Below, piece after piece: positions 1 to 64,000 of a stretch of DNA of 64,000 bases. A program made the position numbers and the translations under genes. The DNA is taken from sequence record MT596505.1; one strand, written 5' to 3'. How positions within the stretch are numbered: position 1 is the stretch's first letter; the number at the start of each line of letters is the position of its first letter. The DNA is from Staphylococcus phage vB_SepM_BE08. The notes under the pieces were generated by a model. That model did not search any database. It worked only from the letters and a program-made list of their open reading frames with translations, and was not told where the DNA came from.

Positions 1-2424
1 TACAGATGTAATTGTTCTATTCTCATCGTATTGGAATGATTGTGCTAAAGGGTCTACTAAGTTAACAGTTACTCGTGTTTTAAATATAATCTCAGTTGTT
101 GTTTTCTTACGACCATGTGCTGAATAAGTAGCTGTACTTGTAGAATTAGCATTTTTCAATGTTACCTCTCTATTACCGCATCTAATACCTGGTGGTATTG
201 TAAATGTACCTTTAGCTGTACCTTTAGCATCTGACATAATAGTTCCTGGTTCTGAACCTTTTCTATATCCTGATGCTGGAGTAATAGGTGCTCTTACACC
301 ATCAAACAATAAATATAAGTTATTATCGTTAGGACTTAATCCTTTAACAGTAAACGTTACATCTTTTTGTCTGATGAACTCAATCATTTCTTCTAATGTT
401 TTTCTACCGCCAGATTCTAAAATAGTACCTGTTCTACCATGTTTAGTATCATAAGACCATGATTTACCAGCCCACTTTTGACCTTTATCTAACTGTAAGT
501 TAGAATATAGGTAATGTTCTGTCTCATTGTAGTTAGTTCCACCGTGTCTCCAGAATCTGTTCATTGTATACTTTTTAGTTTTTCGTTTAGTAATAGTAAT
601 GTTTTCTTGCTCTATCCAGTTATCCTCACTAGGTTTAATTTTCATTACACCTTGTTTATTAGGGATATTATACGGGTTAACGTTTAAAGTTTCTGAAGCT
701 TGTGGTTGTCTTATTGTTGCTTCTTCTGTAAATGGTGCTGTAATTAATCTACCCCAAATTTTAGCTGTAGAACTATCTAAAATAGTAGGTTGATTAACTT
801 GTTCTGTATATGACAATGTAGCTTCTGCGTCTTCAAAACTAAATGATACACCAAAATCTGGATGAGTAATATCTGATTTATCTAGTGAGATAAACCCTTC
901 ACTAAAAACTGAACGTAATGTTAATGGGTTTTGTCCTTCCATTGCCTCATCGTCTAAAGCATTTACAGCTTGGTTATACTCTAAGTTCTCAACTCGTGTT
1001 TTAACGTTTTGTAAGTCTTCCATAGAAAGTCTTGTAATTGCATAAGTTAAACACTCTGCTGAATCTGAATTAGGTAACACAGTTACTGTACCTAATTGTA
1101 AAACTTCAGGGTCAGTAGCTGTTGGAGGCATTACTAAACGCATAATATTAGGTTCACCTTTAACCGTTGTTATTTCTCCAAATCGGTCTAAAATTACTGC
1201 GTCTTTACGTGCTAAATAATACGTGTAGTCTACTAATACAACGGATTGGTCTGTAGGTTTAACCCCTCCTGATGTATCAAAATTGATAAACCATTTTTCT
1301 CCTAGACCTTCTCCTTGTGTAGTTACTGTGTAATCTGTTCCTTTTTCCATTTTCTTGTTATATTTATATGATACATAGTAACTAGTACCACCATCAGGTT
1401 CTGCTCCTCCTGGAGACCAATCAATAGATTGTCCGTCAACTAATCTATAATCTTCACCTTGTTTATATTCTTTAGTAGTTTGTCCTGGTGATGTTTCAGT
1501 CCATACTCTAACTACTTCAAATGCTGTATTATTTGATAAGTAGTCTAAACTATCTCCTGTTGAACCTCTTGTAACACGCTCTTTGTCAACTAGAACTTGT
1601 CCTGTTACTCTATTAATATCTTTAACAGGTGAGTTAGCTAAACTAATACTTCCAGTTGATTTATTAAATATAGTACTTTCATTTTCAGCTTTACCTAAAT
1701 CAAATGACTTTTCAACATTGAGTCGTGTTGATGTTGGCTTGTTTACTTGCCAACCTTTAACATACGCTTTACCTGCGTCTACTACTATTGACACATGCTC
1801 ATCATCTACTGCATTACCTTCTGAAAATAATTCAAAACCACTAACTTTATATGAACCTGATTCATCATAAGTACGTTCAGCTAAAACTTTATTAATTTTA
1901 TCCATTTCTGGATTATTAGATTTAACAAATAATTGACCGTCTAAAAACGTATATATTGTTGCTGACGTAGGGTCATTTAAAGTTAAAATGATTTTCTCTT
2001 CTAATCGGTCTGCACCTTTAGAAAAATAACTAGGAACCCCGCTTGTTTGGTCTAATAGAGAGTAATCTTCATCTGGAGTGATAACTCTCTCTTCTATTTT
2101 CATTCCTACATACTCTTTACCTACACCAGTTAATCTTACTGTCTCATCAGAATCATAGTATCTAATTTTACCGTTTAAATAAACGTAACCTGGATTAACT
2201 GATAATATATTTTCATTTGTTAATGTGAACCCTAATCCTGATTGTTTGTCACCATCTTTAAATATAGAGTCTCCTAAATTTTTAAGATAATATGTTGAAA
2301 TAGATTGAAGCTCATTTAATTCTGCTTGTTGTAATGGTCTATCAGGATTAAATAAGACTCTGGTTCTATTTTGAGATGGTTCAAATCTATCTAGGTAAGG
2401 GGATACTTTAAAATTTACGACCAT
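1..2424 (-). CDS. large distal tail / adsorption-associated structural protein, N-terminal part (>800 aa; continues past the window start)
   Basis: Uninterrupted minus-strand frame from ATG at 2424 (MVVNFKVSPYLDRFEPSQNRTRVLF...) to the window edge. It is absent from the ORF track only because it has no stop in the window. It sits distal to the baseplate genes; the plus ORFs 599..793 and 1583..1870 lie antisense inside it. Confidence 0.6.
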   Translation of the reverse strand, partial: MVVNFKVSPYLDRFEPSQNRTRVLFNPDRPLQQAELNELQSISTYYLKNLGDSIFKDGDKQSGLGFTLTNENILSVNPGYVYLNGKIRYYDSDETVRLTGVGKEYVGMKIEERVITPDEDYSLLDQTSGVPSYFSKGADRLEEKIILTLNDPTSATIYTFLDGQLFVKSNNPEMDKINKVLAERTYDESGSYKVSGFELFSEGNAVDDEHVSIVVDAGKAYVKGWQVNKPTSTRLNVEKSFDLGKAENESTIFNKSTGSISLANSPVKDINRVTGQVLVDKERVTRGSTGDSLDYLSNNTAFEVVRVWTETSPGQTTKEYKQGEDYRLVDGQSIDWSPGGAEPDGGTSYYVSYKYNKKMEKGTDYTVTTQGEGLGEKWFINFDTSGGVKPTDQSVVLVDYTYYLARKDAVILDRFGEITTVKGEPNIMRLVMPPTATDPEVLQLGTVTVLPNSDSAECLTYAITRLSMEDLQNVKTRVENLEYNQAVNALDDEAMEGQNPLTLRSVFSEGFISLDKSDITHPDFGVSFSFEDAEATLSYTEQVNQPTILDSSTAKIWGRLITAPFTEEATIRQPQASETLNVNPYNIPNKQGVMKIKPSEDNWIEQENITITKRKTKKYTMNRFWRHGGTNYNETEHYLYSNLQLDKGQKWAGKSWSYDTKHGRTGTILESGGRKTLEEMIEFIRQKDVTFTVKGLSPNDNNLYLLFDGVRAPITPASGYRKGSEPGTIMSDAKGTAKGTFTIPPGIRCGNREVTLKNANSTSTATYSAHGRKKTTTEIIFKTRVTVNLVDPLAQSFQYDENRTITSV

Positions 2425-2444
2425 TCAATATGCTTCCTTTCTTA

Positions 2445-2966
2445 TTAAACTTCAATAATACATCTCTCTTTAGCTGTTGTAGTTTCCGTTCTGTTTTGGA
2501 ATTGTTTGTTCTCAAAATACATTAAAGTTCCTGTTTCTTTTACTTCACTTGGTAATAGGTTAGGTTTACTTACGCCACTATTAGGAACTAAGTCAATAAC
2601 GAAACCAATTTGTCTATACGTTCCTAATGGTAATTCATTACCTACAACATCTGCTTCAAGATAAACCCATTTAGCTCCTTCATCTTTAGCATTTTCTGTA
2701 GTAACTACTACCCAATCTTTATTACCGTAAGATATTTTTTCTTTATCATCATCTTGTGGTGACTGTGATGGTCTTACTAATGTTGCTCTATGTGTTTTCT
2801 TATATCCAATTATTTCCTGCAATGAAGTCGTTTTCTCGTCTGGTTGTGGTGGGTTAGTTTCACTAGACCACGGTGTTGTACGACCTACTACTAAATAAGT
2901 AGAATTAGCTTTACTAACTAAGTATTTTGCTAACTCTACATGTGAATTATACGTTGCTATAGCCAT
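2445..2966 (-). CDS. virion structural protein of the baseplate/tail-fiber module, function unknown
   Basis: 173-aa ORF in the late operon, directly downstream of a strong promoter (3046..3074) and a conserved leader. Confidence 0.45.
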
Positions 2967-3045
2967 ATTTATTATTTCCTTTCATATTAAGGTTTATCAT
3001 ATTCATAATTAATATAACAGATACTCTAGTTGTATCTTCTACATA

Positions 3046-3074
3046 ATTATATCACAAATTAGTAAAAAATACAA
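3046..3074 (-). promoter_or_regulatory. sigma-A-type promoter (minus strand): -35 TTGTAT, 17-nt spacer, extended -10 TGtgaTATAAT
   Basis: Read directly on the minus strand. Followed by a conserved 23-nt leader element (3001..3023) that is also present at 21949..21971. Confidence 0.55.
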
Positions 3075-3089
3075 CTAAAGATTTAAATT

Positions 3090-5744
3090 TTATTTAATTT
3101 CTACTAAACTTATTTTATTAATCTTAAGTGCTTCATTTATATTAGAATCTGTATATATTTTTACAGATTCATTTTTTCTAATAGAAGTTGTTTTAGCTGT
3201 AAATTCTTTTTCCAATAATCCTTGTGATTTGTCAATCTCTGCTGGATAGAATACTACTTCACTCATACCTGTGTTTGTATTTACAACGTTAACTGTTGTT
3301 ACTTCTGGTGATAATTCTCCTAAAATAGTTACTTTATATTTATGTCCGCTTATAATAGGTTGCTCTAGCTCATATTTAGCTCCGTTTATATAAGATACTA
3401 TCTGAGGTATATTACTATCTTTCAATATATTTACAGTTTCCCTAGGTGCCAAACTTATTTCAGTTTCAAAGAAATTAACTTTAGGATTAGTATCTACATA
3501 ATAACTTGAATCTGTAAATTGTAACTCAGATAACTCATCTAATGTTCTAGCTGAACCTAATCTTAAATCTTCTACATATTTAAGTTTAGAATAATCAATA
3601 TCATCTAATGAAGTATACGTATTTATATCTAATACAGTAGATTTAATAATTTCTCCACTTGATGAATCTATAATACCGTTGTTAGTGTCACTAATAACTT
3701 TTAATGTATCTAAGATTACAGAATACTCAGTATCCATATTAGTCCATAATGCATTAAAATAACCTATAGGCATAGTACTTACATTTTTCTCCCCTATTAA
3801 ATCTCTAATAGGAATTGTATTAATAGAACTTAAGAGAACTTCTGACATAGGTGTTATATCTGAGTAATTTACAAATTTAAGTCCATATAAATCTACTACT
3901 TTATTAGATATGGTTGTTTCTACCTCATTATCCTTTGAGTAATCTATTTTAGTTACAGTTTCCCAGTTCTTACCATCTTCAGAAATCATAATGTATAAAT
4001 CAGGATTAGGTGCATGCGTCACTTCAATTTTAAAATCTTGTATGTCAGTTCTAACACCGTTAAATTTATATATCTTCTCTATAAGGTTGTGCTTATCTGT
4101 ATCTACATTATATCCCTGTCTATACTTTTCTTCAATAGAAGAATAGCTACTTATAATTATAGAGTGCTCTAAATTATTTATATAACTATTTACTGTTTCA
4201 GTATCAGTTAAATACTTAGAGTTTCCATAGATTTCTTGTGGATTTAAATCAATACTCTTATTATCTGTAACTTTTATATACTGCACCTTTTTGTATGATG
4301 GTTGTGATATTATATCTCCATTAGTAGGACTAAATACTTTATAAGCTTCTACATAAAACATACTTTGAATTTCATCATAAAGTTTAACTACAGGAGTATA
4401 AGGATGTATTGTATATACTCCTGGTTCATAATGGTAGAATACCATATCTAAATAGTTTATGTCAAGTGTTACTTCATCATCGTAACCATAAACTTGTAAT
4501 CTAGTAAACATATTTAAATCATCATTTAAATAATCATTTAAATAACCTATACTAAAATCATAATCTTTCTCATAAAAAGAAACAGAATCATAATTTATTG
4601 TATTCCATCTATTTCTATCAAAATCATATATTTGTAGAACAATATTAACGTAATCATTTGGTGGTAAGACAGCTTTCAATGTTAATTTAAAATCAACCTG
4701 ACCTATATAATCAGAAGTCTCTCTTTTAGTTTTGTTTAATAGTACAGGTTTTGTTTTGAGTAAATACTCTCTTATATTAAAATTATTATAAATATACTCT
4801 ATACCCGTATTAGAATTAAATGTTACAGGTATACTAACATTATTTTTTTCATTAGTGTGTAAATAAAAATCAGTACTTAATTCTTCACTTTTATTTTTTA
4901 ATTCTGAAATTATATTTGCTACGGAAGAATTATATTGTGGTGTGTAATTATATGAAGACTTAATACTAACATTATTAAATATTCTCCCTACATTAGAAGA
5001 ACCCGTTAATACGTCTTCACTATTGATTAAACTTTTATTATTAATAAATACAGATTTATAATTAAGACTATCTGTTTTTCTTAATCCTAAATTAATATGT
5101 CCGTATAATAATTCATCATACCCATAGAAATTGGTAATATCTTCATACATTTCTACTTTCATGCTACCATTTAACCATTGATATATTAAGCTACCGTTAT
5201 TAGTAGCCCCGCCATCATAAGTTACATACAATTTAACTCCAGCTGGTTTAAATTCATTTATAATATCTATAATCTCTAAAGGGAAATAATTACCTATTGT
5301 AACATTAATAACTGCAAATCTATAATAGTAACCCATTAATTTGTCATTGCCATTTAATTCAGATTTATTAGTATAAAAAATATTTTTAAATGGTTCATAG
5401 ATACTAATATTAAGGTCATCTCTATCTAAGTAATACTTAATACCTTCAATAATAGCATTATTCGTACCTCTTTTTAAAAGTAAGTATTTAATGATTCTTT
5501 GTCTATATTTATCATCTTCCTCATCTACTTTACGATATACACCAAACCAATCTCCAAATTTATCTAAATACGTTCCTGTAGCACTTTTTAAAGAAGATTG
5601 TAACTTACTCTCAATTGTATCTCTCTCTACCGTATTTAACTCTTCATTTAAAGTGTTTAGTAGTATATAGTTTGTATCTTCATTAAGATTTTTATCTTTT
5701 TTTCTTCTTAATAATGGATGTAAGTTTTTCAAAAAACTACTCAA
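3090..5744 (-). CDS. large baseplate / tail-fiber-like structural protein (884 aa)
   Basis: Long, Asn/Tyr-rich ORF in the baseplate region, downstream of a baseplate-J-like gene. This is typical of myophage baseplate-attached fibre or wedge proteins. Confidence 0.5.
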   Translation of the reverse strand: MSSFLKNLHPLLRRKKDKNLNEDTNYILLNTLNEELNTVERDTIESKLQSSLKSATGTYLDKFGDWFGVYRKVDEEDDKYRQRIIKYLLLKRGTNNAIIEGIKYYLDRDDLNISIYEPFKNIFYTNKSELNGNDKLMGYYYRFAVINVTIGNYFPLEIIDIINEFKPAGVKLYVTYDGGATNNGSLIYQWLNGSMKVEMYEDITNFYGYDELLYGHINLGLRKTDSLNYKSVFINNKSLINSEDVLTGSSNVGRIFNNVSIKSSYNYTPQYNSSVANIISELKNKSEELSTDFYLHTNEKNNVSIPVTFNSNTGIEYIYNNFNIREYLLKTKPVLLNKTKRETSDYIGQVDFKLTLKAVLPPNDYVNIVLQIYDFDRNRWNTINYDSVSFYEKDYDFSIGYLNDYLNDDLNMFTRLQVYGYDDEVTLDINYLDMVFYHYEPGVYTIHPYTPVVKLYDEIQSMFYVEAYKVFSPTNGDIISQPSYKKVQYIKVTDNKSIDLNPQEIYGNSKYLTDTETVNSYINNLEHSIIISSYSSIEEKYRQGYNVDTDKHNLIEKIYKFNGVRTDIQDFKIEVTHAPNPDLYIMISEDGKNWETVTKIDYSKDNEVETTISNKVVDLYGLKFVNYSDITPMSEVLLSSINTIPIRDLIGEKNVSTMPIGYFNALWTNMDTEYSVILDTLKVISDTNNGIIDSSSGEIIKSTVLDINTYTSLDDIDYSKLKYVEDLRLGSARTLDELSELQFTDSSYYVDTNPKVNFFETEISLAPRETVNILKDSNIPQIVSYINGAKYELEQPIISGHKYKVTILGELSPEVTTVNVVNTNTGMSEVVFYPAEIDKSQGLLEKEFTAKTTSIRKNESVKIYTDSNINEALKINKISLVEIK

Positions 5745-5760
5745 AATTTTTACCTCCTTT

Positions 5761-6807
5761 CTATACTAATGTTACATTTATCTTACCAGCTCTAATAATC
5801 TCTTCTGGTTGTGTTTCGATATTACCCATAATACTATTAAATTGAATATCATATATTAAAGAATCATCTATATTCATAATTACTTGAGTTAAATCAGCCA
5901 ATATCAAATCATCCGATACATTAAAGTCATTTAAGTAACTTCTAATAACACTTTCGATATGTCTTTGTACTGTTTCACCTATTCTAGCTTTATTTGTTAT
6001 GACTACTCTAACATCAACATCTACATCTGTTTTTACAGTCGGTCTAACTCGTAACATAATTCCGCTAGGTCTATAATCTTCCAAAGCTTCTTCAATATCA
6101 CTTATTAAATTATTAGGCAATGTACCATTATTATCATGTGCATATACAGTTACTAGTCCTACTTGTTCATATACATAAACACCTTTAACATCAGGTACTT
6201 TCATAGCTCCATATCTAATTGATTTATTAGTAGCTCTACCTCTACTCTCAACAAACATATGGAATCTTCTTTTTAATTCTTCTTGACTTTCTTCATCTCT
6301 TCCTGTAGAGAATGATAAATCATTATTGACTGATTTAATAAGTGTTGAAGAAGAAGCCATAACATTGATAGTATCTTCAGGAACATTCCCTATAGTTCCT
6401 GATTCTTTAGCGTATACTTCTACTTTAGCTTCAGTTGAACCTTCTGTTACATAATAATCTACTAAAGTCTCAAATTGTTGTGTATATTGTTGTCTAGTAG
6501 AAGAAAAAGTAGTACCTCTAGGAATATACATAGTCTCTTCTAACGGATTATAAAATCTAATAGTCACATCACCATAAGCTCTTCTCTCACGTCTTTTTGT
6601 AAAATCAAAAGCTTCTACTATTCCTTCTTCTATACCCCATTCAATATTTTCTTTTGTTAATATATAATATTGCTCTAATTCAAGAGCGATAGCTTCTAAC
6701 AATGAACGAACAGCTGAACCTGGTGTAAAATCAGATACTTTACTTGTTGCAATCATTGTTTTATCTATCATTCTAGATAATATATCTGTTAGCTTTCTTG
6801 TTTTCAT
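5761..6807 (-). CDS. baseplate J-like (gp6-like) wedge protein
   Basis: 348 aa. Size and position (between a W/X-like small protein and the large fibre protein) match the baseplate J family; no motif was verified. Confidence 0.5.
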   Translation of the reverse strand: MKTRKLTDILSRMIDKTMIATSKVSDFTPGSAVRSLLEAIALELEQYYILTKENIEWGIEEGIVEAFDFTKRRERRAYGDVTIRFYNPLEETMYIPRGTTFSSTRQQYTQQFETLVDYYVTEGSTEAKVEVYAKESGTIGNVPEDTINVMASSSTLIKSVNNDLSFSTGRDEESQEELKRRFHMFVESRGRATNKSIRYGAMKVPDVKGVYVYEQVGLVTVYAHDNNGTLPNNLISDIEEALEDYRPSGIMLRVRPTVKTDVDVDVRVVITNKARIGETVQRHIESVIRSYLNDFNVSDDLILADLTQVIMNIDDSLIYDIQFNSIMGNIETQPEEIIRAGKINVTLV

Positions 6808-6819
6808 TTATATTCTCCT

Positions 6820-7524
6820 CTATTCAAATCTTGCAAATATACCTGATTCATCAGATTGTAATACAAACATAATTGATTCTTCTACAGATTCAATTTCTAC
6901 AGAAAATTGACCCCAATAATATTTACCTTGTAAAGTCCAGTCTATAGTATTAACATTTTTTACTCTGCTGTCTGATAGTAAAGTACGTATTACTTCTAAC
7001 TCAATGAGTACTGCTGTCTCGGGTATATTTTTATCAAATAACTCATGTATACTTGAACCATAATCTGGATGTAATATTAATGAACCTTTAGGTGTAAGTA
7101 ATCTCGTTTGTAATTGTTGTTTAATATTATCTACACCTACAACTGTACTTAAATCACCTTTATTATCTTCTGTAAAATTAAGTATCTCATCACTTGTACC
7201 GTGTTTATTAAAATAGTCTTCATTAGAAGTCACATTTAAGTCACTTCCTAAAGACATTTCTACTAACATATCTTTATCTTTTTTATTTATTTCTTTTAAA
7301 GTAGTATCTGTTAAATAAGAATACTCAGGTATAATAATGTAATCTCCTGTAGTTACTAAATGCTCAGGATTATCCTTTTTTAATACATGGTCGTCTACAA
7401 TATATGGATATTTTAAATTATTATGTTCAATTAATTCTATCCAATACTCTGGACTTCCATAATATCTTTGTGATATTGCTTGCATAGTATCATTATATCT
7501 AACTTCATGTTTTTTAAATCTCAT
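6820..7524 (-). CDS. baseplate/tail protein with an N-terminal LysM-like segment
   Basis: The N-terminus VRYNDTMQAISQRYYGSPEYWIELIEHNNL resembles a LysM / tail-protein-X fold. It overlaps the upstream gene by 1 nt (7524), indicating translational coupling. Confidence 0.4.
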   Translation of the reverse strand: MRFKKHEVRYNDTMQAISQRYYGSPEYWIELIEHNNLKYPYIVDDHVLKKDNPEHLVTTGDYIIIPEYSYLTDTTLKEINKKDKDMLVEMSLGSDLNVTSNEDYFNKHGTSDEILNFTEDNKGDLSTVVGVDNIKQQLQTRLLTPKGSLILHPDYGSSIHELFDKNIPETAVLIELEVIRTLLSDSRVKNVNTIDWTLQGKYYWGQFSVEIESVEESIMFVLQSDESGIFARFE

Positions 7525-8048
7525 TAATATCCACGCTCCTTCTTAATTAAAGGTAGCTGTAACTCTATATACCCAAAGCAAATATCTAATTCTCTTAAAT
7601 CTGTTACAATACTACTATATTCTTCATAGTCACTTAAATAATCTGCTACATAATTTAAATTTTCTCTAGCTATCTTAACATCTCTTTCTGTTAAATATAC
7701 TATAGAATCTATATTCTCAACAAAACAATTAACAATAGCATAAGATTCCATAATTATAGTTTGTAGAATAAAATAAATTCTTGGTGCTTGTACTTTTAGC
7801 ATCGTTTTATCTATTTTATTTACAATAGAATTTTTATTTAAATCTTTTTCTGCTGTTTTAATATTATTGTGCTGAATATCATTTAAAACTCTTTGTGCTA
7901 ATTCACTTAATTGTATATTAGGTGTATAATATCTTGAGACAAATCCTATATTCTCATCTAACAAATTATATTGTATATTTGTACTGTTTAAATTTATATT
8001 ATTTAAAAATCTTAATAAACTAGCTGTCTGATAAATTTCGTGTCTCAT
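7524..8048 (-). CDS. hypothetical baseplate-module protein
   Basis: 174-aa ORF, translationally coupled on both sides (8048 and 7524). Confidence 0.35.
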   Translation of the reverse strand: MRHEIYQTASLLRFLNNINLNSTNIQYNLLDENIGFVSRYYTPNIQLSELAQRVLNDIQHNNIKTAEKDLNKNSIVNKIDKTMLKVQAPRIYFILQTIIMESYAIVNCFVENIDSIVYLTERDVKIARENLNYVADYLSDYEEYSSIVTDLRELDICFGYIELQLPLIKKERGY

Positions 8049-8845
8049 TAGGCATCTACACCACCATTTCCGTACCCTATAATCATAGCCATATTACTCA
8101 CATTTCCTTTTAATCCATTTGTTGAATTTCTAGGATTATATATTCTGTTACCGTTTGCTGTAGGTGAATATGTTTTAGGTTTCGTATCTGTTTGAGTTTG
8201 AGGTAATCTTTTAGTAGAACTATTATTGTTATTATTATCTTTAGTATTATTATTAATATCCCTAGATTTTTTAGCTGAAGGATATAAATTATTTAATTTA
8301 TCTTGTAAACTTTTTTCAGAACTTATAGCTTTATTACCTAACTCTGGGTCTGCAATAGAATTTCTATCAGGCTCAAAAGCATCACCTAAAACCATTAAAG
8401 TAATATCATATCTAAATAATAGTGGTTCATCTTTAGAACGTGTAATTTTTAATCCTTGTGGTGCTAAATGAACTTTATAATATCTACCGTCTGTCATATT
8501 ATAAAAAAACATAGTATTACTTTGTTGATTACCATCTCCAGCACCTTTTGCATATTTAGTTATAATATGTTCTAATTCCTCTATTTTATCTTTACCGTTT
8601 CTTTTTACACCATTTTCCATAATTGGTTTAAATCCTGTAGTACCTGAAAAATTAATAACCTCTATATCTTTACCATAATCTTCTATAATAATATCAGATT
8701 TAGTTTTTATTACACTCGTACGTTGAGGCATTTCAATAGAATAATTTTCAGGGTTAACTTTAAATCTATACCAACCCTTGTCACCCTCTGAAGGTAAGTG
8801 TAAAACGACACGCTTTAAATCATTAGTACCGTCTGCTTGTGGCAT
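8048..8845 (-). CDS. baseplate structural protein
   Basis: 265-aa ORF preceded by a near-consensus promoter (8872..8900) and an RBS (aaggaag). Confidence 0.4.
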   Translation of the reverse strand: MPQADGTNDLKRVVLHLPSEGDKGWYRFKVNPENYSIEMPQRTSVIKTKSDIIIEDYGKDIEVINFSGTTGFKPIMENGVKRNGKDKIEELEHIITKYAKGAGDGNQQSNTMFFYNMTDGRYYKVHLAPQGLKITRSKDEPLLFRYDITLMVLGDAFEPDRNSIADPELGNKAISSEKSLQDKLNNLYPSAKKSRDINNNTKDNNNNNSSTKRLPQTQTDTKPKTYSPTANGNRIYNPRNSTNGLKGNVSNMAMIIGYGNGGVDA

Positions 8846-8871
8846 CTTTATTCACTTCCTTTTATATATTT

Positions 8872-8900
8872 ATTATACCACATATGTATTTGTTTTGCAA
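8872..8900 (-). promoter_or_regulatory. sigma-A-type promoter (minus strand): -35 TTGCAA, 17-nt spacer, -10 TATAAT
   Basis: Read on the minus strand upstream of the 8845 start codon. Confidence 0.55.
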
Positions 8901-8955
8901 TATCTTTATCAATTTTAATATAGCAACATATTAAAAAAGACGGTATAAAACCGCC

Positions 8956-9624
8956 TTATAATTTAACTTTATATTTTGTTGTAACATCGTTACTATCATA
9001 TTTAATATTTTCTTGAACTGTATCATGTATAGCTTTTGCCATATTCTTTATTATATCAGTCCAATTATCTTTATTTTCCCTTTTGAATCTTCTACTATCC
9101 CCATCTTTAAAAAAAGATTGTCTTAGTGCTGTTGTTAACTCTAACTGAACACCTTTAGATTTACGTGTTCTATTTGTAATATTATCATCATTCTCACCTA
9201 TAATATTAGGTGGGGATATTTGTACTTTAATACCTATATCCTCTAAAGCAGACCATATAGCATTTCTCAACTTAACATCATTACCACCCATATAACAAAT
9301 AGGTTCTTCTCCTGATGCTCCATGTATAGAAACTGCATAATCTGTTTCTTTTATAAGTTCTATTAATTGAGGTGCATCATAATGAGTGGATGTAACATGC
9401 AAGCTAGAATTATTACTACTTTTTAATCCTTTGAACTCATAGATATTATAATTTCCTAATTCTCTTATTGCCTCTACTAATTCAGTAGACCCTACTTCAA
9501 TACCCCCACCATGTATACTTGTTAAGAGTACCTTACTATCATTGTCTTCAGTAATAACCTCGTAATCAGTACCTTCTACTTCATTTTTAAATAACTCTGT
9601 CATAGAACTATATTTATCAGCCAT
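8956..9624 (-). CDS. PghP-like zinc hydrolase family protein (poly-gamma-glutamate hydrolase / phage YjqB-like fold)
   Basis: Motifs SIHGGGIEVGSTEL and SIHGASGEEPICYMGG match the H-G-G ... E ... H zinc-binding pattern of the phage PghP family (PF05908-like). The call is by eye only. Confidence 0.45.
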   Translation of the reverse strand: MADKYSSMTELFKNEVEGTDYEVITEDNDSKVLLTSIHGGGIEVGSTELVEAIRELGNYNIYEFKGLKSSNNSSLHVTSTHYDAPQLIELIKETDYAVSIHGASGEEPICYMGGNDVKLRNAIWSALEDIGIKVQISPPNIIGENDDNITNRTRKSKGVQLELTTALRQSFFKDGDSRRFKRENKDNWTDIIKNMAKAIHDTVQENIKYDSNDVTTKYKVKL

Positions 9625-9644
9625 TGTGTTCCCTTCAACCTCCT

Positions 9645-11798
9645 TTAAATGTATCTATCTTTAATATACTTATCATACACATATATTTCTTTTACTGCAC
9701 CATCAAATTCAGTATTCAACTTTATTTCTTTTGTATCAGGCATTTTATACCCTCCAAAGTCTAAGAATCCAGAATTACTATTGTTAACAAATAAAGTTAC
9801 AGTGTTACTATTATTAGACCATTTTAACACAATATCATAACTTTTCCAAGACGCTGGATTCCAACTTGTATTATATGTAAATGTTTTACCATTTACATCT
9901 ACATAAAAGTTAAAATCTTCATCTATACCAAATTTTAATGTAGACATCTCTAACAACACTTGTCTAGACATTCTTCTATTTGAAGATTCAAAAGTAAAAT
10001 AACAGGTAGCTTCGGTATTAATATATTTATCTAATTTAATAGTAGCTGTTTCAGATTTAGTACTTCTAATAAGTAACCCATTTAAATCATATATAGGTTC
10101 ATCTACTCCATAGTCTCTACCTTTATATGATTCTGTTGAATTTCTTTTAAATTCTATATCAATATCTTTACTTATAAGTTTATCATTTTCTATAAAACCT
10201 AGTAATTCATTAATGCTACCTTTGTAACCTAAGGAGTTAAAAAAGGATATAGCATTTGATGAATTATTGCTACCTTTTTCTAAAGTGTATATTCTGTCCT
10301 CTAAACTAGGTATTTTCTTATCATTTAAACTTCTCGATAATTTATCAATATAATCTACAGTACTATTTATTGTAGTATAATTATTCTCTAAGTTACTAAT
10401 ACGCTCTTCATGACTAGATTCTTCTGAGCTATCTGTGTTAAAGGATTTACTTTCTATTGTATTAAGTCTTTCATATATATCAGGTAAATCATTCGTATCA
10501 TAAGAATTTATCTTTTTCTTTATAGTAGTAACATCATTTTTTAGTGGTTCAAACTCTTGGTTATAAGAATTAATTACTTTTGATGCGTCTTCATAGAATT
10601 CTTTATAGGTCTTATCTCTAAAATCTTGGAACTGTTGTATTATTCCTTCTGCTCTTGAACTTACATCACTTATTCTAGTATTCATAAGGTTAACATCATC
10701 TGTAGCTTTTTTAGATACTTCTATCGCATTTTTAGTATCTTTTATAAGTTCTTCTATATTTTCTTTACCTACTGTTGAAAGCATATTATCTATATCTTCT
10801 ATTTGTTTTTTTATTTCTTCCAACTCTTTTGATGAATTTTGTATACTATCATCTAAAGCATCTAAAATAGGTCTCTCATTTACTAGAATACCTTTATCTG
10901 TAAATTCAAATTTGTTATTATCATTTTTTATATAAAATGAATTAGTTTCAGAATCAATACCATACTCTACCCAAACTTGACCTTCATCAAGTAGTAAAGA
11001 ATCTCCTTCATGTTTTACTCTATAATTATTATTAGAAATCTCTTGAGTTGTTCTCTTTTGTTTTTCAGTATCCATATTAGATACCCGATAAGTACCATCT
11101 TCACCAATAAATATTGTAGTAATGTGATTATCTTCTCCTATATCTCCTTGATGTTTAAATAACATTTTAGGTGCTCTTTGATTTCGTGGTTCTACTAAGT
11201 CTCCTCTTCTATCATGTGATGGATATAAATCACCATAACTGGTTCCTGTGTAGAAGTCTGTTGCTTGTTCTTGCTCATCTTCATTAGAGTTTATTGTAAA
11301 GAAAGATTTACCGTTAAATGTTTTTATTACAGTACCTTCACCATCTATAAAATCATATGTTAATGATGGATATAATTTATACATAGCACTACCATATCTA
11401 AAAATATCCTCATTAGAAAAATCTCCACTATCTATAGGTGTGGGTGTTATGAGTTTATTGACATCTGAATCACCATATACATTTAGTACTATAGGTCTAC
11501 TACCTTCCCCATTAATAAATCCTACAAGAGCTGTAGAACCTGGAGTAATGAGTGGTACTTCACCAAAATAAACCCCTTCAGGTGTTTTACCGATAAAACT
11601 TTTTGGTATAGGTGCTGAATATTTACCATCTGAACCTTTAACTTGACCTGCATACGTATTTTTAGTTTGAAATTCCACTGTTTGATATTTATAATTTACT
11701 TTAGTTATTTTAGCTAAGTATAAATTATTTATATTAAAATCATCAGCATCTACTTGCTTAACATTACTTCCTAATGACGATTGTAATCGTACTACCAC
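9645..11798 (-). CDS. large tail/baseplate structural protein with a central coiled-coil (717 aa)
   Basis: Long ORF in the tail module. The central region is rich in heptad-like E/K/I/L repeats. Confidence 0.45.
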   Translation of the reverse strand: MVVRLQSSLGSNVKQVDADDFNINNLYLAKITKVNYKYQTVEFQTKNTYAGQVKGSDGKYSAPIPKSFIGKTPEGVYFGEVPLITPGSTALVGFINGEGSRPIVLNVYGDSDVNKLITPTPIDSGDFSNEDIFRYGSAMYKLYPSLTYDFIDGEGTVIKTFNGKSFFTINSNEDEQEQATDFYTGTSYGDLYPSHDRRGDLVEPRNQRAPKMLFKHQGDIGEDNHITTIFIGEDGTYRVSNMDTEKQKRTTQEISNNNYRVKHEGDSLLLDEGQVWVEYGIDSETNSFYIKNDNNKFEFTDKGILVNERPILDALDDSIQNSSKELEEIKKQIEDIDNMLSTVGKENIEELIKDTKNAIEVSKKATDDVNLMNTRISDVSSRAEGIIQQFQDFRDKTYKEFYEDASKVINSYNQEFEPLKNDVTTIKKKINSYDTNDLPDIYERLNTIESKSFNTDSSEESSHEERISNLENNYTTINSTVDYIDKLSRSLNDKKIPSLEDRIYTLEKGSNNSSNAISFFNSLGYKGSINELLGFIENDKLISKDIDIEFKRNSTESYKGRDYGVDEPIYDLNGLLIRSTKSETATIKLDKYINTEATCYFTFESSNRRMSRQVLLEMSTLKFGIDEDFNFYVDVNGKTFTYNTSWNPASWKSYDIVLKWSNNSNTVTLFVNNSNSGFLDFGGYKMPDTKEIKLNTEFDGAVKEIYVYDKYIKDRYI

Positions 11799-11800
11799 TA

Positions 11801-12709
11801 CTACTCACCTTCTTCTGTATCTTCTTCTAAGTAATCTTTTATTTTTACTCTTAACACTCTACCATTAAATTTATCCCAATAATCATCAAGTGAAAAAATT
11901 TTAGGATGTGTGTCATCTTTAGGAAACTCTCCTAAAATTGAAAAGAATTGATTGTCTCCTAAGTATAAACCTATAAAAGAATCATTTTTATTGAAGAATA
12001 ATATATCTCCTTGTCTAAATTCTTCCTTCATAGTTTCATATTTGTATCCTTTATTAAATATTGTATCAAATGTTGTAGAAGAAAGCAAGTAATCTAATCC
12101 AAATCTATAATTAACATCTACTCCATTTGTATATAAAATCCAATATATTAAATTAAAGGAATCTACATAATAATTATCATCTAAAAATAAAGGATTGTTA
12201 GAAGTTTTACCTTTAAACATATAATTAATATTATCAAAATTATCTATATTATCTTGAATCATTTTAACAGCATTATCTATAGGTTCTGTATTAATTACAG
12301 ATATGCCTTCATCATAACTACTTTTTTGAACTTCGTAATCTTCAGTTAAATCATCAACATACCACTCTTCATATTTTTCACTATAGATTAATTTAACTAC
12401 TATAAAATATTTTATTAAAGAATTATAATATTCCACATCTCTATGAACATAATGTGATACTAAGAAATTAGCTTTTACAGTCGCTTCATCCCCTATAATA
12501 TCCTCTTCTCCAACATTCACTTTAGAAACAACCATACCTGATATAACACCAGGATATGGTCGTGCTCTACCTCTATCTATAGCAAATTCATGTGTACAAA
12601 AATCAAATAGTTTTTGATTCTTATAAGATATAATATCATTAGTTACTTGATAAAAATTATATACATTATCTATTAAATTTGTTACTTTAGTATTAATTTC
12701 TTGTATCAT
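11801..12709 (-). CDS. tail/baseplate structural protein, function unknown
   Basis: 302-aa ORF starting 3 nt after the upstream gene's stop codon. Confidence 0.4.
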   Translation of the reverse strand: MIQEINTKVTNLIDNVYNFYQVTNDIISYKNQKLFDFCTHEFAIDRGRARPYPGVISGMVVSKVNVGEEDIIGDEATVKANFLVSHYVHRDVEYYNSLIKYFIVVKLIYSEKYEEWYVDDLTEDYEVQKSSYDEGISVINTEPIDNAVKMIQDNIDNFDNINYMFKGKTSNNPLFLDDNYYVDSFNLIYWILYTNGVDVNYRFGLDYLLSSTTFDTIFNKGYKYETMKEEFRQGDILFFNKNDSFIGLYLGDNQFFSILGEFPKDDTHPKIFSLDDYWDKFNGRVLRVKIKDYLEEDTEEGE

Positions 12710-12723
12710 AACTCATCTCTTTT

Positions 12724-15330
12724 CTAATATATAAAGTGATAATTTCCCTTAGGTAGACTACTTACTTTAAGCGTTCTCTCACCATAAGTATGGTAAGCTG
12801 AATAATTATATTCAGATATATGGATTGTTTTACCATCTTTAGAGACACCTTCTACAAAAGCAACATGACCTGTTCCGTGGTCTCCACTTTTGTAAGCTTC
12901 CCAGTTAAGAATAGCACCACGTTTAGGTGTTGTTCCTACACCTATACCCTGTGCTCTGGCGGCGTTGTCGTAATTATGAGCATCACCCCACGCTCCACAG
13001 GAAAGCCCAAACTGTTTACGTCTATTATATACATACCAAGTACATTCACCTACTAAACCACCTACTTGTGGATTTCCTGGGTAAGTTTTCTTATCCCACT
13101 TAGGTAAATCACCTTTGTACTTTTCTAATTTTTTAAGAGATTCTCCTCCACTAGCGTCTCCTCCTTCATCATCTCCGCCACCATCTTTACCTTTATTTTT
13201 TTCAGCTATGGCTTCTGATTTCATGTCTGCTAGTGATTTCTCTCCTAATAAACCACCAATAAAGTCTGAAGATTGTCCCCAAGGTGGAGCAAATCTAACA
13301 GGACTTCCGTCTGGTACTTCAGCTTCTTTAAGTCCTCTAGTTACTCCTATAGTTGTATAATAACCTTGTTTGTAATCAAATTTATGTTCTACTGATTCAA
13401 TGTAGAATTCCCAGACATCATTACGTTGTTCATCTTTAACAAACAATCGTTTTCCTAAATCATACTTGTGGTGTCCTAAAACAATTATATCTCCTGAATA
13501 GAAGTTAGGATTATTGTAATACCAATTATAAAGCATTTTACTAAATATCAACATAGGACTATCTGTAGCATCTGCTCCTACATCTGCACTAGCATTACTA
13601 ATTTCCTCTAATGACTTAATGTAATCTTTATATATCTGGTCGTCAGGAGGTGTTCCTTTATATTCCATATATTTTTCTACAAGTTTTTCAGCTTCTGCTT
13701 TACTACCGAATCTAAAGTTATTTGCTAAATCATCAATAGCTTTTTTCTTATTCTTTTTACCATCTTCACCTTCAAAAGATTTATTATCAGAGAAGTGTTT
13801 TTTAAGTTTCTCTTTAAGCTTAGGTACAGTAGCTATAGGTCTATTGTCTATTTGTTGTTCTGTTCCTGGATTATGACCTGTAACTTCTTTATACTTACTT
13901 TCAGAGATACTTCCAGTTTTTGAAAATTCTGCTACTAATTTTTTAGCTTGGTCTTTAGTTAAATCATGGTATCTACTAGATAGTATTTTAGCCCAACCTT
14001 CTTGTTTTGCATTTACTTCTTGTTGTCCTTGGTTTTTAAGGTCTTTTAATACTTTATCGTAAGTACCTTTTTGAGCTCCAGCATCTCTTTTATCAATAAT
14101 CTTTTTATAATCTTCTTCACTTAGTTTACCATCTTTTGAGAATTTGTCAACTATTTCTTGTGCATTTTCTTTCGTTAATCCTTTATATTTACTAGCTAAC
14201 TTTTTAACCCATTTATTTTTTGCTTTTGATACTTTATCTTTACCTTCTTTTTTAAGGTCTTTCATTACTTTATCATAAGATTCTTGTTCATCTCCAGCAT
14301 CATTGTTATCATCTTCTGTAGATGAGTTCTCTTCAATAGGTATATACATATTTTCTACTTCTAATTTAGAATAACCATATCTATCAACAAGCTCTTTATG
14401 ATATTGTGGTTTAGAAAATACATCAGCTTCCATTGTTTTAAGCATTTGTGGTGTTGTAACTGTAAAAATAGAATATGTCTCTACATCAGATTTACCTACA
14501 TCTTCTTCTACAAAGTCTTCAGAACTTACTGTCTCATAATCTAAAGCTTTCCATTGAGATTCATTAAAAGGTGTCTTACGCATAACTAATTGTGTTTTAT
14601 CAGCGTTTTTATCTTGACCGTTTCTAAAGAATAATTCATTAAATGGTTTAGCTGTAATCATATCCATCATTTGTTTTAAACTACCATCAAAGTTAGTTAA
14701 TTGAGTGGTATCTTTAAGATTTTCAAATGCAGTCCAGCTATCTAAACCATCCCAAGAAAAATGGTCGGATATAGTCTTATTATGGTTACCTTTACCATCA
14801 TCGTACTTATATCTCATAAATGGTATAAAATAATCTAATACCTCTTTCATTATTTGACTAGCATTAGAACCACTAAATTTTATTTTCTCACCATCTACTA
14901 ACCAACCTGTTGCTGGTAATACAGCTTGAACCTCTTGGATTACACCTAATCCAAATTTAATAAAAGGTTTAGAGAAAGCTTGACCTGTTATTCTATATGT
15001 GGTTTGGTCGTTGCTGTAACTTCCTATTTTAGATACTTGAGAAATCATACCTACTAATACTAGTCCTTCTTTATCATCTGCTGGATTAGGATTAATATAA
15101 ATCTTAACAATATCATTAATCATTAAAGCTTTATCCCAATTTGTATCTCCTGCTAGAGTAATGACAAAAGTAGCACTATCATCTGACATAGCATTTTTAG
15201 TTTGGAAACCTAGGACTTTATTTCCTACTTGCTCTCCTGTAACTTCTACAGCATTACTATATCTTAAAGTAAATATATTTTCATCTGTAACGAATTCTAA
15301 TCTTATATCAGGTCTTCTTATCCTTTTCAT
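12724..15330 (-). CDS. tail-associated murein hydrolase with a C-terminal CHAP peptidase domain
   Basis: The C-terminal ~130 aa carry a CHAP-like Cys-His pattern (GLVGECTWYVYNRR ... GHVAFVEGV ... HISEYNY). Its size and position after the tape-measure and transglycosylase genes match the virion-associated CHAP lysin of K-like phages. It also contains an internal ~55-aa tandem duplication. Confidence 0.8.
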   Translation of the reverse strand: MKRIRRPDIRLEFVTDENIFTLRYSNAVEVTGEQVGNKVLGFQTKNAMSDDSATFVITLAGDTNWDKALMINDIVKIYINPNPADDKEGLVLVGMISQVSKIGSYSNDQTTYRITGQAFSKPFIKFGLGVIQEVQAVLPATGWLVDGEKIKFSGSNASQIMKEVLDYFIPFMRYKYDDGKGNHNKTISDHFSWDGLDSWTAFENLKDTTQLTNFDGSLKQMMDMITAKPFNELFFRNGQDKNADKTQLVMRKTPFNESQWKALDYETVSSEDFVEEDVGKSDVETYSIFTVTTPQMLKTMEADVFSKPQYHKELVDRYGYSKLEVENMYIPIEENSSTEDDNNDAGDEQESYDKVMKDLKKEGKDKVSKAKNKWVKKLASKYKGLTKENAQEIVDKFSKDGKLSEEDYKKIIDKRDAGAQKGTYDKVLKDLKNQGQQEVNAKQEGWAKILSSRYHDLTKDQAKKLVAEFSKTGSISESKYKEVTGHNPGTEQQIDNRPIATVPKLKEKLKKHFSDNKSFEGEDGKKNKKKAIDDLANNFRFGSKAEAEKLVEKYMEYKGTPPDDQIYKDYIKSLEEISNASADVGADATDSPMLIFSKMLYNWYYNNPNFYSGDIIVLGHHKYDLGKRLFVKDEQRNDVWEFYIESVEHKFDYKQGYYTTIGVTRGLKEAEVPDGSPVRFAPPWGQSSDFIGGLLGEKSLADMKSEAIAEKNKGKDGGGDDEGGDASGGESLKKLEKYKGDLPKWDKKTYPGNPQVGGLVGECTWYVYNRRKQFGLSCGAWGDAHNYDNAARAQGIGVGTTPKRGAILNWEAYKSGDHGTGHVAFVEGVSKDGKTIHISEYNYSAYHTYGERTLKVSSLPKGNYHFIY

Positions 15331-15386
15331 TTAAATCTGTCCTTTGTTAAAAAATATGTATAAAAGGTGGTTTATAAACCACCTTA

Positions 15387-16184
15387 TTAAACTCTTCTAT
15401 ATTGATTGGAGAAGATACTTAAATCTGTATTCATAACATTATTAAACTTACTTTCTACAGCTTCTCCTAATTCTTCAGAATTATTTTGATTACCTTGTAC
15501 ATTCACATTAACTCTAACATTATTGTTATTATTCACGTTACTAGACATTGAATTACTATTAGAGCTTCTTGTAGGTAAAGGTGCTGTATTGTTAAGTAAA
15601 GCACTTGTCACAGGACTTACAGGTTCTTGTGGTGCTGAGAATCTACCACCTTTACCTCCTTTAGCTCTTCCTCCTGTAGGAGACCAACCACCGTTAGGGT
15701 TATAGTCGCTCTTCCAGTTTTTATTATTAAAGAAAGCTAATAATTGGTCGTATCCATTATGAATGTTTCCATGTCCTTTTACTTTATAGTTGTTGAAAGT
15801 ACTAGGAACATATTGTAAAAGACCTTGTGCCTCATTACCGCCACTGTTTATATCTTTAATTTGTTGTTTTATTTTAGGGTCTCCACCAGATTCTTTTTGA
15901 ATAAGACTTGCTATTCCGTCTACATCTTTATCTGATATTTTAACACCCATTGCTTTGGCGGCTTTTCTAATATCATCTTTCCATTTATCAGCTGATTTTT
16001 TCTTATCTCCACCTGCTGAATCCCCTACGTCAGAGTCATCAGAACTACCTGAATCACTTCCTCCTCCGTCTAAAGATTTAGCATCATTTATTAATTGTTC
16101 AGCTCTATCTAATAAACTTTTATAAGTTTTAAGGTTTTTAGTCTCAGAAGCATTATTTTTCTCTCTGAGTTGTTCGGTAGTCAT
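15387..16184 (-). CDS. virion-associated lytic transglycosylase (SLT-like) protein
   Basis: Carries an SLT-type motif: IQKESGGDPKIKQQIKDINSGGNEAQGLLQYVPSTFNNY. Ends with GGKGGRFSAPQ, a motif also found at the C-terminus of the tape-measure exon 2. Confidence 0.6.
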   Translation of the reverse strand: MTTEQLREKNNASETKNLKTYKSLLDRAEQLINDAKSLDGGGSDSGSSDDSDVGDSAGGDKKKSADKWKDDIRKAAKAMGVKISDKDVDGIASLIQKESGGDPKIKQQIKDINSGGNEAQGLLQYVPSTFNNYKVKGHGNIHNGYDQLLAFFNNKNWKSDYNPNGGWSPTGGRAKGGKGGRFSAPQEPVSPVTSALLNNTAPLPTRSSNSNSMSSNVNNNNNVRVNVNVQGNQNNSEELGEAVESKFNNVMNTDLSIFSNQYRRV

Positions 16185-16246
16185 TTTACCTTTTTTCTTT
16201 TTATCTCCTAGTATGCCATACGTTAAAGTATATAAGTTTTTAAATA

Positions 16247-17100
16247 TTAGTATTGTAAATTTTTATTCATGTAATTAACTACTTCATTTACAATCATATC
16301 ACTTGCTTTATCTACATCATAACCTTCTGGAATAGTTAAATTTAAGTCTAAATTCTTACTTCTTGTTGTTGATTCTACTGTTTCTGTCTGTGGAGGTGAA
16401 AACCTACCACCTTTACCACCTTTTAAGAATTTATCTGAACTACCCATTATACTAGCAATCATTGTATCCCAGTTTCCTGCTGTTGCATATTCATGTTGTC
16501 CTCCATTATGACGCATTTTGTGTAGTGTTTTTTGTCCTCTACTATAGAAATTTTTAGCTATCCACTTAGCTCCACCAACAATACCTAAACCATAATTAAA
16601 TCCGTTATTAGGATTGTTATCAAACGCACCAATTCCGTACCAGTTACCTTTTTTAGGGTCTCCTCCATGTGATAGGTTGGAAGTACCCCAAGCTGTTTCT
16701 ACAGCACTATGTGCTACTAAGTAACGAGGGTCTAATCCAGATGCTTTACCTGCTTTCATGTATATTTCTCCTAAACCACGCATTTTAGAATTTTTAGGAG
16801 CCATAGCGTCAATCCATTTATTTAACATCTTAGCATTAACGCCCTTAGCTGTTTTACCTAAATCGTGTTTAGTTATATCTGAATTAGTAAAGTTTTTACC
16901 ATTTAAGTAATCTAGTTCACCTACAGAACCACCTTCATCTCCTCCACCAGAGTCTGATGATTCTAAGTTAGCTATTACGTTATCAAAGAATTGGCTTAAT
17001 ACAGGTATGTTTTTATTTTGTTCTCGTGCATTTTTCTCTCTTAAAGTTTCAAGTCTAAATCTTTCTTTTAGATTATTTCTCTTCTTACCCTTCTTCTTAC
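16247..17100 (-). CDS. tape-measure protein, exon 2, carrying a GH73/FlgJ-type glucosaminidase-like domain
   Basis: The frame stays open upstream of the annotated Met back to ~17100 (GKKKGKKRNNLKERFRL...) with no start codon or RBS, so this is a downstream exon. It carries the motif AHSAVETAWGTS ... NWYGIGAFD. Confidence 0.6.
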
Positions 17101-17600
17101 CATAGGTTAAAATATATAAAACATTTATAAATTTTATCCTTTTATATAGGTCTTAGAAGGATAGTTATTTTTTTAAAAATATAAAGTTGGAATAAAATTT
17201 AAAAACTTATATATTTTAACTTTATTTAGCTATAGAACGCTACTTCTAAGCCCTAGGTCTATTCCTAGTCACTACCTTTCGATACGTGTGTAGACTATTT
17301 GACTTCCCTATTATAGGGTGGGTATTTTTCTTCCACCAATCACTTGTGGTTTTACTCTCCCGTCAGGAGATAGTCGTTGAGGGTCTTCCTTATCTTTTGA
17401 CTTAGGACTTTCCCTGCTAAAGACCGATTACGTATACCTTAGGATTTAACCTTAGCACATCTAACTAATTTTTTCTACTTTCGTTACTTTACCATTTATC
17501 CTTTCGGATTCTGTTTCAGTTTAGTTAGCTTTACGGATTCTTAGCATTTAACACCCGATACTAGCAACTTACGCTACTAGCAAGGCAATTTGTTTGTAAC
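17101..17600 (-). mobile_element. ORF-less group I intron in the tape-measure gene (boundaries approximate, ~±20 nt)
   Basis: The minus-strand RNA has a P7 5' strand (CAACGACUAUC) and a P7 3' strand (AAAUAGUCUAC). It is GC-enriched and structured, and has extensive similarity to the intron at 24690..25154. With these boundaries the length (500 nt) keeps the exon 1 and exon 2 frames continuous across a retained UGU codon. Confidence 0.65.
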
Positions 17601-20600
17601 AATCGTTACCTCTAAATCCTGAAATTCCTTTTTTATTTTCTTTATCTCCCTCTTTTTCAAATTCACTTAAACCTTGATGACTTAATTGTGGTGCCATACT
17701 AATAAGTGCTGGATTACCTGGTCTTCTGTTTGAACCTTCTTCTTGTGGTGAACCCATTCCACCTTTTCCAGCTCCTCCTAAGAAGCCTATTTTTGTGGGG
17801 TCATTTGTTGGTAAGCCTTTTCCTTTTCCTTTTCCTTTGCCTTTTTTCTTGCCACCAAAACCAAATATTTTTTTACCCCAATTATAAAGAAGTCCTTTAT
17901 CTTTATCTTTTTTAGGTTTATCCCAGTTAAGGTCTATGAAACCACCTTTACCAAATAACTTTTTAGTGTTCATGGAATCTTTAGCTAATCCTTCTGCATG
18001 TTTATTGAGATTATTTCCATATCCTAATCCTAGAGGGTCTATGACCCCGCCCATAAAGTTACCAAAACTTTGAGCTGTTCCTTCCTTATCACCTTTGGCT
18101 AAACTTGATGCCATATCAAAACCTGTTAGTCCTAAACCTAACCATCCTGCATGTTTCATTAATCCGCCTGCATGACTTAGTACATTACTTGTACCACTAG
18201 CTGTTATACCACTTGTTCCACCTTTTCCTTTAGGTATTTTAGATAAAAGACCTTTTCCTTTAGAGATTATACCTTTTCCTGTTGTCTTGGCATTACTTCC
18301 TATTCCTTTCCAGTCAATTCCTCGACCTTTGGAAACAACTCCTCTACCAATGTTTTTAGCATTGTTTCCGAGTCCTTTCCAATCAATTCCTTTAATGCCT
18401 TCTCCTGCTCTAGTTGTTCCACCTTTTATTTTCTTACCTAAATCTCCTAAACCTTTTATCTGTCCGCCTCGGCTTGTATCGGTAGGTTTATATTCTCCAA
18501 CTTGAATAAGTCTTTTACCAAAATCACCAACTCTTCCAAGTCTTCCGCCTTTTCTACCTGTTGAGCCTTTGTGGAATGTTCCACCACCATTACCATTAGG
18601 TTTTTTAGGGGAGCCTCCACCGCCTATTGGAGTTCCAGAACCATTATCTGTTCTTCCTCTACGACCTCCTGCTCTTCCATTTCTACCTTTTCCTCTGCCT
18701 CTTCTTCCTAATAAAGATTCTCCGTTAGCTCTTCTACCTAACATCTCTGAACCTTTCATCATTGCTATAGATTTCATTAAAGAAACAGCAAAAGCCATGG
18801 CACTAGCTCCTGCTAAGTAGAAAGGTGCTGGAAGACTCATTAATGCTGTATTAACATTTCTTATTTTTCCAGTCATATCGTAAAGGTTTTCTGCTAATCT
18901 ATCAGCTTTAGCTTTTCCTTGGTCGTCTTTACCTTCTTGTGATTCTTTATAATCTTTAGAGTTTTTATCTCTTTCTTTAGAACCTTCTTTAGATGTTTTC
19001 TTTTTATAGTCTTCTAAAGCTTTCTTAGTTAGCTTACCTTCTTCAGCCATTTTAAATAACTCATCAGACTGTTCTAAGGTAGCATCTACACCCATTTGTT
19101 TTAGGCTTTCATTAAAGGCTATCTTTTGTCCTTTTTTAGAGCTTGATACTTGAGTAGCTTGTTGATAAAGGTCTGATACATTTTCAGGGTCGGCAATACC
19201 TTTATCCATACGTTTTTGTAAATCATACCTACCTTCTAAACCTTGGTATTGTGAGCCCCAACCCATTGCATTTCTAATATAAGGGTCTTGCATACCATTT
19301 CTAATTCCATCATTAAGGCTTGACATGAATTCTGCACCTTGTTGTCCTTGTAATCCTTTAGAACCTGAAGATGCTAACATAGATTGCATAGATGATACAT
19401 TACTTAAATCATTTTTTGTCATCGTTCTTCCTTGACCAACTGACTCAGCAATTGAAGATAAAGCTTTTAATTGCTCTTCATTTCTTCCAACCATTCCTGA
19501 TTCTTTTAGTCCACCTAAGAAAGCACTTTGTATATCTTTAATATCTGCTCCAGAATCAATAGCACCAGTGTGCATTAATGTATTCATAGAGTCTCTATAA
19601 GCTTGGTCGTCTGCGATACCCATCGCTTTTCCACCTGTAGCTAACTCTTTAACTCCACTATTTACATTGTCTTGACCTTTATATCCTACACTTCCCATGT
19701 AGTCTGAAGCAAATTTAAGCATATCAGTACTATTATAACCTAGATGATTATCTATTGACATCTCTTCAAAATTATGTCTTACTGATTTATAATCACTTGT
19801 ACCCATTTGCTGACCTAAGGCTATTTTTTGTGGTCGGTTTGATTCACTTAAAGACTTACCTTTCATGTACATACCGCCACCAACAGCCATACCAGCCATT
19901 ACACCGTGTGAGGCAATGGAAGGTGCACGTTCTCTAAAGATACCTTTAAACGTTCCTCTAGCTGGGTCTATTCTTCGGTCATCCATCTGTTTACTAGCTA
20001 CATTATCAAAGTAGTTAGATGTAGTATCCATTTGACGTATTAATTTTTCAATGGAATCTATTTCTTTGGCTCTAGCTTTATTATTAGCTTCTATTTGTGC
20101 TCTTTCTTGTTGATAGGTAGATTTATCAATTTCTTTATTTGTAAATCTCCTATTAAGATTAGTCATTGATGTATCATTTTTATCTCTATTACGTAAATCA
20201 GCCAATTGTTTTTTTAGGTCAGCTGAATCTCTACGCATAAATTGAGATTTACCGATTGCTGATTTAGTTTGAGTACCTGTATCATAAGACATTCTACCTG
20301 ATATTTCTGATTTATCTAAATTACGTCTTACTCTATACTCAGAAGCTCTTATCTGTTTCATCTTTTGTTGAGCTGTCATAGCATTATTTAAAGATTCATA
20401 ATAATCATCTGTAGCTTCACCTAGACGCTTCATATCTTGTATACGTGTATTAATACCACTATCGGTACCTACAGTTTTTGAAGAGAATTCATCTAAATTC
20501 TTAGTCATAGATTCTAAAGTATTATTTAATTTTTCATATGATTTTTGTAAATTTGTATTAGGTGCTTTACCCATTGCTATTTGTTCTTTTTGAGCATCGG

Positions 20601-20892
20601 ATATAGCATCTTTAAAATCATTAATTTCTTTAGTAGCTTTTCTTGTAGAATCTACTACTGTATTCATATCTTTAGAAGATATAAAAGCACTACCATCAGT
20701 TTTATCAGCAATATCTTTAATTCTTTTAAATTGAGATGCTATAATTTTTAGTTTATCAGCCATACCGTCAATCGGTTTGTCAAGCTCCATATTTTCTATA
20801 GCATCCATATAAGCTTGTATGATTTTTAAACTACTCTCTAACTGAGAGCTATCACCTGATATATTCAATCTATAGTTATCATTCATTGCCAT
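17601..20892 (-). CDS. tail tape-measure protein, exon 1
   Basis: ~1100 aa, Gly/Lys-rich with repeated KGxG segments, located just after the two chaperone-like genes. The in-frame stop at 17569 lies inside the intron. Confidence 0.75.
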
Positions 20893-20946
20893 TAAGTAAT
20901 CACCGCCCTATACTTTAAAAAAAGGTGGTAGTAACATCCTACCACC

Positions 20947-21456
20947 CTACATATATAAATCATCATCGTCAAACTCATTAAGTGCGTCTTCAATACTTTG
21001 TTGTGAGTACTCTTCTTGATTATCACTAGTATTGTTAACTTGTTTGTCAAGCTCTTCAATATTCTTTTGAATTTGTGCCATTTTATTTTTATGAATTTCT
21101 CTTGCTTCCTCATCATCTTCTTCAGCTTCTGCACGTTCAGTCATCTTAATACGTTCTGATTCTGAAAGTCTGTCATAGGCTTGTTTTGCTAAGTCTTCAG
21201 CATCTAAGAAGTCTGGTACTGGCTCGAATTCTTCTTGTGATTCATCATACCATGAAGTATCATCATCTTCAACTGTACTATCGTAACCTTTATTTCGTCT
21301 TTCCATTTCTCTATTATCTAAATTCATACTTTCAATAATAAAGTGTATTTGGTAGGCATCTAAATTTTTGAAATTAGGGTCTGTAGGCAATACTTTAAAC
21401 TCTCTCATAATAGCCCACATATTCCTGGATAAAGGTCTCTTAACAAGTGCTTGCAT
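20947..21456 (-). CDS. acidic protein, candidate tail-assembly chaperone
   Basis: 169 aa, highly acidic C-terminus, immediately upstream of the tape-measure gene. This is the usual chaperone position. Confidence 0.4.
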   Translation of the reverse strand: MQALVKRPLSRNMWAIMREFKVLPTDPNFKNLDAYQIHFIIESMNLDNREMERRNKGYDSTVEDDDTSWYDESQEEFEPVPDFLDAEDLAKQAYDRLSESERIKMTERAEAEEDDEEAREIHKNKMAQIQKNIEELDKQVNNTSDNQEEYSQQSIEDALNEFDDDDLYM

Positions 21457-21487
21457 CCCACCTGAATCAGAAATTTCTTTATCTCTG

Positions 21488-21898
21488 TTACCTACGAAAG
21501 GTTCCTAGGAAGTCAATCCAATCATCGTAAACTCGTACTAAAGGTATTAAGTTATATATTTTTTCTGGGTCACTTAACTCATCAGGTGCTTCTACACCTA
21601 CGACTTGAATTGTTGCTAACATTTGGTATGCTTTATAAATCTCATCGCTTTGGTATAAATCCATACCTCCTAAGTAATTTGAACGCATAGCGTTAATTGT
21701 ACCTTGCTCTAATGCATTAGGTACTCTTAATTTAATATTGAAATCTAATTTAATTTCTTTAAAATTATAATATTTCTCAAAAACATCATTTACTCCACGA
21801 ATAACTCTTGAAACTGTATTGTCTTGTTCTTGTTCTTTCTTTCTCTTTAACTCCTGTAATTCATCAGTGTTATTATTTTGTGTATTATTTTCAGCCAT
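21488..21898 (-). CDS. candidate tail-assembly chaperone / hypothetical
   Basis: 136-aa ORF upstream of the acidic protein and downstream of promoter 21994..22021. Confidence 0.4.
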   Translation of the reverse strand: MAENNTQNNNTDELQELKRKKEQEQDNTVSRVIRGVNDVFEKYYNFKEIKLDFNIKLRVPNALEQGTINAMRSNYLGGMDLYQSDEIYKAYQMLATIQVVGVEAPDELSDPEKIYNLIPLVRVYDDWIDFLGTFRR

Positions 21899-21993
21899 AA
21901 TAAATTTACCTTCCTTTTTAACGTAAAATAAACCTATACTATTTAATTATTCATAATTAATATAACAGATAGTATAGGTTTTGTATTAATTTT

Positions 21994-22021
21994 ATTATAT
22001 CACATTTTAATCAAATATCAA
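21994..22021 (-). promoter_or_regulatory. sigma-A-type promoter (minus strand) with extended -10 TGtgaTATAAT, -35 TTGATA
   Basis: Shares its promoter architecture and the downstream 23-nt leader (21949..21971) with the promoter at 3046..3074. Confidence 0.5.
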
Positions 22022-22023
22022 AA

Positions 22024-22317
22024 TTACTTTTCCAAGTTTTTTGTATACTCTACAATTTCTTCTAGCCCTTGTTTAATACCTTCTTTATTATGTAGTAAAT
22101 AATCATAATATTCTTGTAAAGAATCATAGTACTTATAATCAATAGTAAGTACTTCTTGTCCTTTGATATATTTACGAGTTATCTTTTCAACCTTTTTAAC
22201 TGATTCTTTAAAAATATCTAAAATACTATTTACTTTAATTGCATCATATTTACTATTACCTTCTGGGAAATCTTTTAATTCTTTTTCCATTTCAAATCTT
22301 ACTTGTGTTAATTTCAT
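22024..22317 (-). CDS. hypothetical protein
   Basis: 97-aa ORF. Confidence 0.35.
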   Translation of the reverse strand: MKLTQVRFEMEKELKDFPEGNSKYDAIKVNSILDIFKESVKKVEKITRKYIKGQEVLTIDYKYYDSLQEYYDYLLHNKEGIKQGLEEIVEYTKNLEK

Positions 22318-22382
22318 TTAAATCAATCTCCTTTAATTATTTATAAGTTTATTATATCTTCTCTTTATTAGTTTGTCAACAT

Positions 22383-22580
22383 TTACATGTAAAAAATTAC
22401 GATAATCCAATATGGTATATTAGTAATAATCCATGCAATAATTAATCCAATAGAAATACCATAATACTTACTTACGTCTCCTCTATCTTTATTAATAATT
22501 GTAAACGATATTAATACTATGTTAGATACAATAATAATAAGTACATTCAGAATAATAAAATAAATTTCTATTAACTCCAT
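22383..22580 (-). CDS. small membrane protein
   Basis: 65 aa, two hydrophobic helices. Confidence 0.35.
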   Translation of the reverse strand: MELIEIYFIILNVLIIIVSNIVLISFTIINKDRGDVSKYYGISIGLIIAWIITNIPYWIIVIFYM

Positions 22581-22584
22581 ATAA

Positions 22585-23046
22585 TCACCTTTTAATAATT
22601 TTTAAACTCTCATCGTAATAACTTAAATCTAATGTTTTATGACTATCATGTGTTTTATTATAATACACTGTAATTATCTTACCTGTTTGAATTTCTATTA
22701 CACAGTATTGATAACATACTTGATTTTCTACTGTGACAATTTCTGGATGTCTAACTAATACTCTTTTATATGTATTTTCACCTAAGACTGTTTCATTATA
22801 TTCTATAATATTATCTAAATTAAAACTATCTGAATAAATCATACCTTTTAATTTTCCTAAGTTAAGGAATGTTTTAAGTTTATCTTTAGTGTGTTTTGTT
22901 AAAATGAACTTATCATTAATCATCAAAGAATACTGTAATAAATTTTTACAATGAAGTAATTCTTGTGTACTCATTTGATTTATATGTTTCTTTCTTTGTC
23001 TACTTTTACAAGTTGTTCTTCTTTCTGAATAAAATGTTTTAGTCAT
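22585..23046 (-). CDS. hypothetical protein
   Basis: 153-aa ORF. Its ATG overlaps the stop of a 35-aa ORF (TAATG). Confidence 0.4.
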   Translation of the reverse strand: MTKTFYSERRTTCKSRQRKKHINQMSTQELLHCKNLLQYSLMINDKFILTKHTKDKLKTFLNLGKLKGMIYSDSFNLDNIIEYNETVLGENTYKRVLVRHPEIVTVENQVCYQYCVIEIQTGKIITVYYNKTHDSHKTLDLSYYDESLKIIKR

Positions 23047-23153
23047 TAATAATCATCTCTTTTCTTATGTTTTATTTTTCTAGTATATTTAGTCTTATCT
23101 TTTTTAACTTGAGTATATGGTTTGATATGCCATGTTACTCTTGTCTTACTCAT
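23046..23153 (-). CDS. small basic protein (35 aa)
   Basis: ATGAGTAAGACA...TAA; overlaps the downstream start. Confidence 0.3.
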   Translation of the reverse strand: MSKTRVTWHIKPYTQVKKDKTKYTRKIKHKKRDDY

Positions 23154-23169
23154 CTTACCAATACTTTTT

Positions 23170-23328
23170 CTATTTGTCAAGATATTTCTTCCTTTCTTTT
23201 TGTAAATCTTTTTTTAATTCTGTTCTTGATTTACGTTTCATTATTTTCTTAAAATTACCTTTAGTTGTAGGATAATCGTAATAATGAAACATATTATAAC
23301 CTTTAATTTTTGCTTGTCTATTATTCAT
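23170..23328 (-). CDS. small basic protein (52 aa)
   Basis: RBS AAGGAGAG 7 nt upstream of the ATG. Confidence 0.35.
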   Translation of the reverse strand: MNNRQAKIKGYNMFHYYDYPTTKGNFKKIMKRKSRTELKKDLQKERKKYLDK

Positions 23329-23375
23329 GTATTTCTCTCCTTAATTATAATTTAACCCTTGATTATTGTCAAGGG

Positions 23376-24662
23376 TTATTTAAAACTCTGAATGTAATCT
23401 ATATAGCTTATACTACTCAGTGTTTCTTCTTGTTCTTCTTTGGTAGCTTCTCTAATAGTATATCCTTTAACAGTTTTATACTTACCCTTAACACAACCTA
23501 CTACATTAGCTTTAGGTAGACCGTACTCTGAAAATAACATTTGTAAAGGTAACTTTATTACTTCATTACCTTTCTTAGCTACATATACTTTAATACGTTT
23601 ATCAGTTATAGTTTTAGCCTTCTCAGAAAAATCTTCATCCTCGTATCTCCATAAATAACCACAACATGTTTTTCTAGTACCTGTAACACATGCTCTAATA
23701 CCTGATGATTTTAATCCTAGATTTAAAAAATAATCTTGTGCTTCTTTTAAAGTAGTAAATCTAATTTCTTCTAAGGTTTTTACATTTAAACCTACTACAT
23801 TTTTAAACCTCTTTTGAACTCCTCTTCTTTTCATTAATCCTTTTATATTACCAACACTCATGTTAAACTTATCAGATGTTTCTTGTGCTGTATGATTTAA
23901 ATAATACTCTATAATATCTTTCTCATTATCTTTATACTTAGTAAATAACTCTATATTATTTGTATACTCTAATTCTACATTTAAAAAATCTTGTATTTTA
24001 TTAAAAATATTAAATTTATCTTCATTAGGATACTCTATATATAATAACTTAATATTATTTTCTATGCAATATATTTTCTTTATTTCATCTAATTCTTGAA
24101 TTTCTTTTAATGGTTTACTCCAAGAACCTGTTGCTTGTTTAAAATGCTGTTCTCCCATATACTCAATTGCATACTTGGATTCTTCTAATTCTATATAAAA
24201 ATCGAGTCTTTGAGGTCTTTTTAGTCCTGTATTGATAGATTTTTCACAAATAAAATTTATGTTATTCTCTTTAAGTATTGTTTGTATAATTCTTTCCCCT
24301 ATACTCTTCATATTATCTTTAGGACAATTTAAGTTCTTATTATTTTCAAAACTATTCCAAATTACATCCCACTCGTTCCCTTGAGGAGATAATAATAAAC
24401 ATCTTGATGTAGTGTACAAATTTTTTGGATATTCTAATACCTTATACCCTCTGCTTTGTGCGTATGTATCAAAATACATCTTCTTACCTTCATCTGTAAG
24501 AATTTTTATTGTTTTATTTTTATCTTTTAAAATATTATTACGAGTTAATTCACATTCACATCCTTTAAACTTACCTTCAATTACAGTACCTATATATTTA
24601 CTTCCTTGTTTCCTCTTAAGTATTATACCTTTATCTAAAGCTAATTTTTTTATATCTTCCAT
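23376..24662 (-). CDS. intron-associated homing endonuclease: DUF559/Vsr-like nuclease core followed by tandem NUMOD-like DNA-binding repeats
   Basis: Core motif RLDFYIELEESKYAIEYMGEQHF. The C-terminal half has three repeats of the type GIRACVTGTRKTCCGYLWRY. It has its own promoter-like TTGACA-17-TATCAT and an AGGAGG RBS at 24665..24720, and it follows the tail-tube intron. Confidence 0.6.
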   Translation of the reverse strand: MEDIKKLALDKGIILKRKQGSKYIGTVIEGKFKGCECELTRNNILKDKNKTIKILTDEGKKMYFDTYAQSRGYKVLEYPKNLYTTSRCLLLSPQGNEWDVIWNSFENNKNLNCPKDNMKSIGERIIQTILKENNINFICEKSINTGLKRPQRLDFYIELEESKYAIEYMGEQHFKQATGSWSKPLKEIQELDEIKKIYCIENNIKLLYIEYPNEDKFNIFNKIQDFLNVELEYTNNIELFTKYKDNEKDIIEYYLNHTAQETSDKFNMSVGNIKGLMKRRGVQKRFKNVVGLNVKTLEEIRFTTLKEAQDYFLNLGLKSSGIRACVTGTRKTCCGYLWRYEDEDFSEKAKTITDKRIKVYVAKKGNEVIKLPLQMLFSEYGLPKANVVGCVKGKYKTVKGYTIREATKEEQEETLSSISYIDYIQSFK

Positions 24663-24689
24663 ATATTATCCTCCTAAAATTAAGTATAA

Positions 24690-25154
24690 CTTATGATACC
24701 ATATCATTTGTATTTTGTCAAGATAAATAGACCAAGAAATCAATCTCGGTCTACTAAATAGTAATGATTACGCTTTATCTGATGCGGTTAAATATGAAAA
24801 CGATTTATTTATTTACAAACGCTACTTTGTAAACCTGTGTCAATTCACATGCACTAGCTTTCACTACGTGGCTAGACTATTTGTTATCCCTAATTATTAG
24901 GGTAAGGATTTTTCTTCTCCCAATTACTTGGAGCTTTACTTCCGTCTTGTAACGGAATAGTCGTTGAACGTTTTCCTTAGGAATTACTTTCCCTTAGGAC
25001 TTTCGATGCTATACACCCATTACCTCAGTACTTAGGTTTTAACCTTATACCATCTTAACCATTTTTTCTACTTTCGTAACCTTCTAGTTTATTGTTTCCA
25101 ATTCCTATGTGGTTGGTTAAGCTTTAGAAGTTTCATAGCAATTAACCCTTCACT
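24690..25154 (-). mobile_element. group I intron at the 3' end of the tail tube gene (boundaries approximate)
   Basis: P7 5' strand UCAACGACUAUUCC and P7 3' strand AAAUAGUCUAGCC. Long blocks are shared with the tape-measure intron (for example CGAAAGUAGAAAAAAU and GGUUAAAaCCUAAG). The region is GC-enriched. Confidence 0.6.
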
Positions 25155-25577
25155 TCAGCAAATTACTTTACTAAAGGAGTTATTATTCTCAATTTCTTCT
25201 GTTACTATTTCATTAGTTCTCCATTCTTCATTGTAGTTATTAGCACTACAGCCATGGTAACTGATAATCACTTGTTTAGTTAAATTATCAATAACAAGAA
25301 TGTCGATAATATCTTTCTTAAGAATTTCTTCACCTAGTGAAGCATATCCTAATTTTGCAAAGTTTTCTTTTTTCATACGTAAACGTTCTACTGTTAACGT
25401 ACCTTCATATTTTAAGTAAACGTGTTCTTGTGGCATGATTGAACCAATTTCATACACACCAGTAGTTCCGTATTCACGTCTACCACTTGCTGATTGTGCT
25501 CTTCCTACTGGTTTACCTTTAATATACAACAATACGGTATTACCAGTATGGACTGTTTGTTTAGCTTGTGATGCCAT
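25155..25577 (-). CDS. tail tube protein
   Basis: 140 aa, immediately downstream of the sheath gene. Its size matches the ~142-aa tube protein of Twort/K-like phages. The C-terminal residues and stop may be altered by splicing of the adjacent intron. Confidence 0.7.
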   Translation of the reverse strand: MASQAKQTVHTGNTVLLYIKGKPVGRAQSASGRREYGTTGVYEIGSIMPQEHVYLKYEGTLTVERLRMKKENFAKLGYASLGEEILKKDIIDILVIDNLTKQVIISYHGCSANNYNEEWRTNEIVTEEIENNNSFSKVIC

Positions 25578-25636
25578 TTAATTCACTCTCCTATATTTTA
25601 TATAGAGGAGCCATTAGGCTCCTCAATAGAGCCTAA

Positions 25637-27421
25637 TTAGGCTTGTAATGCTTGTTGTTTATAAACAAGACTTACAGAAATTTTCTTAATGCTTCTGATA
25701 GGGTAAATAGTTAATGAGATTCTAGCTTCTTTACCTTCGATAATAACTTGTACATCTTCTGGTGGGAAGTCTTGAATTTCATTGTCACGTTTCTTACGTT
25801 CTAGGTAAGAGATTACAAAGTCTTTCATAATTGAAGCACTTGTATTAATTGTTCGTGTACCAATGAACTCATCTTCTAATTCTCTCTTCAATTCAGAAAC
25901 TAAGAAGTCATTAGCTTCCCCTACAGCCATTTCTGACTTAATAGGGTCAGACATGTCATTGTAAGTAGTTACGTCTTCTACAATACGGAAGTTTGTAACA
26001 GTTCTATTACGAACAAACTCGATACTAATAATACCATTTTCATTTAATTCATCTAGGTCAGTAGAATCATAAATGTTATCTAAACCATTGACATGCAAGT
26101 GTTTAAATGTAATTGATTCTCCGATACCTAAACCTGAAGCTAGACCTGCTACAGCACTTGCTACCATGTAAGCTGGTGCATGCAATTTACGACCATTTTC
26201 CATACCTAAAGTAGCACTGTTAGCGATTAGAGATACTCGAGGATTCATTAATGAAGAAGCTCTTCCATAAAGTTTTTCTTTATGTTCTGCTATTCCTCCA
26301 CCTACTATAGCTCTCATAGGTTCCCCTGCATCTGAACGTTCTCTAACAAAGTGAGCTACTTCTGCATGTACAGATTCACGAGAAGATAATGGTACGATAT
26401 AGTATCCACCTAAGTGAGCAAATTTCTCGAATTTATCAGCCCAGCTTGTAGGCTCTTCTCCGTTAGTACCACCTTCAAGTTTAGTTAACTCGAAAGGTTC
26501 AATAGTTTTAAATTTTGCACCTTCTTCTGTTGTTGCTGTTACTGTGGCATTGTCTTCTCCAGCATCTACTGTTACATCACTTGAATTAGATACGTCTTCT
26601 GGTACTCGTTCAAAATGAATTAAACCATTATATTCAGTTTGTTTTTGTAAGTCACCAAAAATAGCTGTTACATAAGCACCTTTATCTGTAACATCTAAAT
26701 CTTCTACTGGGTCAAGTAATGTACTTTCAATGTTTTTATCTCCAAAAGGTGATAACTTAGCTTCAAAGTCTGGTAGTTGATTAATATCCGTAATAACTTC
26801 GTTAGTGTATTTATATAAACCACCACTTAGGTCATACGATTTAACAACATTATCTCCAACTTTTAATACTAGACTTTCAGCTTTTTGTGTTTCATCATCA
26901 TGGATTACAGAAACAGTAGCTTTAGGCTCTTCACCAGTATATTTAACTGTAAAGATATTACCAATGTTGTCATAAACTTCATTAAATCTGTCGTTTTCAA
27001 AAATCAAACGCAAACGTAATGATTTACTTAAGTTGTTTTTCTCTAGAGCTACTTGAATATTATTAGACGCATTACCGTAAATATCTGATACGATACGTAA
27101 ACCGCCTTTTTCAACAGATGCTGGCTTAGCGTCTTCTACACGCATTGCAAAAATTTGACCTGCTGTGTAGTTAGGATTAGAACCCCAAGCTAATTCAATA
27201 GCGTCTAAAAGCTCACCTGAACGGAAAGTACGTTTTGCTTGTGAATAGTTACGTAATTTATAAACTTGGTTAGGTTCCCCGCCTTCAGCTTTACCAATTA
27301 ACATTAAAGTTTTTTCACTGGCACTTGCTGAACCGCCGATACCTGATGAATCTACTTCAATAGTAGCATGAGGTCTCGTAATAGGTCTACGTGGGAATAC
27401 TTCTTTATAATCATTTGCCAT
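25637..27421 (-). CDS. tail sheath protein
   Basis: 594 aa, Gly/Ala-rich C-terminal half, in the position expected for the contractile sheath. Confidence 0.8.
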   Translation of the reverse strand: MANDYKEVFPRRPITRPHATIEVDSSGIGGSASASEKTLMLIGKAEGGEPNQVYKLRNYSQAKRTFRSGELLDAIELAWGSNPNYTAGQIFAMRVEDAKPASVEKGGLRIVSDIYGNASNNIQVALEKNNLSKSLRLRLIFENDRFNEVYDNIGNIFTVKYTGEEPKATVSVIHDDETQKAESLVLKVGDNVVKSYDLSGGLYKYTNEVITDINQLPDFEAKLSPFGDKNIESTLLDPVEDLDVTDKGAYVTAIFGDLQKQTEYNGLIHFERVPEDVSNSSDVTVDAGEDNATVTATTEEGAKFKTIEPFELTKLEGGTNGEEPTSWADKFEKFAHLGGYYIVPLSSRESVHAEVAHFVRERSDAGEPMRAIVGGGIAEHKEKLYGRASSLMNPRVSLIANSATLGMENGRKLHAPAYMVASAVAGLASGLGIGESITFKHLHVNGLDNIYDSTDLDELNENGIISIEFVRNRTVTNFRIVEDVTTYNDMSDPIKSEMAVGEANDFLVSELKRELEDEFIGTRTINTSASIMKDFVISYLERKKRDNEIQDFPPEDVQVIIEGKEARISLTIYPIRSIKKISVSLVYKQQALQA

Positions 27422-27440
27422 ATTCTAAATTCTCCTATCT

Positions 27441-27662
27441 TTAAATATCAAATTTCTTACCTGTATACTCTTCCAGGTAAGGTAAAAAATCTTCATCTTT
27501 ATACTGGTAATGTTTACCATTCATATATGCTTTAAATCCTTCAGCTTGTCCTGGTGTTAAACCAAACATAACTTTAGCAATATCAATAAAAGTATCAATA
27601 TGAATATAACCATTAAAAGATGATTTATTACTTTTTTTAGTTGATTTCTTTGCTTGTGCCAT
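27441..27662 (-). CDS. small head-tail joining region protein
   Basis: 73-aa ORF. Confidence 0.35.
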   Translation of the reverse strand: MAQAKKSTKKSNKSSFNGYIHIDTFIDIAKVMFGLTPGQAEGFKAYMNGKHYQYKDEDFLPYLEEYTGKKFDI

Positions 27663-28494
27663 TATTTACAGCCCTCTCTTTAAAGGTTATCTTATTTATT
27701 TCTTGTGTTATTGTATAATCTAAATCAGAAGATGAAGTATAACTAATAATTGTAGGTCTTCCAAAAATATAATCACTACCGTTATCAATAATTGGTGCTA
27801 AATCACCAAAACTTAACTTCTGTAGTTGAAATGTTTGTTGCTCTTCAATACTATCACGCATAGATATTAATATCATTCTTAATACAGCATCCATACATCT
27901 AGCAACATCAACATTATATGATAACCCTACTACTGTAATACTTTCTTCTACATTCATACCTTTTACAATACCTTTAGTATCATCTGTTTTTTCAACGTAA
28001 GTAATTATAGCGTTATACCCTTCATAATCTTCATTAAAGTTATAATTAAAGTAGATTTTATTATCTTTAAATTTCATATCATCATCTTTAGCAAATACTA
28101 CATCATCTACATTAATTACTGAATGAATTGGATTACTTACTGTAAATACTAGCTTATCTCCTTCTCTTTGTGCTACTGAATTCTCAACATAAGTATTATT
28201 ACTATTTTCAAAATAACTACCTTGAACTCCACCAAGAGCTGTTCCTACTTCTTGCCCTTGTCCTAATTGGATAAGGTAATGAGCTTCATGGTTGGTTTTA
28301 AATTCTGGAAAGTTATACCCTATAGTAATTTCATGTTGTGCATTTTTACCACAAAAAGATTCTATAAAGTTATTTCTAGCTTGTTCATCAAAGTCTTTTA
28401 AAACTTCATTTATAATATAACAATTGTCTAGCACTGTACGTAATCTAGGCTTAATTTCTTTTAATAAATATGAATCTACTGATGATATAGCCAT
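27637..28494 (-). CDS. head-tail connector / tail completion-like protein
   Basis: 285-aa ORF between the capsid and sheath genes. Confidence 0.4.
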   Translation of the reverse strand: MAISSVDSYLLKEIKPRLRTVLDNCYIINEVLKDFDEQARNNFIESFCGKNAQHEITIGYNFPEFKTNHEAHYLIQLGQGQEVGTALGGVQGSYFENSNNTYVENSVAQREGDKLVFTVSNPIHSVINVDDVVFAKDDDMKFKDNKIYFNYNFNEDYEGYNAIITYVEKTDDTKGIVKGMNVEESITVVGLSYNVDVARCMDAVLRMILISMRDSIEEQQTFQLQKLSFGDLAPIIDNGSDYIFGRPTIISYTSSSDLDYTITQEINKITFKERAVNNGTSKEIN

Positions 28495-28509
28495 TAATAT
28501 ACCTCCTTA

Positions 28510-29145
28510 CTATCTTATATTTCTCATCTTCCAGTTCATTAAGTTTTTAACGTTATTTAAAGTAGTTTTAGAAAAATTATCACTATTTACTTTATCTCTG
28601 TTTAATACCCAAGCACTAGAAGGTGATTTACTTGATACTGTTCTGAATATAAAGTATGAAGCTTTCTTCTTAGGTTTACGTCTTACCTTAGTCATGTTAT
28701 TACTAGGTGATTTAGGTTTCATTGACGGGTGAGTTATATTTCTACCTTTACTCACTGCTTGTAAATATGATGTTAAAGAACTAGCTGAACTTTTACCTGA
28801 AGGTATTTGTAACTTACGCATATCTTGATAAGTATCTCTGTTCATTCGACTGGTTTTTATACGTATTGGTACAATCAAGTACCAGCCACCATTTTTAGTT
28901 CTTCTTTTTTTAGAAGATTTAGCAAAGGCTTTTTTTAAGTCTATTACTCCTTTTTCTTCTAATTTCTTTTCTGTCACTTCTAAATAAGTAGGCATACGTT
29001 TGATATAAACATCATCTACTTGCTGTGCGGTTGCTTGTAGTTTATCGAGTATATCAGAACGCATTGAATCTATAGTCTTCCTACTTACCTGCTTACCATT
29101 CTTAAATATAGTAGGTTTTTTAGTAGCTTTTACTTTTTTAGCCAT
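28510..29145 (-). CDS. head-tail connector module protein (basic, Lys/Arg-rich)
   Basis: 211-aa ORF. Confidence 0.4.
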   Translation of the reverse strand: MAKKVKATKKPTIFKNGKQVSRKTIDSMRSDILDKLQATAQQVDDVYIKRMPTYLEVTEKKLEEKGVIDLKKAFAKSSKKRRTKNGGWYLIVPIRIKTSRMNRDTYQDMRKLQIPSGKSSASSLTSYLQAVSKGRNITHPSMKPKSPSNNMTKVRRKPKKKASYFIFRTVSSKSPSSAWVLNRDKVNSDNFSKTTLNNVKNLMNWKMRNIR

Positions 29146-30020
29146 TATTTAAATGCTCCATTAAAGAATCCACCTAATGAACTTTGTCCTGATTTTGCTT
29201 TAGGGTCTTCAACTTGTAATTCAATATCTTCTTCTAAAGCATCATTAACTACATACGGGTCTGGTAGTACAATAACGTCTTCACGTTTAAGAAGTAATTT
29301 TTGAGGTAAGTTTTCAAATCTCGGTTTTGGTTCATTAAATGTTGTATATTGGTATCTACTTTCTTTTAAAATATCGGATACAACATATCTTAAAGTCATT
29401 AAAATATTTAATGAAACAGTTGAATTTTTAAATTGTTCATTTAAAAATAATCTACCATTCTCTATCTTATAATCATTTTCATTTAATACTTTTTCTTGTG
29501 TAGTTATAAATGTTACTTCCTTAACGTCATAGTATAAAGGTATACCTTTTTTAATACGTTCACCATTTACAAAATAAACTAATGATTGAGGCATTAACAC
29601 TTCAGGTACTGTAAACCTATCTCTATAAGAAACTCTAGTTTCTAATTTTGTTGTTCCTATAGCTGTACCTGTATCTAATAAACCGATGTCTATATTTTGT
29701 GTTCCTTTCTCTTGTGATTGTATCATCATATGAGTTTCTTCTGCTGGTAAATATGCAATACCTTTGCCATGACATCTAGGACAATCTAGTCTAGGAGAAC
29801 CTGTCTCTGGGTTTAGACAAGTACAAAAATATGCACGCTCCCACAAGACTTTAATACCTCTATCTTTTGTAAATCTTCTCATATCTTTGGTATCAAATTC
29901 TAATCTTGCTGTTTTATTTTCTTTCTCTACTTGGTCTACTTCACCTGAGTAAGCATAAGAAGTAGACTTATTGAATACATTTCCGTTAAATCCTTGGCTA
30001 ATCATATATGGTTTTTCCAA
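29145..30020 (-). CDS. head-tail connector module protein with a CxxC...CxxC pattern
   Basis: 291-aa ORF with FCTCLNPETGSPRLDCPRCHGKG. Confidence 0.4.
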   Translation of the reverse strand: MEKPYMISQGFNGNVFNKSTSYAYSGEVDQVEKENKTARLEFDTKDMRRFTKDRGIKVLWERAYFCTCLNPETGSPRLDCPRCHGKGIAYLPAEETHMMIQSQEKGTQNIDIGLLDTGTAIGTTKLETRVSYRDRFTVPEVLMPQSLVYFVNGERIKKGIPLYYDVKEVTFITTQEKVLNENDYKIENGRLFLNEQFKNSTVSLNILMTLRYVVSDILKESRYQYTTFNEPKPRFENLPQKLLLKREDVIVLPDPYVVNDALEEDIELQVEDPKAKSGQSSLGGFFNGAFK

Positions 30021-30033
30021 TTAAATCCACTCC

Positions 30034-30942
30034 TTAAACGCCTATCATATTAGTTCCAAAATAAGAACGTAAAGCGTCTAATAACTCTTTTATATCTGAA
30101 TCAATTTGTATTATCTGAGCACTAGCTCCACCATACATAGCTGATTGTGTAGTACCTATAGTCTCAGAAATTCCGTCTATTTCTAATGATTTATTTGCTA
30201 TTCCTGCACCAATAATTAAGTTACCCCATACTTGGTAAATCTCTTTTAATGCATACTTAACAACTAATTGCTCTAGCTCTGGTGGTATCTCCCAAGGTTT
30301 AGTTCTACCTGCTCGTTTACGAGGTAGCATACCTGATATATAATCAAGTTTTATCATTTGTGGAGCAAAAGTAGCACCACTAGGAGGATATACACCTGCC
30401 AATTGAGGATACCCACTAAATACAGCATCATAACTCATAGATTGTCCTGTTTGCATTAAAGCTGTAGGGAATAGTTGTACATGACCTGCTAAATGCTCTA
30501 CTTTCCACCAGTTAGCTGGATACTGATAAATTGGTCTACCATTGAATTGTAGTTGTAAATTCTCTACTTGTAATATTGGTTTTTTATATGCATGTACAAA
30601 CATATAACTATTAAATTCTGTTTCATAGTAATCTCTAGACTCATTTTGAATATCTGGTAAGATAGATATATCTAGTATATGTTCTGCTTTACTTATTGCT
30701 CTTTCTAAAATATGATAATAAAATTCATCACCCATAGGTTGTCCTGTATCAGGATTCTGTACAGTTATACCAAACATATAAGCTTTAACAGCATCAGGAG
30801 TCCATCCATAATCTGCTATAGTTATATTATCAATCTCACTTACATCAATATGTTTAGGATTACCTGCTGGATGGTAAGGGTACTCATAATTCATAGAGCC
30901 TTCATAAGGGTCTAAATTACCTCCGAACATTGAGTTTACCAT
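30034..30942 (-). CDS. head completion / capsid-associated protein
   Basis: 302-aa ORF directly downstream of the capsid-region genes. Confidence 0.4.
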   Translation of the reverse strand: MVNSMFGGNLDPYEGSMNYEYPYHPAGNPKHIDVSEIDNITIADYGWTPDAVKAYMFGITVQNPDTGQPMGDEFYYHILERAISKAEHILDISILPDIQNESRDYYETEFNSYMFVHAYKKPILQVENLQLQFNGRPIYQYPANWWKVEHLAGHVQLFPTALMQTGQSMSYDAVFSGYPQLAGVYPPSGATFAPQMIKLDYISGMLPRKRAGRTKPWEIPPELEQLVVKYALKEIYQVWGNLIIGAGIANKSLEIDGISETIGTTQSAMYGGASAQIIQIDSDIKELLDALRSYFGTNMIGV

Positions 30943-30951
30943 ATTCTCACC

Positions 30952-31230
30952 TTACTTATCTTCTGATTTTTTAGTTGTTGTTTTACGTGTGCTTGTTTTT
31001 CTTGTAGTTGTTTTAGGTTTAGTATCTTCTTTTTTAGATTCTTCTTTAGTTTCTTCTTTAGTTTCTTTCTTAGGTTGTGATTTTTTATCTTCAGTATAAG
31101 TGAAACCATTTAAATTAGCAAATTCTTTTTCTTGTTCTTTAGTTAAACCATTTACTTTACCTTTATCATCAATTGTAACTTTTCCATATGGAGTTGCCAT
31201 TTCAATATTAGTTTTTGTATAATTAAGCAT
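30952..31230 (-). CDS. small capsid-region protein with a basic, Thr/Lys-rich tail
   Basis: 92-aa ORF downstream of the major capsid gene terminator. Confidence 0.35.
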   Translation of the reverse strand: MLNYTKTNIEMATPYGKVTIDDKGKVNGLTKEQEKEFANLNGFTYTEDKKSQPKKETKEETKEESKKEDTKPKTTTRKTSTRKTTTKKSEDK

Positions 31231-31255
31231 AGACTTTAAATTCCTTTCATGTTAT

Positions 31256-31290
31256 AATAAAAAAAGAGGATAAACAAAGTTTACCCTCTA
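31256..31290 (-). terminator. rho-independent terminator after the major capsid gene (minus strand)
   Basis: A 10-bp stem (GAGGGUAAAC/GUUUAUCCUC) with a UUUG loop, followed by a U7 run on the minus-strand RNA. Confidence 0.55.
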
Positions 31291-31329
31291 TAAAATTTTA
31301 TTAAATTTTTCTTATTTTACTAAGCTATC

Positions 31330-32721
31330 TTAGTATGCAATGTATTTAACGTTTTTGATACGAGCCCATTTTTTAGGAGCACGTAATGCCAATGCACCAT
31401 ACCATAATACAGCAAATGTAATTGAAGCATTAATTTGTGCTAATGGTAATTTCATCATTGGTAGTAATTCGAATAAGTGAATTACTTGTGGAGACATTTC
31501 ACCAACAAATACGTCTGCTGTTTCTGGTAATGTTTCGTTAAGGTCTAAGAATTCTAATTTACCTTCTTCATTAACGTCTTTCAATGGAATACGTTTGATT
31601 AAGTAGAATTGACCTGTTACTTTACCTTGACGGTATACAGAAACGAATTGTGGTTGTTGTTGATACATAGAGTTTACAGAGATTGTTAATTTAACAGCGT
31701 CTGTAGCATCTGTTACAGTAGCTTCTACTGCTTCTGAAGGAGCTGATTGAGCTTCGTCAGAGTTAACTACAACTTTATAAACTAAACCAGAACGGTCTTC
31801 TTCTTTAATAAATTTACCTTTTTTACCTTTTTCTACTGTAGCTTCTACTTTAGCTGGTTGTGGAGCATTTGGTAATGGTTGTAAACCTTCATCTAAGATT
31901 AATTCATTTTCCATTACTGTAGAACCGTGTAAACGGATAAATCCACGAGCTGAGTAGAAACCTTGCACACTGTATCCAGTGTTAACGTTACCGTTATTAT
32001 CTTGCATTAATTGTACTTGGCGACCTAAAATATTATTAACAAAATCAGCGTGTACACCAATAGGCATGTAAGCATCTGTAGCTGTACCAAAGCCTTTACC
32101 GATACGTACTGAAGCTTCGTTTAATGTTTTTTCATCTAATGATTCACCATGAGCGTCAATTACGTTATCTTTATCAATTAATTTAGCTAATCCGTCAAAT
32201 TCAAGACCTTCTCCACCTGGTTCTGAAGTTAATGAAGCATCACCATAGAATGAAGCCCACTCAATTGTTTTAGCAACAACTGCGATAGCATCTTCTGTTA
32301 AGATTTGTGCTGGGTCTTGAATGTTGTTAACTAAACCACTAGCAATTGACATGTTTTTAGTATCAGAAACGTATTTCATTGATACTGTTCTTTGACGAAT
32401 GTTAGGGTCACTTACTGGTGCTACCCCTACTTCACGAACAAAACGTGAATGTCCTACATTACCGTGACGTAAATAAACATCGTATTTAACTACTGTTGAT
32501 TCAGCTGGTCTACGTGCAATATCACGATAGAAAATCAAATCATCATTAGTCCATGTTAACATAGAGATTTGGTCGTCTAAAATTTCTCGTCTTAAAGCTC
32601 CTGCATCAATTTGTGTTTCAGGAGTAATACCGTGTCCTGTTTGGAACGATTTAACTACTTCTTCTTGGAACGCATCAGCATATTGGTTTTGCTGAGCATT
32701 TAATTTTTTTCCGTTAGCCAT
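31330..32721 (-). CDS. major capsid protein
   Basis: 463 aa, matching the size of K-/Twort-like major capsid proteins. It follows the prohead protease and scaffold-like genes, and its own terminator follows it. The N-terminal ~45 aa share a motif with the protease C-terminus. Confidence 0.85.
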   Translation of the reverse strand: MANGKKLNAQQNQYADAFQEEVVKSFQTGHGITPETQIDAGALRREILDDQISMLTWTNDDLIFYRDIARRPAESTVVKYDVYLRHGNVGHSRFVREVGVAPVSDPNIRQRTVSMKYVSDTKNMSIASGLVNNIQDPAQILTEDAIAVVAKTIEWASFYGDASLTSEPGGEGLEFDGLAKLIDKDNVIDAHGESLDEKTLNEASVRIGKGFGTATDAYMPIGVHADFVNNILGRQVQLMQDNNGNVNTGYSVQGFYSARGFIRLHGSTVMENELILDEGLQPLPNAPQPAKVEATVEKGKKGKFIKEEDRSGLVYKVVVNSDEAQSAPSEAVEATVTDATDAVKLTISVNSMYQQQPQFVSVYRQGKVTGQFYLIKRIPLKDVNEEGKLEFLDLNETLPETADVFVGEMSPQVIHLFELLPMMKLPLAQINASITFAVLWYGALALRAPKKWARIKNVKYIAY

Positions 32722-32847
32722 AAAAGTTAATCACCTTTCATCTTTTATTATATAAGGTAGGAAGTAGGGTGATTAACCCCTAAATCCTTTTAGTTTTTTT
32801 ATTTATTAATTACATTGTATAATATAACACAATTTTGTATACTTTTA

Positions 32848-33891
32848 TTATTTAATAAAATCTTTGATTAATTCTACGTCATTTTCTGTAGCTCTTTCAG
32901 GACTAGCTGTTACGTTAGTGTAAGCTTGACGTAATTTATTTAAATGAGCATAGTTCTTATCTTTACGTGAAGCTTGCTCTTTAAATTTATCCATAAACAC
33001 TTTTCGTTCTTCTTGAGTTAATCCTTCTTCTGAAGTTTCTGCTTCTTCTTGTGAGCTTTCTGTTGATTGTTCTGATTTACCTTCGGATACTTCGTCAGCT
33101 TCTGGTGTTTCAGTATCAATAGACTTATTAACAAAGCCTTCAGCTTTACCTTCTTTTTCTTGTGTAGTTGAAGTTACAGATTTTTGAGTTGTTTCTTCTT
33201 CTTGGTTTCCATCTTCTTTAGTTTCTTCTTCTTGGTTTCCATCTTCTTTAGTTTCTTCAACATTTGTTGCTTCTGTTTCTTTTTTATCTAATACAGCATC
33301 TAACTTATCATTTAATTCTTTAAACTCAGATTTAGTAACAAATTGTTCTTTTTCTTGTGAAATAGCTTCTAAAGATTTTAAAACTGTAGAGAAACCTGTA
33401 AGAATATCTTCATCAGAAATTGATTTAGAAGTTTTTTCTTTTCCTTCTTTTTTATCTTCTTTAGAGTCTTTCTCTTCTTTCTTGTCTTCTTTACCTTCTT
33501 TAGAATCTTCTTTTTCTTCTGAATCTTTATCTTCTTTTTTATTTTTACGTTTCTCGTTATCTTTATCTTCTGTCTTAGTATCTTTATGGTCTACAGGGTC
33601 TTTTGATTCTTTAGTAGACTTTTCTACTGTATCGTCTTTCTCTGGACTTACATCTTCAGTACCTTCTGATTCTAATTTCTCTCCTTCTTCTTGAGCTTCT
33701 TTAGAATCTTCTTCAGTTACCTTTTCAGGTTCTTTATTTTCTGTAGCTTGAGTTTCAGCTGTTTGTGTTTCTGTTTCTTCTACCACATTATCTTTTGTTT
33801 CTGTATCTTCTGTTTTATCTTCTTGAGACTTAGTGATAGATTCATTAAGTTTATCATATTCTTCTAAGATATTTGATAATCCTTTAGCCAT
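32848..33891 (-). CDS. acidic Glu/Lys-rich low-complexity protein, candidate scaffolding protein
   Basis: 347 aa, extremely acidic with a 33-bp tandem repeat (ETKEDGNQEE x2), located between the protease and the capsid gene. Confidence 0.45.
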   Translation of the reverse strand: MAKGLSNILEEYDKLNESITKSQEDKTEDTETKDNVVEETETQTAETQATENKEPEKVTEEDSKEAQEEGEKLESEGTEDVSPEKDDTVEKSTKESKDPVDHKDTKTEDKDNEKRKNKKEDKDSEEKEDSKEGKEDKKEEKDSKEDKKEGKEKTSKSISDEDILTGFSTVLKSLEAISQEKEQFVTKSEFKELNDKLDAVLDKKETEATNVEETKEDGNQEEETKEDGNQEEETTQKSVTSTTQEKEGKAEGFVNKSIDTETPEADEVSEGKSEQSTESSQEEAETSEEGLTQEERKVFMDKFKEQASRKDKNYAHLNKLRQAYTNVTASPERATENDVELIKDFIK

Positions 33892-33893
33892 TA

Positions 33894-34664
33894 TTATAAA
33901 TGCTCCTTCCTAATTTGCATTACTGCTAACTCAGCGTCTTTTCTTGAAAGACCTTTAGCAAGCTGTAATGTTATAATGGATTCTTCATAACCCATTTGAT
34001 TAGATTTATTCAAATCTTCTACAATATTATTCCAAGTATCATTAAATTTTTTCAAATCTTTAATCTTAGTTACATATGTTAAGTTTGTAATACTAGATGC
34101 TAAAGATTCTCTACGTAATGCTCCTGCGTCTGTTTGCGTTTCAGGTGTAGTTCCATGTCCTGTTAAGAATGATTTAACAAAACTTTCCCATGTTGCCTCA
34201 GGGTTTGCTGGATTTTTAACTAAAGCGACACCTGTAATTGTTACTTCATCAATAACTCTGTTATCATTTACATTACGTTTTTTTACTGCACCTTCAATAC
34301 TAAAACCTAACTTACGACCACTTCCAGATTTTTCTAATTTCTCTGCTAAGTCTAACATCTTAATAACATTTTCGTTATCTTTAAATAAGTTAGCTTCGAT
34401 ATATAATCCTTTTTCAACATCAACATAGCAATTATCTGTAGGGAAACCTACTACTTCATCTTGATTATGCTCATAGTTAACATAACCGTGCTCTTTAAAA
34501 TAACTTATGTCAATTCCTTTAGGGTTTATAATATCTGATTGTAAATCTAATGCTGGTGTACTAGCCCAGCCTGAAACTTTAGAAAATTGTTCTGTATCCT
34601 CTTTTGTGCTTACAGATTTTGATAAGTCCATAGGAACAAAAGCATTAAACTTCATTTCTTCCAA
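33894..34664 (-). CDS. prohead (capsid maturation) protease, HK97-family-like
   Basis: Motifs GWASTPALDLQSDIINPKG and VALVKNPANPEA. It is positioned between the portal and capsid genes. Confidence 0.7.
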   Translation of the reverse strand: MEEMKFNAFVPMDLSKSVSTKEDTEQFSKVSGWASTPALDLQSDIINPKGIDISYFKEHGYVNYEHNQDEVVGFPTDNCYVDVEKGLYIEANLFKDNENVIKMLDLAEKLEKSGSGRKLGFSIEGAVKKRNVNDNRVIDEVTITGVALVKNPANPEATWESFVKSFLTGHGTTPETQTDAGALRRESLASSITNLTYVTKIKDLKKFNDTWNNIVEDLNKSNQMGYEESIITLQLAKGLSRKDAELAVMQIRKEHL

Positions 34665-34805
34665 AGGTTTTTACACCTCACTTGTCTAGTTAATTTTATT
34701 ATTTTCTATGTATAATATAACACTTTAAGTTTAATATAATAAAAATAACTAACTAATATGTATATTATACCACATATTAGTTAGTTTACAAAATTAATTT
34801 AATAA

Positions 34806-36536
34806 TTATTTTTTAAAATCTTCAGGTTTTTCGTTATTAGGATTTTTACTTGTTGTCATACCTTGTTGATTTGTATTTGTTTGATTTTTAACTTGTCCGT
34901 CTTTACCTACTTCATTACTTTCTTGTTCTGTATCTTGCTCATTTGTTGTTTCTGTATTTTGGTCTTCTCCTTCTGAGCTTAATACATTTTGCATCATTTC
35001 TAATTTTTCTTTTCTTTGTGCATCTTCATATTGATTTTGTTGGTATATTTGTCCTACTCTTTGTACATATACACCGTTAAGTATAGTGTCTCCGCCTTCG
35101 ATTGGTGGTTCACCTAATTCTTTTCTTACTTCATTAACAGTTAAAGCTACTTCTGCTTTAGCTTTAAGTATTTCTATTTTATCTTTTTCAGATTTAGAAT
35201 CTCCACCAACAAATTGGAATGTATATTTATCTCCATACTCAGATACAATATGTCTATTTATTAAGTCTTCTATAAATCTTAATAAAGGTTGTAATCCTTT
35301 ATTTTGAGAAGCTTGGTGTTTTTTAGACGGGTCTGCTTCGTTTAATGTATTTCCACCTTTAGAACTTGTAGCTCCTCCTCTGTTAGGGAAGTTAATTTCA
35401 GCGGGGTCAATTCCATACAGACTTGAAATAATATTAATAAGATAGTTTAACCATTTCTCAAATTGCATATCATTTGCTGTAGGTGTCATATTTACAAAGT
35501 TAACGTCATCAGCCATCATTACAGGCACTTGCCAACTTCCATTAATACCAGAGAAACTAGATTTCCATTCTCTTTTAAAATTTTCTAATGCATGTTGAGA
35601 TTGTTGTTGGTCTGCTTTTATTTGTAATATACCTCTAGTTGTTCCTCCATGACTAAAGAATCTGTCATTAAAGTTTTCAGTATTATTATAAGCTATAAAT
35701 TCTTTCATAGCTATCTCTACTTCAGAAAGTCCATATCCAGAAGCATTAATATCTGTTCTAGGGTTTCTTATACCCATAGCAAGTTCTCTAGAAGTAAAAT
35801 AAGCTACAACTTTTTTATCTATAACTTGTACAAATCTTTTACCACCTTTTATAATTTTACCCTTCTTATCAGTAGCATAGAATATTGTACTAGGGTCAAC
35901 AGCTATGAACTTATCTAACTTAGTACCATTCTTTTTATTAAATACTTTTTCAAAATTAACTTGGTCGTATAAATAAGTATCTCTAACTATTTTCCTACAG
36001 AAAGTTTGAAAAGAATCTCTATCTACATCTTTATCTCTTCCTGTATTTAATATAAATTCTTCAATTCTTTTAATTTCTTCTTTTTCTTTTTTACCAGGTT
36101 CTGCTTCTAAATCACGCATACGTACTTCAAAACCTAATCCTCTTTCAGAATATCTAGAAGGTTGACAATACATAGCTACCTGATTTGCTCTAGTAAGTAT
36201 AATTGCATTTAGTATAGGATTATTACCAAACTTTTTAAGAACATCATGTAAATTATGCTCATTCTTTGTATAACTTCTTTTATCTCTAAACTCTGGATTA
36301 GTATCCATTAAAGACAAAAAAGGTTCTGCATATGCCTGCTGATTACCATATAGAGATTTTGATATGCTCTTATTTAAATTAACATTATCTTGTTCTATTT
36401 TTTTTATATTAGCTTGTAAATCACTATCTATAGGTACCGCTCCATAACTATCGGTATAGTCTTTACCTAGTCTTAAACTCTTAAATAAATCTGCCAAGTT
36501 ATTTGTCACCACCATTTCTAACCACTGATAATACAA
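34806..36536 (-). CDS. portal protein
   Basis: 576 aa. It is the first large gene after terminase in the head module and has an acidic C-terminal tail. Confidence 0.65.
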   Translation of the reverse strand: MYYQWLEMVVTNNLADLFKSLRLGKDYTDSYGAVPIDSDLQANIKKIEQDNVNLNKSISKSLYGNQQAYAEPFLSLMDTNPEFRDKRSYTKNEHNLHDVLKKFGNNPILNAIILTRANQVAMYCQPSRYSERGLGFEVRMRDLEAEPGKKEKEEIKRIEEFILNTGRDKDVDRDSFQTFCRKIVRDTYLYDQVNFEKVFNKKNGTKLDKFIAVDPSTIFYATDKKGKIIKGGKRFVQVIDKKVVAYFTSRELAMGIRNPRTDINASGYGLSEVEIAMKEFIAYNNTENFNDRFFSHGGTTRGILQIKADQQQSQHALENFKREWKSSFSGINGSWQVPVMMADDVNFVNMTPTANDMQFEKWLNYLINIISSLYGIDPAEINFPNRGGATSSKGGNTLNEADPSKKHQASQNKGLQPLLRFIEDLINRHIVSEYGDKYTFQFVGGDSKSEKDKIEILKAKAEVALTVNEVRKELGEPPIEGGDTILNGVYVQRVGQIYQQNQYEDAQRKEKLEMMQNVLSSEGEDQNTETTNEQDTEQESNEVGKDGQVKNQTNTNQQGMTTSKNPNNEKPEDFKK

Positions 36537-36870
36537 TTGTATTATTAAATGTTAATTCACTTATATTTTTAGGTAAATTAATTTTATATTCAAATGGTTC
36601 TTCTATATAATAAAACATTTTTTTACTTTCTGTTACTAAATCATAATCCTCTAATAATATGTTGTTGTCTTTGTCTAATAAAATAACTCTATTATCTTTT
36701 GTAGCTTCTAATATCATATACTTTTGTTTATCTATAGCAATAAATACAGCAACATGTCTTCCACCAATTTGTCTGTAATAATCAACTATTTCTATCCAAT
36801 TATCTTGCATACCTTGTTGTTTAATAAATTCTTTAGCTTCATCCCATTTACTATCTTTTGAATATATCAC
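36499..36870 (-). CDS. hypothetical protein
   Basis: 123-aa ORF overlapping its neighbours. Confidence 0.35.
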   Translation of the reverse strand: MIYSKDSKWDEAKEFIKQQGMQDNWIEIVDYYRQIGGRHVAVFIAIDKQKYMILEATKDNRVILLDKDNNILLEDYDLVTESKKMFYYIEEPFEYKINLPKNISELTFNNTIVLSVVRNGGDK

Positions 36871-37237
36871 TATTATCTTCTTCCTTTTTCGTTGCTTTTA
36901 TATTTCTCTCTTTAACGTACTTTTCCATTTTATACCATAAAAAACCAATAATAGTACCTATCGTTCCTGTTCCTACGATAACAAATGGATTATAAAAGCC
37001 ATTATATTTTTCTGTATTTTCTATAGTATTTATAACGTCTATTTTAATAATATCAGATGTTTTTTGAAACATTGAAACTAAAAAATAAAATGATACTAAT
37101 AGTATAACATAATTAATTAATTTTACAAAAAAGGATTTATTTTTTTTAGCACAAGAATATATAAGTATATATAATACACTCAAACTAAGGACAATAACTG
37201 ATAGAGAAGTTATTAAATTAAAATCTATACTGAGCAT
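36851..37237 (-). CDS. membrane protein (3 predicted TM helices)
   Basis: 128 aa with hydrophobic segments. Confidence 0.4.
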   Translation of the reverse strand: MLSIDFNLITSLSVIVLSLSVLYILIYSCAKKNKSFFVKLINYVILLVSFYFLVSMFQKTSDIIKIDVINTIENTEKYNGFYNPFVIVGTGTIGTIIGFLWYKMEKYVKERNIKATKKEEDNSDIFKR

Positions 37238-37313
37238 ATACCCACCTCAAATATGTTATTATACTATATATAATATAACATGCAAAAAAAGGGTAGTATA
37301 TATACCCTTTAAA

Positions 37314-37805
37314 TTACTTATTATCTTCCATTAATTTCTCTTTTTCTTTTTTTAATTTTAACTCTTCTTCTTCTTTAATTCGTTGCTTTTCTTCGTAATT
37401 TTCTCTTAACATAAAGTTTAATCCTAATTGAACTTCATTTCCAGATAGTACATTACTCATATAAAAGTCTTCAATTACAATGTCACCTAAAGGAAGTGCT
37501 TTACCTTTTTTAACATCTTCTTTAATTTTCTCTGTATACTCATCTAAATTAAGACGTTTATTAAATGCAATCTCAAACATTTTATTATGATACTCACCTG
37601 TAAGCTCATCATTTAATCTTGTTTGGAATAATAACATATGTGAATCAAGTTTATTTGGTGGGTCTTGTCTAAACAAGTTTAAAGTCTCATACAGGGTAGC
37701 CATAAGTTTACAAGCTAAATCACTAAAATCCTGTAATGCTTTTTCTTTTTCTTCACCCCTAATAGGTGTAATAGATTCTTCTAATGTTAATGTATTTTTT
37801 TCCAT
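37314..37805 (-). CDS. hypothetical protein with an acidic coiled-coil C-terminus
   Basis: 163-aa ORF. Confidence 0.35.
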   Translation of the reverse strand: MEKNTLTLEESITPIRGEEKEKALQDFSDLACKLMATLYETLNLFRQDPPNKLDSHMLLFQTRLNDELTGEYHNKMFEIAFNKRLNLDEYTEKIKEDVKKGKALPLGDIVIEDFYMSNVLSGNEVQLGLNFMLRENYEEKQRIKEEEELKLKKEKEKLMEDNK

Positions 37806-37818
37806 AATAAATCTCCTT

Positions 37819-37983
37819 TTAATTTAATAAATCTTTTATATCTTTTTCTATTGATTTTAGTTCTCTTGCAATATTAATTTCATAAATTTTACTTTTTTCT
37901 CTTTTATAATAAAACCTAATATCAATTAAAATAAATAGTATAAGTAAAACAGTATAGACAATAAAATTAAACAAAAACATCAT
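37819..37983 (-). CDS. small membrane protein (54 aa)
   Basis: MMFLFNFIVYTVLLILFILIDIRFYYKREK...; below the ORF-track size cutoff. Confidence 0.3.
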   Translation of the reverse strand: MMFLFNFIVYTVLLILFILIDIRFYYKREKSKIYEINIARELKSIEKDIKDLLN

Positions 37984-38770
37984 TATCACCTACAAAATTT
38001 TGAACTTCTTTTTTAGTCATTAAATATCTATCTTTAACTTTTTTAAAACCTAGATAATCTATATAATTAATAGCTTCTTTTAATTGTATATCATATATAG
38101 ATATTGCCATTTCATTATCTATACCTAGTTTTATAAGTTCAAATATAGAACGTAATCCTACTCCGCTAGATTCTGGTGAACTAATATATGATTCTAATTT
38201 TATTTCTTTGTCATATAAATTATATTCTGCTATACCTATAACATCCTCACCGTTATTGAATACTTTATAAATAGAAGATGTTTCTTTTAAATGAGATGTA
38301 TTTACACCTTTATTTTTAAGTATAGACAAAGATGTAGCTAATCTTTCTGGATTTACTTTTTCATTTATACCACCATTATCTTCAACTGAAGAACCTATAG
38401 CTGAGTTATTATTAGTTTCAGGTTGTTTATCTTGTTGCTCTTTATCTTTTGAATTTCCGTCTTCGTAAATAGTCATTTCTACTTCTTTGCCGTTTCTAAT
38501 TACTTTACGTTTAACTTTATTCAAATTAGATAAATCTTTATCTCCGCCTTTGGTTATTTTTTCAGTATTTGATTTACAAAACAATACCATATCATAAAAG
38601 CTATTAAAACCATTTGGTTTGTATAAATGTTTATATTTTTTGTTTAATGTTTCTTCGTTATTAATAACTTCATCAAAACTAAAATATTTACCTGTAAGAA
38701 AGTATAGATTATTTTCATCCATACTTTCATTATCTTTTTTCATTATATCATAAATAAACTCATTTGTCAA
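37967..38770 (-). CDS. hypothetical protein
   Basis: 267-aa ORF downstream of terminase exon 3. Confidence 0.35.
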   Translation of the reverse strand: MTNEFIYDIMKKDNESMDENNLYFLTGKYFSFDEVINNEETLNKKYKHLYKPNGFNSFYDMVLFCKSNTEKITKGGDKDLSNLNKVKRKVIRNGKEVEMTIYEDGNSKDKEQQDKQPETNNNSAIGSSVEDNGGINEKVNPERLATSLSILKNKGVNTSHLKETSSIYKVFNNGEDVIGIAEYNLYDKEIKLESYISSPESSGVGLRSIFELIKLGIDNEMAISIYDIQLKEAINYIDYLGFKKVKDRYLMTKKEVQNFVGDNDVFV

Positions 38771-38783
38771 ATTAAATCACTAC

Positions 38784-39702
38784 CTAATCTATATAATAGT
38801 TTGTATTACTATTTCCTGAATTATAATTAGTAGTAACAAAAGTAGAATTAAACGCTGTACCATTTCCTTGTTGTATTAACTGTTGTATTCGTGTTAATCC
38901 GATATTTGCATATACACTTGCCTGTGCCCAGTGGTCGTCACCTTTACGTTTAATTACTTGATACATTTCTTCTTTTTTCTCGTCTTCCTCATCCATAATT
39001 AAAACATTTTGCCAATGTTTTAAATATGTTCTAAGGTCATCATCTACTTCTTGATACATACGTATATTTTTTGTTTTTAGTCCTTGGATATAAATCTTAT
39101 TTTGCATAAGCTTATCAACAGTTACCGTATTATCTTTTTCATTAAATTTAGGTCGTAACTGTCCTGTAGAACGTGGACTGGAATTGTAAGTACATCCAAA
39201 AACTTTATCTTCTCCGAAATGGTTTATAAGTTTTAGGACATTATTACCGCTATCCCCATTATCTGCTATAATAATGTCTGGTTCATATTTAGAAATTTCC
39301 CATATAATTGTTTCTAAATCAGCTTCAACCATATTAGGTCTTGTGTTTTTCTTAACAGAAAATAATCTTATTAAATCTTTTTTACCATCAGGCAATACAC
39401 CGTGAACTGTAACCCAGTGGTGATTTCCCCAATCAATTCCTACAGAAATATAAGAATAATTACCTCTGTTAAACATTTGTTTTTTAGCAACAGGTGATTT
39501 ATTTTCAAATACATCCTCTTCAAGAACACGCATTTTAACATCTTCATAAGGCATACCTAAAGAATAGTTATAAAATGCTTGCTTAGAATCTGTGTTCATT
39601 TCTTTTTCTACTAATTGGTCTGCTGAAATCCATACAGCGTTCATTTGAGATATATAATACCCTCTAATACCTGAATTATTTTTTGTTCGTTCAGGGTAAC
39701 GA
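38784..39702 (-). CDS. terL: terminase large subunit, exon 3 (nuclease domain)
   Basis: The frame stays open upstream of the annotated Met (…RYPERTKNNSGIRGYYISQ-MNAVW) with no start codon. The predicted 3' splice site follows GGGUAGUAAUUGGGGAAUG, which parallels intron 1. Confidence 0.7.
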
Positions 39703-41017
39703 CATTCCCCAATTACTACCCCTAGTTTCCTAGTATTTTAAAGGGTTTAGACTATATCATGACTACTTTTTTTGGTTAGTAGTCCCTTGCTTTACATTAC
39801 TTAACATTAATTCTATTTCTTCTTTAACACTATCAAAAGTGTATTTAGTATAAGGTATTTCTAGTAAATAAAAATTATTATTTTTAGAAAATTCCTTTTT
39901 AATTCTATCATTTTTTTGTTGTTTCAAAAAATATTCTTCTCCACCAAATAACTCTACAGGCTTATAATGTTGTTGACCTTGATACTCAATTAAAACATTA
40001 TATTCAGGTAAGTAAAAATCATAAGACAGATTATTTATATTTTTTAGACCTTTGAATTTTTTCTGAGCTTCAAAATTTATATCTAAAGAGTTTAGAACAG
40101 CCTCTACCAATTTCTCACCTCTAGAATAATTGCACTTAGGACATCTTCTACCTCTATAAAACATAAAAGGATAAACTGAATACTCATTACCACATGTATT
40201 ATGTCTTATCTTTACTTTATTTTTAACGCCTGTATACTCTCCTATTAAAGTATATTCACCTTGAGTTACATACTCAATTTCTTTTTTGTACTCTTCTGTT
40301 GTTTTTAAATTATCTTTAGATAACTTATTATTAAGACAACTCTTACATTGTGTACCACTTAATAATGAGTCAGGTCTAATATAATATTCTGAACCACAAG
40401 ATAAATGCTTGACTTTTACTTTATCATTCATGGTTTTATACTCAGTTAAAACTTGATATTTGTTACCATGAATATCTTGTACTTCTTTTAAGAACTGCTC
40501 ATGAGTTTTTCTTTTATTTTTACCTTTTTTAGTATCTGAACATCTTTTGCATTTACCACTTCTCAATAAATATTTAGCTACAGGTTCAAATTCATAACCG
40601 CAAATTTTATGTTTTACTTTGATACGTGAATTTATACCATTATAAGTACTTAAAAGAATAAATTCACTATTAAATTTATCATATAATTCACTTTTAAATT
40701 CTTCATGTGTTTTCTTTTTAGTCAATATATTTCCCTCCTTACCTATTATTTTAATATTTTAATGTTAAGTAATTTTTATCTAGTTCTCACTTATTCCTTT
40801 TAATAAGCTACCTAGAAATTTAGTCGTTAGGCTTTTACTATAATATAATTATATCATATATTGTTATTTTGTCAATAATTAAATTACAGATTTAGCACGG
40901 TTGGTTCCCACTGTCTGTGTATAGTCAGATTTAGGGTTTCTTACCAGTATATTATTTTTCTATACATTATTTTACTATGCCCGTTTAACAAGGTTTTAGG
41001 TATGCTAGAAAGTTAAC
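39703..41017 (-). mobile_element. group I intron 2 in terL, with an endonuclease ORF in the P8 loop (boundaries approximate)
   Basis: P7 5' strand CCUAACGACUAAAUUU and P7 3' strand AUAUAGUCUAAACC flank the ORF. Roughly 190 nt of its 5' half are ~85% identical to intron 1. Exons 2 and 3 are joined in frame. Confidence 0.65.
39763..40725 (-). CDS. intron-encoded homing endonuclease: three Zn-finger-like repeats plus a DUF559/Vsr-like nuclease core
   Basis: Three repeats of the type H-x2-CG-x-E-(x11-12)-C-x2-C. C-terminal core DFYLPEYNVLIEYQGQQHY, paralogous to the 23376..24662 ORF. TTG start with RBS GGTAAGGAGGG. Confidence 0.65.
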   Translation of the reverse strand: MTKKKTHEEFKSELYDKFNSEFILLSTYNGINSRIKVKHKICGYEFEPVAKYLLRSGKCKRCSDTKKGKNKRKTHEQFLKEVQDIHGNKYQVLTEYKTMNDKVKVKHLSCGSEYYIRPDSLLSGTQCKSCLNNKLSKDNLKTTEEYKKEIEYVTQGEYTLIGEYTGVKNKVKIRHNTCGNEYSVYPFMFYRGRRCPKCNYSRGEKLVEAVLNSLDINFEAQKKFKGLKNINNLSYDFYLPEYNVLIEYQGQQHYKPVELFGGEEYFLKQQKNDRIKKEFSKNNNFYLLEIPYTKYTFDSVKEEIELMLSNVKQGTTNQKK

Positions 41018-41690
41018 ACACCATTATACCATCTATCTAAAGGTTTACCACATTTTTGACATACATATTGGTATGTTCCATCTTGTACTGTTTTTGCTTG
41101 TTCATCAATACCTTCAGGATTAACCAATAATAAGTTACCACTTTGTTCTAAATTATTCTCATCATAAGGAGCATATTTCATCTCGTTATGATAATCACAA
41201 TGTTGACAAACATGTGCATAGTACCATTGGTCTGATTGTTGATATAATTTATGAATACCTACACCTGGAGCTGAAGGTGTTGAGAATCTTCTAACAATGT
41301 GTAATGGTGAACTTGACATAGATTCAAGTGCTGATGATTCAGCAAGTGAGTTAACACGTTCATATTCATCCATAGCTAAAAAGTCAATATCCACACCCTC
41401 AACTGAACCTGGTTTACTACTCGTTCTAAAGAATAGACTAGAGTTTCTTATTTGTTTATACCCTAAAGAATCTTTATCCCAATTTACTATATCTTTAAAA
41501 TATGATTTTTCTAAAACAGGATTAAGCCTTGACTGAACAAATTTCTTAAGTTGCTCTTGTGTTGGAAACGTATACAAACATTTTACATTTTTAAAACTAT
41601 ACATATCTGCAAAATGTACCATTTCCATTACACTCATCTCACTTAATCCAAGCTGACGTGACTTAATTACTGCTTTGTTAGGATGAGTAT
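41018..41690 (-). CDS. terL: terminase large subunit, exon 2 (ATPase: Walker A and B)
   Basis: The frame is open upstream of the annotated Met and includes the Walker A motif KSRQLGLSE. Walker B is DIDFLAMDEYERV. It ends in an in-frame stop inside intron 2. Confidence 0.75.
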
Positions 41691-42024
41691 CATTTCAATT
41701 ACTACCGTTACTTTCGTAATACTTTAACATTCATTTAAGAATCGGTTTAGACTATATCACAACCCTTATTTTTGGTTAAGGGTTCTCTGCTTTACGGAAT
41801 ATTATTCCTCTTATCTATTAAAATAGAAATTTAGTCGTTAGGCATTTACTATAATTCAATTATATCATACATTTTTATTTTGTCAATAATTAAATTATAG
41901 ACTTAGCACGGGATTGCCTCTATCCGTTAGGACTTAGGTTCTCTTACCAGCTTATTCATTATTCAGCTTTGCCCGTTTAACAGAGTTATTCAATACATAT
42001 TACTACATAAGGTCGCAAATAATT
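41691..42024 (-). mobile_element. ORF-less group I intron 1 in terL (boundaries approximate)
   Basis: P7 pairing CCUAACGACUAAAUUU / GAUAUAGUCUAAACC. A length of 334 nt joins the exon 1 and exon 2 frames across a UAU codon. Sequence is homologous to intron 2. Confidence 0.65.
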
Positions 42025-42238
42025 ATACGATTTTAACTTGCCAAGGTCTATGTGCTTGTGCTTTACTTCTATCTCTGTTAGGTATACTAAATGTAATAGG
42101 ATGTCCTCTAAGTGTATGATATTTCAACATATAAGTACTAGGATTAAGCATATTCAATATATGGTCTAACTGTTCTCTAGTAACTTTTTTAGTTTTAAAA
42201 GTTTCCTGTGTCATTTTTATTAACTCTTTACCATCCAT
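42025..42238 (-). CDS. terL: terminase large subunit, exon 1
   Basis: Strong AGGAGG RBS. The 71-aa ORF ends with a stop just inside the intron. The ATPase Walker A motif is only completed by exon 2. Confidence 0.6.
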
Positions 42239-42248
42239 AAATATCCTC

Positions 42249-42668
42249 CTAAAATGTTTCTGAGTTTTCTTGATTCATTACTTGCTCTTTTTCTGAAATC
42301 ATATTAGCTATATCGTCTGCTGATAACTCAGATAATTTTTGTAAATCTAGTTGATTACTTTCTTCACTATCACTATCTTGGTCTATAACATTTTCAAAGA
42401 GTTCTTGTTGTTTACCTGATATTTCAGGTATTGCTCCTCCACCTTCTGTAGTAGCTCCTGATAGTTCTTGCATTTGTGAGAATATAACAAAAAGCTTATA
42501 CAAATCATTAGGGTCTTTAACCTCTATTTGATTAGACTCTACTTTATTATTAAAGTCTATCATTAATTTTTGTATACTAGACATAAAACCGTCTGCTATC
42601 ATTTTTCTAGCGTCTTCTTGTTCTGATTTTTTCTTATTTACATTTGTTCTTATATCTTTAACTCCCAT
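42249..42668 (-). CDS. acidic protein immediately upstream of terL (small terminase subunit is one possibility)
   Basis: 139 aa. It overlaps the terL start; the position is typical of a small terminase subunit, but no motif supports this. Confidence 0.3.
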   Translation of the reverse strand: MGVKDIRTNVNKKKSEQEDARKMIADGFMSSIQKLMIDFNNKVESNQIEVKDPNDLYKLFVIFSQMQELSGATTEGGGAIPEISGKQQELFENVIDQDSDSEESNQLDLQKLSELSADDIANMISEKEQVMNQENSETF

Positions 42669-42672
42669 AATA

Positions 42673-42936
42673 TCACACCAATCCTAAATTTTTATAACAC
42701 GTGTTAATGTCTTGACAAATATCTATATACAGAAGATTGGAGTATCTTATGTGATAGTGATTCTTTTTTGCAAATACTTGACCGTTACTATACTTCATTC
42801 CAGACAAAGGTTCTCCACAAATACCACATACTCTAGTAGGACTAGATATTCTCTTATCACCTTTTCTAATAAGTGTTTTTTTAGGTGCGTCTTTAAAAAT
42901 ACTTCGTCTCTTCTCTTTAATATCTATCTTCTTCAC
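42673..42936 (-). CDS. zinc-ribbon protein
   Basis: CGICGEPLSG ... CQDINTC pattern. Confidence 0.35.
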   Translation of the reverse strand: MKKIDIKEKRRSIFKDAPKKTLIRKGDKRISSPTRVCGICGEPLSGMKYSNGQVFAKKNHYHIRYSNLLYIDICQDINTCYKNLGLV

Positions 42937-43288
42937 GTTTTAATCTTTCCTTTACTTTAGCTCTTACTTTTACTTCTTCATAAGATACACCTAATTGCTC
43001 TTCTATTACTTCTTTCATTATCTCTACTTCTTCTCTAGTAACATTTGTTTCTTTTAAAATGTATTCTGGTAGAGGGTCTTCTTTCTTTAAGTATATCTTA
43101 TCTATAAAGTTTGAGCTAGTATATGATAATGCTATACCTGTTATAGCATATATAAGTACTGCTTGAGGTCTTAAACTAAATAGTATTGAAAGTACATTTG
43201 CTATAGATAGTAGTAAAATCAACAAATCTAATACTATTAAAAACTTAAATATAAAATATTTCATGTTATTAGTCAAAATATTTGTCAC
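42917..43288 (-). CDS. membrane protein (2 TM helices); first gene of the minus-strand block
   Basis: 123 aa with N-terminal hydrophobic helices. Confidence 0.4.
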   Translation of the reverse strand: MTNILTNNMKYFIFKFLIVLDLLILLLSIANVLSILFSLRPQAVLIYAITGIALSYTSSNFIDKIYLKKEDPLPEYILKETNVTREEVEIMKEVIEEQLGVSYEEVKVRAKVKERLKREEDRY

Positions 43289-43394
43289 TTCCTAATGTTA
43301 AAAAATGTAATACATATACTAATCTAACAAAAAGGTCTTACTATGTTATATTATTGTTGTAATAAAAAATATAACTAATAGGGGTTGCTATATA

Positions 43395-43658
43395 ATGTCA
43401 ATATTATTATTAATAGTATCACTACCCCTTGTCTTTTTTTACTTTACATCAATATCAAGATTAAACTATAGGATAGCTAAAGATATAGTATATAAAAATA
43501 ATATAAATTTACTAAAAAATATTATTTTTATTTTTTTTATATACTTACTATCTATATGTAATCTATATTTTATATTTACACATAAATTATTACCTATTGT
43601 ATGTATGAATTTAGTTATTTTATTATCTGTTGTTATTGTCTTTTTAACCCATGATTAA
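43395..43658 (+). CDS. small membrane protein
   Basis: 87 aa, three hydrophobic segments. Confidence 0.35.
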   Translation: MSILLLIVSLPLVFFYFTSISRLNYRIAKDIVYKNNINLLKNIIFIFFIYLLSICNLYFIFTHKLLPIVCMNLVILLSVVIVFLTHD

Positions 43659-43686
43659 ATAAAAAATTAAGGAGGGTTGTTTTGAA

Positions 43687-44010
43687 GTGACAAAATACAA
43701 AGATATTTTAAAAGTAGAATTTGTGGATGCATTAGCTCACTTTGATACTAATAGAGAGTACTTCCATATTTATCGAATCACTAGGTTACTATCTAATGGC
43801 TCTATTATTTCATTCGATTATTATTACCTTCCTTCCGATGACCCTAATATAGTTAATATAGAGATAGATTTAAAAGAGTTCGGTAAATTAAGATTTGCTA
43901 TTGATGTTAAAACTTCTTATGGTAAAATAGTATCTGAAAAGCATAATAAAGTCATCCAGAATTTTATAGAAAATTATGATGTTCACTCTGTAGCCCCGTT
44001 GAAAGTTTAG
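43687..44010 (+). CDS. hypothetical protein
   Basis: 107-aa ORF. Confidence 0.35.
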   Translation: MTKYKDILKVEFVDALAHFDTNREYFHIYRITRLLSNGSIISFDYYYLPSDDPNIVNIEIDLKEFGKLRFAIDVKTSYGKIVSEKHNKVIQNFIENYDVHSVAPLKV

Positions 44011-44020
44011 GTGAAAGAAA

Positions 44021-44353
44021 TTGGAAAACGACATTGATACACTATTAAATCAAATAGATAAAATAAGAAATCAAATACAAGAAAAAGGCTACATTGATAA
44101 AGATACTTATTCAAACCTAGAAAAAGAAGTTTCAGAATTACGTAGTATGATTCTTAACCTAGATAAAGATTTAGCTGTTACTAGTGAGAAGCAATCAACA
44201 ATCTATATACAATTAGAAAGATTAGATGAAAAAATAAAAGAATTATCTGAAAGTACAAAGGTAAAAGACGATAAGAAACGTGATACTACAGAAAAAGTAT
44301 TACTTTTGATACTAGGTGCAATATTATCGTTTATATTCAATAAATTTAGTTAG
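44021..44353 (+). CDS. coiled-coil protein with a C-terminal TM anchor
   Basis: 110-aa ORF. Confidence 0.35.
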   Translation: MENDIDTLLNQIDKIRNQIQEKGYIDKDTYSNLEKEVSELRSMILNLDKDLAVTSEKQSTIYIQLERLDEKIKELSESTKVKDDKKRDTTEKVLLLILGAILSFIFNKFS

Positions 44354-44363
44354 GAGAGTTTTT

Positions 44364-44573
44364 ATGGTAAAATCAATTGAATTAACAATGAATAGTGGTA
44401 AAACATTCTTTTTAATAAGTACTGAAGATGAAAAATACACTCATTCTTCCGTGAACGCAATGTTAAGAGGAAAAAGTAACCCTTCTATAAAAGTCCATAC
44501 TAGTAATGATATTAATTCTGATGTGGTTTATATTAACCCTTTCTTTATTGAATCATTTAAGATTAATTATTAA
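44364..44573 (+). CDS. hypothetical protein (start corrected to the RBS-linked ATG)
   Basis: AGGAGAG RBS 6 nt before the ATG at 44364. Confidence 0.35.
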   Translation: MVKSIELTMNSGKTFFLISTEDEKYTHSSVNAMLRGKSNPSIKVHTSNDINSDVVYINPFFIESFKINY

Positions 44574-44577
44574 AGGC

Positions 44578-44605
44578 TAACTTATGTTAGTCTTTTTTTA
44601 TATAT
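44578..44605 (+). terminator. rho-independent terminator
   Basis: Hairpin GGCUAAC-UUAU-GUUAGUC followed by U7. Confidence 0.45.
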
Positions 44606-44680
44606 CTATTATACCATAAACATCTTGAATATTAAAATTAAACTATCTCAATTTCCAACACTACTAAATATTAATTATTT

Positions 44681-44856
44681 ATTGTTAATATATTTATTAT
44701 TAATAATTAGTATTAGTATATATAAATATATATATATTAGAGTAATCCTTATTTTCCAAATATACAAATTACCTAAATATTCAGAATTCTTTTTCCTTAT
44801 ATATAAATATTGTTAATATATTTGTTATTAATAATTAGTATTAGTATATATAAATA
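44681..44856 (+). repeat. AT-rich intergenic region with two ~49-bp direct repeats 128 bp apart
   Basis: ATTGTTAATATATTT(A/G)TTATTAATAATTAGTATTAGTATATATAAATA at 44681..44729 and 44809..44856 (1 mismatch). Each copy is followed by CTTATTT(T/G)CCAAATA. Confidence 0.7.
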
Positions 44857-44961
44857 ATAGTTATTAGAACTGGTCTTATTTGCCAAATAGTTAAAAAAAC
44901 CTCTAAAACACTTGATATTAAAGGATTTTAATCAAAAATTTAAAAAAGTTTATAAAAAGTG

Positions 44962-44990
44962 TTGACATTTATCAAAAATAAGATTATAAT
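44962..44990 (+). promoter_or_regulatory. near-consensus sigma-A promoter: TTGACA, 17-nt spacer, TATAAT
   Basis: Preceded by AAAAGTGTTGACATT; the same upstream context recurs at 52081 and 52835. Confidence 0.6.
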
Positions 44991-45031
44991 AAACTTAACA
45001 ATAAAAAATTAAGAAAAGGATTTGATTAAGT

Positions 45032-45253
45032 ATGAGAAAACAAGTAATGGTATATTCAAAACTAAATTGTAAAGAATGTGGGAACCACTTTATGGTTCCT
45101 AGAAAAAGAGCAAAAAGAAGAGAAGAAGGTCATATCAAAGACTTATATTGTGTAAAATGTAAAAAAACAACAAAACATATTGAGGATAACAGAAGTGAAA
45201 CAGAAAAATTCTGGGATGAATTCCATTCAAATAGAAAATATCAAAAAAATTAA
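45032..45253 (+). CDS. zinc-ribbon protein
   Basis: CKECGNH ... CVKCKK pattern; 73 aa. Confidence 0.45.
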   Translation: MRKQVMVYSKLNCKECGNHFMVPRKRAKRREEGHIKDLYCVKCKKTTKHIEDNRSETEKFWDEFHSNRKYQKN

Positions 45254-45283
45254 TAAAAAATTTAAAAAAGTTTTAAAATAAAC

Positions 45284-45312
45284 TTGACACAGGGTTATTT
45301 TTATGTTATGAT
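45284..45312 (+). promoter_or_regulatory. sigma-A promoter: TTGACA, 17-nt spacer, TATGAT
   Basis: Drives the downstream ORF-free structured region. Confidence 0.55.
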
Positions 45313-45318
45313 ATATGT

Positions 45319-46135
45319 ATCAAATAAAACAAATCCCTTACACAACTGTTTTTTCATTACGTTGTTTTCCAGTTCAAACAATAACAGCGTTTGCCTATAA
45401 CTAATGATTAGACTATAAACAAATCAAGAGGAAATTAGTCTATTCCTCTAATATAATTTTAATACAACTAAACATCTGAACATAGTGACTGAATAAGTGA
45501 GTGATGTCACTAAGGTGTAAGAATGTCTTAGGAAGCCTACTAAAGTGTGAGAACCTTTAGAGGTATCCTCAGAGGGATATTTATTCCGAAAGGATTGCTT
45601 AGCACTTGGATATAAGGATTATACGGTAGAGAGACTATCAGTGATGAATCACTAGTCAAGGTCTTAGCGGAATCTTGACTAGTTACGCTACTAAAATCAT
45701 TTACGTGGTTGGAGCCTAGAAATAGGTTTGATAATGATTGTCTTTCGTACAAGTAGCACAAACCCACGATAAAGCTAAAGAAAACAAAAAATATATGTTA
45801 TTTTAATTCTTCACATCGTGTGAAAGTTGGTAAGTAACTGTCCTTACCCCTATACTGTGGAAACACTCATAAAAGTGGACTATGGCTAGCTACCATATAG
45901 AACTTTCTATGACTAGGTTACCTAATAATAATTCTTATATTTTAGTTCCCTGTGAAAAGGGCTATGTTTGGATATTTAGTTGTATTATACAACTAACTTC
46001 TCTTTCATTTTATTATTCTTATCAATGGTTTTTGACTCCTTTACCATTGATAGAGAGAAACCCCTTATAAGAACATATTCATTTGTACAAACAAACACCT
46101 CCTTATAAAAAACAAAAAACTTATAAGGGGTTTTT
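45319..46135 (+). ncRNA. large (~0.8 kb) structured non-coding RNA candidate
   Basis: Promoter-to-terminator unit with no plausible ORF. Local GC is well above the genome background, and there are many perfect hairpins (for example CACUAGUCAAGG...CUUGACUAGU, AGUGAUgaaAUCACU, UAUCCucagagGGAUA). Confidence 0.55.
46061..46135 (+). terminator. terminator-like element ending the ncRNA
   Basis: CCCCUUAUAAG ... CUUAUAAGGGG (11-bp stem) followed by UUUUU. The loop is unusually long (48 nt). Confidence 0.4.
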
Positions 46136-46240
46136 ACATACACATAACCCTAATAACCTGAATATAATTTGCTTGATATTTATATTCAAAAAAAAATAAG
46201 GTAAGTACTTTTTAAAGGTTTTTGTCTCACCTATACATAA

Positions 46241-46606
46241 ATGAAAAAAGGAATTGTTATTGTGGCAAAGAAAAAAACATTAGCTCAAAAAACATATGAA
46301 GATACAGTAAAAGCTAGAAGATGGTTTGCAGGTACTCGAAATGAATTTAATACAGCAAGAGCAAAAAAGAAAAATACTGAAGCTTTTTTAAAACAATCAA
46401 AAGAAGATATTAAAACAGCTAGTGAAAAAGGTAGATTTAGTTGTATATTGTATTATAAAGTATTTAAGTTTAAAGAACCTGTAGAAGGGTATAATAAACA
46501 AGAAATATTATCAGCACTTAAAGAGTTGGATAAAGAAGGATTTAAAACAACATATGAGGATACTCAAGATGGTGTATTAGTGAGTGCTAGATGGGATAAC
46601 GAATAA
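46241..46606 (+). CDS. hypothetical protein
   Basis: 121-aa ORF. Confidence 0.4.
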   Translation: MKKGIVIVAKKKTLAQKTYEDTVKARRWFAGTRNEFNTARAKKKNTEAFLKQSKEDIKTASEKGRFSCILYYKVFKFKEPVEGYNKQEILSALKELDKEGFKTTYEDTQDGVLVSARWDNE

Positions 46607-46820
46607 ACAAAAAGGAGTTTTTAATATCGCTACTCAAAAACAACTTTACTTTGTAAATGGACTAATAGGTAAAGCTATTGTTAATGACAAAGTATTAAAT
46701 AAAAGAGATTTATGGAATCAGTTAGACTTATTAAATGATACTAAATTAGAAGACTTAGATAATAAACAAATGTCAAATGTTATTAGTAAATTAAATGAAA
46801 TTAATAATGATATAGAATAA
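46584..46820 (+). CDS. hypothetical protein
   Basis: 78-aa ORF overlapping the upstream gene by 23 nt. Confidence 0.35.
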   Translation: MLDGITNKQKGVFNIATQKQLYFVNGLIGKAIVNDKVLNKRDLWNQLDLLNDTKLEDLDNKQMSNVISKLNEINNDIE

Positions 46821-46848
46821 CCACCTATTTATGTAGGTGGTTTTCTTA
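46821..46848 (+). terminator. rho-independent terminator
   Basis: CCACCUAU-UUA-UGUAGGUGG followed by UUUUCUU. Confidence 0.5.
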
Positions 46849-46918
46849 TATTAAAATAATTAACGCTTTTTTTGTTATATTAGTTAGTACAAAAATATAA
46901 TAGAAAGGGCGTTTTTTA

Positions 46919-47482
46919 ATGTCTAATAAAGATATGAAAAAACCTACTGTTGTAGGTGGTGTAAACTTATCCACACGTGTACGCAGTAAGACTTTTTGGG
47001 TATCACTTGTAGGTATACTAGTTGGTGTAGTTACTCAAGTAGGTACACTTTTTGGTCTTGATTTAGAAGACCAAGTAGGACAATACTCTGAATTAGCTAC
47101 AGGTATTATTACAGCTTTAGGTATTTTAGGTGTTTTACAAGACCCTAATACTAAAGGAATTAAAGATAGTGGTATTGCACAAACATACACTTCTCGTAGA
47201 GATAGTAAAGACCCTGAACAAGCAATAGATTGGCAAAATAATACAGAATTTGATTTAGGTGTAAAGAAACCTCAAGAGTTTGATACTTCTGAATCTTTCT
47301 CTGATGATAGTGATGAAGAAGAAGTAGATTTAGAAGAAGAAGAAGTAGCTAAAGATGATTCTGTACAAGAAGACACAAATAAACCCCTTGGAGCTGGAAA
47401 AGGAGAGTCTGTAGACTCTATGAAAAACACACCTCTAAATGTAGGTAGTCAATCAGCTAAATCAAAAGGCGGTGAAAAATAA
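46919..47482 (+). CDS. holin
   Basis: 187 aa, two N-terminal TM helices and a long acidic C-terminus. Its stop is 2 nt before the endolysin start. Confidence 0.7.
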   Translation: MSNKDMKKPTVVGGVNLSTRVRSKTFWVSLVGILVGVVTQVGTLFGLDLEDQVGQYSELATGIITALGILGVLQDPNTKGIKDSGIAQTYTSRRDSKDPEQAIDWQNNTEFDLGVKKPQEFDTSESFSDDSDEEEVDLEEEEVAKDDSVQEDTNKPLGAGKGESVDSMKNTPLNVGSQSAKSKGGEK

Positions 47483-47484
47483 TA

Positions 47485-48939
47485 ATGAAAACTAAAAAAC
47501 AAGCTTTAAAATGGATTTTAAATACTATAGGTCAAGGTATAGATTGGGATAAAATGTATGGGTTTCAATGTATGGATTTAGTTGTTGCTTATTTGTATTA
47601 CGTTACTGACGGAAAAATAGCAATGTGGGGAAATGCTATTGATGCTCCTAAAAATAATTTTAAAGGTACTGCTAAAGTAATTAAAAATTACCCTGCTTTT
47701 AGACCTGAAGAAGGAGATATAGTAGTTTGGTCTTATGGTAATTTTAGTACTTACGGACATATTGCTGTAGTTATAGATGGAGACCCTTACGGTGACTTGC
47801 AATATATCACAGTAGCTGAGCAAAATTGGAATGGTTTAGGACTATACAAACAAGAAGTTACTACAAAACGTATTCATAATTACGATGGTGTATCTCATTT
47901 CATAAGACCTAAGTTCAAAAAAACAGTTAAAAAAGAAGATAACACTCTTACAAAAGAAAAAAACAACAAAAAAACAAAAGGAAAAAAATTAAAAGTATCA
48001 ACACAAAGAATAAACTACACTATGGATAAAAGAGGTTATAAACCTAAATTTGTTGTAATACACAATGATGCTGGTAGTTCTTCTGCACAACAGTATGAAC
48101 AAGGATTAAAAAATGCAGGATACAGTAGATATGCTCAAGGAGTAGCACATGCATACGCTTCTGATGGTTATGTGTGGGAAGCAATATCAGAAGATAGAAT
48201 AGCTTGGCATACAGGCGATGGAACAAACCCAGGAACAGGTAACTTTGAAGGATATGGAATTGAAGTTTGTCAATCTTTAGGAGATAGAAATACTTTCTTA
48301 AAAAATGAGCAAACTGTATTCCAATTTATTGCAGAAAAATTGCAAAAATGGAACTTACCTGCAAATAGAAATACCATCAGACTTCATAATGAATTTATAC
48401 AAACAGAATGTCCCCATGCTTCAGCATATTATCATGCAGGTATGAATACTAAAGTAGATGCTTATACAAAAGAAAGACAATTAAAAATAAAAGATTATTT
48501 CATAAAACAAATTAGAGCATACATGAAAGGAAGTACACCTAAATCTACAGTAGTAAAATCTAGTAAAAATAGTGGTTCTTTACCTAAGAAAAAAGGTAAA
48601 AAACAAAAATTTAAATCAAATATTGGTAAAACATTCGACTTTAATGGATTAAATACCAATACTTGGGGTACTAAATGGTATTATGAAAATAATACATTTA
48701 CATGTAATGCTCGACAAGGTATCATAACAAGAGTAGGTAGTCCGTTTACAAACGCACCTCAAGCAGGTGTTTTATTCTACGGACAAACTGTAACATATAA
48801 TCAAGTAGCTGTTAATCCAAAAGAGCCATTTGTATGGATTTCATGGATTACAAATAATGGTACTGAAGTATGGATGCCTATTGAAGTCTTAGACAGTAAT
48901 AATAAAATTATTGAGCAGTGGGGTACTTTTGGTTGGTAA
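47485..48939 (+). CDS. endolysin with CHAP, amidase_2 and SH3b domains (LysK/PlyTW type)
   Basis: N-terminal CHAP (QCMDL ... GHIAVV ... EQNWNG), a central N-acetylmuramoyl-L-alanine amidase region (VVIHNDAGSS, H ... E ... H) and a C-terminal SH3b-like region. The ORF is continuous, with no intron. Confidence 0.9.
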   Translation: MKTKKQALKWILNTIGQGIDWDKMYGFQCMDLVVAYLYYVTDGKIAMWGNAIDAPKNNFKGTAKVIKNYPAFRPEEGDIVVWSYGNFSTYGHIAVVIDGDPYGDLQYITVAEQNWNGLGLYKQEVTTKRIHNYDGVSHFIRPKFKKTVKKEDNTLTKEKNNKKTKGKKLKVSTQRINYTMDKRGYKPKFVVIHNDAGSSSAQQYEQGLKNAGYSRYAQGVAHAYASDGYVWEAISEDRIAWHTGDGTNPGTGNFEGYGIEVCQSLGDRNTFLKNEQTVFQFIAEKLQKWNLPANRNTIRLHNEFIQTECPHASAYYHAGMNTKVDAYTKERQLKIKDYFIKQIRAYMKGSTPKSTVVKSSKNSGSLPKKKGKKQKFKSNIGKTFDFNGLNTNTWGTKWYYENNTFTCNARQGIITRVGSPFTNAPQAGVLFYGQTVTYNQVAVNPKEPFVWISWITNNGTEVWMPIEVLDSNNKIIEQWGTFGW

Positions 48940-48955
48940 AAATAATATTTATTTT

Positions 48956-48987
48956 TAGACTAGGATTAAATTCCTAGTCTTTTTTTA
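48956..48987 (+). terminator. rho-independent terminator after the lysis cassette
   Basis: AGACUAGGA-UUAAAUU-CCUAGUCU followed by U7. Confidence 0.7.
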
Positions 48988-49048
48988 TTGATTTATTTAA
49001 AACATTATGATAAAGTAATTATATAGACAAGAAAAGTTAAATATTTAG

Positions 49049-49077
49049 TTGACTTTTAAGTTTATATGTGTTATAAT
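49049..49077 (+). promoter_or_regulatory. sigma-A promoter: TTGACT, 17-nt spacer, TATAAT
   Basis: Upstream of the 49110 gene block. Confidence 0.55.
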
Positions 49078-49109
49078 GTAATTAATAAATAAAAAAGGAG
49101 TGTAAAAAT

Positions 49110-49331
49110 ATGAATAGACTTAAACACTGGTTTAATAAAAGTGTTCTTAAAAAAGAAAAAGATAAGTATAAAGTATATTTTATTCATAAGAAGTTTGATA
49201 GTAGAGTACCTGTAGTTATAGATGTTGAAGCTACAAGTAAAGTAGACGCAAAAAAGAAGACTTTAAAATTTATTAAAAAGTATGCTTCAGATTCTGGAAA
49301 TTATAAATTTTTGAAAGTAGAATATAAATAG
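49110..49331 (+). CDS. hypothetical protein
   Basis: 73 aa; RBS AAGGAG. Confidence 0.4.
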   Translation: MNRLKHWFNKSVLKKEKDKYKVYFIHKKFDSRVPVVIDVEATSKVDAKKKTLKFIKKYASDSGNYKFLKVEYK

Positions 49332-49340
49332 GTGATGTTT

Positions 49341-49562
49341 ATGGAAAAAGAGAATAAACCATTAGTATTAAAAAAAGTAAGAGAAGAAAAAGGATACACA
49401 TTAAGAGAATTAGCTTCAGAATTAGGTGTTAATTATTCTGTAATATCATACTGGGAATATGGAAAGAAAAAACCTAGAACAAATAACCAATTAAAATTAG
49501 AAAAAACATTAGGTGTTCCTTTCGAAGAATTATCAAAGGAGTGGGAAGAGCAAGATGAGTAA
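49341..49562 (+). CDS. XRE-family helix-turn-helix transcriptional regulator
   Basis: GYTLRELASELGVNYSVISYWEYGKKKP is a classic HTH_3 pattern. The start is moved to the RBS-linked ATG at 49341. Confidence 0.6.
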   Translation: MEKENKPLVLKKVREEKGYTLRELASELGVNYSVISYWEYGKKKPRTNNQLKLEKTLGVPFEELSKEWEEQDE

Positions 49563-50151
49563 ATTATCGAAATCAATATTAACAAACAAAAAAATAGAAG
49601 ATTTAATAGATATGGTAGATTCTTTTGAATTACAACAAGTAAGAAAAGTAATCGGTGATGATAATTTTTCTAATATTATTACAATTGTAAATTCTTTAGA
49701 TAATGATTACTCAAAAGTATTACTTGTCGGTGTATTAGATAAATTATTACATTCTACACCTTTAGTAGAGTATGATGACGTGTATACTACGTTACGTAAA
49801 TACGATGAAGCAGAGCTAAAAGAAGAGACAGCTAATTTAATAGTTCAAAATACATTATATGATAATTGTACTATTATACCTGAAAAAGAATTACCTAATA
49901 TAGGTGATTTAGAATCAGTGCAGAATTTAATTAAAGTTATTAATGTACTATCAATTATAGAAACTCCTAGTACAAAAGATTTATTTTCTGTAAGTGAAGA
50001 ATTTTTAAGTATAAAAGAATTAATGAATAACTATGACTTAAATGTAGAAGGTATTATAGATAAATTATATAATTTAGATAAAAATATTGAAGATAAAGAT
50101 AGTTTACCTAAAGATTTAGAAGAATTAATAAAGTATGTAATTGAATATTAA
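49555..50151 (+). CDS. hypothetical protein
   Basis: ATG at 49555 with RBS GGGAAGAG; overlaps the stop of the regulator gene. Confidence 0.4.
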   Translation: MSKLSKSILTNKKIEDLIDMVDSFELQQVRKVIGDDNFSNIITIVNSLDNDYSKVLLVGVLDKLLHSTPLVEYDDVYTTLRKYDEAELKEETANLIVQNTLYDNCTIIPEKELPNIGDLESVQNLIKVINVLSIIETPSTKDLFSVSEEFLSIKELMNNYDLNVEGIIDKLYNLDKNIEDKDSLPKDLEELIKYVIEY

Positions 50152-50158
50152 AATATAG

Positions 50159-50362
50159 GTGGTTATGTGTATTATGAAAAATTTATTTAAAGTGTTTTTA
50201 GATAATTATGAAGTATTTGTGGTTGCTAATAATGATAAAGAAGCAGAAAACCATTGTTTTAAATTTTTAGATTTTAATAAAATTAGTATAAGTAAAGTAA
50301 AGCAAGTTAAAAGTGATGATATTTATCCTTATTTTGTTAGAGGTAAAAGTTATGCAAGCTAA
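50159..50362 (+). CDS. hypothetical small protein
   Basis: 67-aa ORF. Confidence 0.3.
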   Translation: MVMCIMKNLFKVFLDNYEVFVVANNDKEAENHCFKFLDFNKISISKVKQVKSDDIYPYFVRGKSYAS

Positions 50363-50768
50363 ATTATACACAGACGGTAGTTCTAACTATAAATTAGGTA
50401 AAGTTGGAACAGGTGCAGTAATTGTAGATAATAGTAATAACATTTTATCAGAAATAAGTAAGGAAGTTGACAAACCAGAACTCTTAAAGTATAATAATGT
50501 TGCAGGTGAAATACTAGCTTGTTGTTACGGTATAGAAAAGTGTATAGAACTAGGTGTCAAACAAGTAGAAATACATGTAGATTATATCGGATTAATTAAG
50601 TGGTATGATGGAACATGGCATACAAAAAATAATTTTACTAAATTATACGTTAATATGTTAAGAGAATATGGTAAATTTATTGATTTTAATTTTATTAAAG
50701 TTAAAGCACACTCAAACGATAAGTGGAATGAGTACGCTGATAAACTTGCAAAAAAATCTATAAAATAA
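50352..50768 (+). CDS. rnh: ribonuclease H (RNase HI-like)
   Basis: MQAKLYTDGSS ... E ... D ... KAHSNDKWNEYADKLAK matches the RNase H catalytic signature. The start is set at the RBS-linked ATG at 50352. Confidence 0.7.
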   Translation: MQAKLYTDGSSNYKLGKVGTGAVIVDNSNNILSEISKEVDKPELLKYNNVAGEILACCYGIEKCIELGVKQVEIHVDYIGLIKWYDGTWHTKNNFTKLYVNMLREYGKFIDFNFIKVKAHSNDKWNEYADKLAKKSIK

Positions 50769-50782
50769 AAGGAGAAAAAGTT

Positions 50783-51295
50783 ATGAGAAAAATTAATCCA
50801 GTTGTTAAATTTGAAAAATTAATAAGAACGAGTGATGTAGAAAAGGTTAGTAATTACATTCAAAATAATAATTTACCATTAAATGTAGAAGATAATAATG
50901 ATATTAATGCTATTAATAGATATTTAGTTAGTGATGATGGTAAATTTATTGCTAAATACAATAAAGATAAAAACGCAGTAGGTTTTTATAAAGAAGTAGG
51001 AGATACTGTTAAACATTTAACACATGTTACAAGAGAAGAGCTAGGTAGTACTACTTTCACTATTAAAGAAAAAGAATATATTAATTTAGTAACAGAAGTA
51101 TTACCTCAAGGAGATATTTTATTAAAAACAAGTTATGAAATAGTAACTATTGATAACGATTCTGTATTAGGTTTTATTTCAGATGTAATGTATGATGTAG
51201 ATGATGTTGAAGAGATTATTTACACAGGATTGTCTAGTGGTAGAACTGAAAATGTTATTTTAGATTTTCAATTAGATAAATATTTAAGTAACTAA
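50783..51295 (+). CDS. hypothetical protein
   Basis: 170-aa ORF. Confidence 0.4.
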   Translation: MRKINPVVKFEKLIRTSDVEKVSNYIQNNNLPLNVEDNNDINAINRYLVSDDGKFIAKYNKDKNAVGFYKEVGDTVKHLTHVTREELGSTTFTIKEKEYINLVTEVLPQGDILLKTSYEIVTIDNDSVLGFISDVMYDVDDVEEIIYTGLSSGRTENVILDFQLDKYLSN

Positions 51296-51322
51296 AAAAA
51301 TAATTTTTAAGGTGGAACTTCG

Positions 51323-52060
51323 ATGTCAAAAGAATTAGAGTATAAATTAAGAGAGTATCCTAATGTTAGATATAATATGTTAAATCATACAGTATTTAAT
51401 GAATTTTTAAATAAAGCTACACAAGAACAATTACAGTTTTGTGAGGATTTCTTTAATGATAAAGTAGAAATTTTATTTAACGAAAGCCCAGCGGGTACAG
51501 GTAAAACTATGTGTAGTGTCGCATGTGCTTATGCAGATTGGTTAAATAAAGGAAAGAAATTAGTATTTATTATTGCTCCAGTTTCAGAAGATTTAGGTAG
51601 TAGACCAGGAAATCAAACAGAAAAAGAAATGGCATATTTTATGGGGTTACATGATGCTATTACAGAATTAAATATGGTACCAGAACAAGTTATAACAGAA
51701 ATGTTACTAATGGATGAAAATCATAAAGAAAACGATTTAGTAGATTGTTGGGTATCTCAAATATCTCATTTATTCTTACGTGGAGGTAACTTAAAAAATG
51801 TTACAGTAGTTATAAATGAAGCTCAAAACTTTAAACGTTCTGAATTGAAAAAAGTATTAACAAGACTACATTCTAACTCTAAATGTATTGTTGAAGGTAA
51901 CTATAGACAAATTGATTTAAGACAAAATAATAAATCTGGATTTGAACCTTATGTAGATTACTTTAAATCAGAGAATTATCAAGGTGCAGTATATCATCAC
52001 TTTACAACTAATTTTAGAAGTAAAATAGCACAGTTTGCAGACAATTTTAATTGGAAATAA
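51323..52060 (+). CDS. PhoH-like P-loop ATPase
   Basis: Walker A SPAGTGKTM. The size and overall pattern are PhoH-like. Confidence 0.5.
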   Translation: MSKELEYKLREYPNVRYNMLNHTVFNEFLNKATQEQLQFCEDFFNDKVEILFNESPAGTGKTMCSVACAYADWLNKGKKLVFIIAPVSEDLGSRPGNQTEKEMAYFMGLHDAITELNMVPEQVITEMLLMDENHKENDLVDCWVSQISHLFLRGGNLKNVTVVINEAQNFKRSELKKVLTRLHSNSKCIVEGNYRQIDLRQNNKSGFEPYVDYFKSENYQGAVYHHFTTNFRSKIAQFADNFNWK

Positions 52061-52080
52061 AAAATATTAAAAAAAGTATA

Positions 52081-52109
52081 TTGACATTTATATCTCCCTG
52101 TTATACAAT
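52081..52109 (+). promoter_or_regulatory. sigma-A promoter: TTGACA, 17-nt spacer, TACAAT
   Basis: Upstream context AAAAAGTATATTGACATT. Confidence 0.55.
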
Positions 52110-52131
52110 ATATCATACAGGGAGGCTTTTT

Positions 52132-52230
52132 ATGAATAAACTAACAAAGGAAGAAGTCAAACAAATATATACAAGCACTAAGACACAAGATGACAAATAT
52201 AAAAAGAGTAGAAAGATTAAAAGAATATAA
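52132..52230 (+). CDS. small basic protein (32 aa)
   Basis: Strong RBS AGGGAGG 7 nt upstream; MNKLTKEEVKQIYTSTKTQDDKYKKSRKIKRI. Confidence 0.35.
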   Translation: MNKLTKEEVKQIYTSTKTQDDKYKKSRKIKRI

Positions 52231-52244
52231 AGGAGAGTAAACTT

Positions 52245-52826
52245 ATGAGTGAAAAATATTTAACAGGAACATCTTTATCAGGAACATCAACTACAAGAGA
52301 TAGGGTAGAGAATGATTATTATGCTACTCCACCAGAGAGCACTTTAAAATTATTAGAAGTAGAGGAATTTAAGGGGAATGTATTAGAACCCTGTTGTGGA
52401 GAAGGACATATATCAGAAGTATTAAAGAAAAAAGGGTTTGAAGTACACTCCAATGATTTAATAAACAGAGGTTATGGGGAAGATAACAAAGACTTTTTAA
52501 AAGAAGGTTTTAGAACTTATGACAATATTATTACAAATCCACCTTATAAGTATGCTAAGGAATTTATTGAAAAGGCATTAAAAATAACAACAGGAAAAGT
52601 AGCTATGTTTTGTAAGATTCAATTATTAGAAGGTGTATCTAGATATGATATGTTTCAAAATTCTCCTTTAAAAACAGTCTATGTATTTACTAAAAGACAG
52701 AACCCTTGGCGTAATGGTAGTCCAGTAGATGAGAATGGTAAAAAATGGGCTAGTACAATGTGCTTTGCATGGTTTGTTTTTGAACATGGTTATGATGGAA
52801 AACCAACGATAGAATGGTTATTATAA
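52245..52826 (+). CDS. DNA N6-adenine methyltransferase (NPPY motif)
   Basis: Motif I-like LEPCCGEGH followed by catalytic NPPY. Confidence 0.6.
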   Translation: MSEKYLTGTSLSGTSTTRDRVENDYYATPPESTLKLLEVEEFKGNVLEPCCGEGHISEVLKKKGFEVHSNDLINRGYGEDNKDFLKEGFRTYDNIITNPPYKYAKEFIEKALKITTGKVAMFCKIQLLEGVSRYDMFQNSPLKTVYVFTKRQNPWRNGSPVDENGKKWASTMCFAWFVFEHGYDGKPTIEWLL

Positions 52827-52834
52827 AAAAAGTA

Positions 52835-52863
52835 TTGACATTGATATAAAAATGATGTAAAAT
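52835..52863 (+). promoter_or_regulatory. sigma-A promoter: TTGACA, 17-nt spacer, TAAAAT
   Basis: Upstream context AAAAAAGTATTGACATT. Confidence 0.5.
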
Positions 52864-52896
52864 AAAGATATAATAAAAATAAAGGAGATTTAAACT

Positions 52897-53586
52897 ATGA
52901 TTAATTTATTACACGGAGATTGTATAAAACTTATTGAAAAATTAGAGGACAACAGTGTTAATGCTATTATTACAGACCCACCGTATAACATTGCAAAAAA
53001 GAATAATTTTACTACTATGGGTAGAGCAGGTATTGATTTTGGAGATTGGGATAAAGAATTTGATGAAATTGCATGGATTGAAAAAGCAATTCCTAAAATA
53101 AAAAAAGGTGGTAATATTGTAGTATTCTGTGATATGAGACAATTTACACCTATTATAGAAAAAATGGAAAGTTTAGGTTGTGAATTTAAAGATGTTATCC
53201 GTATGGTTAAGTCAAATCCTATGCCTAGAAATAGGGATAGACGTTTTATTTTTGATACAGAATTTGCATTATATTTTATTAAAAAAGGCGCTAAATGGAC
53301 TTTTAATAGATTAGATGAGAAATATGAAAGACCTTTAATTGAGACAACTGTTACACCTAAATCGCAAAAGGTCGATAAAGGACACCCAACACAGAAACCT
53401 CTATATGCTATGGAATGGTTATTAGAGAGACTTACAAATGAAGGCGATACTATTCTTGACCCGTTTATGGGTAGTGGTACTACTGGAGTAGCTTGCCAAA
53501 AATTAAATCGTGATTTTATTGGTTGTGAATTATCCGATGAATATTTTAAAATGGCACAAAAGAGATTACAATATGGACTTAAATAG
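52897..53586 (+). CDS. beta-class DNA methyltransferase (N4-C/N6-A; DPPY first, then FxGxG)
   Basis: DPPYN at the N-terminus and DPFMGSGTTGVA near the C-terminus. Confidence 0.7.
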   Translation: MINLLHGDCIKLIEKLEDNSVNAIITDPPYNIAKKNNFTTMGRAGIDFGDWDKEFDEIAWIEKAIPKIKKGGNIVVFCDMRQFTPIIEKMESLGCEFKDVIRMVKSNPMPRNRDRRFIFDTEFALYFIKKGAKWTFNRLDEKYERPLIETTVTPKSQKVDKGHPTQKPLYAMEWLLERLTNEGDTILDPFMGSGTTGVACQKLNRDFIGCELSDEYFKMAQKRLQYGLK

Positions 53587-53599
53587 GAGGATAATTTAA

Positions 53600-54415
53600 A
53601 TGGAATTAAATAAAATTTATAATGAAGATTGTTTAGAGGGTATGAATAAAATACCTGATAAATCAGTAGATATGATACTTTGTGATTTACCCTATGAAGT
53701 TACTGCTTTAAAATGGGATAAGATTATACCTTTAGATAAATTATGGGAACAATATGAAAGAATTATTAAAGATAATGGTGCTATTGTTTTAACAGCTACT
53801 CAACCCTTTACAAGTAAACTTGTAATGAGTAATTCTAAATTATTTAAACATGAATGGATTTGGGAAAAACAAAAAGCAAACAACTTCATGGGTGCTAAGT
53901 ATCAACCATTAAAATATCATGAGAATATATTGGTTTTTGGTAAGGGTAAAGTAAATTATTATCCTCAGAAATATAAAGTGTTAGAAGTAGAAGAAATAAT
54001 TGAAATGAATAAAAAAGAATTAACAAACTTAATGAAAACTAGAGATTATGATAGATTTGGAAAAGTAGACAGACGTAAGACAATTAATAACTCTAAAAGT
54101 AATAAAGATTATTTAGGAACAAAAGTAACTAGAAATAGAACAAAAGATACAGGTTATAGAAATCCTAAAAGTGTTTTGAAAATTAATAAAGAGATTAATG
54201 GTTTATTACACCCTACACAAAAACCAGTAGCTTTATTTGAATACTTAATTAAAACATACTCTAACGAGGGAGATACTGTTTTAGATAACTGTATGGGAAG
54301 TGGTACTACTGCTATTGCTTGTTTAAATACTAATAGAAATTATATAGGATTTGAATTAGATGAAGAATATTATAATAAATCTTTAGATAGAATAGAAGAA
54401 CACAAAGGAGAATAA
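53600..54415 (+). CDS. beta-class DNA methyltransferase (N4-C/N6-A)
   Basis: DLPYE at the N-terminus and NCMGSGTTAIAC near the C-terminus. Confidence 0.7.
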   Translation: MELNKIYNEDCLEGMNKIPDKSVDMILCDLPYEVTALKWDKIIPLDKLWEQYERIIKDNGAIVLTATQPFTSKLVMSNSKLFKHEWIWEKQKANNFMGAKYQPLKYHENILVFGKGKVNYYPQKYKVLEVEEIIEMNKKELTNLMKTRDYDRFGKVDRRKTINNSKSNKDYLGTKVTRNRTKDTGYRNPKSVLKINKEINGLLHPTQKPVALFEYLIKTYSNEGDTVLDNCMGSGTTAIACLNTNRNYIGFELDEEYYNKSLDRIEEHKGE

Positions 54416-54419
54416 AATT

Positions 54420-54680
54420 ATGAAAAAACTATCATACAGTTTTCAAAAAGGTAATTTTTGGAGTAAGTTGTTATGGATTGTTGGATTAACATTATCTCTA
54501 ATTGTTGGTTGGTGCGTAATTGAGAGTATAGGTTTCTTCTTACAGACAACTGTAGGTACAATAGGATTGTTGTGTATTAGTCCTATTGTAGCTTTAGGTA
54601 TTATTGCTTTCAGTATTGTAAAATATCCTAGAGTACGTGAATTAGATTCTTACAGCAAATTTACACAAAAGTATTTATAG
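54420..54680 (+). CDS. small membrane protein (2 TM helices)
   Basis: 86-aa ORF. Confidence 0.4.
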   Translation: MKKLSYSFQKGNFWSKLLWIVGLTLSLIVGWCVIESIGFFLQTTVGTIGLLCISPIVALGIIAFSIVKYPRVRELDSYSKFTQKYL

Positions 54681-54695
54681 AAGAGGAGAGAATAG

Positions 54696-55439
54696 ATGGA
54701 AAAATTAGATAAGCCTATAATACTAGAGAATGGTACAACATTTACTCATAAAGAAAAGATAAATAACAGATGGCATTATATAGGAACTTGTGGTGTATGT
54801 AACGAAGGTTATAAAGTAAGAACAAGTGATATTGACAATAAATCGAATGTCATAAAATGCCATTCAAAATGTAAAGGTAATGGCAGGGAATTACCTAATT
54901 ATATTGAGAATGATACACCTATGTATAAACACATAAATGAGGAGCTGTGGCATAATATATTAGGATTCCCAGGATATTGGGTTAATAGAAAAGGAGAAAT
55001 TCTTGGTAGAAAAGGTAAAAAATTAAAATTAGGAAAAAGCACAAAAGGTTATCCTCAAATATTTCTTAAAACAAAACAGGTTAAAAAAGGTTTTAGAATA
55101 CACAGACTTGTTGCAGAGTATTTTATTTATAATGATAATCCAGAAATAAAAAATCAAGTTAATCATATAGATGGCAACAAAGAAAACAATTCAGTAGAAA
55201 ACTTAGAATGGTGTTCTAACAAAGAAAATCATGAACATAAAATGAGAAATAATTTAAATGTTGCTTTAAAAGGTTCAGAACACCATAATAGCGTTTTAAC
55301 AGAGCAGGATGTTATAGATATATTTAAGTCTAAAGAACCATATAATAAATTAATAAAAAAATATAATATTTCTAAATCAACAATATCTTCTATAAAATGT
55401 GGAAGAAATTGGAATCATATAACAAAGGAGATAAAATAA
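54696..55439 (+). CDS. free-standing HNH homing endonuclease (NUMOD4-like N-terminus and HNH core)
   Basis: GYWVNRKGEILGRKGKKLK ... VNHIDGNKENNSVENLEW. Confidence 0.7.
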   Translation: MEKLDKPIILENGTTFTHKEKINNRWHYIGTCGVCNEGYKVRTSDIDNKSNVIKCHSKCKGNGRELPNYIENDTPMYKHINEELWHNILGFPGYWVNRKGEILGRKGKKLKLGKSTKGYPQIFLKTKQVKKGFRIHRLVAEYFIYNDNPEIKNQVNHIDGNKENNSVENLEWCSNKENHEHKMRNNLNVALKGSEHHNSVLTEQDVIDIFKSKEPYNKLIKKYNISKSTISSIKCGRNWNHITKEIK

Positions 55440-56032
55440 TGGTAAATTATATTAAAGATAAAGTTTGTTATCTTGGGGGGCATATACTATCTCAAGGTAT
55501 GGTAGAATATAGACAAAAACAACATGATGAAGTGGAAGGTATTATAGGTATAACACCTTATTCTCCTATTAATGATAAATCAATTAATGATAAGGAAAAT
55601 GCTGTACAAGAAGGTCTTGCAGAAAGGATTCTTAAAAATGATTTTAGAGCTATGCAAGAATCTGATATTTTTGTATTTGATGTATTAAATGAAGGTATTG
55701 GTACAATTGCTGAATTAAGTATTGTTCTAGGTATGAAACATCAAGCAGATAGAACCCTAGCATTAATTGAATCTCAATTACACTATGACCATCCAGAATA
55801 TGATAATGTACATCAAATTGCATCTGAATCTAAAAAAATATTAGAAAAACCTGTTTTAATTTATTGCTCAGATATTCGTCAAGGAAATGGTAAACCATAC
55901 TATGACCCAGATAGAGCTGAATTTAGTACGAACCAATTCGTTTATGGCATGATTTTATCATTAACCAATGGCAAAGGGTTTATGTCTTGGGAAGAGGTTA
56001 AAGAAGAATTAGAATATTTAGGAGGAAATTAA
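55439..56032 (+). CDS. nucleoside 2-deoxyribosyltransferase / DNPH1-like family protein
   Basis: VFDVLNEGIGTIAELSIVLGMK fits the NDT-family pattern D-x-G-T-x2-E-x-G. The start is set at the RBS-linked ATG at 55439. Confidence 0.5.
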   Translation: MVNYIKDKVCYLGGHILSQGMVEYRQKQHDEVEGIIGITPYSPINDKSINDKENAVQEGLAERILKNDFRAMQESDIFVFDVLNEGIGTIAELSIVLGMKHQADRTLALIESQLHYDHPEYDNVHQIASESKKILEKPVLIYCSDIRQGNGKPYYDPDRAEFSTNQFVYGMILSLTNGKGFMSWEEVKEELEYLGGN

Positions 56033-56100
56033 TATGGATAATGTATCTATTGATTACTCTTTTATTATATTAAGAAATAAAAAAGAATAGAGGAGACGTT

Positions 56101-56736
56101 ATGACAGCTCAAATAATATACAATGATATACCTGTATTACTTGCTATGTTATATGGTATTTTGGTAATTGTAGGGTATATACCAGCTTTAGTATCGTTAG
56201 TAAAAGATAAAAATCTAAATGGAGTTAGTAGTAGTTTTTGGTACTTAATAAGTGTAACTGTAGGTATTAGTTTTTATAATATAATCTTAACTGGAGGAAC
56301 ACGATTTCAAGTAGTATCAATATTCTTAAACTTTCTTTTAGGTGTTGTTTGCTTACTAGTACTTAATTATCGTAAATTTAAATTTCATGGTATAGTTTAT
56401 ACAGTTATATTCTTATTAGCATTATATTTATTTTTAGGATTATTAACTAGTATAGAAATTACACAAACAGTAGCTAGTGTATCTATTGTACTAGCTTATG
56501 TAGGACAAATATATAAATTTGTTAAATCTAAATCTTCTAGTGGTACTAATAAATGGTTATACTTACTTATAGGTGTAGGTTTATTAAGTTTAGTTACAAG
56601 TATGGTTTTAACTGATGTGTCTAATCATATTATTATAACAGAATTAATTAATTTTATTTTAATATTAATTTGTTATTTTATGTCTAATTATTACTATAAA
56701 AGTGGGGTAGATATAAGTGAAAGACGAAGTAAGTAA
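56101..56736 (+). CDS. polytopic membrane protein (6-7 TM), candidate small-molecule transporter
   Basis: 211 aa, almost entirely hydrophobic helices; its family was not determined. Confidence 0.45.
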   Translation: MTAQIIYNDIPVLLAMLYGILVIVGYIPALVSLVKDKNLNGVSSSFWYLISVTVGISFYNIILTGGTRFQVVSIFLNFLLGVVCLLVLNYRKFKFHGIVYTVIFLLALYLFLGLLTSIEITQTVASVSIVLAYVGQIYKFVKSKSSSGTNKWLYLLIGVGLLSLVTSMVLTDVSNHIIITELINFILILICYFMSNYYYKSGVDISERRSK

Positions 56737-56983
56737 AATGGAAGTAATTTCAAATAATGAAATTATATTTTTAAGTACAATTAATAATATGTACATTAAA
56801 AGTGTAGATGAAGATAACATACCTATTGAATACACTAAAGATATTAAATATGCTCTATCTATACCTAATACAATTAATTTTAAAAATTCAACTAAATATT
56901 TAACTTTAATAACAAATAAATCAGTAATACCTATAAATAAAGTTACAGCTAAAACAACTACTATTACTACAGAAGAACTTTAA
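56717..56983 (+). CDS. hypothetical protein
   Basis: 88-aa ORF; an alternative start at 56738 is possible. Confidence 0.3.
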   Translation: MKDEVSKMEVISNNEIIFLSTINNMYIKSVDEDNIPIEYTKDIKYALSIPNTINFKNSTKYLTLITNKSVIPINKVTAKTTTITTEEL

Positions 56984-57000
56984 AAAGTTCTTCTTTTTTT
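56971..57000 (+). terminator. rho-independent terminator
   Basis: AGAAGAACUU-UAAA-AAGUUCUUCU followed by U7. Confidence 0.65.
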
Positions 57001-57061
57001 GTTGACAACTTTATAAGTAAATGTTATAGTAGATATAAGATAAATAAAGGAGGAATTTTAA

Positions 57062-57229
57062 TTGAAACCACTTATCACATTAACACAAGAAGAAACTAAG
57101 TTATTATTAGACTACTTAGAAACATTACAAGATGATATGAGAAATTATGAAGGTATGAGAGAGCTGTATAACCATATACAATCAAAATACAAAATTTCTA
57201 AAGGTATTATAGTTGACAAAAATGAATAG
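57062..57229 (+). CDS. small protein (55 aa) with a TTG start
   Basis: Promoter TTGACA-17-TATAGT (57002..57030) and RBS AAGGAGGAA 8 nt upstream of the TTG. Confidence 0.3.
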   Translation: MKPLITLTQEETKLLLDYLETLQDDMRNYEGMRELYNHIQSKYKISKGIIVDKNE

Positions 57230-57275
57230 CTATGATATACTTAAAAAGTAATAAATTAAAAAAGGAGATATAAAT

Positions 57276-57590
57276 ATGGATAAAGTAGAACTTATTAAGC
57301 AATGGGCAAAAGACAGAAATTTACAAACAGGTAAACCTGAAGGTCAAATGTTAAAATTACTAGAAGAGGCAGGAGAATTAGCTTCAGGTATTGCTAAAAA
57401 CAACGACCATGTAACAAGAGATAGTGTTGGGGATATTTTTGTAGTACTAACAGTACTATGTTTACAGTTAGACATAGATATTGAAGAGTGCATTGATATG
57501 GCGTATGATGAGATAAAAGAAAGACGTGGAAGACTTGTAAAGGGTATATTTGTTAAGGAAGAAGATTTAGATGAAACAGACCGTTATTAA
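57276..57590 (+). CDS. MazG-like nucleotide pyrophosphohydrolase
   Basis: EEAGELA ... DSVGDIFVVLTVLCL ... E-x2-E pattern typical of the MazG/HisE all-alpha NTP-PPase family. Confidence 0.7.
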   Translation: MDKVELIKQWAKDRNLQTGKPEGQMLKLLEEAGELASGIAKNNDHVTRDSVGDIFVVLTVLCLQLDIDIEECIDMAYDEIKERRGRLVKGIFVKEEDLDETDRY

Positions 57591-58188
57591 TATGGAAGGT
57601 AAGGAATTTAATAATCTAAAAGTTATTAGAAGAAATGGTTCAGATAATAAAGGAAAAGCCTTATGGGATGTTAAATGTCATTGTGGTAATATATTTACTA
57701 CCTCAGGTGCTTCTATCAGAAGCGGAGGAACAAAATCATGCGGTTGCTCTAGGTTAAAATCAGCTAAAAAAATGGGTAAAGATAATAAAACTCATGGAGA
57801 AACTGGTAGTAAACTCTATTCAATCTGGCACGGTATGAAAGCTAGGTGCTATAATAGTAATCATAAAAGTTATGATTACTATGGGGGTAGAGGTATAAAA
57901 GTATGTGACTCTTGGAAAAATTCTTTTGAGAACTTTAGAGATTGGTCACTCAATAACGGATACCAAAAAGAATTATCTATAGAAAGAAAAGATGTAAATG
58001 GTAACTATGAACCAGAAAATTGTAAGTGGGCTACCATGGAAGAGCAAAGCATAAATAGAAGAAATAATGTTTACTTATGGTATGAAGGTAAAGCAATGAC
58101 ACAGTCAGAAATATGCAAATTAACAGGTTTATCTAAATATAAAGTACGTAAAAATTTTAAAATCGTTAAAAGTGAAGACCTTAAATAA
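57571..58188 (+). CDS. free-standing HNH-type homing endonuclease
   Basis: LYSIWHGMKARCYNSNHKSYDYYGGRGIKVCDSW ... NGNYEPENCKWAT resembles a family of phage homing endonucleases, and there is a Cys cluster near the N-terminus. Confidence 0.55.
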   Translation: MKQTVINMEGKEFNNLKVIRRNGSDNKGKALWDVKCHCGNIFTTSGASIRSGGTKSCGCSRLKSAKKMGKDNKTHGETGSKLYSIWHGMKARCYNSNHKSYDYYGGRGIKVCDSWKNSFENFRDWSLNNGYQKELSIERKDVNGNYEPENCKWATMEEQSINRRNNVYLWYEGKAMTQSEICKLTGLSKYKVRKNFKIVKSEDLK

Positions 58189-58310
58189 GGTTAAATTGGA
58201 TAGAAATTGTTATATTATGGGTGTATAAATAATTTATACATTCCATAATATCTTTCCTTTTCCCTTATTACTTTTGTAGTAAGGGTTTTATTTTATATTG
58301 GAGGTATATT

Positions 58311-58727
58311 ATGGATATTAAAGAATTCTTAGAAGGACAACCTAAATCAGAGTATAAGGATAAACAGAAGTTAAAAGAAAGTATTATTAATACAAGTATT
58401 GAGATTACAAAAGTAAACCTAAATGATTTCAGAGAACTAGAAAAGTTATTTGATGATTTAAAAGAATACATCCATATTTTAGAAATTAATTATGGTAAAG
58501 AAACGAATATAGAAATTCCTAGCCACTATTCAGGAACAAAAGATGTTATATCATTCTTAGAAGAACAGTTTACAGCTGAATCTTTTGTTAGCTCTATGGT
58601 GTTTAACATTGTTAAGTATACTACAAGATTAGGTAGAAAAGATGAAGAAGCAAAAGAAATAAGTAAAATTAAAAATTACTATTTAAGATTGCATAACTTT
58701 TTCTTAACAGGTGACTCACTTGGATAG
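58311..58727 (+). CDS. hypothetical protein
   Basis: 138-aa ORF. Confidence 0.35.
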   Translation: MDIKEFLEGQPKSEYKDKQKLKESIINTSIEITKVNLNDFRELEKLFDDLKEYIHILEINYGKETNIEIPSHYSGTKDVISFLEEQFTAESFVSSMVFNIVKYTTRLGRKDEEAKEISKIKNYYLRLHNFFLTGDSLG

Positions 58728-59037
58728 TCAAACATTTAATAATTTAATTTATCTATGTAAGTCTACCTTTAATAGTTTAAAAAATTATGATGTAGTAGAC
58801 CATAATGTTACAACACATGCCACTGACGAAGGGGTTAAAAACTTCTATATAGCTTATGTAAGATTAGAAGGTAACTTTATTCCAGTTCAAATTGATTTAG
58901 AAAAGTTATTAAATAATGATTCTATAGAAAATATGTATAAATATATAATTAAATGTATAAAAATAGAAATACAAAAACACTATTTTAAAACATTTAACCA
59001 AAAAATAGATATTGATAGAATTTTAGATGAGGTATAA
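58711..59037 (+). CDS. hypothetical protein
   Basis: 108-aa ORF with a GTG start. Confidence 0.3.
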   Translation: MTHLDSQTFNNLIYLCKSTFNSLKNYDVVDHNVTTHATDEGVKNFYIAYVRLEGNFIPVQIDLEKLLNNDSIENMYKYIIKCIKIEIQKHYFKTFNQKIDIDRILDEV

Positions 59038-59040
59038 TAT

Positions 59041-59193
59041 ATGAAAAAATTTATTATTTTATTAAGTGTGATTGTTTCAGGTTATTTATTATATAGATAC
59101 TACTATAAATCTGTATTAGAACAAGATGATATAGATACTTATTCAGATATTGATTTTAATAAAGGCGACCATATACATTTAAATAATATTTAA
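59041..59193 (+). CDS. small membrane protein (50 aa)
   Basis: MKKFIILLSVIVSGYLLYRYYY... Confidence 0.3.
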   Translation: MKKFIILLSVIVSGYLLYRYYYKSVLEQDDIDTYSDIDFNKGDHIHLNNI

Positions 59194-59315
59194 AGGACTA
59201 TTAATTTAGTCCTTTAGTATTTAATAGACGCTTAATGTTTTTGTTACTTCTTTGTAATAATTTTATGTTATATTGGTACAGTAGAAAATTTGAAGAACGA
59301 AAGGATTTTTATTTT

Positions 59316-59978
59316 ATGTTTAAAAAATTAGTAGCTCCAATTGTAGTAGCAGGAGCATTATTTACAGTAGGACACTCAGCAGATGCTAGTGAAGTTAATT
59401 TTGAAGATTTAGCTAATAAAGCTCAACATAATAGCCCTGAATTAGTACAACATCCAGTACATGCAGGAGCATACGATTATAATTTTACACGAGAAGGTAT
59501 TAATTATCATTTCTATAGTGATGGTACTCACTTTGGATATGAATGGCACAATACTTTAGTAGAAAATCCAACACAAGACCACTTAACACCTAACCCTAAT
59601 GCTACAACTAATAATACAGTAGCTAAACAAGAACAAGCACCTACACAAGAAGTAGTTAAACGAAATGAAGGTGTTAAATCTTACAGTGCACCGTCTCAAT
59701 CAACTTCATCAGTTAAACTATCAAACGGTAATACACCTGGTTCTGTAGGTTCAAGTGTAGCTCAAGAAATGGCTAAACGTACAGGCGTATCAGCTTCAAC
59801 TTGGGAACACATCATTGCCAGAGAATCTAATGGAGACCCTAATGCACACAACCCTTCAGGAGCACATGGCGTGTTACAGACGATGCCAGGATGGGGAGAT
59901 ACTTCAACAGTACAAGGACAAATCAATGCTGCTGAGAAAGCCTTTAACGCTCAAGGTTTAACAGCTTGGGGTATGTAA
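59316..59978 (+). CDS. secreted lytic transglycosylase-like protein (signal peptide and C-terminal SLT-type domain)
   Basis: Signal peptide MFKKLVAPIVVAGALFTVGHSADA. C-terminus ARESNGDPNAHNPSGAHGVLQTMPGW ... AQGLTAWG. The start is set at the RBS-linked ATG at 59316. Confidence 0.6.
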   Translation: MFKKLVAPIVVAGALFTVGHSADASEVNFEDLANKAQHNSPELVQHPVHAGAYDYNFTREGINYHFYSDGTHFGYEWHNTLVENPTQDHLTPNPNATTNNTVAKQEQAPTQEVVKRNEGVKSYSAPSQSTSSVKLSNGNTPGSVGSSVAQEMAKRTGVSASTWEHIIARESNGDPNAHNPSGAHGVLQTMPGWGDTSTVQGQINAAEKAFNAQGLTAWGM

Positions 59979-59990
59979 TATAAATAATTT

Positions 59991-60026
59991 AGACCTATGT
60001 AATTAGTTATTACATAGGTCTTTTTT
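59991..60026 (+). terminator. rho-independent terminator
   Basis: AGACCUAUGUAAU-UAGUU-AUUACAUAGGUCU followed by U6. Confidence 0.7.
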
Positions 60027-60068
60027 GTTATATTAACCATAGATAAAAAATAGATTGGAGACATGATA

Positions 60069-60410
60069 ATGGCAAAAGTTTTAAGATTGTATGATAGTAC
60101 AGATAAGCTACTTGCAACGTCTGAAGAAGTTACTTCTAATTCAGCATCTGTTCGTATTGATGACCTTAAGCCTGATACAACTTATGAAGCTGGTGACTTT
60201 AAAGTTGCTTGGGTTATTAATGATTCAGAATCCAGTAAGATAGATGTTCCAGGATTCAAAACATTACCTTCTACAAGTGGTAATACAGATGATTCAGTAA
60301 GTCATACTTTAACATTTAACATGTTAAACTTTGATGATAATAACATCACTATAAGTGATGAAGAGCCTGAAGATAAAAATAAAATCTGGTTTAAACCAGT
60401 AGAACAATAA
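60069..60410 (+). CDS. small beta-rich protein, paralog of the 61465..61755 gene
   Basis: MAKVLRLYDSTDKLLATSEE ... DLKPDTTYEAGDFKVAWV aligns with MAKKLVAYNKQGEKLATGEP ... GLTPETTYAKGDYQVAI. Confidence 0.4.
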   Translation: MAKVLRLYDSTDKLLATSEEVTSNSASVRIDDLKPDTTYEAGDFKVAWVINDSESSKIDVPGFKTLPSTSGNTDDSVSHTLTFNMLNFDDNNITISDEEPEDKNKIWFKPVEQ

Positions 60411-60429
60411 GTAAAGGGGAAATAATATA

Positions 60430-61008
60430 ATGGCAAATTTATTACCAAGTGTATTTAACAAAGAGACAGGTAAATGGGAAACAATTATTGCTAGACCTGT
60501 AGCACAAGAAGTATTTAAAATTATGAAAGAGGATTATTTAAGAAGCAAAGGTGATATTGGTTATATCTTTATTTCACATGATGAAGGGGATATGCCTGTA
60601 AATTTAATATTATTATATGATACATCTAAAACAGGAACTGAAGTAGTAGATAACCCTGAACGTGTTAAAGAAAATATTAAGTTTAATCTAGACCAATACC
60701 TATTAACTAAAAATAATAATGCTAAGCAATTCCGTATATCAGAATTCAGACAAAGAATTGAAGATTTACATTTAGTTGATATTGATTCTGAATTCTATGT
60801 AGAAGTTATAGATACTGAAGGAGAGAAACACGTTATACCTTCAACAAAAGCATTAACAAATAACTTTGAAATCACAAACGCTCTCTTAGAGGCAGGGAAT
60901 GAAATTAAAGTTAAATATTTCTACAATGGTAATCCTATAGATGACTTCATGTTAGATAAGAAAGTAACAGAAGAAAATAGAGATAGATACCCTAGTGAAT
61001 CACAATAA
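60430..61008 (+). CDS. hypothetical protein
   Basis: 192-aa ORF. Confidence 0.35.
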   Translation: MANLLPSVFNKETGKWETIIARPVAQEVFKIMKEDYLRSKGDIGYIFISHDEGDMPVNLILLYDTSKTGTEVVDNPERVKENIKFNLDQYLLTKNNNAKQFRISEFRQRIEDLHLVDIDSEFYVEVIDTEGEKHVIPSTKALTNNFEITNALLEAGNEIKVKYFYNGNPIDDFMLDKKVTEENRDRYPSESQ

Positions 61009-61031
61009 TAAATTATTTTTTTAAAATAAAC

Positions 61032-61060
61032 TTGTAAAAATAACAAATGTATGTTATAAT
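61032..61060 (+). promoter_or_regulatory. sigma-A promoter: TTGTAA, 17-nt spacer, TATAAT
   Basis: Precedes a ~350-nt ORF-free structured segment. Confidence 0.5.
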
Positions 61061-61061
61061 G

Positions 61062-61414
61062 TGATTATCAGTATCCTAACACCTCTTAATAGTGTGAAAC
61101 ACAGGGTGCAGTTTTTACTTAAAACCTTTTAAGGTTTGACTTACTAGAGAGTACAGTAAGTTGCTTGCGTATTGGCTTTATAAATACGTGTTGGTTCCGA
61201 CATGAAGCTTCTTCATTGTCCGTACTCTATTGACCTATCTACCATGTTGTAGAAAAGGACTACATTAACGTTAATAGAAAATGACCTTAAACCTGCAATT
61301 ACTTATCATAGGAAAACTATGATAAGTCCCTGCTATATAGGTATACTTTAATCAATGTAACCTAGGGACATACGATTGAGTATACTATTATATAGTATAC
61401 ATTGCAGGTTTTTT
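61062..61414 (+). ncRNA. ~350-nt structured RNA candidate (stand-alone sRNA or a long structured leader)
   Basis: No ORF and elevated GC. Several perfect hairpins: ACUUACU-agagaguac-AGUAAGU, ACUUAUCAUAG-gaaaa-CUAUGAUAAGU and GUAUACUAU-ua-AUAGUAUAC. Ends with CCUGCAAU ... AUUGCAGG plus U6. Confidence 0.45.
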
Positions 61415-61464
61415 ATATAATTAATGTTATATTATCTAGTGTAAGAAAAAATATACGATAAGGG

Positions 61465-61755
61465 ATGAATAACAACATGGCAAAAAAATTAGTAGCTTAT
61501 AACAAACAAGGTGAGAAATTAGCAACAGGAGAACCAGTAGAATCAGGTAAAGCGACAGTACAATTAACTGGTCTAACACCAGAAACAACTTATGCTAAAG
61601 GTGATTACCAAGTAGCAATTGATGAAGATGGTCGTGAAGGTGGCAAAGTAGACGTACCTGAATTTACAACAAAAGCTAAACCAGTTGCGGAACCAGCAAA
61701 TGTAGAAACTAGAGAAACAACAGATACAACAGCGGACATCTCAGCGGAAGTATAA
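61465..61755 (+). CDS. small beta-rich protein, paralog of the 60069..60410 gene
   Basis: See the paralog. The likely true start is the ATG at 61477 (MAKKLVAY). Confidence 0.4.
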   Translation: MNNNMAKKLVAYNKQGEKLATGEPVESGKATVQLTGLTPETTYAKGDYQVAIDEDGREGGKVDVPEFTTKAKPVAEPANVETRETTDTTADISAEV

Positions 61756-61772
61756 ATAGGAGGAATTAATCA

Positions 61773-61946
61773 ATGGAAAATGTATCACAAGAATTTCTAG
61801 CTAATTTAGCTCTAAATCATCAAAGTGCTTTAAATGAAAAACCATTAAAAGACGGAGATTATGATATTAGTTTTACATTAAACAATGTTCATTATTCTTT
61901 TAGTCAAAAAGATGGTTATTGGAAATGGTCGTTTAACGACAAGTAA
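61773..61946 (+). CDS. small protein (57 aa)
   Basis: RBS AGGAGGAA; MENVSQEFLANLALNHQSAL... Confidence 0.3.
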   Translation: MENVSQEFLANLALNHQSALNEKPLKDGDYDISFTLNNVHYSFSQKDGYWKWSFNDK

Positions 61947-61953
61947 GTATTAA

Positions 61954-61986
61954 GGACTAGGATTCATTTCCTAGTCCTTATTTTTT
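61954..61986 (+). terminator. rho-independent terminator
   Basis: GGACUAGGA-UUCAUUU-CCUAGUCC followed by U-rich tract; nearly the same hairpin as the one at 48956. Confidence 0.65.
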
Positions 61987-61998
61987 AGGAGGTCACTA

Positions 61999-62361
61999 AT
62001 GGAATTAGAAAAATTTTTATATATGTATAAAGCTCACGTAAATCGTGTTGTAGATGGTGATACAATTGTCGTTACCATAGACCACGGAATGAGAGTATAT
62101 TCAGAACAAAGAGTAAGAATTTTAGGTGTCGATACACCTGAGAGAGGACAAGAAAATTTTAAAAAGGCTTCTGAATTTACAAGAAGTAAATTAGAAAATA
62201 AAGAAGTTATAATACAAACTTATAAAGATGATTCTTTTGGTAGATATTTAGCTAACGTATATTTCCAAGAAGAAGGTACGTATAAAAATATATCCGTAGA
62301 ACTTATAAGCAAAGGGTTAACTAAACAAAATAGTAAGTGGAACAATACATTAAAAGACTAG
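61999..62361 (+). CDS. thermonuclease (staphylococcal nuclease / SNase-like)
   Basis: VDGDTIVV ... RVRILGVDTPERGQ ... GRYLANVY matches the SNase-fold catalytic pattern. Confidence 0.7.
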   Translation: MELEKFLYMYKAHVNRVVDGDTIVVTIDHGMRVYSEQRVRILGVDTPERGQENFKKASEFTRSKLENKEVIIQTYKDDSFGRYLANVYFQEEGTYKNISVELISKGLTKQNSKWNNTLKD

Positions 62362-62383
62362 TTATTTACTAGTCTTTTTTTTA
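62355..62383 (+). terminator. rho-independent terminator
   Basis: AGACUAGU-UAUUU-ACUAGUCU followed by U8; overlaps the stop codon. Confidence 0.65.
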
Positions 62384-62447
62384 TTTTTAGTTGACAGATA
62401 TAGTTATTTATGGTATACTTTATTTAATAATTAATAAGAGAGGTGTA

Positions 62448-62759
62448 ATGATGAGTAACTTAGGTGATAAACTTAATCAAGTAACAGAAGAGAAAATAAA
62501 TAATCAATGTTTATCAGAGTACAAAGATAAAATTTTAAAATTTATAACTAACAAATTATATGAAGAAGCAAATAAAGGTAAATATAGTACAAATATAAGC
62601 TTATATCATGTTTATTCACATTTTGATATTTATCCTTCTAGTCAATTTACATTTGATATTTTAAATTATTTTAGACGTAATGGTGTTAGTGTTTACATTA
62701 AATATATAGATTCCGAATACCCTCACACTTTATACTATGAATTTAGTTGGGGAAAATAA
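62448..62759 (+). CDS. hypothetical protein
   Basis: RBS AGAGAGGTG upstream of ATGATG at 62448. Confidence 0.35.
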   Translation: MMSNLGDKLNQVTEEKINNQCLSEYKDKILKFITNKLYEEANKGKYSTNISLYHVYSHFDIYPSSQFTFDILNYFRRNGVSVYIKYIDSEYPHTLYYEFSWGK

Positions 62760-62798
62760 CTTTAAATTAGTAAAAAATAATAGAAAGTAGGTATAGTA

Positions 62799-63383
62799 AT
62801 GTATATTATTGTAGGACAAGATTTTGATGTAATTGATTACCAAGAAGTTTATACTGATTATAATGTATGTTTAGCAAACACAGAAAATGAAGCAAAAAAA
62901 ATTGTAGATTATTTAAATAAAAATACTTATGAAGGAGATTTATTTAAGTATATTAAAATATCTAGCTATTCTTTAGAAGAATTAAAAAATAAACATAGAT
63001 ATTATCATGTTTATGGTTATATTACTTTAGAACGTCAAAACCATGTATTTAAAGTTAAAGATAGTTCAATTAATAATTTAGATTATTACCCTTTCTTAGA
63101 ATATTTAAGTGAAGATGAAATTCTAGAAAATAATGAATACTATATGTATGAGTCTGGTGATGATAGGGTACCATATAAAATACATTGTTACAGTGTAAAT
63201 AAAAATAAAATTGATGTTAATATTGAACTACCTTTATCTCGAGATAAAGAAGAAACAAATAAACAATTTAAATTACTAGAAAATAAAATAAAATCAATTG
63301 TAGATAATATAGCTAAAGAAGATATACGTTCATCAAACAAATATAAACAAGAGATTGAAAATTTAAGTAAGGGAGAATTATAA
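62799..63383 (+). CDS. hypothetical protein
   Basis: 194-aa ORF. Confidence 0.35.
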   Translation: MYIIVGQDFDVIDYQEVYTDYNVCLANTENEAKKIVDYLNKNTYEGDLFKYIKISSYSLEELKNKHRYYHVYGYITLERQNHVFKVKDSSINNLDYYPFLEYLSEDEILENNEYYMYESGDDRVPYKIHCYSVNKNKIDVNIELPLSRDKEETNKQFKLLENKIKSIVDNIAKEDIRSSNKYKQEIENLSKGEL

Positions 63384-63385
63384 TT

Positions 63386-63640
63386 ATGCGTTTATATCAA
63401 GCAGAACACGATAATTGTGAGCAATATGAAGACAATTATTCTTATAGAGAAAATAAAGCTTATACAAATAAGGATAACTTAATTAAACGTATTAAAGAAG
63501 AAGGGTACGAAGAAAAAAGAAGCGGTTACCTTCAAGATGGGTACATTTATTACCATAAAGATAATATAGAAGATGTACCTCTTTTTAAGGAAGATATGAT
63601 TATAATCCATGAATTAGAAATTGTTAAAGAAAATACTTAA
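63386..63640 (+). CDS. hypothetical protein
   Basis: 84-aa ORF. Confidence 0.3.
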   Translation: MRLYQAEHDNCEQYEDNYSYRENKAYTNKDNLIKRIKEEGYEEKRSGYLQDGYIYYHKDNIEDVPLFKEDMIIIHELEIVKENT

Positions 63641-63698
63641 CATAAAGATATTTTTTATAGTATAATAAAGGAAAAGATACTAGAAGGAGAGAATTATA

Positions 63699-64000
63699 AT
63701 GAGTAAATATGAAAAAGAAATAGAACAATTTTTAGAATCAGAAAGTGTAAAAATAGATTATGGTACTTTTGAATTAGAATTTGAAAAAGGTAAATCTCCA
63801 TTTATTCATTTACTATATAAAGGATTACCAATTGATACACTAGAAAATTATCTTATTATTACAGAAGAGTATTTACAACAACTATTTGAAAAATATGAAT
63901 ATTATCCTAAGGAATACTTTGAAGATAAGTTAACTAAAACAGATAAAAGAATTAAAAAAAGAAAAATAGGAAATGAAATACTAAATAAAACTAAAGACCT
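63699..64000 (+). CDS. hypothetical protein, N-terminal part (runs off the window end)
   Basis: RBS AGGAGAG upstream of the ATG at 63699; open to the window end. Confidence 0.3.
   Translation, partial: MSKYEKEIEQFLESESVKIDYGTFELEFEKGKSPFIHLLYKGLPIDTLENYLIITEEYLQQLFEKYEYYPKEYFEDKLTKTDKRIKKRKIGNEILNKTKD

What the first reader, a model, noticed from the sequence alone, without database searches (positions are those of the whole stretch)
16247..20892. Tape-measure gene interrupted by an ORF-less group I intron, with a C-terminal glucosaminidase-like exon
The 193-aa ORF downstream of the TMP ORF is open for another ~90 codons upstream with no start or RBS. The ~500-nt gap between them has group I P7 elements. 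Splicing would append a GH73/FlgJ-like domain (AHSAVETAWGTS ... NWYGIGAFD) to the tape-measure protein.
Basis: partly seen in the sequence, partly recalled or inferred. Interest (0 to 1): 0.55.

Follow-up and report, generated by a model that had tools for sequence, protein, structure and literature searches.

The report
Tape-measure gene split by IStron-like intron
The tail tape-measure gene of this Staphylococcus epidermidis phage is interrupted by a 509-base, gene-less, probably self-splicing RNA, and removing it should join a cell-wall-cutting domain to the tape-measure protein; sister phages were already reported to have this interruption, but its exact borders, which break the usual rule for such introns, were not known.

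Summary
All genes discussed are on the minus strand. The window is a Sepunavirus, a Twort-like S. epidermidis myophage.

The 1107-aa tape-measure (TMP) ORF and the start-less glucosaminidase ORF are two halves of one gene. One phage protein family profile covers them collinearly. Listeria and Bacillus relatives encode the same protein uninterrupted.

Between them lies a 509-nt ORF-less group I (IA2) intron, window 17608..17100. Its structure is supported by 43 compensatory base pairs.

A canonical splice after U gives a stop codon in every lineage. The borders that work are GG|UAAC...UAUGG|UA, so the 5' exon ends in G. This is the rule described for IS607-type ("group B") IStrons.

The intron also has their long AU-rich terminal hairpin and a similar 3' end. 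It is homologous to the published IStron of phage c-st and to a TnpB-carrying sibling in phage Fi4S2. The Fi4S2 junction was verified against an intron-less allele.

In five lineages, with intron lengths in all three classes modulo 3, this splice restores the frame. The predicted product is 1378 aa (149 kDa). Splicing itself is inferred, not shown.

A 2019 genome announcement already reported introns in this gene with undetermined borders, so this is a new member of a known kind.

The parts
17609..20892 (-). Exon 1 of the tape-measure gene: 1094 codons plus GG of the junction Gly codon.
   Evidence: ORF. phrog_1047 positions 1-925, E=1.4e-276. Two tail-assembly-chaperone ORFs lie directly upstream. 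5' splice site set at GG|U.
17100..17608 (-). 509-nt ORF-less group I (IA2) intron of the IS607-type IStron kind. It starts UAAC and ends CUAUGG.
   Evidence: Covariation. Homologues in other genes and phages. Frame restoration. No internal ORF.
17582..17612 (-). P1. Exon GAGG plus intron UAA (17612..17606) pairs with the internal guide UUGCCUU (17588..17582). The U-G wobble lies one position 3' of the splice site.
   Evidence: Read from the sequence. The P1 5' strand (exon purines, GG, then intronic UAA) and the guide UUGCCUU were read in window, Alsa_3 and KSAP7; the exon end GG and intronic UAA recur in all five lineages. The centroid fold forms this helix. Sibling introns place the guide at the same six bases before P2.
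17561..17580 (-). P2 hairpin CUAGUAGC-GUAA-GUUGCUAG. The annotated TMP stop codon (17571..17569) lies in its GUAA tetraloop.
   Evidence: 7 of 10 pairs have changes on both sides; 98% of cells paired (helix 1).
17293..17375 (-). P7 pseudoknot (GACUA 17375..17371 with UAGUC 17297..17293). It encloses P7.1, P7.2, the 3' strand of P3, and P8.
   Evidence: P7 is invariant in all 10 sequences. P7.1, P7.2 and P3 show 4, 3 and 4 pairs with changes on both sides (helices 13, 14, 15, 2).
17229..17288 (-). P9 (GAAA loop), P9.1 and P9.2. P9.2 has a conserved GUAGCG hexaloop at 17241..17236.
   Evidence: P9 covariation (helix 17). P9.1 and P9.2 were read by eye: their stems differ between window, Alsa_3, KSAP7 and Fi4S2 while staying complementary.
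17106..17220 (-). Long AU-rich inverted-repeat hairpin. It sits where sibling elements carry TnpB plus guide RNA, or other ORFs.
   Evidence: Self reverse-complement match, 124 nt at 71%. Predicted hairpin, z=-2.68. The outer 14-bp helix GUUAAAAUAUAUAA/UUAUAUAUUUUAAC is kept in Alsa_3 and KSAP7 through G-U changes.
16247..17099 (-). Exon 2: U of the junction Gly codon, 283 codons, and the stop codon.
   Evidence: phrog_1047 positions 948-1243. dN/dS of the start-less part is 0.17-0.34. Alignment with A511 gp97 and Shbh1 gp124.
16439..16768 (-). Glucosaminidase (GH73-type) domain, residues 1206-1315 of the spliced protein.
   Evidence: Pfam PF01832, E=1.7e-9, 38.9 bits against a cut-off of 30.2.

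Best explanation
The tape-measure gene is one gene in two exons.

**Proposed mechanism (inferred)**
- A single transcript runs from the TMP start through the glucosaminidase ORF.
- The 509-nt RNA between the exons (17608..17100) folds into a subgroup IA2 group I ribozyme and removes itself.
- P1 is formed by exon ...GAGG plus intronic UAA, paired with the guide UUGCCUU.
- As in IS607-type ("group B") IStrons, cleavage falls after the exon's GG, one position 5' of the U-G wobble.
- The intron's last base is the terminal G of CUAUGG.
- Exon 2 begins UAAG. Its UAA can take the place of the intronic UAA on the guide (a P10-like pairing), which would align the two exons.
- Ligation gives AGA GG^U AAG, read as ...GISGFRGKKKGKKR.... 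The product is a 1378-aa, 149-kDa TMP with a C-terminal glucosaminidase, as in Listeria and Bacillus Herelleviridae.

**Proposed origin (inferred)**
- The element is most likely a former IStron that lost its transposase, TnpB and guide-RNA cargo.
- What remains is the ribozyme, the AU-rich inverted-repeat hairpin and the GG-type ends.

**Shown versus inferred**
- Shown: anatomy, covariation, homology, frame logic and the junction of a sibling element.
- Inferred: splicing of this intron, the exact phosphodiester cleaved, and the loss of cargo.
For: **Split gene**
- One PHROG profile covers both ORFs collinearly.
- Uninterrupted homologues exist: A511 gp97 and Shbh1 gp124.
- The 91 start-less codons are under the same purifying selection as the rest of exon 2.
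- Gene callers give this ORF six different N-termini in different lineages, with product lengths from 193 to 319 aa. No start codon is conserved.

**Ribozyme**
- 81 pairs in 17 helices with IA2 order. 97.5% of cells are paired, against 33-46% when partners are slid.
- 43 pairs have changes on both sides; 0 of 500 shuffles reach that.
- The whole intron folds with z=-4.03.

**Borders**
- GG|U...GG| restores the frame in window/BE05/Quidividi (509/512 nt), Alsa_3 (513), CF5 (504), KSAP7/Romulus (557) and L020 (514). All three length classes modulo 3 are represented.
- A splice after the U gives a stop within 0-1 codons in every lineage.

**Family rule**
[quoted passage not shown] Their first base is U, they end in CGG, and they have a 15-34 bp AU-rich inverted-repeat stem.
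- BcISt1 was shown experimentally to splice after G (PMC4227781).
- For the IS607-family CboIStron, the target-adjacent motif (TAM) is TGGG and the guide-RNA scaffold ends UCGG. For the two C. senegalense IS607 IStrons, RNA-seq junctions matched the predicted splice sites (bioRxiv 10.1101/2023.11.20.567912).

**Homology**
- The core is 84.8% identical over 110 nt to the c-st IStron region (E=6e-26). That region carries a MerR/resolvase-type TnpA and a TnpB.
- The core is 81.5% identical over about 300 nt to an element in the Fi4S2 sbcD gene. That element carries TnpB and RAGATH-18.
- The Fi4S2 junction GGG|U...CGG|C gives a 97-aa peptide that is 100% identical, in one piece, to the intron-less gene of phage Golestan-100.
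- The 3' ends are alike: AAAUGUUUUAUAUAUUUUAACCUAUGG here, AAAUGUAUAUAUUUUUCGUAUCGG in c-st.

**Expression context**
- No promoter-like or terminator-like site on the gene strand inside the gap.
Against: - No RNA or protein data exist for this intron. Splicing is inferred.
- Rfam gives no group I hit. The published c-st IStron and three siblings are missed as well, so this says little.
- The 3' end is UGG or AGG rather than the CGG consensus.
- Here the U-G wobble is followed by two possible A-U pairs. Most group B IStrons are reported to have an internal loop there.
- Both junctions read GGUA(A). Sequence alone cannot place the cut within those bases. GG|U is chosen because the intron must end in G and by analogy with the siblings.
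- In Silviavirus (KSAP7, Romulus) an in-frame ATG lies 11 codons upstream of the junction. The Romulus record annotates promoters in the AU-rich insert. Independent expression of exon 2 is therefore possible in that genus.
- No full IStron and no intron-less allele was found at this TMP site.
Confidence: 0.82

Rival explanations
1. The splicing and product are the same as in the best explanation, but the element was never an IStron. It is an ordinary group I intron of the ribozyme lineage from which IS607 IStrons were built. Its AU-rich hairpin is a remnant of a lost homing-endonuclease ORF, or simply a peripheral extension.
For: - The same ribozyme core occurs without IS parts in the tail-tube gene of this window. 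There the 5' exon also ends in G, there is no AU-rich hairpin, and a free-standing endonuclease-like ORF follows the gene.
- PT1-1 carries an ORF of a different kind directly after the core; the ORFs that follow the ECP3 and Golestan tail-tube copies lie downstream of the core, and in Golestan past exon 2.
- Tourasse et al. describe a Turicibacter intron related to group B IStrons with a GG-ending site. They regard it as not being an ex-IStron.
- No RAGATH-18, TnpA or TnpB remnant is present in the window.
Against: - The hairpin sits exactly where Fi4S2 and c-st carry their IS cargo. It is long and AU-rich, as described for group B.
- It is followed by a 3' end much like that of c-st.
- ORF-less BcISt1 copies that keep only the inverted-repeat stem-loop are documented.
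Confidence: 0.2
2. These are two separate genes. The structured RNA does not splice; it is a relic or has another role. TMP ends at its annotated stop codon, and the glucosaminidase is translated on its own.
For: - Every public record annotates two CDSs.
- Silviavirus has an in-frame ATG plus annotated promoters upstream of exon 2.
Against: - In Sepunavirus, 91 conserved codons under purifying selection precede the first start codon.
- In Alsa_3 a TAA stop lies two codons upstream of the junction codon.
- The called N-termini differ in every lineage.
- No promoter-like site lies in the gap here.
- The intron core is kept by compensatory changes.
- The frame is restored in all three length classes.
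- Uninterrupted homologues exist.
Confidence: 0.06
3. The intron splices canonically after the U of the U-G pair. The TMP would then end at the junction (...GFRG-stop) and exon 2 would be left untranslated, or would need a frameshift.
For: - A textbook P1 with a U-G wobble can be drawn at GGU|AAC in all lineages.
Against: - This splice gives a stop within 0-1 codons in all five lineages, while exon 2 stays under purifying selection.
- In the Fi4S2 sibling, a splice after U cannot give the conserved GHYH sequence of the intron-less allele.
- In the tail-tube sibling, no U-ending 5' exon is possible.
- BcISt1 splices after G experimentally.
Confidence: 0.03

Closest known systems
Group B (IS607-type) IStrons: BcISt1 of Bacillus cereus including its ORF-less copies, CbISt1-4 of Clostridium botulinum and phage c-st, CboIStron/CseIStron (Tourasse et al. 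2014, PMC4227781; Zedaveinyte et al., bioRxiv 10.1101/2023.11.20.567912)
   Same: - IA2 ribozyme at the 5' end.
- Insertion after a GG-ending site (GAGG here).
- The first intron base is U, with the U-G wobble shifted one position from the splice site.
- Long AU-rich inverted-repeat hairpin before the 3' end.
- The 3' end finishes in GG.
- Direct sequence homology to the c-st element.
- ORF-less derivatives are known for BcISt1.
   Different: - No TnpA, TnpB or guide RNA (RAGATH-18) is left.
- The 3' end is UGG or AGG, not CGG.
- The host is a virulent staphylococcal myophage, and the target is an essential virion gene.
- The element is fixed at one site across three staphylococcal phage lineages (Sepunavirus, Silviavirus and unclassified Twort-like phages), rather than scattered in many copies.
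- IStrons were not reported from Staphylococcus phages in the papers found.
[quoted passage not shown] 2019, PMC6597688)
   Same: This is the same element. These genomes are 97% identical to the window across it.
   Different: That report says the borders could not be determined, and its record leaves the region without a CDS. Here the borders, class and product are proposed.
Twort orf142 (tail-tube) and nrdE group I introns (Landthaler and Shub 1999, 2002; cited from my own knowledge and via PMC5526547)
   Same: These are self-splicing IA2 introns in structural genes of Twort-like staphylococcal phages. The window's own tail-tube gene carries a 71%-identical sibling of the TMP intron.
   Different: The crystallised Twort orf142-I2 ribozyme uses a U-ending 5' exon (my own knowledge). 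I could not read the 1999 paper to check which Twort intron corresponds to the sibling here.
Uninterrupted TMP with C-terminal glucosaminidase: Listeria phage A511 gp97 and Bacillus phage Shbh1 gp124
   Same: Same protein family and domain order, and the same position after the tail-assembly-chaperone genes.
   Different: They have no intron. In staphylococcal phages a second, SLT-bearing copy of the C-terminal module follows as a separate ORF.
Cluster J mycobacteriophage introns in capsid and tail genes (PMC3706429, title and abstract only)
   Same: Group I introns that interrupt virion structural genes of phages.
   Different: The hosts are unrelated. I did not compare the sequences.

Membership tests
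Group I intron (subgroup IA2) | Conserved core helices in the order P1-P2-P3-P4-P5-P6-P7-(P7.1, P7.2)-P3'-P8-P7'-P9, with the P3/P7 pseudoknot | tested here: met
   17 helices in that order. 43 of 81 pairs have changes on both sides, and 97.5% of cells are paired. P7 is invariant.
Group I intron (subgroup IA2) | The intron ends in G (omega-G) | tested here: met
   The only frame-restoring borders that end in G are ...UAUG|G or ...UAUGG|. All five lineages end in GG.
Group I intron (subgroup IA2) | The 5' exon ends in the U of a U-G wobble in P1 | tested here: not met
   The U-G wobble exists, but a splice after the U gives a stop codon in all lineages. The 5' exon must end in G. The same exception is published for group B IStrons.
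Group I intron (subgroup IA2) | Match to the curated Rfam group I model | tested here: inconclusive
   No hit even at E up to 10. The published c-st IStron and three sibling introns are also missed.
Group I intron (subgroup IA2) | Self-splicing with guanosine | not testable with these tools
   This needs in vitro transcription with GTP, or RT-PCR from infected cells.
IS607-type (group B) IStron | Insertion after a GG-ending site, with U as the first base of the element | tested here: met
   gagg|UAAC, aagg|UAAC and aagg|UAAU in the five lineages.
IS607-type (group B) IStron | 3' terminus ...CGG | tested here: inconclusive
   The ends read UAUGG, UAUUGG, UUAUGG and ACAGG. GG is kept and C is not. 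The last ~25 bases read like those of c-st; this was judged by eye, not aligned or scored.
IS607-type (group B) IStron | Long, more than 80% AU inverted-repeat stem enclosing the cargo near the 3' end | tested here: met
   17220..17106 is a self-complementary hairpin, almost entirely A-U and G-U pairs. It occupies the same position as the arms that flank TnpB in Fi4S2.
IS607-type (group B) IStron | IS607 cargo: serine-recombinase TnpA and/or TnpB, with a guide RNA | tested here: not met
   No ORF of 20 aa or more on the gene strand. No RAGATH-18 in the window. Cargo is present in the relatives Fi4S2 and c-st. The element can therefore only be an ORF-less derivative or a relative, not a full IStron.
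IS607-type (group B) IStron | Sequence homology of the ribozyme to known IStrons | tested here: met
   c-st IStron region: 84.8% over 110 nt, E=6e-26. Fi4S2 TnpB-bearing element: 81.5% over about 300 nt.
Herelleviridae tape-measure protein with C-terminal lysin | One family profile covered end to end; gene placed after the tail-assembly-chaperone pair | tested here: met
   phrog_1047 positions 1-925 plus 948-1243 of 1251. Chaperone PHROGs match the two ORFs upstream. Pfam Glucosaminidase in exon 2.

The most novel reading that the evidence does not exclude
The G-ending 5' splice site may be a property of a whole clade of IA2 ribozymes spread through Herelleviridae phages, not a by-product of the IS607 target motif. 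Three members support this:
- the tape-measure intron here;
- the tail-tube intron here, which has a G-C pair at the site and no IS parts;
- the sbcD IStron in Fi4S2.

In addition, incomplete splicing of the TMP intron could give two tape-measure isoforms. The unspliced form would be 1107 aa without a lysin domain. The spliced form would be 1378 aa with one. Splicing efficiency would then set how many cell-wall hydrolase domains each tail carries.
Probability: 0.25. Interest if true: 0.6.

Novelty: new member of a known kind. Interest (0 to 1): 0.42.

Why it matters
**Annotation**
- About 70 public genomes of staphylococcal Twort-like phages annotate this gene as two unrelated CDSs. These include therapy candidates such as phiIBB-SEP1, Romulus, Remus and Stau2.
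- The second CDS is often called "endolysin", and its N-terminus is guessed differently in each lineage.
- The proposed gene model gives a 1378-aa tape-measure protein with a glucosaminidase at its end. This matters for reading tail structures and for mining virion-associated lysins.

**Intron biology**
- This would explain why the 2019 report could not place the borders: the intron breaks the rule that the 5' exon ends in U.
- It ties staphylococcal phage introns to IS607 IStrons.
- It offers a small (509 nt), cargo-free natural ribozyme, with siblings in the same genome, for studying how a group I intron selects a G-ending 5' splice site.

Tried and rejected
- **Rfam scans.** I scanned the whole window at gathering threshold, and 16000-18200 at E up to 10. 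Neither gave a group I hit. Controls showed that Rfam also misses sibling introns and the published c-st IStron, so I dropped this as a test.
- **Canonical splice sites.** A 5' exon ending in U combined with either terminal G gives a stop or a short out-of-frame tail in every lineage. I looked for other U-ending sites in the right phase, such as GUU|AC. These have no matching guide pairing and are not conserved, so I rejected them.
- **+1/-1 frameshifting or reinitiation after a canonical splice.** I found no slippery site or start codon. Rejected.
- **A closer intron-less allele to fix the junction residue by residue.** The protein search returned only exon-2-type proteins. The viral-contig scan returned only intron-bearing loci. 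Two further contigs also carry the intron. The A511 and Shbh1 alignment is too divergent right at the junction.
- **ECP3 tail-tube copy.** I could not locate its short second exon, so I used the window's own tail-tube copy instead.
- **Landthaler and Shub 1999.** The paper is not held in the library.
- **Covariance model.** I did not build one, because the alignment has 421 columns and the limit is 400.
- **P1, P9.1 and P9.2.** These were assessed by eye, because MAFFT misaligned those parts.

Full report
**Identity of the window**

The region is 97-98% identical to S. epidermidis myophages of the genus Sepunavirus, such as phiIBB-SEP1, phiIPLA-C1C, BE04/05/25, Quidividi, Terranova and Twillingate. 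All genes discussed are on the minus strand. The order is:
- two tail-assembly-chaperone ORFs (21898..21488 and 21456..20947);
- the 1107-aa ORF (20892..17569);
- a gap;
- the 193-aa ORF (16828..16247);
- an SLT-domain ORF (16184..15387);
- a CHAP-domain ORF (15330..12724).

**Check of the observation**

- The frame of the 193-aa ORF is open up to 17152. It has no ATG, GTG or TTG before 16828.
- Exon 2 carries Pfam Glucosaminidase (E=1.7e-9).
- The gap contains the P7 strands GACUA and UAGUC.
- No promoter-like or terminator-like site lies on the gene strand within the gap.
- No ORF of 20 aa or more lies inside the gap on that strand, apart from the tail of the TMP ORF and a 29-aa ORF (17666..17577) that overlaps only the first bases of the intron.

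**One gene, two pieces**

- PHROG family phrog_1047 has 1251 profile positions. It matches the long ORF at positions 1-925 (E=1.4e-276) and the downstream ORF at 948-1243 (E=9.8e-48).
- Listeria phage A511 gp97 (1242 aa) and Bacillus phage Shbh1 gp124 (1240 aa) are single ORFs with the glucosaminidase domain at the C-terminal end.
- In a five-way alignment, the start-less extension (ERFRLETLREKNAREQNKNIP...) aligns with internal parts of those proteins.
- The 91 start-less codons have dN/dS of 0.17-0.34 against four other lineages. The rest of exon 2 has 0.22-0.31.
- Gene callers give this ORF lengths of 193, 207, 242, 282, 289 and 319 aa in different lineages, each with a different N-terminus. 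This is what one expects when there is no true start codon.

**The gap is a conserved structured RNA of a mobile family**

- A sensitive DNA search with the gap found 131 phage records and 317 places.
- The same site is occupied in Sepunavirus, Twort-like (Alsa, PG-2021_27) and Silviavirus genomes.
- The roughly 300-nt core also occurs in other genes and hosts: tail-tube genes of staphylococcal and Enterococcus phages, the sbcD gene of phage Fi4S2, and phages of Clostridium, Brochothrix, Bacillus and Alicyclobacillus.
- One more copy lies in this window, at 25173..24804.
- An alignment of ten copies from three genes gives a consensus fold with the helix order of a subgroup IA2 group I intron.
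- With P7 added as a pseudoknot, 97.5% of cells are paired, against 33-46% when partners are slid by 1-3 columns. 43 of 81 pairs have changes on both sides, and 0 of 500 shuffles reach that number.
- The whole intron folds better than shuffled sequence (z=-4.03).
- Rfam finds nothing. It also misses the siblings and the published IStron of phage c-st, so that negative result carries no weight.

**The border problem**

- A textbook P1 can be drawn: exon GAGG, U, AA paired with the guide UUGCCUU, which sits directly 5' of P2. The siblings place their guides at the same position.
- Splicing after that U and after either terminal G gives ...GFRG-stop or a 12-codon out-of-frame tail. The same failure occurs in every lineage.
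- Both junctions read GGUA(A). Any cut within those bases gives the same in-frame mRNA. The requirement that the intron end in G leaves only G|G or GG|U.

**Resolution from the literature and from siblings**

- Tourasse et al. (2014, PMC4227781) describe "group B" IStrons, which are IA2 introns fused to IS607 elements. Their features are:
  - they insert after GG-ending sites (AGGG, TGGG, GAGG);
  - they have a U as first base that is not part of the exon;
  - the U-G pair is shifted by one position from the splice site;
  - they end in CGG;
  - they have a 15-34 bp, more than 80% AU, inverted-repeat stem around the cargo.
- Those authors showed experimentally that BcISt1 splices after G. They also found ORF-less copies that keep only the stem-loop.
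- Zedaveinyte et al. report the target-adjacent motif TGGG and a guide-RNA scaffold ending UCGG for the IS607-family CboIStron. For the two C. senegalense IS607 IStrons, RNA-seq junctions matched their predictions.
- The TMP intron fits these features:
  - it reads gagg|UAAC...CUAUGG|uaag;
  - it has a roughly 115-nt AU-rich hairpin at 17220..17106;
  - its 3' end is much like that of the c-st IStron;
  - its core is 84.8% identical over 110 nt to that IStron region, which encodes a MerR/resolvase TnpA and a TnpB.
- A closer sibling (81.5% identity) sits in the sbcD gene of phage Fi4S2. It carries TnpB and the RAGATH-18 RNA.
- With borders GGG|U...CGG|C, its exons give a 97-aa peptide that is 100% identical, in one uninterrupted piece, to the intron-less gene of phage Golestan-100. 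The same peptide is 92.8% identical to the Kayvirus genes. A U-ending exon cannot give that sequence.
- The window's own tail-tube intron (25187..24801) also has a G-ending 5' exon (GAG|A). Its spliced peptide ...TEEIE|FSYLTASDKA matches intron-less Kayvirus genes in one piece.

**Frame test across lineages**

With GG|U...GG|, the intron lengths are:
- 509 or 512 nt in Sepunavirus;
- 513 nt in Alsa_3;
- 504 nt in CF5;
- 557 nt in KSAP7 and Romulus;
- 514 nt in metagenomic contig L020.

All three classes modulo 3 occur. In each case the fusion reads through 278-296 further residues to the normal stop codon. The genomic frame offset between the two ORFs therefore tracks the intron length. This is expected only if precise removal of the intron matters.

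**Product**

The spliced mRNA encodes 1378 aa (149.3 kDa) with junction ...KKGISGFRG|KKKGKKRNNLKERF. The glucosaminidase domain is at residues 1206-1315. The last 12 codons and the stop codon of the annotated TMP ORF are intronic. That stop codon lies in the GUAA loop of P2.

**Mechanism proposed, and what remains inferred**

- The guide UUGCCUU can pair with exon AGG plus the intronic UAA before the first step.
- After the first step it could pair with exon AGG plus the UAA that begins exon 2. This would be a continuous P1/P10 helix over the ligated junction.
- In support, the first two bases of exon 2 are UA in all five lineages. The U is a Gly wobble position that coding alone would leave free.
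- The minimum-free-energy fold also pairs the guide with the 3' junction.
- This step, the exact bond cleaved, and the splicing itself are all inferences.
- The origin as an ex-IStron is likely but not proven. A plain intron of the same ribozyme clade remains possible, since the tail-tube sibling has no IS features.

**Prior knowledge**

- Freeman et al. [quoted passage not shown] The Quidividi record leaves the region without a CDS.
- Other records annotate two CDSs, with names such as tail lysin, endolysin and glucosaminidase.
- I found no paper that links staphylococcal phage introns to IStrons.

**Verdict**

The new elements are its class and its borders. It is a new member of a known kind, of moderate interest.

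Noticed in passing
window 25577..24768 (minus strand): The tail-tube gene is also split: exon 1 at 25577..25188, a 387-nt ORF-less intron at 25187..24801 whose core is 71% identical to the TMP intron, and exon 2 at 24800..24768 (FSYLTASDKA-stop). The spliced peptide matches intron-less Kayvirus genes in one piece. The 5' exon ends in G (GAG|A), with a G-C pair and no U-G wobble at the site.
   Followed up: yes
window 24662..23376 (minus strand): A 428-aa ORF with an I-HmuI/NUMOD-like endonuclease domain lies just downstream of the tail-tube exon 2, outside the intron. It appears to have its own promoter-like sequence and ribosome-binding site, which suggests a free-standing homing endonuclease next to an ORF-less intron.
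   Followed up: partly
window 16184..15387 and 17099..16247 (minus strand): The SLT-domain ORF matches the same C-terminal part of phrog_1047 (961-1251) as exon 2 does (948-1243). Both carry KGGKGGRFS[A/P]PQ after the lytic domain. The SLT ORF ends ...SIFSNQYRRV, like the C-terminus of A511 gp97 (...FFSKQYKRT). This looks like a tandem duplication of the TMP C-terminal module with the lytic domain swapped.
   Followed up: partly
window 17571..17569: The annotated stop codon of the TMP ORF (UAA) lies in the GUAA tetraloop of intron helix P2. The ORF simply runs 12 codons into the intron.
   Followed up: yes
window 17241..17236; same loop in L001, L003, L008, L009 and the window tail-tube intron: The P9.2 hexaloop GUAGCG is kept in almost every family member while its stem changes by compensation. 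RNAalifold paired its GC with the GC of the internal guide. Its real partner is unknown.
   Followed up: no
L010 (Staphylococcus phage Fi4S2) 1983..3855: The sbcD/Mre11-like gene carries an IStron with cargo: the same ribozyme family, a TnpB ORF (2424..3698), a RAGATH-18 RNA (3742..3832) and a 3' end ...ACGG. The record annotates the second exon from a false start inside the RAGATH-18 element.
   Followed up: yes
L013 (Clostridium phage c-st) about 2790..5275: The published IStron CbISt3 (TnpA, TnpB and RAGATH-18 at 5124..5185) sits immediately upstream of the phage's tape-measure gene (CST131). Rfam does not recognise its group I part.
   Followed up: partly
L001 5523 and L007 4023 (Silviavirus KSAP7, Romulus): In Silviavirus an in-frame ATG lies 11 codons upstream of the 3' splice site, inside the intron's 3' hairpin arm. 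The Romulus record annotates promoters in the AU-rich insert. Exon 2 might also be expressed alone in that genus.
   Followed up: partly
window 17141..17106 (minus strand): An AAAGGA Shine-Dalgarno-like motif followed by ATG opens a 5-codon mini-ORF (MFYIF-stop) inside the 3' hairpin arm. Alsa_3 has the same arrangement (MICIF-stop). Its significance is unknown.
   Followed up: no
L009 (phage Golestan-105-M) 1711..2376: The tail-tube gene there holds two introns: a Twort orf142-I2-like one with a U-ending 5' exon, and then the G-ending family member. The two are separated by a roughly 60-nt exon.
   Followed up: partly

Follow-up and report, generated by a model that had tools for sequence, protein, structure and literature searches.

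The terminase large subunit (TerL) gene of Staphylococcus phage vB_SepM_BE08 (MT596505.1) does not appear as a single reading frame. Within the stretch of 64,000 nt analysed here (the window), three coding segments fill exactly the span 38784–42238 of the minus strand, according to the list of open reading frames and tblastn searches. Does this locus encode one spliced protein, several polypeptides, or a broken gene? The phage itself is a Sepunavirus-like Staphylococcus myophage (Herelleviridae, Twortvirinae). We conclude with high confidence that the locus is one TerL gene of three exons, and that two related group I introns, probably of IA2-like architecture, are spliced from a single pre-mRNA to give a TerL of 605 amino acids.

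Exons and junctions of the terminase gene

Exon 1 (42238–42027, minus strand) starts at M1, breaks off after two bases of codon V71 and matches residues 1–71 of the intronless Stab23 TerL in tblastn. Exon 2 (41695–41016, minus; 680 nt) supplies the remaining base of V71 and ends with the first base of W298 (tblastn residues 72–297). Exon 3 (39709–38784, minus) completes W298 with two bases and ends at the stop codon (tblastn residues 297–605). Excision of 42026–41696 and 41015–39710 leaves an uninterrupted reading frame of 605 codons. The initial annotation had proposed comparing the spliced protein with an intronless TerL; aligned with Stab23 TerL, it is colinear over residues 1–605, with 88% identity and one gap. 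Exon 2 carries a Walker-A-like motif, SRQLGLS, which resembles the Walker A motif SRQLGKT of T4 gp17. The Pfam domain GpA_ATPase (PF05876), also encoded by exon 2, matches residues 79–290 of the spliced protein (E 1.8e-13), and exon 3 encodes the nuclease half. The spliced protein thus unites in one polypeptide the ATPase with Walker A motif and the C-terminal nuclease that define a terminase large subunit.

Colinearity with Stab23 TerL fixes both junctions. The first reads QVKIV/NDTHPNK, with codon V71 split GT/A, and the second YNGVW/ECRYPERT, with codon W298 split T/GG. The junctions first suggested (QVKIV-Y-THPNK and NGV-RYPERT) missed the true ones by one to three residues: the Y does not belong there, and WEC is part of the protein. 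In nucleotides, the predicted spliced junctions are ...AAAATCGT/AAATGATACT... (42027/41695) for exons 1 and 2 and ...AATGGTGTGT/GGGAATGTCG... (41016/39709) for exons 2 and 3. Around the second site, the intronless sequence of PG-2021_23 and C1C is ...GATGGTATAATGGTGTGTGGGAATGTCG....

The pieces could in principle be three separate TerL polypeptides that assemble after translation, with spacer DNA and a free-standing endonuclease gene between them and no RNA splicing. Automatic annotations of the relatives BE25, BE05 and C1C do list the fragments as separate 'terminase large subunit' coding sequences, and ATG codons do occur within exons 2 and 3. However, as the initial annotation had recognized, both exons are open in frame 5' of their first ATG without a start codon, and the conserved coding sequence in this stretch includes the Walker-A-like motif (KSRQLGLSE). 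Moreover, each break falls inside a codon (V71 and W298), the joined pieces line up exactly with the intronless sequence, and the spacers contain a covarying ribozyme core and a match to the group I intron family RF00028 (below). We therefore consider separate polypeptides very unlikely.

Other intervening elements (an intein, a group II intron or a translational bypass) and an inactivated or mis-assembled gene are generic alternatives for any split reading frame, and nothing specific favours them here. Left unspliced, exon 1 would continue with GTA and then a TAA stop; in-frame stops right after each exon (TAA; ...LTF-TAG) exclude inteins. There is neither a reverse-transcriptase reading frame nor an Rfam group II match. 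The inserts, 331 and 1306 nt long, are far above the length of a bypass gap, the only well-studied example of which, in T4 gene 60, measures 50 nt. In addition, the exon DNA is ~99% identical to the exons of viable relatives, and the same insert sequences recur in independently sequenced phages. Together, these alternatives are hardly credible.

Splice sites and ribozyme core

Both inserts follow the splice-site rules of group I introns. The last exon base at both 5' splice sites is a U that is paired to G in P1. Both introns end in ...GGUAGUAAUUG, with a terminal G at 41696 in intron 1 and at 39710 in intron 2; cleavage after this G follows from the exact joining of the exons, which requires that cut. 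In intron 1 (42026–41696, minus; 331 nt, no reading frame) the internal guide sequence GCGA (42016–42013) forms a short P1 of 4–5 bp, UCGU(A)/(U)GCGA. In intron 2 (41015–39710, minus; 1306 nt) the guide GCAUACC (41005–40999) forms the P1 GGUGUGU/GCAUACC. Directly 5' of the guide in each intron lies a candidate P10 complement, and the two complements differ: read from the sequence, AUUU (42020–42017) may pair with AAAU in intron 1, and UUUCU with GGGAA in intron 2, the latter with G.U pairs and one bulge. The guide sequence also varies with the exon at each other TerL site occupied by this family. At amino acid (aa) 65 of TerL a compensatory exon/guide change distinguishes BE25 (AGACCGU/GCGGUCU) from SEP1 (AGACCAU/GUGGUCU). 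The P1 comparison omits five introns (SEP1 aa114, Twillingate aa297 and aa349, BE05 aa349 and SIOphi aa88) for which the greedy finder returned implausible positions.

Intron 1 is predicted to fold into the following minus-strand helices: P2 (42009–41994), P3 (41985–41981 with 41789–41785), P4 (41976–41972 with 41912–41908), P6 (41900–41849), P7 (41836–41832 with 41754–41750), predicted P7.1 (41826–41815) and P7.2 (41808–41796), P8 (41784–41761) and a P9 domain (41745–41705). Its assignment as a group I intron draws on the junctions, folds of individual segments, covariation and the Rfam match described below. Intron 2 belongs to the same family but is without P2. Its predicted helices, likewise on the minus strand, are P3 (40993–40989 with 39789–39785), P4 (40984–40981 with 40900–40897), P6 (40889–40838), P7 (40825–40821 with 39754–39750), P7.1 (40815–40780), a P7.2 stem (40773–40767 with 39802–39796) whose loop holds the endonuclease gene, P8 (39784–39761) and P9 (39745–39719). 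The P6 helices of both introns are folding predictions. The P7 strands GACUA/UAGUC, correctly noted in both segments by the initial annotation, lie inside shared blocks of 18 and 15 nt, each present exactly twice in 64 kb against ~0.2–0.3 expected by chance.

Covariation was evaluated on 38 introns of the family, taken from nine annotated phage records (the window included) and from IMG/VR contigs, in a composite alignment without P5 and P6. In this set, 98.3% of cells pair, compared with 31–44% when the partners are slid by 1–3 columns. Changes on both sides occur in 21 of the 32 pairs, and the observed score was reached by none of 500 shuffles. Two-sided changes fall in P3 (5/6 pairs), P4 (4/5), P8 (6/6) and the GAAA-capped P9 hairpin (4/4), P9 itself covaries as well, and it is these helices that carry the covariation of a core containing the P3/P7 pseudoknot. 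P7 itself (GACUA/UAGUC) is invariant and has no covariation support, since the pattern used to collect the introns contained it. At the P7.1/P7.2 position of intron 1, two hairpins are predicted in a stretch that the Rfam alignment treats as an insertion. The closing pairs in this region differ among relatives by eye (CUAU/AUAG, CUAG/CUAG and ACUG/CAGU; also GGAAU/AUUCC and GGAUU/AAUCC).

Rfam searches returned no group I match, either for the whole window at the gathering threshold or for a 4-kb region at E≤10. Searched alone, intron 1 matches RF00028 over its full length (model positions 1–253, E=1.7e-4) with the same helix assignment, at 25.1 bits against a gathering threshold of 50 bits. 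Intron 2 searched alone gave no match, because a reading frame of ~960 nt splits its core. As a control, the TerL introns of Bacillus phage SIOphi scored 73.2, 32.4 and 23.9 bits on RF00028, which indicates that the threshold is insensitive for this intron subfamily. Given the match of intron 1 and the sub-threshold scores of SIOphi introns, we do not count the Rfam null result against the introns. The exact in-frame joining, the U.G pair in P1, the covariation, the RF00028 match of intron 1, and public annotations and literature on introns at the same sites thus bear out the initial proposal, in which two related group I introns divide one TerL gene into three exons.

Proposed splicing

We propose that a single TerL pre-mRNA is made, in which each intron would fold into a P3–P9 core. 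The internal guide sequence would form P1 by pairing with the last bases of the upstream exon, placing U.G at the point of cleavage, and P10 by pairing with the first bases of the downstream exon. Exogenous guanosine would then attack after the U, and an attack by the freed exon after the intron's terminal G would join the exons. For intron 1 there is a further argument: the isolated phage BE05 has an intron of the same sequence (100% identity) at aa71, and the BE05 copy must leave the transcript because TerL is essential for packaging.

Whether the introns need help is a separate matter. TerL transcripts of SIOphi self-splice in vitro and in vivo (PMC11878797). In the Bastillevirinae, several introns of TerL, polymerase and ribonucleotide reductase genes are spliced during infection but not in vitro, and the dominant SIOphi TerL product skips an internal exon (PMC11878797). 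Strict self-splicing cannot be assumed here, since some introns of related phages are spliced in vivo only (PMC11878797). One or both introns might thus be genuine group I introns that are non-autonomous, depending on a phage or host protein or on special conditions, possibly with partial mis-splicing such as skipping of exon 2. The short P1 of intron 1 and the identical ends of the two introns speak for this reading. Against it stand the complete core, conserved with its GNRA loops and helices and supported by covariation, and the unlike P10 complements of the two introns; skipping the 680 nt of exon 2 would in addition shift the frame and destroy TerL. On balance we regard this alternative as unlikely and favour regular splicing of both introns to the 605-residue protein.

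The putative endonuclease gene of intron 2

The reading frame in the P7.2 loop of intron 2 (40725–39763, minus) encodes a putative homing endonuclease of 320 amino acids. It begins with a TTG codon preceded by the Shine–Dalgarno sequence AAGGAGG (40740–40734), and its last 14 codons overlap the 3' strands of P7.2 and P3 as well as P8. The protein matches PHROG 559 (1.7e-80) and PHROG 9084 (3.4e-42), and contains three Cys4 zinc-finger repeats and a C-terminal nuclease-like domain (GE...DF...IEYQGxQH). In 15 relatives the residues G203, D236, F237, E247, Y248, G250, Q252 and H253 are invariant, and E204 is nearly so. Pfam matches among these relatives comprise the DUF4379 zinc finger (14/15), CapR (10), DUF2726 (5) and DUF559 (2), the last two being weak and found in the relatives only. 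The protein of the window matches no Pfam family at E≤0.01 and nothing in NCBIfam or PDB sequence searches; a PDB search with a profile of the 15 relatives gave only chance-level matches. Despite the HNH label in PHROG 559 and GenBank, neither an HNH catalytic motif nor an HNH Pfam domain was found, and the HNH family is absent among the 25 commonest Pfam matches of the 15 family members. PHROG 559 proteins have been listed under the CATH heading 'VSR endonuclease' (PMC11878797). For the C-terminal domain, a PD-(D/E)XK/Vsr-like nuclease fold is one candidate.

We suggest that the endonuclease is translated from its own ribosome-binding site, probably on transcripts of its own early promoter in P6, and that it would cut intronless TerL alleles of co-infecting phages, leading to intron homing. 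A co-conversion tract was sought near the intron 2 site; just two window-specific silent changes, at positions 819 and 906 of the coding sequence, were found there, and they are not decisive.

The organization of intron 2 can be compared with that of the classical phage IA2 introns (Twort orf142 and nrdE, SPO1 DNA polymerase, T4 td, nrdB and sunY). These have P7.1 and P7.2 between P7 and the 3' strand of P3, and an endonuclease gene that is looped out of a peripheral helix, overlaps the core with its 3' end and has its own expression signals. The window shares the layout of the endonuclease gene, and P7.1 and P7.2 are predicted at the corresponding position. In T4 td, however, the endonuclease gene lies in P6a, whereas that of intron 2 lies in P7.2 and encodes a protein that is neither GIY-YIG nor clearly HNH. 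Twort orf142, the classic gene with three introns, was also considered as a TerL gene and rejected, as it encodes the tail tube protein (PMC11878797). The tail tube homologue of the window (25155–25577) is uninterrupted.

A recombining family of terminase introns

The two introns had been thought to share ~190 nt of near-identical sequence, suggesting duplication and spread within the gene. We find 78% identity over 178 aligned nt, 19 gap positions included. Identity exceeds 90% only over ~85 nt (intron 1 positions ~119–203), and a second block is 68% identical over 100 nt. In its 5' core, intron 2 has 99.5% identity with the SEP1 aa114 intron, which occupies a different TerL site, and 96% with the introns that C1C and Twillingate have at aa71, but only 77.5% with intron 1 of the window. 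The two introns are not each other's closest relatives, as the family is a recombining mosaic spread over at least nine TerL sites. These identities across sites trace the relatedness to a widespread recombining family and not to local duplication.

Introns at both sites are already annotated in Twillingate (MH321491), and at the second site also in Twort. BE05, phiIPLA-C1C and Twillingate have an intron without reading frame at V71, like intron 1, with 100%, 89% and 89% identity. The Twillingate record describes its TerL as 'interrupted by two introns', and precise TerL introns have been given for Quidividi, Terranova and Twillingate (PMC6597688). The Twillingate intron at W298 differs from intron 2 in having no reading frame (282 nt) and a different P4–P6 module. 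Twillingate and BE05 also have extra introns, at aa182 and/or aa349, which the window lacks. The IepB intron of Twort (MT151386) lies at W298 like intron 2, with an endonuclease of the same family and the same promoter-bearing P6 hairpin; at the ends of the core it shares 94% (5') and 99% (3') identity with intron 2. Twort nevertheless belongs to another genus (Twortvirus), its exons are ~75% identical in DNA, and its other TerL introns lie at aa69 and aa87, not aa71. Its GenBank TerL is annotated as a join with intron-encoded proteins A and B.

SEP1 is of the same genus, and its terL (gp001), also annotated as a join, has two introns of the same family. Two group I introns have been described in SEP1 terL and reported for other staphylococcal phages too (PMC11265418). 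They lie at aa65 (with an endonuclease) and aa114, and their guide sequences differ from those of the window because the insertion sites differ. SIOphi, of another subfamily (Bastillevirinae) and another host, has an intron at the W298 codon, the site of intron 2, that is ~70% identical to intron 1 over 86% of its length. Its TerL differs from that of the window in having three introns, short P6 hairpins without promoter motifs, and exon skipping.

PG-2021_23 is 100% identical to the window over the one 3.4-kb stretch compared and yet differs in TerL intron content. At the site of intron 1 it has an intron with a reading frame, unlike that of the window. Intron 1 is probably a derivative of such an intron, for example of this same-site one.

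Promoter motifs in the P6 hairpins

Each P6 hairpin contains a perfect match to a sigma-70-type promoter (TTGACA-16-TGaTATAAT in intron 1), at 41859–41886 (minus) in intron 1 and at 40848–40875 (minus) in intron 2, the latter ~120 nt upstream of the endonuclease start codon. The motif is retained in derivatives without reading frame, such as intron 1. We tentatively propose, with the odds close to even but slightly against, that the P6 hairpin doubles as an early promoter for the host sigma-70. It would then yield an unspliceable mRNA for the endonuclease only, uncoupled from late TerL transcription. If this is true, early transcription from the promoter of intron 1 would run into exon 2, a possible reason why early terL read counts were reported to be higher than expected in SEP1. 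The family also appears to evolve by swaps of 5'-core, 3'-core and guide modules between sites.

Implications

The main lesson concerns annotation: three 'terminase' fragments with small reading frames in between should be recorded as one spliced TerL and one intron-encoded endonuclease, with the junctions given above. Pipelines will keep splitting TerL, because introns of this subfamily escape the curated threshold of Rfam. The locus adds one more combination of alleles to the TerL gene of Herelleviridae, a well-known hotspot for mobile group I introns, and the comparison of the window with PG-2021_23 provides a clear case of introns gained, lost or exchanged within a short time.

Results

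The minus-strand interval 38784-42238 lies within a block of structural and packaging genes, with the small terminase subunit gene (42249-42668) upstream and genes for a virion structural protein and the portal downstream. Three ORF pieces in this interval encode parts of the terminase large subunit (TerL). In Staphylococcus phage Stab23, TerL is annotated as a single uninterrupted CDS of 605 aa, and tblastn with this protein yields three separate blocks of alignment in the window (aa 1-71, 72-297 and 297-605). The few ambiguous junction bases were settled by the group I rule that the 5' exon ends in U and the intron in G. This yields exon 1 (42238-42027), intron 1 (42026-41696, 331 nt), exon 2 (41695-41016), intron 2 (41015-39710, 1306 nt) and exon 3 (39709-38784), all on the minus strand. 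The joined exons form a 1818-nt ORF whose 605-aa product matches Pfam GpA_ATPase and is colinear with the intronless Stab23 TerL over residues 1-605 (88% identity, one gap), the kind of alignment that the initial annotation had proposed as a check. That annotation correctly placed the Walker-A-like KSRQLGLSE ahead of any exon 2 start codon. Its tentative junctions carried an extra Y at the first site and lacked WEC at the second; the Stab23 alignment gives QVKIV/NDTHPNK, with codon V71 split GT/A, and YNGVW/ECRYPERT, with codon W298 split T/GG, and the tentative junctions are therefore wrong.

The main reading of the initial annotation, a TerL gene split into three exons by two related group I introns, is borne out: judged by sequence and predicted folding, both inserts are group I introns. 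In both, the last exon base, U, pairs in P1 with a G of the internal guide sequence (UCGU(A)/(U)GCGA in intron 1, GGUGUGU/GCAUACC in intron 2), each guide sequence is directly preceded on its 5' side by a P10 complement to the next exon, and the last intron base is G. The classical conserved elements are present, including P4 (ACGGG/CCCGU), an A-rich J3/4, GNRA-capped P2 and P9 hairpins and, as had been noted earlier, P7 (GACUA/UAGUC, within ...GCCUAACGACUAAA... and ...GAUAUAGUCUAAAC...). Two predicted hairpins between P7 and P3' stand at the position of P7.1 and P7.2 of subgroup IA, which fits an IA2-like phage type. In intron 2 the predicted P7.2 loop holds an endonuclease ORF, whose last 14 codons overlap P7.2 3', P3 3' and P8.

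We gathered related introns from nine annotated phage records, the window included, and from IMG/VR contigs. For 38 distinct introns we aligned the segments of the core and tallied the base pairs of a structure that we had specified. Standard pairs occupy 98.3% of cells, against 31-44% after the 3' partners were shifted by 1-3 columns. Both-sided changes occur in 21 of the 32 pairs, and none of 500 shuffles scored as high for covariation as the real alignment. Variants of the long-range P3 include CUCUG/CAGAG, CCUUG/CAAGG, CUCCG/CGGAG and CCUUUUC/GAAAAGG; covariation is also seen in P4, P8, P9 and the terminal P9 hairpin. P7 is invariant among the 38 introns because the collecting pattern contained it.

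Rfam gave no match at the gathering threshold, and none on the 4-kb region. Searched alone, intron 1 matches RF00028 from end to end of the model at 25.1 bits (E=1.7e-4), and the helices are assigned there as in our structure. SIOphi, a Bacillus phage, served as a control: its three TerL introns score 73.2, 32.4 and 23.9 bits, and its TerL transcripts have been shown experimentally to splice (PMC11878797), so sub-threshold scores are normal for this subfamily. Intron 2 searched alone has no Rfam match because about 960 nt of ORF lie inside its core.

The initial annotation had explained the two introns, said to share ~190 nt of near-identical sequence, by duplication and spread within the gene. 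The actual identity is 78% over 178 nt of the 5' core and 68% over 100 nt of the 3' part, and neither is the nearest relative of the other (introns are named here by TerL codon). For the 5' core of intron 2, identity is 99.5% to the aa114 intron of SEP1, 96-97% to the aa71 introns of phiIPLA-C1C (C1C), Twillingate and PG-2021_23 and 94% to the aa297 intron of Twort, but only 77.5% to intron 1 of the window itself. Intron 1 is identical over its whole length to the aa71 intron of BE05; its 3' part matches the aa71 introns of C1C and Twillingate at 100% identity and the aa349 intron of Twillingate at 97.6%. In the relatives examined, introns of this family are inserted at no fewer than nine TerL sites (aa65, 69, 71, 87/88, 114, 182, 297/298, 349 and 392), and further members lie in ribonucleotide reductase and DNA polymerase genes of phages of Listeria, Enterococcus, Bacillus, Brochothrix and Lactobacillus. 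On these comparisons the family is mobile and recombines by modules, rather than having duplicated inside this TerL gene.

Over the tail tube region (22300-25700), the window and Staphylococcus phage PG-2021_23 (MZ417325) show 100% identity, while their TerL loci (38700-42300 in the window) differ. At aa71 PG-2021_23 has a single, ORF-bearing intron, and its aa297 site is empty; in the window, an ORF-less aa71 intron identical to the BE05 one is accompanied by an ORF-bearing aa297 intron. Intron presence and absence are polymorphic here between phages identical over the one other stretch compared. Silent TerL exon differences from the window cluster beside the intron sites of relatives: at CDS nt 324-354 in SEP1, around its intron at nt 342; at nt 507-541 in BE25 and BE05, adjoining nt 544; and at nt 942-953 and 1026-1053 in Twillingate, close to its introns at nt 892 and 1047. 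Such clusters resemble co-conversion tracts or changes conferring target-site immunity.

The endonuclease ORF of intron 2 (40725-39763, minus strand, 320 aa) starts with TTG preceded by AAGGAGG, and matches PHROG 559 ('HNH endonuclease', 1.7e-80) and PHROG 9084 ('homing endonuclease'). An alignment of 15 homologues encoded in introns of this family shows invariant Cys pairs, arranged in three repeats, and an equally invariant C-terminal block (consensus G-E...D-F...E-Y-x-G-x-Q-H). Within the family, Pfam matches are to the treble-clef zinc finger DUF4379 and, in some members, to DUF2726 or DUF559. Across the intron endonuclease homologues there are three to four DUF4379 repeats, and the C-terminal E-Y-(D/Q)-G-x-Q-H resembles nucleases of the Vsr/DUF559/DUF2726 type. 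The HNH label, carried in both PHROG 559 and GenBank records, is probably a misnomer, since no HNH family is among the 25 commonest Pfam matches of family members and PHROG 559 proteins from TerL introns are given as CATH 'VSR endonuclease' (PMC11878797).

Only seven perfect sigma-70 promoter matches (TTGACA-N16-18-TATAAT) occur in the 64 kb, and two lie in the long P6 hairpins of intron 1 (41859-41886) and intron 2 (40848-40875), both on the minus strand as TTGACA-16-TATAAT with an extended -10 TG. Related introns keep the hexamers almost unchanged, whereas their spacers vary. The match is commoner in ORF-bearing family introns (11/18) than in ORF-less ones (6/25), a difference that is indicative only, the copies being non-independent (Fisher p 0.03). 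This fits a putative early promoter specific to the endonuclease. Promoters predicted ahead of intron-encoded genes in fRuSau02 (PMC5618024) and early terL reads in SEP1 (PMC11265418) are both consistent with the P6 matches.

Another perfect match, TTGACA-17-TGATATAAT (38742-38770, minus strand), directly follows the TerL stop codon. Its TTG is the listed ORF start of the downstream virion structural protein gene, and the C1C annotation, by position, gives the same start; either this start codon or the promoter call may need revision.

Downstream of the tail tube gene, a 428-aa ORF (23376-24662, minus strand) has a strong match to PHROG 7140 ('intron encoded nuclease', 2e-128) and a weaker one to PHROG 559, the TerL intron endonuclease family. 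No intron core motifs were found around it, and alignments to DNA of more distant phages (~78% identity; Stab23 and others) span the stretch containing it, which suggests a free-standing homing-endonuclease-like gene. Just downstream of this ORF are another two perfect sigma-70 matches, at 23372-23344 and 22379-22351.

Discussion

TerL genes split by group I introns are already known. The Twort record gives TerL as a join and lists intron-encoded proteins A and B, the IepB intron occupying the same site as intron 2. SEP1 TerL is likewise annotated as a join, and a published description credits it with two group I introns, a feature 'not exclusive of SEP1' (PMC11265418). Twillingate TerL is recorded as intron-interrupted (see also PMC6597688), with introns at both sites occupied in the window. 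In fRuSau02 and MSA6 a TerL intron encodes I-MsaI, and mass-spectrometry peptides come from both TerL halves (PMC5618024).

With spliced TerL as tblastn query, Twort (MT151386, 725-5368) and Twillingate (2563-5281) each show four exon blocks and three intron-sized gaps, at aa69, aa87 and aa297 and at aa71, aa297 and aa349, respectively. The CDS of each record is marked as a join of three pieces, and one small intron may have been handled differently or missed in each.

No record in the phage collection covers at least 80% of the TerL locus, and the exact intron combination is therefore unsampled there, a trivial novelty. The practical value of the finding is the correct annotation of TerL.

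Follow-up and report, generated by a model that had tools for sequence, protein, structure and literature searches.

The window analysed in this study is a 64-kb stretch (64,000 nucleotides, record MT596505.1) of Staphylococcus phage vB_SepM_BE08, a Sepunavirus that infects Staphylococcus epidermidis and shares 99.4% identity with phiIPLA-C1C. Beside the lysis genes lies a gene-free RNA locus, the features of which are collected in Table 1. The near-consensus promoter at its start, P1, which the preliminary description of this DNA had pointed out, is indeed present and was found to be conserved in every Twortvirinae ortholog aligned. Transcription from P1 probably starts near position 45319. 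A promoter is annotated at the homologous place in phage ISP, and a typical early promoter has been reported for the Kayvirus homolog (PMC7698491). As a class, promoter-like sites are not enriched in the AT-rich region (15 found, 16 expected). The neighbouring zinc-ribbon gene adjoins the RNA in all staphylococcal genera compared and in Listeria phage A511, and it is at most a candidate part of the RNA system. A putative AT-rich origin is situated close by, at 44574-45031. Neither tRNA nor tmRNA genes were detected in the 64-kb window.

Table 1. Features of the RNA locus and its neighbouring gene (positions in the window)
Feature	Position	Strand	Basis or remark
Zinc-ribbon protein gene, 73 aa, basic (phrog_1257, 'Iro')	45032..45253	+	neighbour gene; own consensus promoter 44962-44990
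P1 promoter, sigma-A type, TG before -10	45284..45312	+	TTGACA-17-TATGAT, 11/12 consensus matches
Leader, ~140 nt, outside the ROOL-like core	45319..45459	+	conserved separately from the core
Leader hairpin, ACGUUGUU/AACAGCGU, conserved loop UUCCAGUUCAAACAAU	45359-45390	+	alignment, folding
Sepunavirus-specific leader hairpin, AGAGGAA/UUCCUCU	45428-45450	+	alignment, folding
ROOL-like structured core, ~529 nt	45460..45988	+	nhmmer and alignment boundaries
Closing helix, 5' arm (ROOL P1 equivalent)	45460..45485	+	pairs with 45962-45987
Central domain	45628..45770	+	long hairpin with invariant apex GGUCUUAGCGGAAUC, GAAA-tetraloop hairpin, GAUAAU, GUACAAGUAGCACAAA
Pseudoknot-like pairing in central domain	CGUGG 45704-45708 with CCACG 45764-45768	+	covaries
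Helix bridging the linker	GCAC 45756-45759 / GUGU 45818-45821	+	C-G to U-A covariation
A-rich linker, variable in length	45769..45806	+	large indels between genera
Hairpin, ROOL P18 equivalent	45881..45897	+	stem covaries
Closing helix, 3' arm	45962..45987	+	pairs with 45460-45485
Sepunavirus-specific 3' tail	45988..46135	+	unconserved outside Sepunavirus
Tail hairpin	46020-46052	+	folding
Terminator-like stem, CCCCUUAUAAG / CUUAUAAGGGG	46061-46071 with 46120-46130	+	followed by U5, 46131-46135

The preliminary description had postulated a structured RNA of about 0.8 kb with a markedly higher GC content. Only a part of this stands: a conserved structured core exists, but it comprises about 0.53 kb and not the whole 815 nt. 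The core is richer in GC than the window (35.0% versus 29.1%, at the 90th percentile of 529-nt windows), but "markedly" is an overstatement, with the leader and the tail at 27-28%. Conservation of the leader covers its first ~75 nt. The stem of the conserved leader hairpin shows compensatory changes between genera, with ACAUUGUU/AACAAUGU in phage K corresponding to ACGUUGUU/AACAGCGU in the window, where the motif occurs only once. In K-like phages, a strong intrinsic terminator closes the leader, and the core has a further promoter, P2, directly in front of it. The only comparable element before the core of vB_SepM_BE08 is a -10-like TATAAT (45453-45458), which lacks a -35 element and does not align with the Kayvirus P2, and it was rejected as a second promoter. 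As a Kayvirus-type P2 is missing, the Sepunavirus core is probably read through from P1. At the other end, a segment of the closing helix's 5' arm recurs in the tail as UACAACUAA (45988-45996). The terminator-like ending that had been proposed is present as a hairpin (46061-46130) followed by U5, and the 146-nt tail folds with z = -5.3. This element is found in Sepunavirus only and was missed by a simple terminator scan because its loop is large.

The many stem-loops noticed at first sight are reflected in the folding of the core (minimum free energy -154.5 kcal/mol, z = -6.2 versus shuffled sequences), and covariation provides stronger evidence. In a structure alignment of 25 orthologs, which represent at least five genera of Twortvirinae, the RNAalifold consensus comprised 127 pairs, 75 of which carried compensatory changes. 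The cells of predicted pairs were paired in 98.4% of cases, compared with 37-41% in slid controls, and the covariation score of 0.504 (0.06-0.08 when slid) was reached by none of 500 shuffles. The closing helix, of about 26 bp, is covered by 23 pairs, 11 with compensatory changes and 99.5% of cells paired, and its two arms gave reverse-complement BLAST matches across species. Invariant G.U pairs identify the + strand as the RNA strand; many G.U pairs would read C.A on the opposite strand. One consensus helix (helix 13, alignment columns 238-241 with 258-261) is considered wrong, as it shows no covariation and conflicts with the covarying pseudoknot pairing. The alignment thus provides the covariation that had been called for, and the proposal of a stand-alone large structured non-coding RNA is strongly supported.

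With regard to related phages, blastn, which had likewise been proposed as a check, returned 276 Twortvirinae records with the region, among them phage K (38008-38806, minus strand). The published lncRNA of phage K spans 37679-38832 (PMC9241854), and its read peak at 38,024-38,566 (PMC11598898) corresponds to locus positions 3241-3783, inside the structured core at 3216-3798. By sequence and locus, the core corresponds to Kayvirus lncRNA2, of which it is the ortholog in Sepunavirus; lncRNA2 is known from vB_SauM-515A1 and phage K (lnc002 in Table 1 of PMC9241854). Both RNAs share the locus downstream of the 'Iro' gene, P1, the leader and the fold, with a sequence identity of about 66-70%. They differ in that the terminator after the leader, P2 before the core and downstream tRNA genes are features of Kayvirus, some members of which also have an extra hairpin of ~36 nt, whereas the hairpins and the terminator at the 3' end are peculiar to Sepunavirus. 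The Kayvirus RNA has already been published as an abundant "lncRNA" said to resemble ROOL/GOLLD, in papers that contain neither a structure nor a homology test (PMC7698491, PMC9241854, PMC11598898). The same three RNA-seq studies place it among the most abundant phage transcripts: it accounts for 8.4-9% of counts in vB_SauM-515A1 (PMC7698491), it has the highest read count in phage K (PMC9241854), and together with lncRNA1 it makes up 27% of reads (PMC11598898). The homologs are described in the literature as early-promoter RNAs that accumulate through infection and become one of the most abundant phage RNAs. For Sepunavirus, no transcript data were found in the literature, the SEP1 RNA-seq paper being silent on the region.

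ROOL RNAs typically occur in phages and prophages, often beside tRNA genes, and are reportedly the subject of work by Weinberg et al. in 2017. The preliminary description regarded the present RNA as a candidate member of either ROOL or GOLLD. Plain Rfam scans with cmscan, which it had recommended, returned neither family from the 64-kb window (gathering threshold) or from a 1.6-kb slice (E up to 10). A gathering-level match to ROOL (RF03087, a 574-nt model with a curated cut-off of 99.1 bits) was likewise absent from the whole window and from the K, Twort, ZCSS1, BS1, A511 and StAP1 loci. For the window and its slice, the null result is an artefact of filter and threshold, given that a scan of the core only aligned the model from 1 to 574 with positions 45466-45978 (65.8 bits, E 5.9e-13). 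The lack of an Rfam hit, which had been named beforehand as grounds for refutation, would have led, taken at face value, to a wrong rejection here. RF03087 also aligned over its full length with phage K (36.5 bits, E 8.7e-6) and Listeria A511 (87.5 bits, E 3.5e-18). All three scores lie below the cut-off, which is operational and not a structural feature, and all three alignments carry sizeable bias terms of 18-24 bits. The scores form a continuous order, in which canonical ROOLs are followed by A511, Sepunavirus and Kayvirus. GOLLD was not matched at E up to 10, either in the 1.6-kb slice or in core-only scans of the window, K and A511.

The relationship was also recovered in the reverse direction. 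A model of the central domain built from staphylococcal sequences only (R1) matched Silviavirus StAP1 (120.8 bits), Listeria A511 (75.4 bits) and canonical ROOLs. A motif search derived from the staphylococcal and Listeria RNAs yielded 24 new viral contigs, 17 of which were matched by R1. All ten of the R1-matched contigs that were scanned whole are ROOL by Rfam (152-362 bits), with the R1 matches at the very sites of the Rfam calls; at an eleventh locus (L046), the match runs off the locus end, and Rfam makes no call. The R1 E-values are optimistic, as the loci had been pre-selected by a motif from the same domain. A second staphylococcal-only model, of the 3' domain (R2), matched L051 and L048, two canonical ROOLs, collinearly in their 3' part and gave no match in seven decoy loci; with two weak matches, it relieves this problem only in part.

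The fold itself can be transferred. When the ROOL consensus pairs were projected through the window alignment, 75.9% were paired, compared with 37-45% in slid controls, and 62 showed a compensatory change (11-24 when slid). Of 122 transferred pairs, 63 were identical to pairs predicted independently by RNAalifold. Two ROOL hairpins, at model positions ~109-135 and ~220-232, are absent from the window, and several transferred helices (4, 9 and 18-22) pair poorly, at least partly because an alignment of a single sequence to the model is imprecise. The RNA is similar to ROOL in size (~530 nt versus the 574-nt model), in its closing P1 helix with nested long-range helices, in its phage location and in the high abundance of its homologs. 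Motifs common to canonical ROOLs were found as UGYAG-UUGRA-[GAAA hairpin]-AUAA...GUAYAAGUAGC.CAAAUCURCA, which includes the covarying pseudoknot UGYAG/CURCA, as UUCU..GUGAAAGUU, and as GGUAA. In the window, the GAAA hairpin reads AGCCUA-GAAA-UAGGUU. The A-rich linker falls in the ROOL linker loop of the Rfam alignment, which is the position of the non-conserved, disordered linker of ROOL, and both P18-like and P19-like hairpins are present. The P18-like loop, C-UAGCUA (45886-45892), has a self-complementary centre and reads UAGCUA, UUGCAA, AGCU or UCGCU depending on the genus, with an invariant GC and, in Sciuriunavirus, a swap that preserves the palindrome. According to the Rfam ROOL alignment of the core, this loop is the probable equivalent of ROOL L18.

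There are also differences. In addition to its sub-cut-off score and its loss by default search filters, the window RNA has a longer closing helix and a longer P18-like palindrome (UAGCUA versus the canonical UCGCU). Its host phage is strictly lytic, and Sepunavirus has no tRNA genes nearby, whereas the Kayvirus and A511 orthologs adjoin such genes. GOLLD (RF01998), a large ornate phage RNA that is often located beside tRNA genes, rises in lysis and forms a nanocage (PMC12286853), differs in its unrelated fold and its larger size of about 800 nt.

The sub-threshold scores with their bias terms, the two missing hairpins and the poorly paired helices could suggest that the RNA forms a separate structured class, which is found in Herelleviridae only and has no homology to ROOL. 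Its ROOL score would then result from an A/U-rich composition and convergent motifs, such as the GNRA hairpin and the A-rich linker. Nevertheless, this explanation is improbable, considering that the ROOL model alignments are full-length and collinear (E 1e-5 to 1e-18), that canonical ROOLs were retrieved by two different staphylococcal-only domain models, that the transferred ROOL fold has 62 compensatory pairs, and that the scores grade continuously. We consider homology to ROOL very likely. The ROOL half of the original idea is supported, with full-length alignment, reciprocal models and fold in agreement, whereas the GOLLD half is not. The core is best described as a divergent, so far unannotated ROOL relative, a multi-domain RNA closed by a long helix and located downstream of a conserved promoter, a reading to which we assign a probability of roughly 85%.

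This family extends to Listeria phages. In the P100-like phage CKA15, the region 26,236-26,727 gives rise to 7-34% of all transcripts (PMC12282133), and it coincides with the ROOL-like RNA of A511 at 26,196-26,747. Judging from the scores of the staphylococcal central-domain model and of Rfam ROOL, Listeria Pecentumvirus phages carry the same RNA family. The A511 RNA, which is nearer to canonical ROOL than the window RNA, adjoins the phrog_1257 zinc-ribbon gene and tRNA genes as well, but there the RNA follows tRNA-Pro and has the zinc-ribbon gene downstream. The authors of the CKA15 study proposed an siRNA or a Y RNA (PMC12282133). A bacterial Y RNA was rejected for the Listeria homolog: the A511 RNA matched no Y RNA and gave ROOL as its sole significant family, and no tRNA-like element was detected in the window.

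The adjacency to tRNA genes raises the question of whether the RNA acts in cis, as a 5' UTR or processing scaffold for downstream genes (tRNAs in Kayvirus, lysis-proximal ORFs here), and not in trans. In Kayvirus, tRNA-Asp/Phe/Trp follow it immediately and in the same orientation, and in phage K no canonical terminator follows the core (PMC11598898). However, the downstream neighbours vary by genus and comprise tRNAs, a 121-aa ORF, a holin or lncRNA1-like sequence. In the tRNA-free window, both the terminator-like hairpin and a promoter-like site (46139-46168) stand between the RNA and the next ORF, and the downstream tRNAs of phage K are far scarcer than the RNA (PMC11598898). A function in cis is very improbable. 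The zinc-ribbon gene on the other side was rejected as a general ROOL partner: no homolog was found near 15 canonical ROOL loci, and Bacillus phage B5S carries the gene without an adjacent RNA. The link therefore appears to be specific to this phage family.

As previously claimed, there is no credible ORF: the window locus contains short ORFs only, a 75-aa ORF on the minus strand is confined to its own subclade, and a conserved small ORF was rejected because the longest ORFs of the 25 orthologs share neither position, strand nor length. Conservation through small ORFs or a DNA element (a replication origin or packaging site, for example) can practically be dismissed: although the region carries short hypothetical proteins in several GenBank annotations and the putative origin is near, the substitutions are helix-compensating, the G.U pairs fit one strand, and the homologs are massively transcribed (PMC7698491, PMC11598898).

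If the core is a ROOL-family RNA, its mode of action may be modelled on ROOL, which was non-essential in one bacterium (PMC12286853). The P1 transcript would read through the leader into the core, and the long closing helix would protect or define the ends of a stable species of ~0.53 kb; a discrete, stable RNA of ~0.5 kb in this phage is quite likely. ROOL forms an octameric nanocage by cryo-EM, and ROOL env-120 is a D4 octamer with a symmetric intermolecular L18 kissing loop (PMC12286853). By analogy, the window RNA could form an RNA-only homo-oligomer, held together in part by symmetric kissing between the loops of P18-like hairpins and with the variable A-rich linker facing inward. The self-complementary centre of this loop and the palindrome-preserving swap are indirect evidence; we regard the odds of such an assembly as even. 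The cage might enclose or sequester a component of host or phage translation or of RNA metabolism, and any specific cargo or target that could be named is unlikely to be correct. More speculative still, and rather doubtful, is the idea that the Herelleviridae RNAs form a functionally specialised branch, in which early-promoter RNAs of lytic phages would assemble into cages through the extended P18-like palindrome and capture cargo. This cargo could be a defence sensor or a component of host translation or RNA repair, and the zinc-ribbon protein, whose link to the RNA is confined to this phage family, might join. If true, the RNA would amount to an "RNA organelle" that the phage builds and requires for an efficient takeover.

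To our knowledge, few natural RNAs besides ROOL are known to form a cage without protein. Through the present assignment, two separate sets of observations are tied to it: the so far unexplained lncRNA2 of Kayvirus phages for therapy, and the hyper-abundant non-coding RNA that P100-like phages for the biocontrol of Listeria produce. The family thereby gains about 330 phage genomes in which it had not been annotated (276 records from staphylococcal and 53 from Listeria phages). The assignment also shows that ROOL-type RNAs can account for much of the RNA of an infected cell, and it identifies an RNA that ranks among the most abundant made by phages used in therapy. As the RNA occurs in engineerable phages (K, SEP1, A511/P100), ROOL function would become directly testable: these lytic phage-host pairs, some with published time-course RNA-seq, are suited to the search for a deletion phenotype. 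Since divergent A/U-rich members are missed by routine Rfam scans, the number of family members in phage genomes is probably underestimated.

With regard to more distant relatives, a 19-base motif scan of genome contigs for host or other bacterial homologs gave six chance-like matches, none of them in Staphylococcus. Kinship with Kayvirus lncRNA1 was rejected, as nhmmer and model R1 revealed no similarity and the window contains no lncRNA1 homolog. The 3' end of Kayvirus lncRNA1 resembles DUF3800-I RNA, with a score just below the cut-off.

This analysis revealed that the RNA of the window is a divergent member of the ROOL family, and hence a known kind of RNA rather than a new one. With a query restricted to the core (571 nt, 45440-46010), which gives laxer search filters, the Rfam ROOL model RF03087 was aligned over its full length (positions 1-574) with 45466-45978, at 65.8 bits (E 5.9e-13). 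Core-only queries also gave 36.5 bits for phage K (E 8.7e-6) and 87.5 bits for Listeria phage A511 (E 3.5e-18), all three scores being below the Rfam cut-off of 99.1 bits. The plain Rfam comparison proposed in the preliminary description misses this match: the window yielded zero matches at the gathering level, and a 1.6-kb slice (44800-46400) searched at E up to 10 yielded neither ROOL nor GOLLD. GOLLD, the other family suggested there, was absent from every Rfam scan, including the core-only scans of the window, phage K and A511. The corresponding loci of phages K, Twort, ZCSS1 and BS1 returned only three tRNAs of phage K, a positive control. Given these nulls, the RNA was at first treated as a new class, a reading superseded by the core-only alignment and the reverse searches. 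The 65.8-bit match is reported only for queries shorter than about 600 nt, as the search filters drop it from 1.6-kb and 64-kb queries; divergent A/U-rich ROOLs are therefore probably missed by routine phage annotation.

The reverse searches used two covariance models built from staphylococcal sequences only. The first, R1, which covers the central domain (window 45628-45770) and was run filter-free, scored 120.8 bits against Silviavirus StAP1 and 75.4 bits (E 5e-17) against A511, inside the 660-nt gap from tRNA-Pro to gp59, which is the region of the hyper-abundant transcript of Listeria phage CKA15 (PMC12282133). With a motif shared by the staphylococcal and Listeria RNAs, 24 new viral contigs were retrieved, 17 of which were matched by R1. 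When 11 R1-matched loci were submitted to Rfam at the gathering level, ROOL was called at the same places in 10 (152-362 bits), with tRNA and tmRNA genes all around. The second model, R2, covering the 3' domain, found two canonical ROOLs (L051 and L048) at the collinear 3' position in loci chosen without any 3'-domain feature, and matched none of seven decoy loci.

The structure itself was examined in an alignment of 25 orthologs from Sepunavirus, Twortvirus, Sciuriunavirus, Kayvirus, Baoshanvirus and unclassified Twortvirinae. RNAalifold predicted 127 pairs, 75 of them with one or more compensatory double changes; standard pairs occupy 98.4% of cells, compared with 37-41% in controls slid by 1-3 columns, and the covariation score (0.504 vs 0.06-0.08) was reached by none of 500 shuffles. 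The proposal of a structured RNA is thereby borne out. The plus strand is the RNA strand, since several invariant pairs are G.U and their counterparts on the opposite strand would be C.A. Covariation also supports a pseudoknot, in which CGUGG 45704-45708 pairs with CCACG 45764-45768 across another helix. When the ROOL consensus pairs were transferred onto this alignment by way of the Rfam alignment of the window, 63 of 122 proved identical to pairs that RNAalifold had predicted independently; the transferred fold is paired in 75.9% of cells (37-45% slid), with compensatory change in 62 pairs (11-24 slid). The ROOL helix bridging the linker (GCAC 45756-45759/GUGU 45818-45821) switches between C-G and U-A among orthologs. 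Full-length alignment, model reciprocity and fold transfer show that the initial ROOL hypothesis was essentially right, and an unrelated new class is improbable. Some differences from canonical ROOL are nevertheless observed: two of its hairpins are lacking, the closing helix and the self-complementary sequence of the P18-like loop are longer, and Sepunavirus has no neighbouring tRNA genes.

With regard to the extent of the RNA, cross-species BLAST aligned query positions 679-705 with ~177-202 of other phages in reverse complement, revealing a long closing helix that delimits a core of ~529 nt instead of the ~815 nt first proposed. GC content is raised in the core (35.0% vs 29.1% in the window; 90th percentile), a less dramatic rise than the "markedly higher" value claimed. 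The near-consensus promoter and the terminator-like element were both recovered as described. Conservation of the 140-nt leader (45319-45459) lies in its first ~75 nt. In Kayvirus-like phages the leader (phage K locus L003, 3030-3165) is closed by a strong intrinsic terminator, so that it may be a small RNA in its own right (~120 nt); a second consensus promoter stands immediately 5' of their core. As this second promoter is missing in Sepunavirus, we infer that its core is transcribed by read-through from the first.

Features of the RNA locus and its surroundings (window numbering)
Feature	Position	Remarks
Basic zinc-ribbon gene, 73 aa	45032-45253	Upstream flank
Promoter P1, TTGACA-17-TATGAT	45284-45312	TG before -10; kept in all aligned genera
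Leader hairpin	45359-45390	Compensatory stem changes between genera; loop UUCCAGUWYAAACAAU conserved
Closing helix of core	45460-45485 with 45962-45987	Cross-species BLAST
ROOL linker equivalent	45769-45806	
P18-like hairpin	45881-45897; loop 45886-45892	Loop C-UAGCUA, self-complementary; GC centre invariant
Terminator-like stem	46061-46071 with 46120-46130, then U5	Sepunavirus-specific
ORF, 121 aa	46241-46606	Downstream flank
Holin gene	46919-47482	After 121-aa ORF
Endolysin gene	47485-48939	After holin gene

The segment matched in phage K (38008-38806, minus strand) falls inside a published lncRNA (37679-38832) with the highest read count and its own early promoter (PMC9241854). A 543-nt read peak at 38,024-38,566 (PMC11598898) lies in the K structured core (L003 3216-3798), assuming a shared coordinate system, which is true for neighbouring features. 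In vB_SauM-515A1, the homologous region accounts for 8.4-9% of counts (PMC7698491), and CKA15 (P100-like) region 26,236-26,727 is by far the most abundant transcript in a multi-omics study, where its share is 7-34% of all transcripts and, at 40 min, about 67% of phage reads (PMC12282133). The Kayvirus ortholog is thus already published as an unexplained abundant lncRNA, whose resemblance to GOLLD/ROOL was proposed from tRNA-adjacent position and abundance, without structure or homology test (PMC9241854, PMC11598898, PMC7698491). Our literature search found no report giving such a structure or test for the Kayvirus lncRNA and no Sepunavirus transcript information for this locus; as far as it showed, the covariation-supported structure of the Twortvirinae RNA, the demonstrated link of lncRNA2-type RNA to ROOL, and the recognition of the Listeria P100-like RNA in the same family are new. 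A cis-acting leader or precursor is quite unlikely, as downstream genes are variable, a terminator and a separate promoter are present in the window, and the downstream tRNAs of phage K are of low abundance. A coding or DNA-level explanation can hardly be entertained: in agreement with the preliminary description, no ORF is conserved, the longest varying in strand, place and length across the 25 orthologs. Public records leave the stretch without annotation or give it short "hypothetical proteins" that disagree between records.

The cryo-EM structure of ROOL (PMC12286853) is an octameric cage of D4 symmetry, built from flat monomers. Kissing loops and A-minor contacts hold it together, among them a symmetric kissing loop formed by L18 (bridge B6), and the non-conserved linker lies in its interior. 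The P18-like loop reads UAGCUA in Sepunavirus and UUGCAA in Sciuriunavirus; Kayvirus and A511 have AGCU at this place, Twort and canonical ROOL UCGCU. Between Sciuriunavirus and Sepunavirus, A and U are exchanged at both symmetric positions with the palindrome preserved. Such a swap is what a symmetric intermolecular kissing loop would be expected to leave behind, but it is a single evolutionary event. Together with the octamer structure, it suggests, at roughly even odds, that the RNA self-assembles. Judging from its homologs, the RNA would be transcribed early and build up continuously to very high levels, and the closing helix may define or protect the ends of a stable species. RNase III could conceivably process this helix, given its length and the end of the K read peak within its arms. 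We consider the interest moderate to good, because ROOL function becomes testable in lytic phages open to engineering.

In Sepunavirus only, UACAACUAA, directly 3' of the 3' arm, duplicates part of the 5' arm, and the 3' arm could instead pair as UUAGUUGUA-UUA-UACAACUAA (45976-45996), an alternative to the closing helix. A second abundant Kayvirus RNA, lncRNA1 of phage K, beside tRNA-Met, is unrelated to the ROOL-like RNA, with no homolog detected in the window; its 3' end (L037 833-969; K record ~13,632-13,768, minus) scored 43.4 bits for DUF3800-I RNA (Rfam cut-off 44.2). In Baoshanvirus BS1, an lncRNA1-like piece lies immediately 3' of the ROOL-like core, and a motif resembling the leader motif also sits 3' of it.

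The window region is 99.4% identical to that of Staphylococcus phage phiIPLA-C1C, a Sepunavirus (Twortvirinae, Herelleviridae). The zinc-ribbon protein belongs to phrog_1257 (annotated "ribosome associated inhibitor A; zinc finger" or "Iro") and has no above-threshold Pfam family. Its gene adjoins the RNA in all staphylococcal genera examined and in A511, is not near canonical ROOLs (15 loci), and occurs without adjacent RNA in Bacillus phage B5S. Upstream of it, the extremely AT-rich intergenic segment 44574-45031 (16% GC) is the positional equivalent of the untranscribed lowest-GC region proposed as the replication origin of phage K (PMC9241854). Finally, the 87.5-bit A511 RNA (L038 2565-3116; record 26,196-26,747) coincides with the most abundant CKA15 transcript, and the unannotated gap after tRNA-Pro contains a ROOL-like RNA in 53 of 53 Pecentumvirus records. 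The A511 RNA is followed by genes for the phrog_1257 zinc-ribbon, a TROVE/Ro-like "RNA-binding protein", an HD phosphohydrolase and an RtcB ligase.
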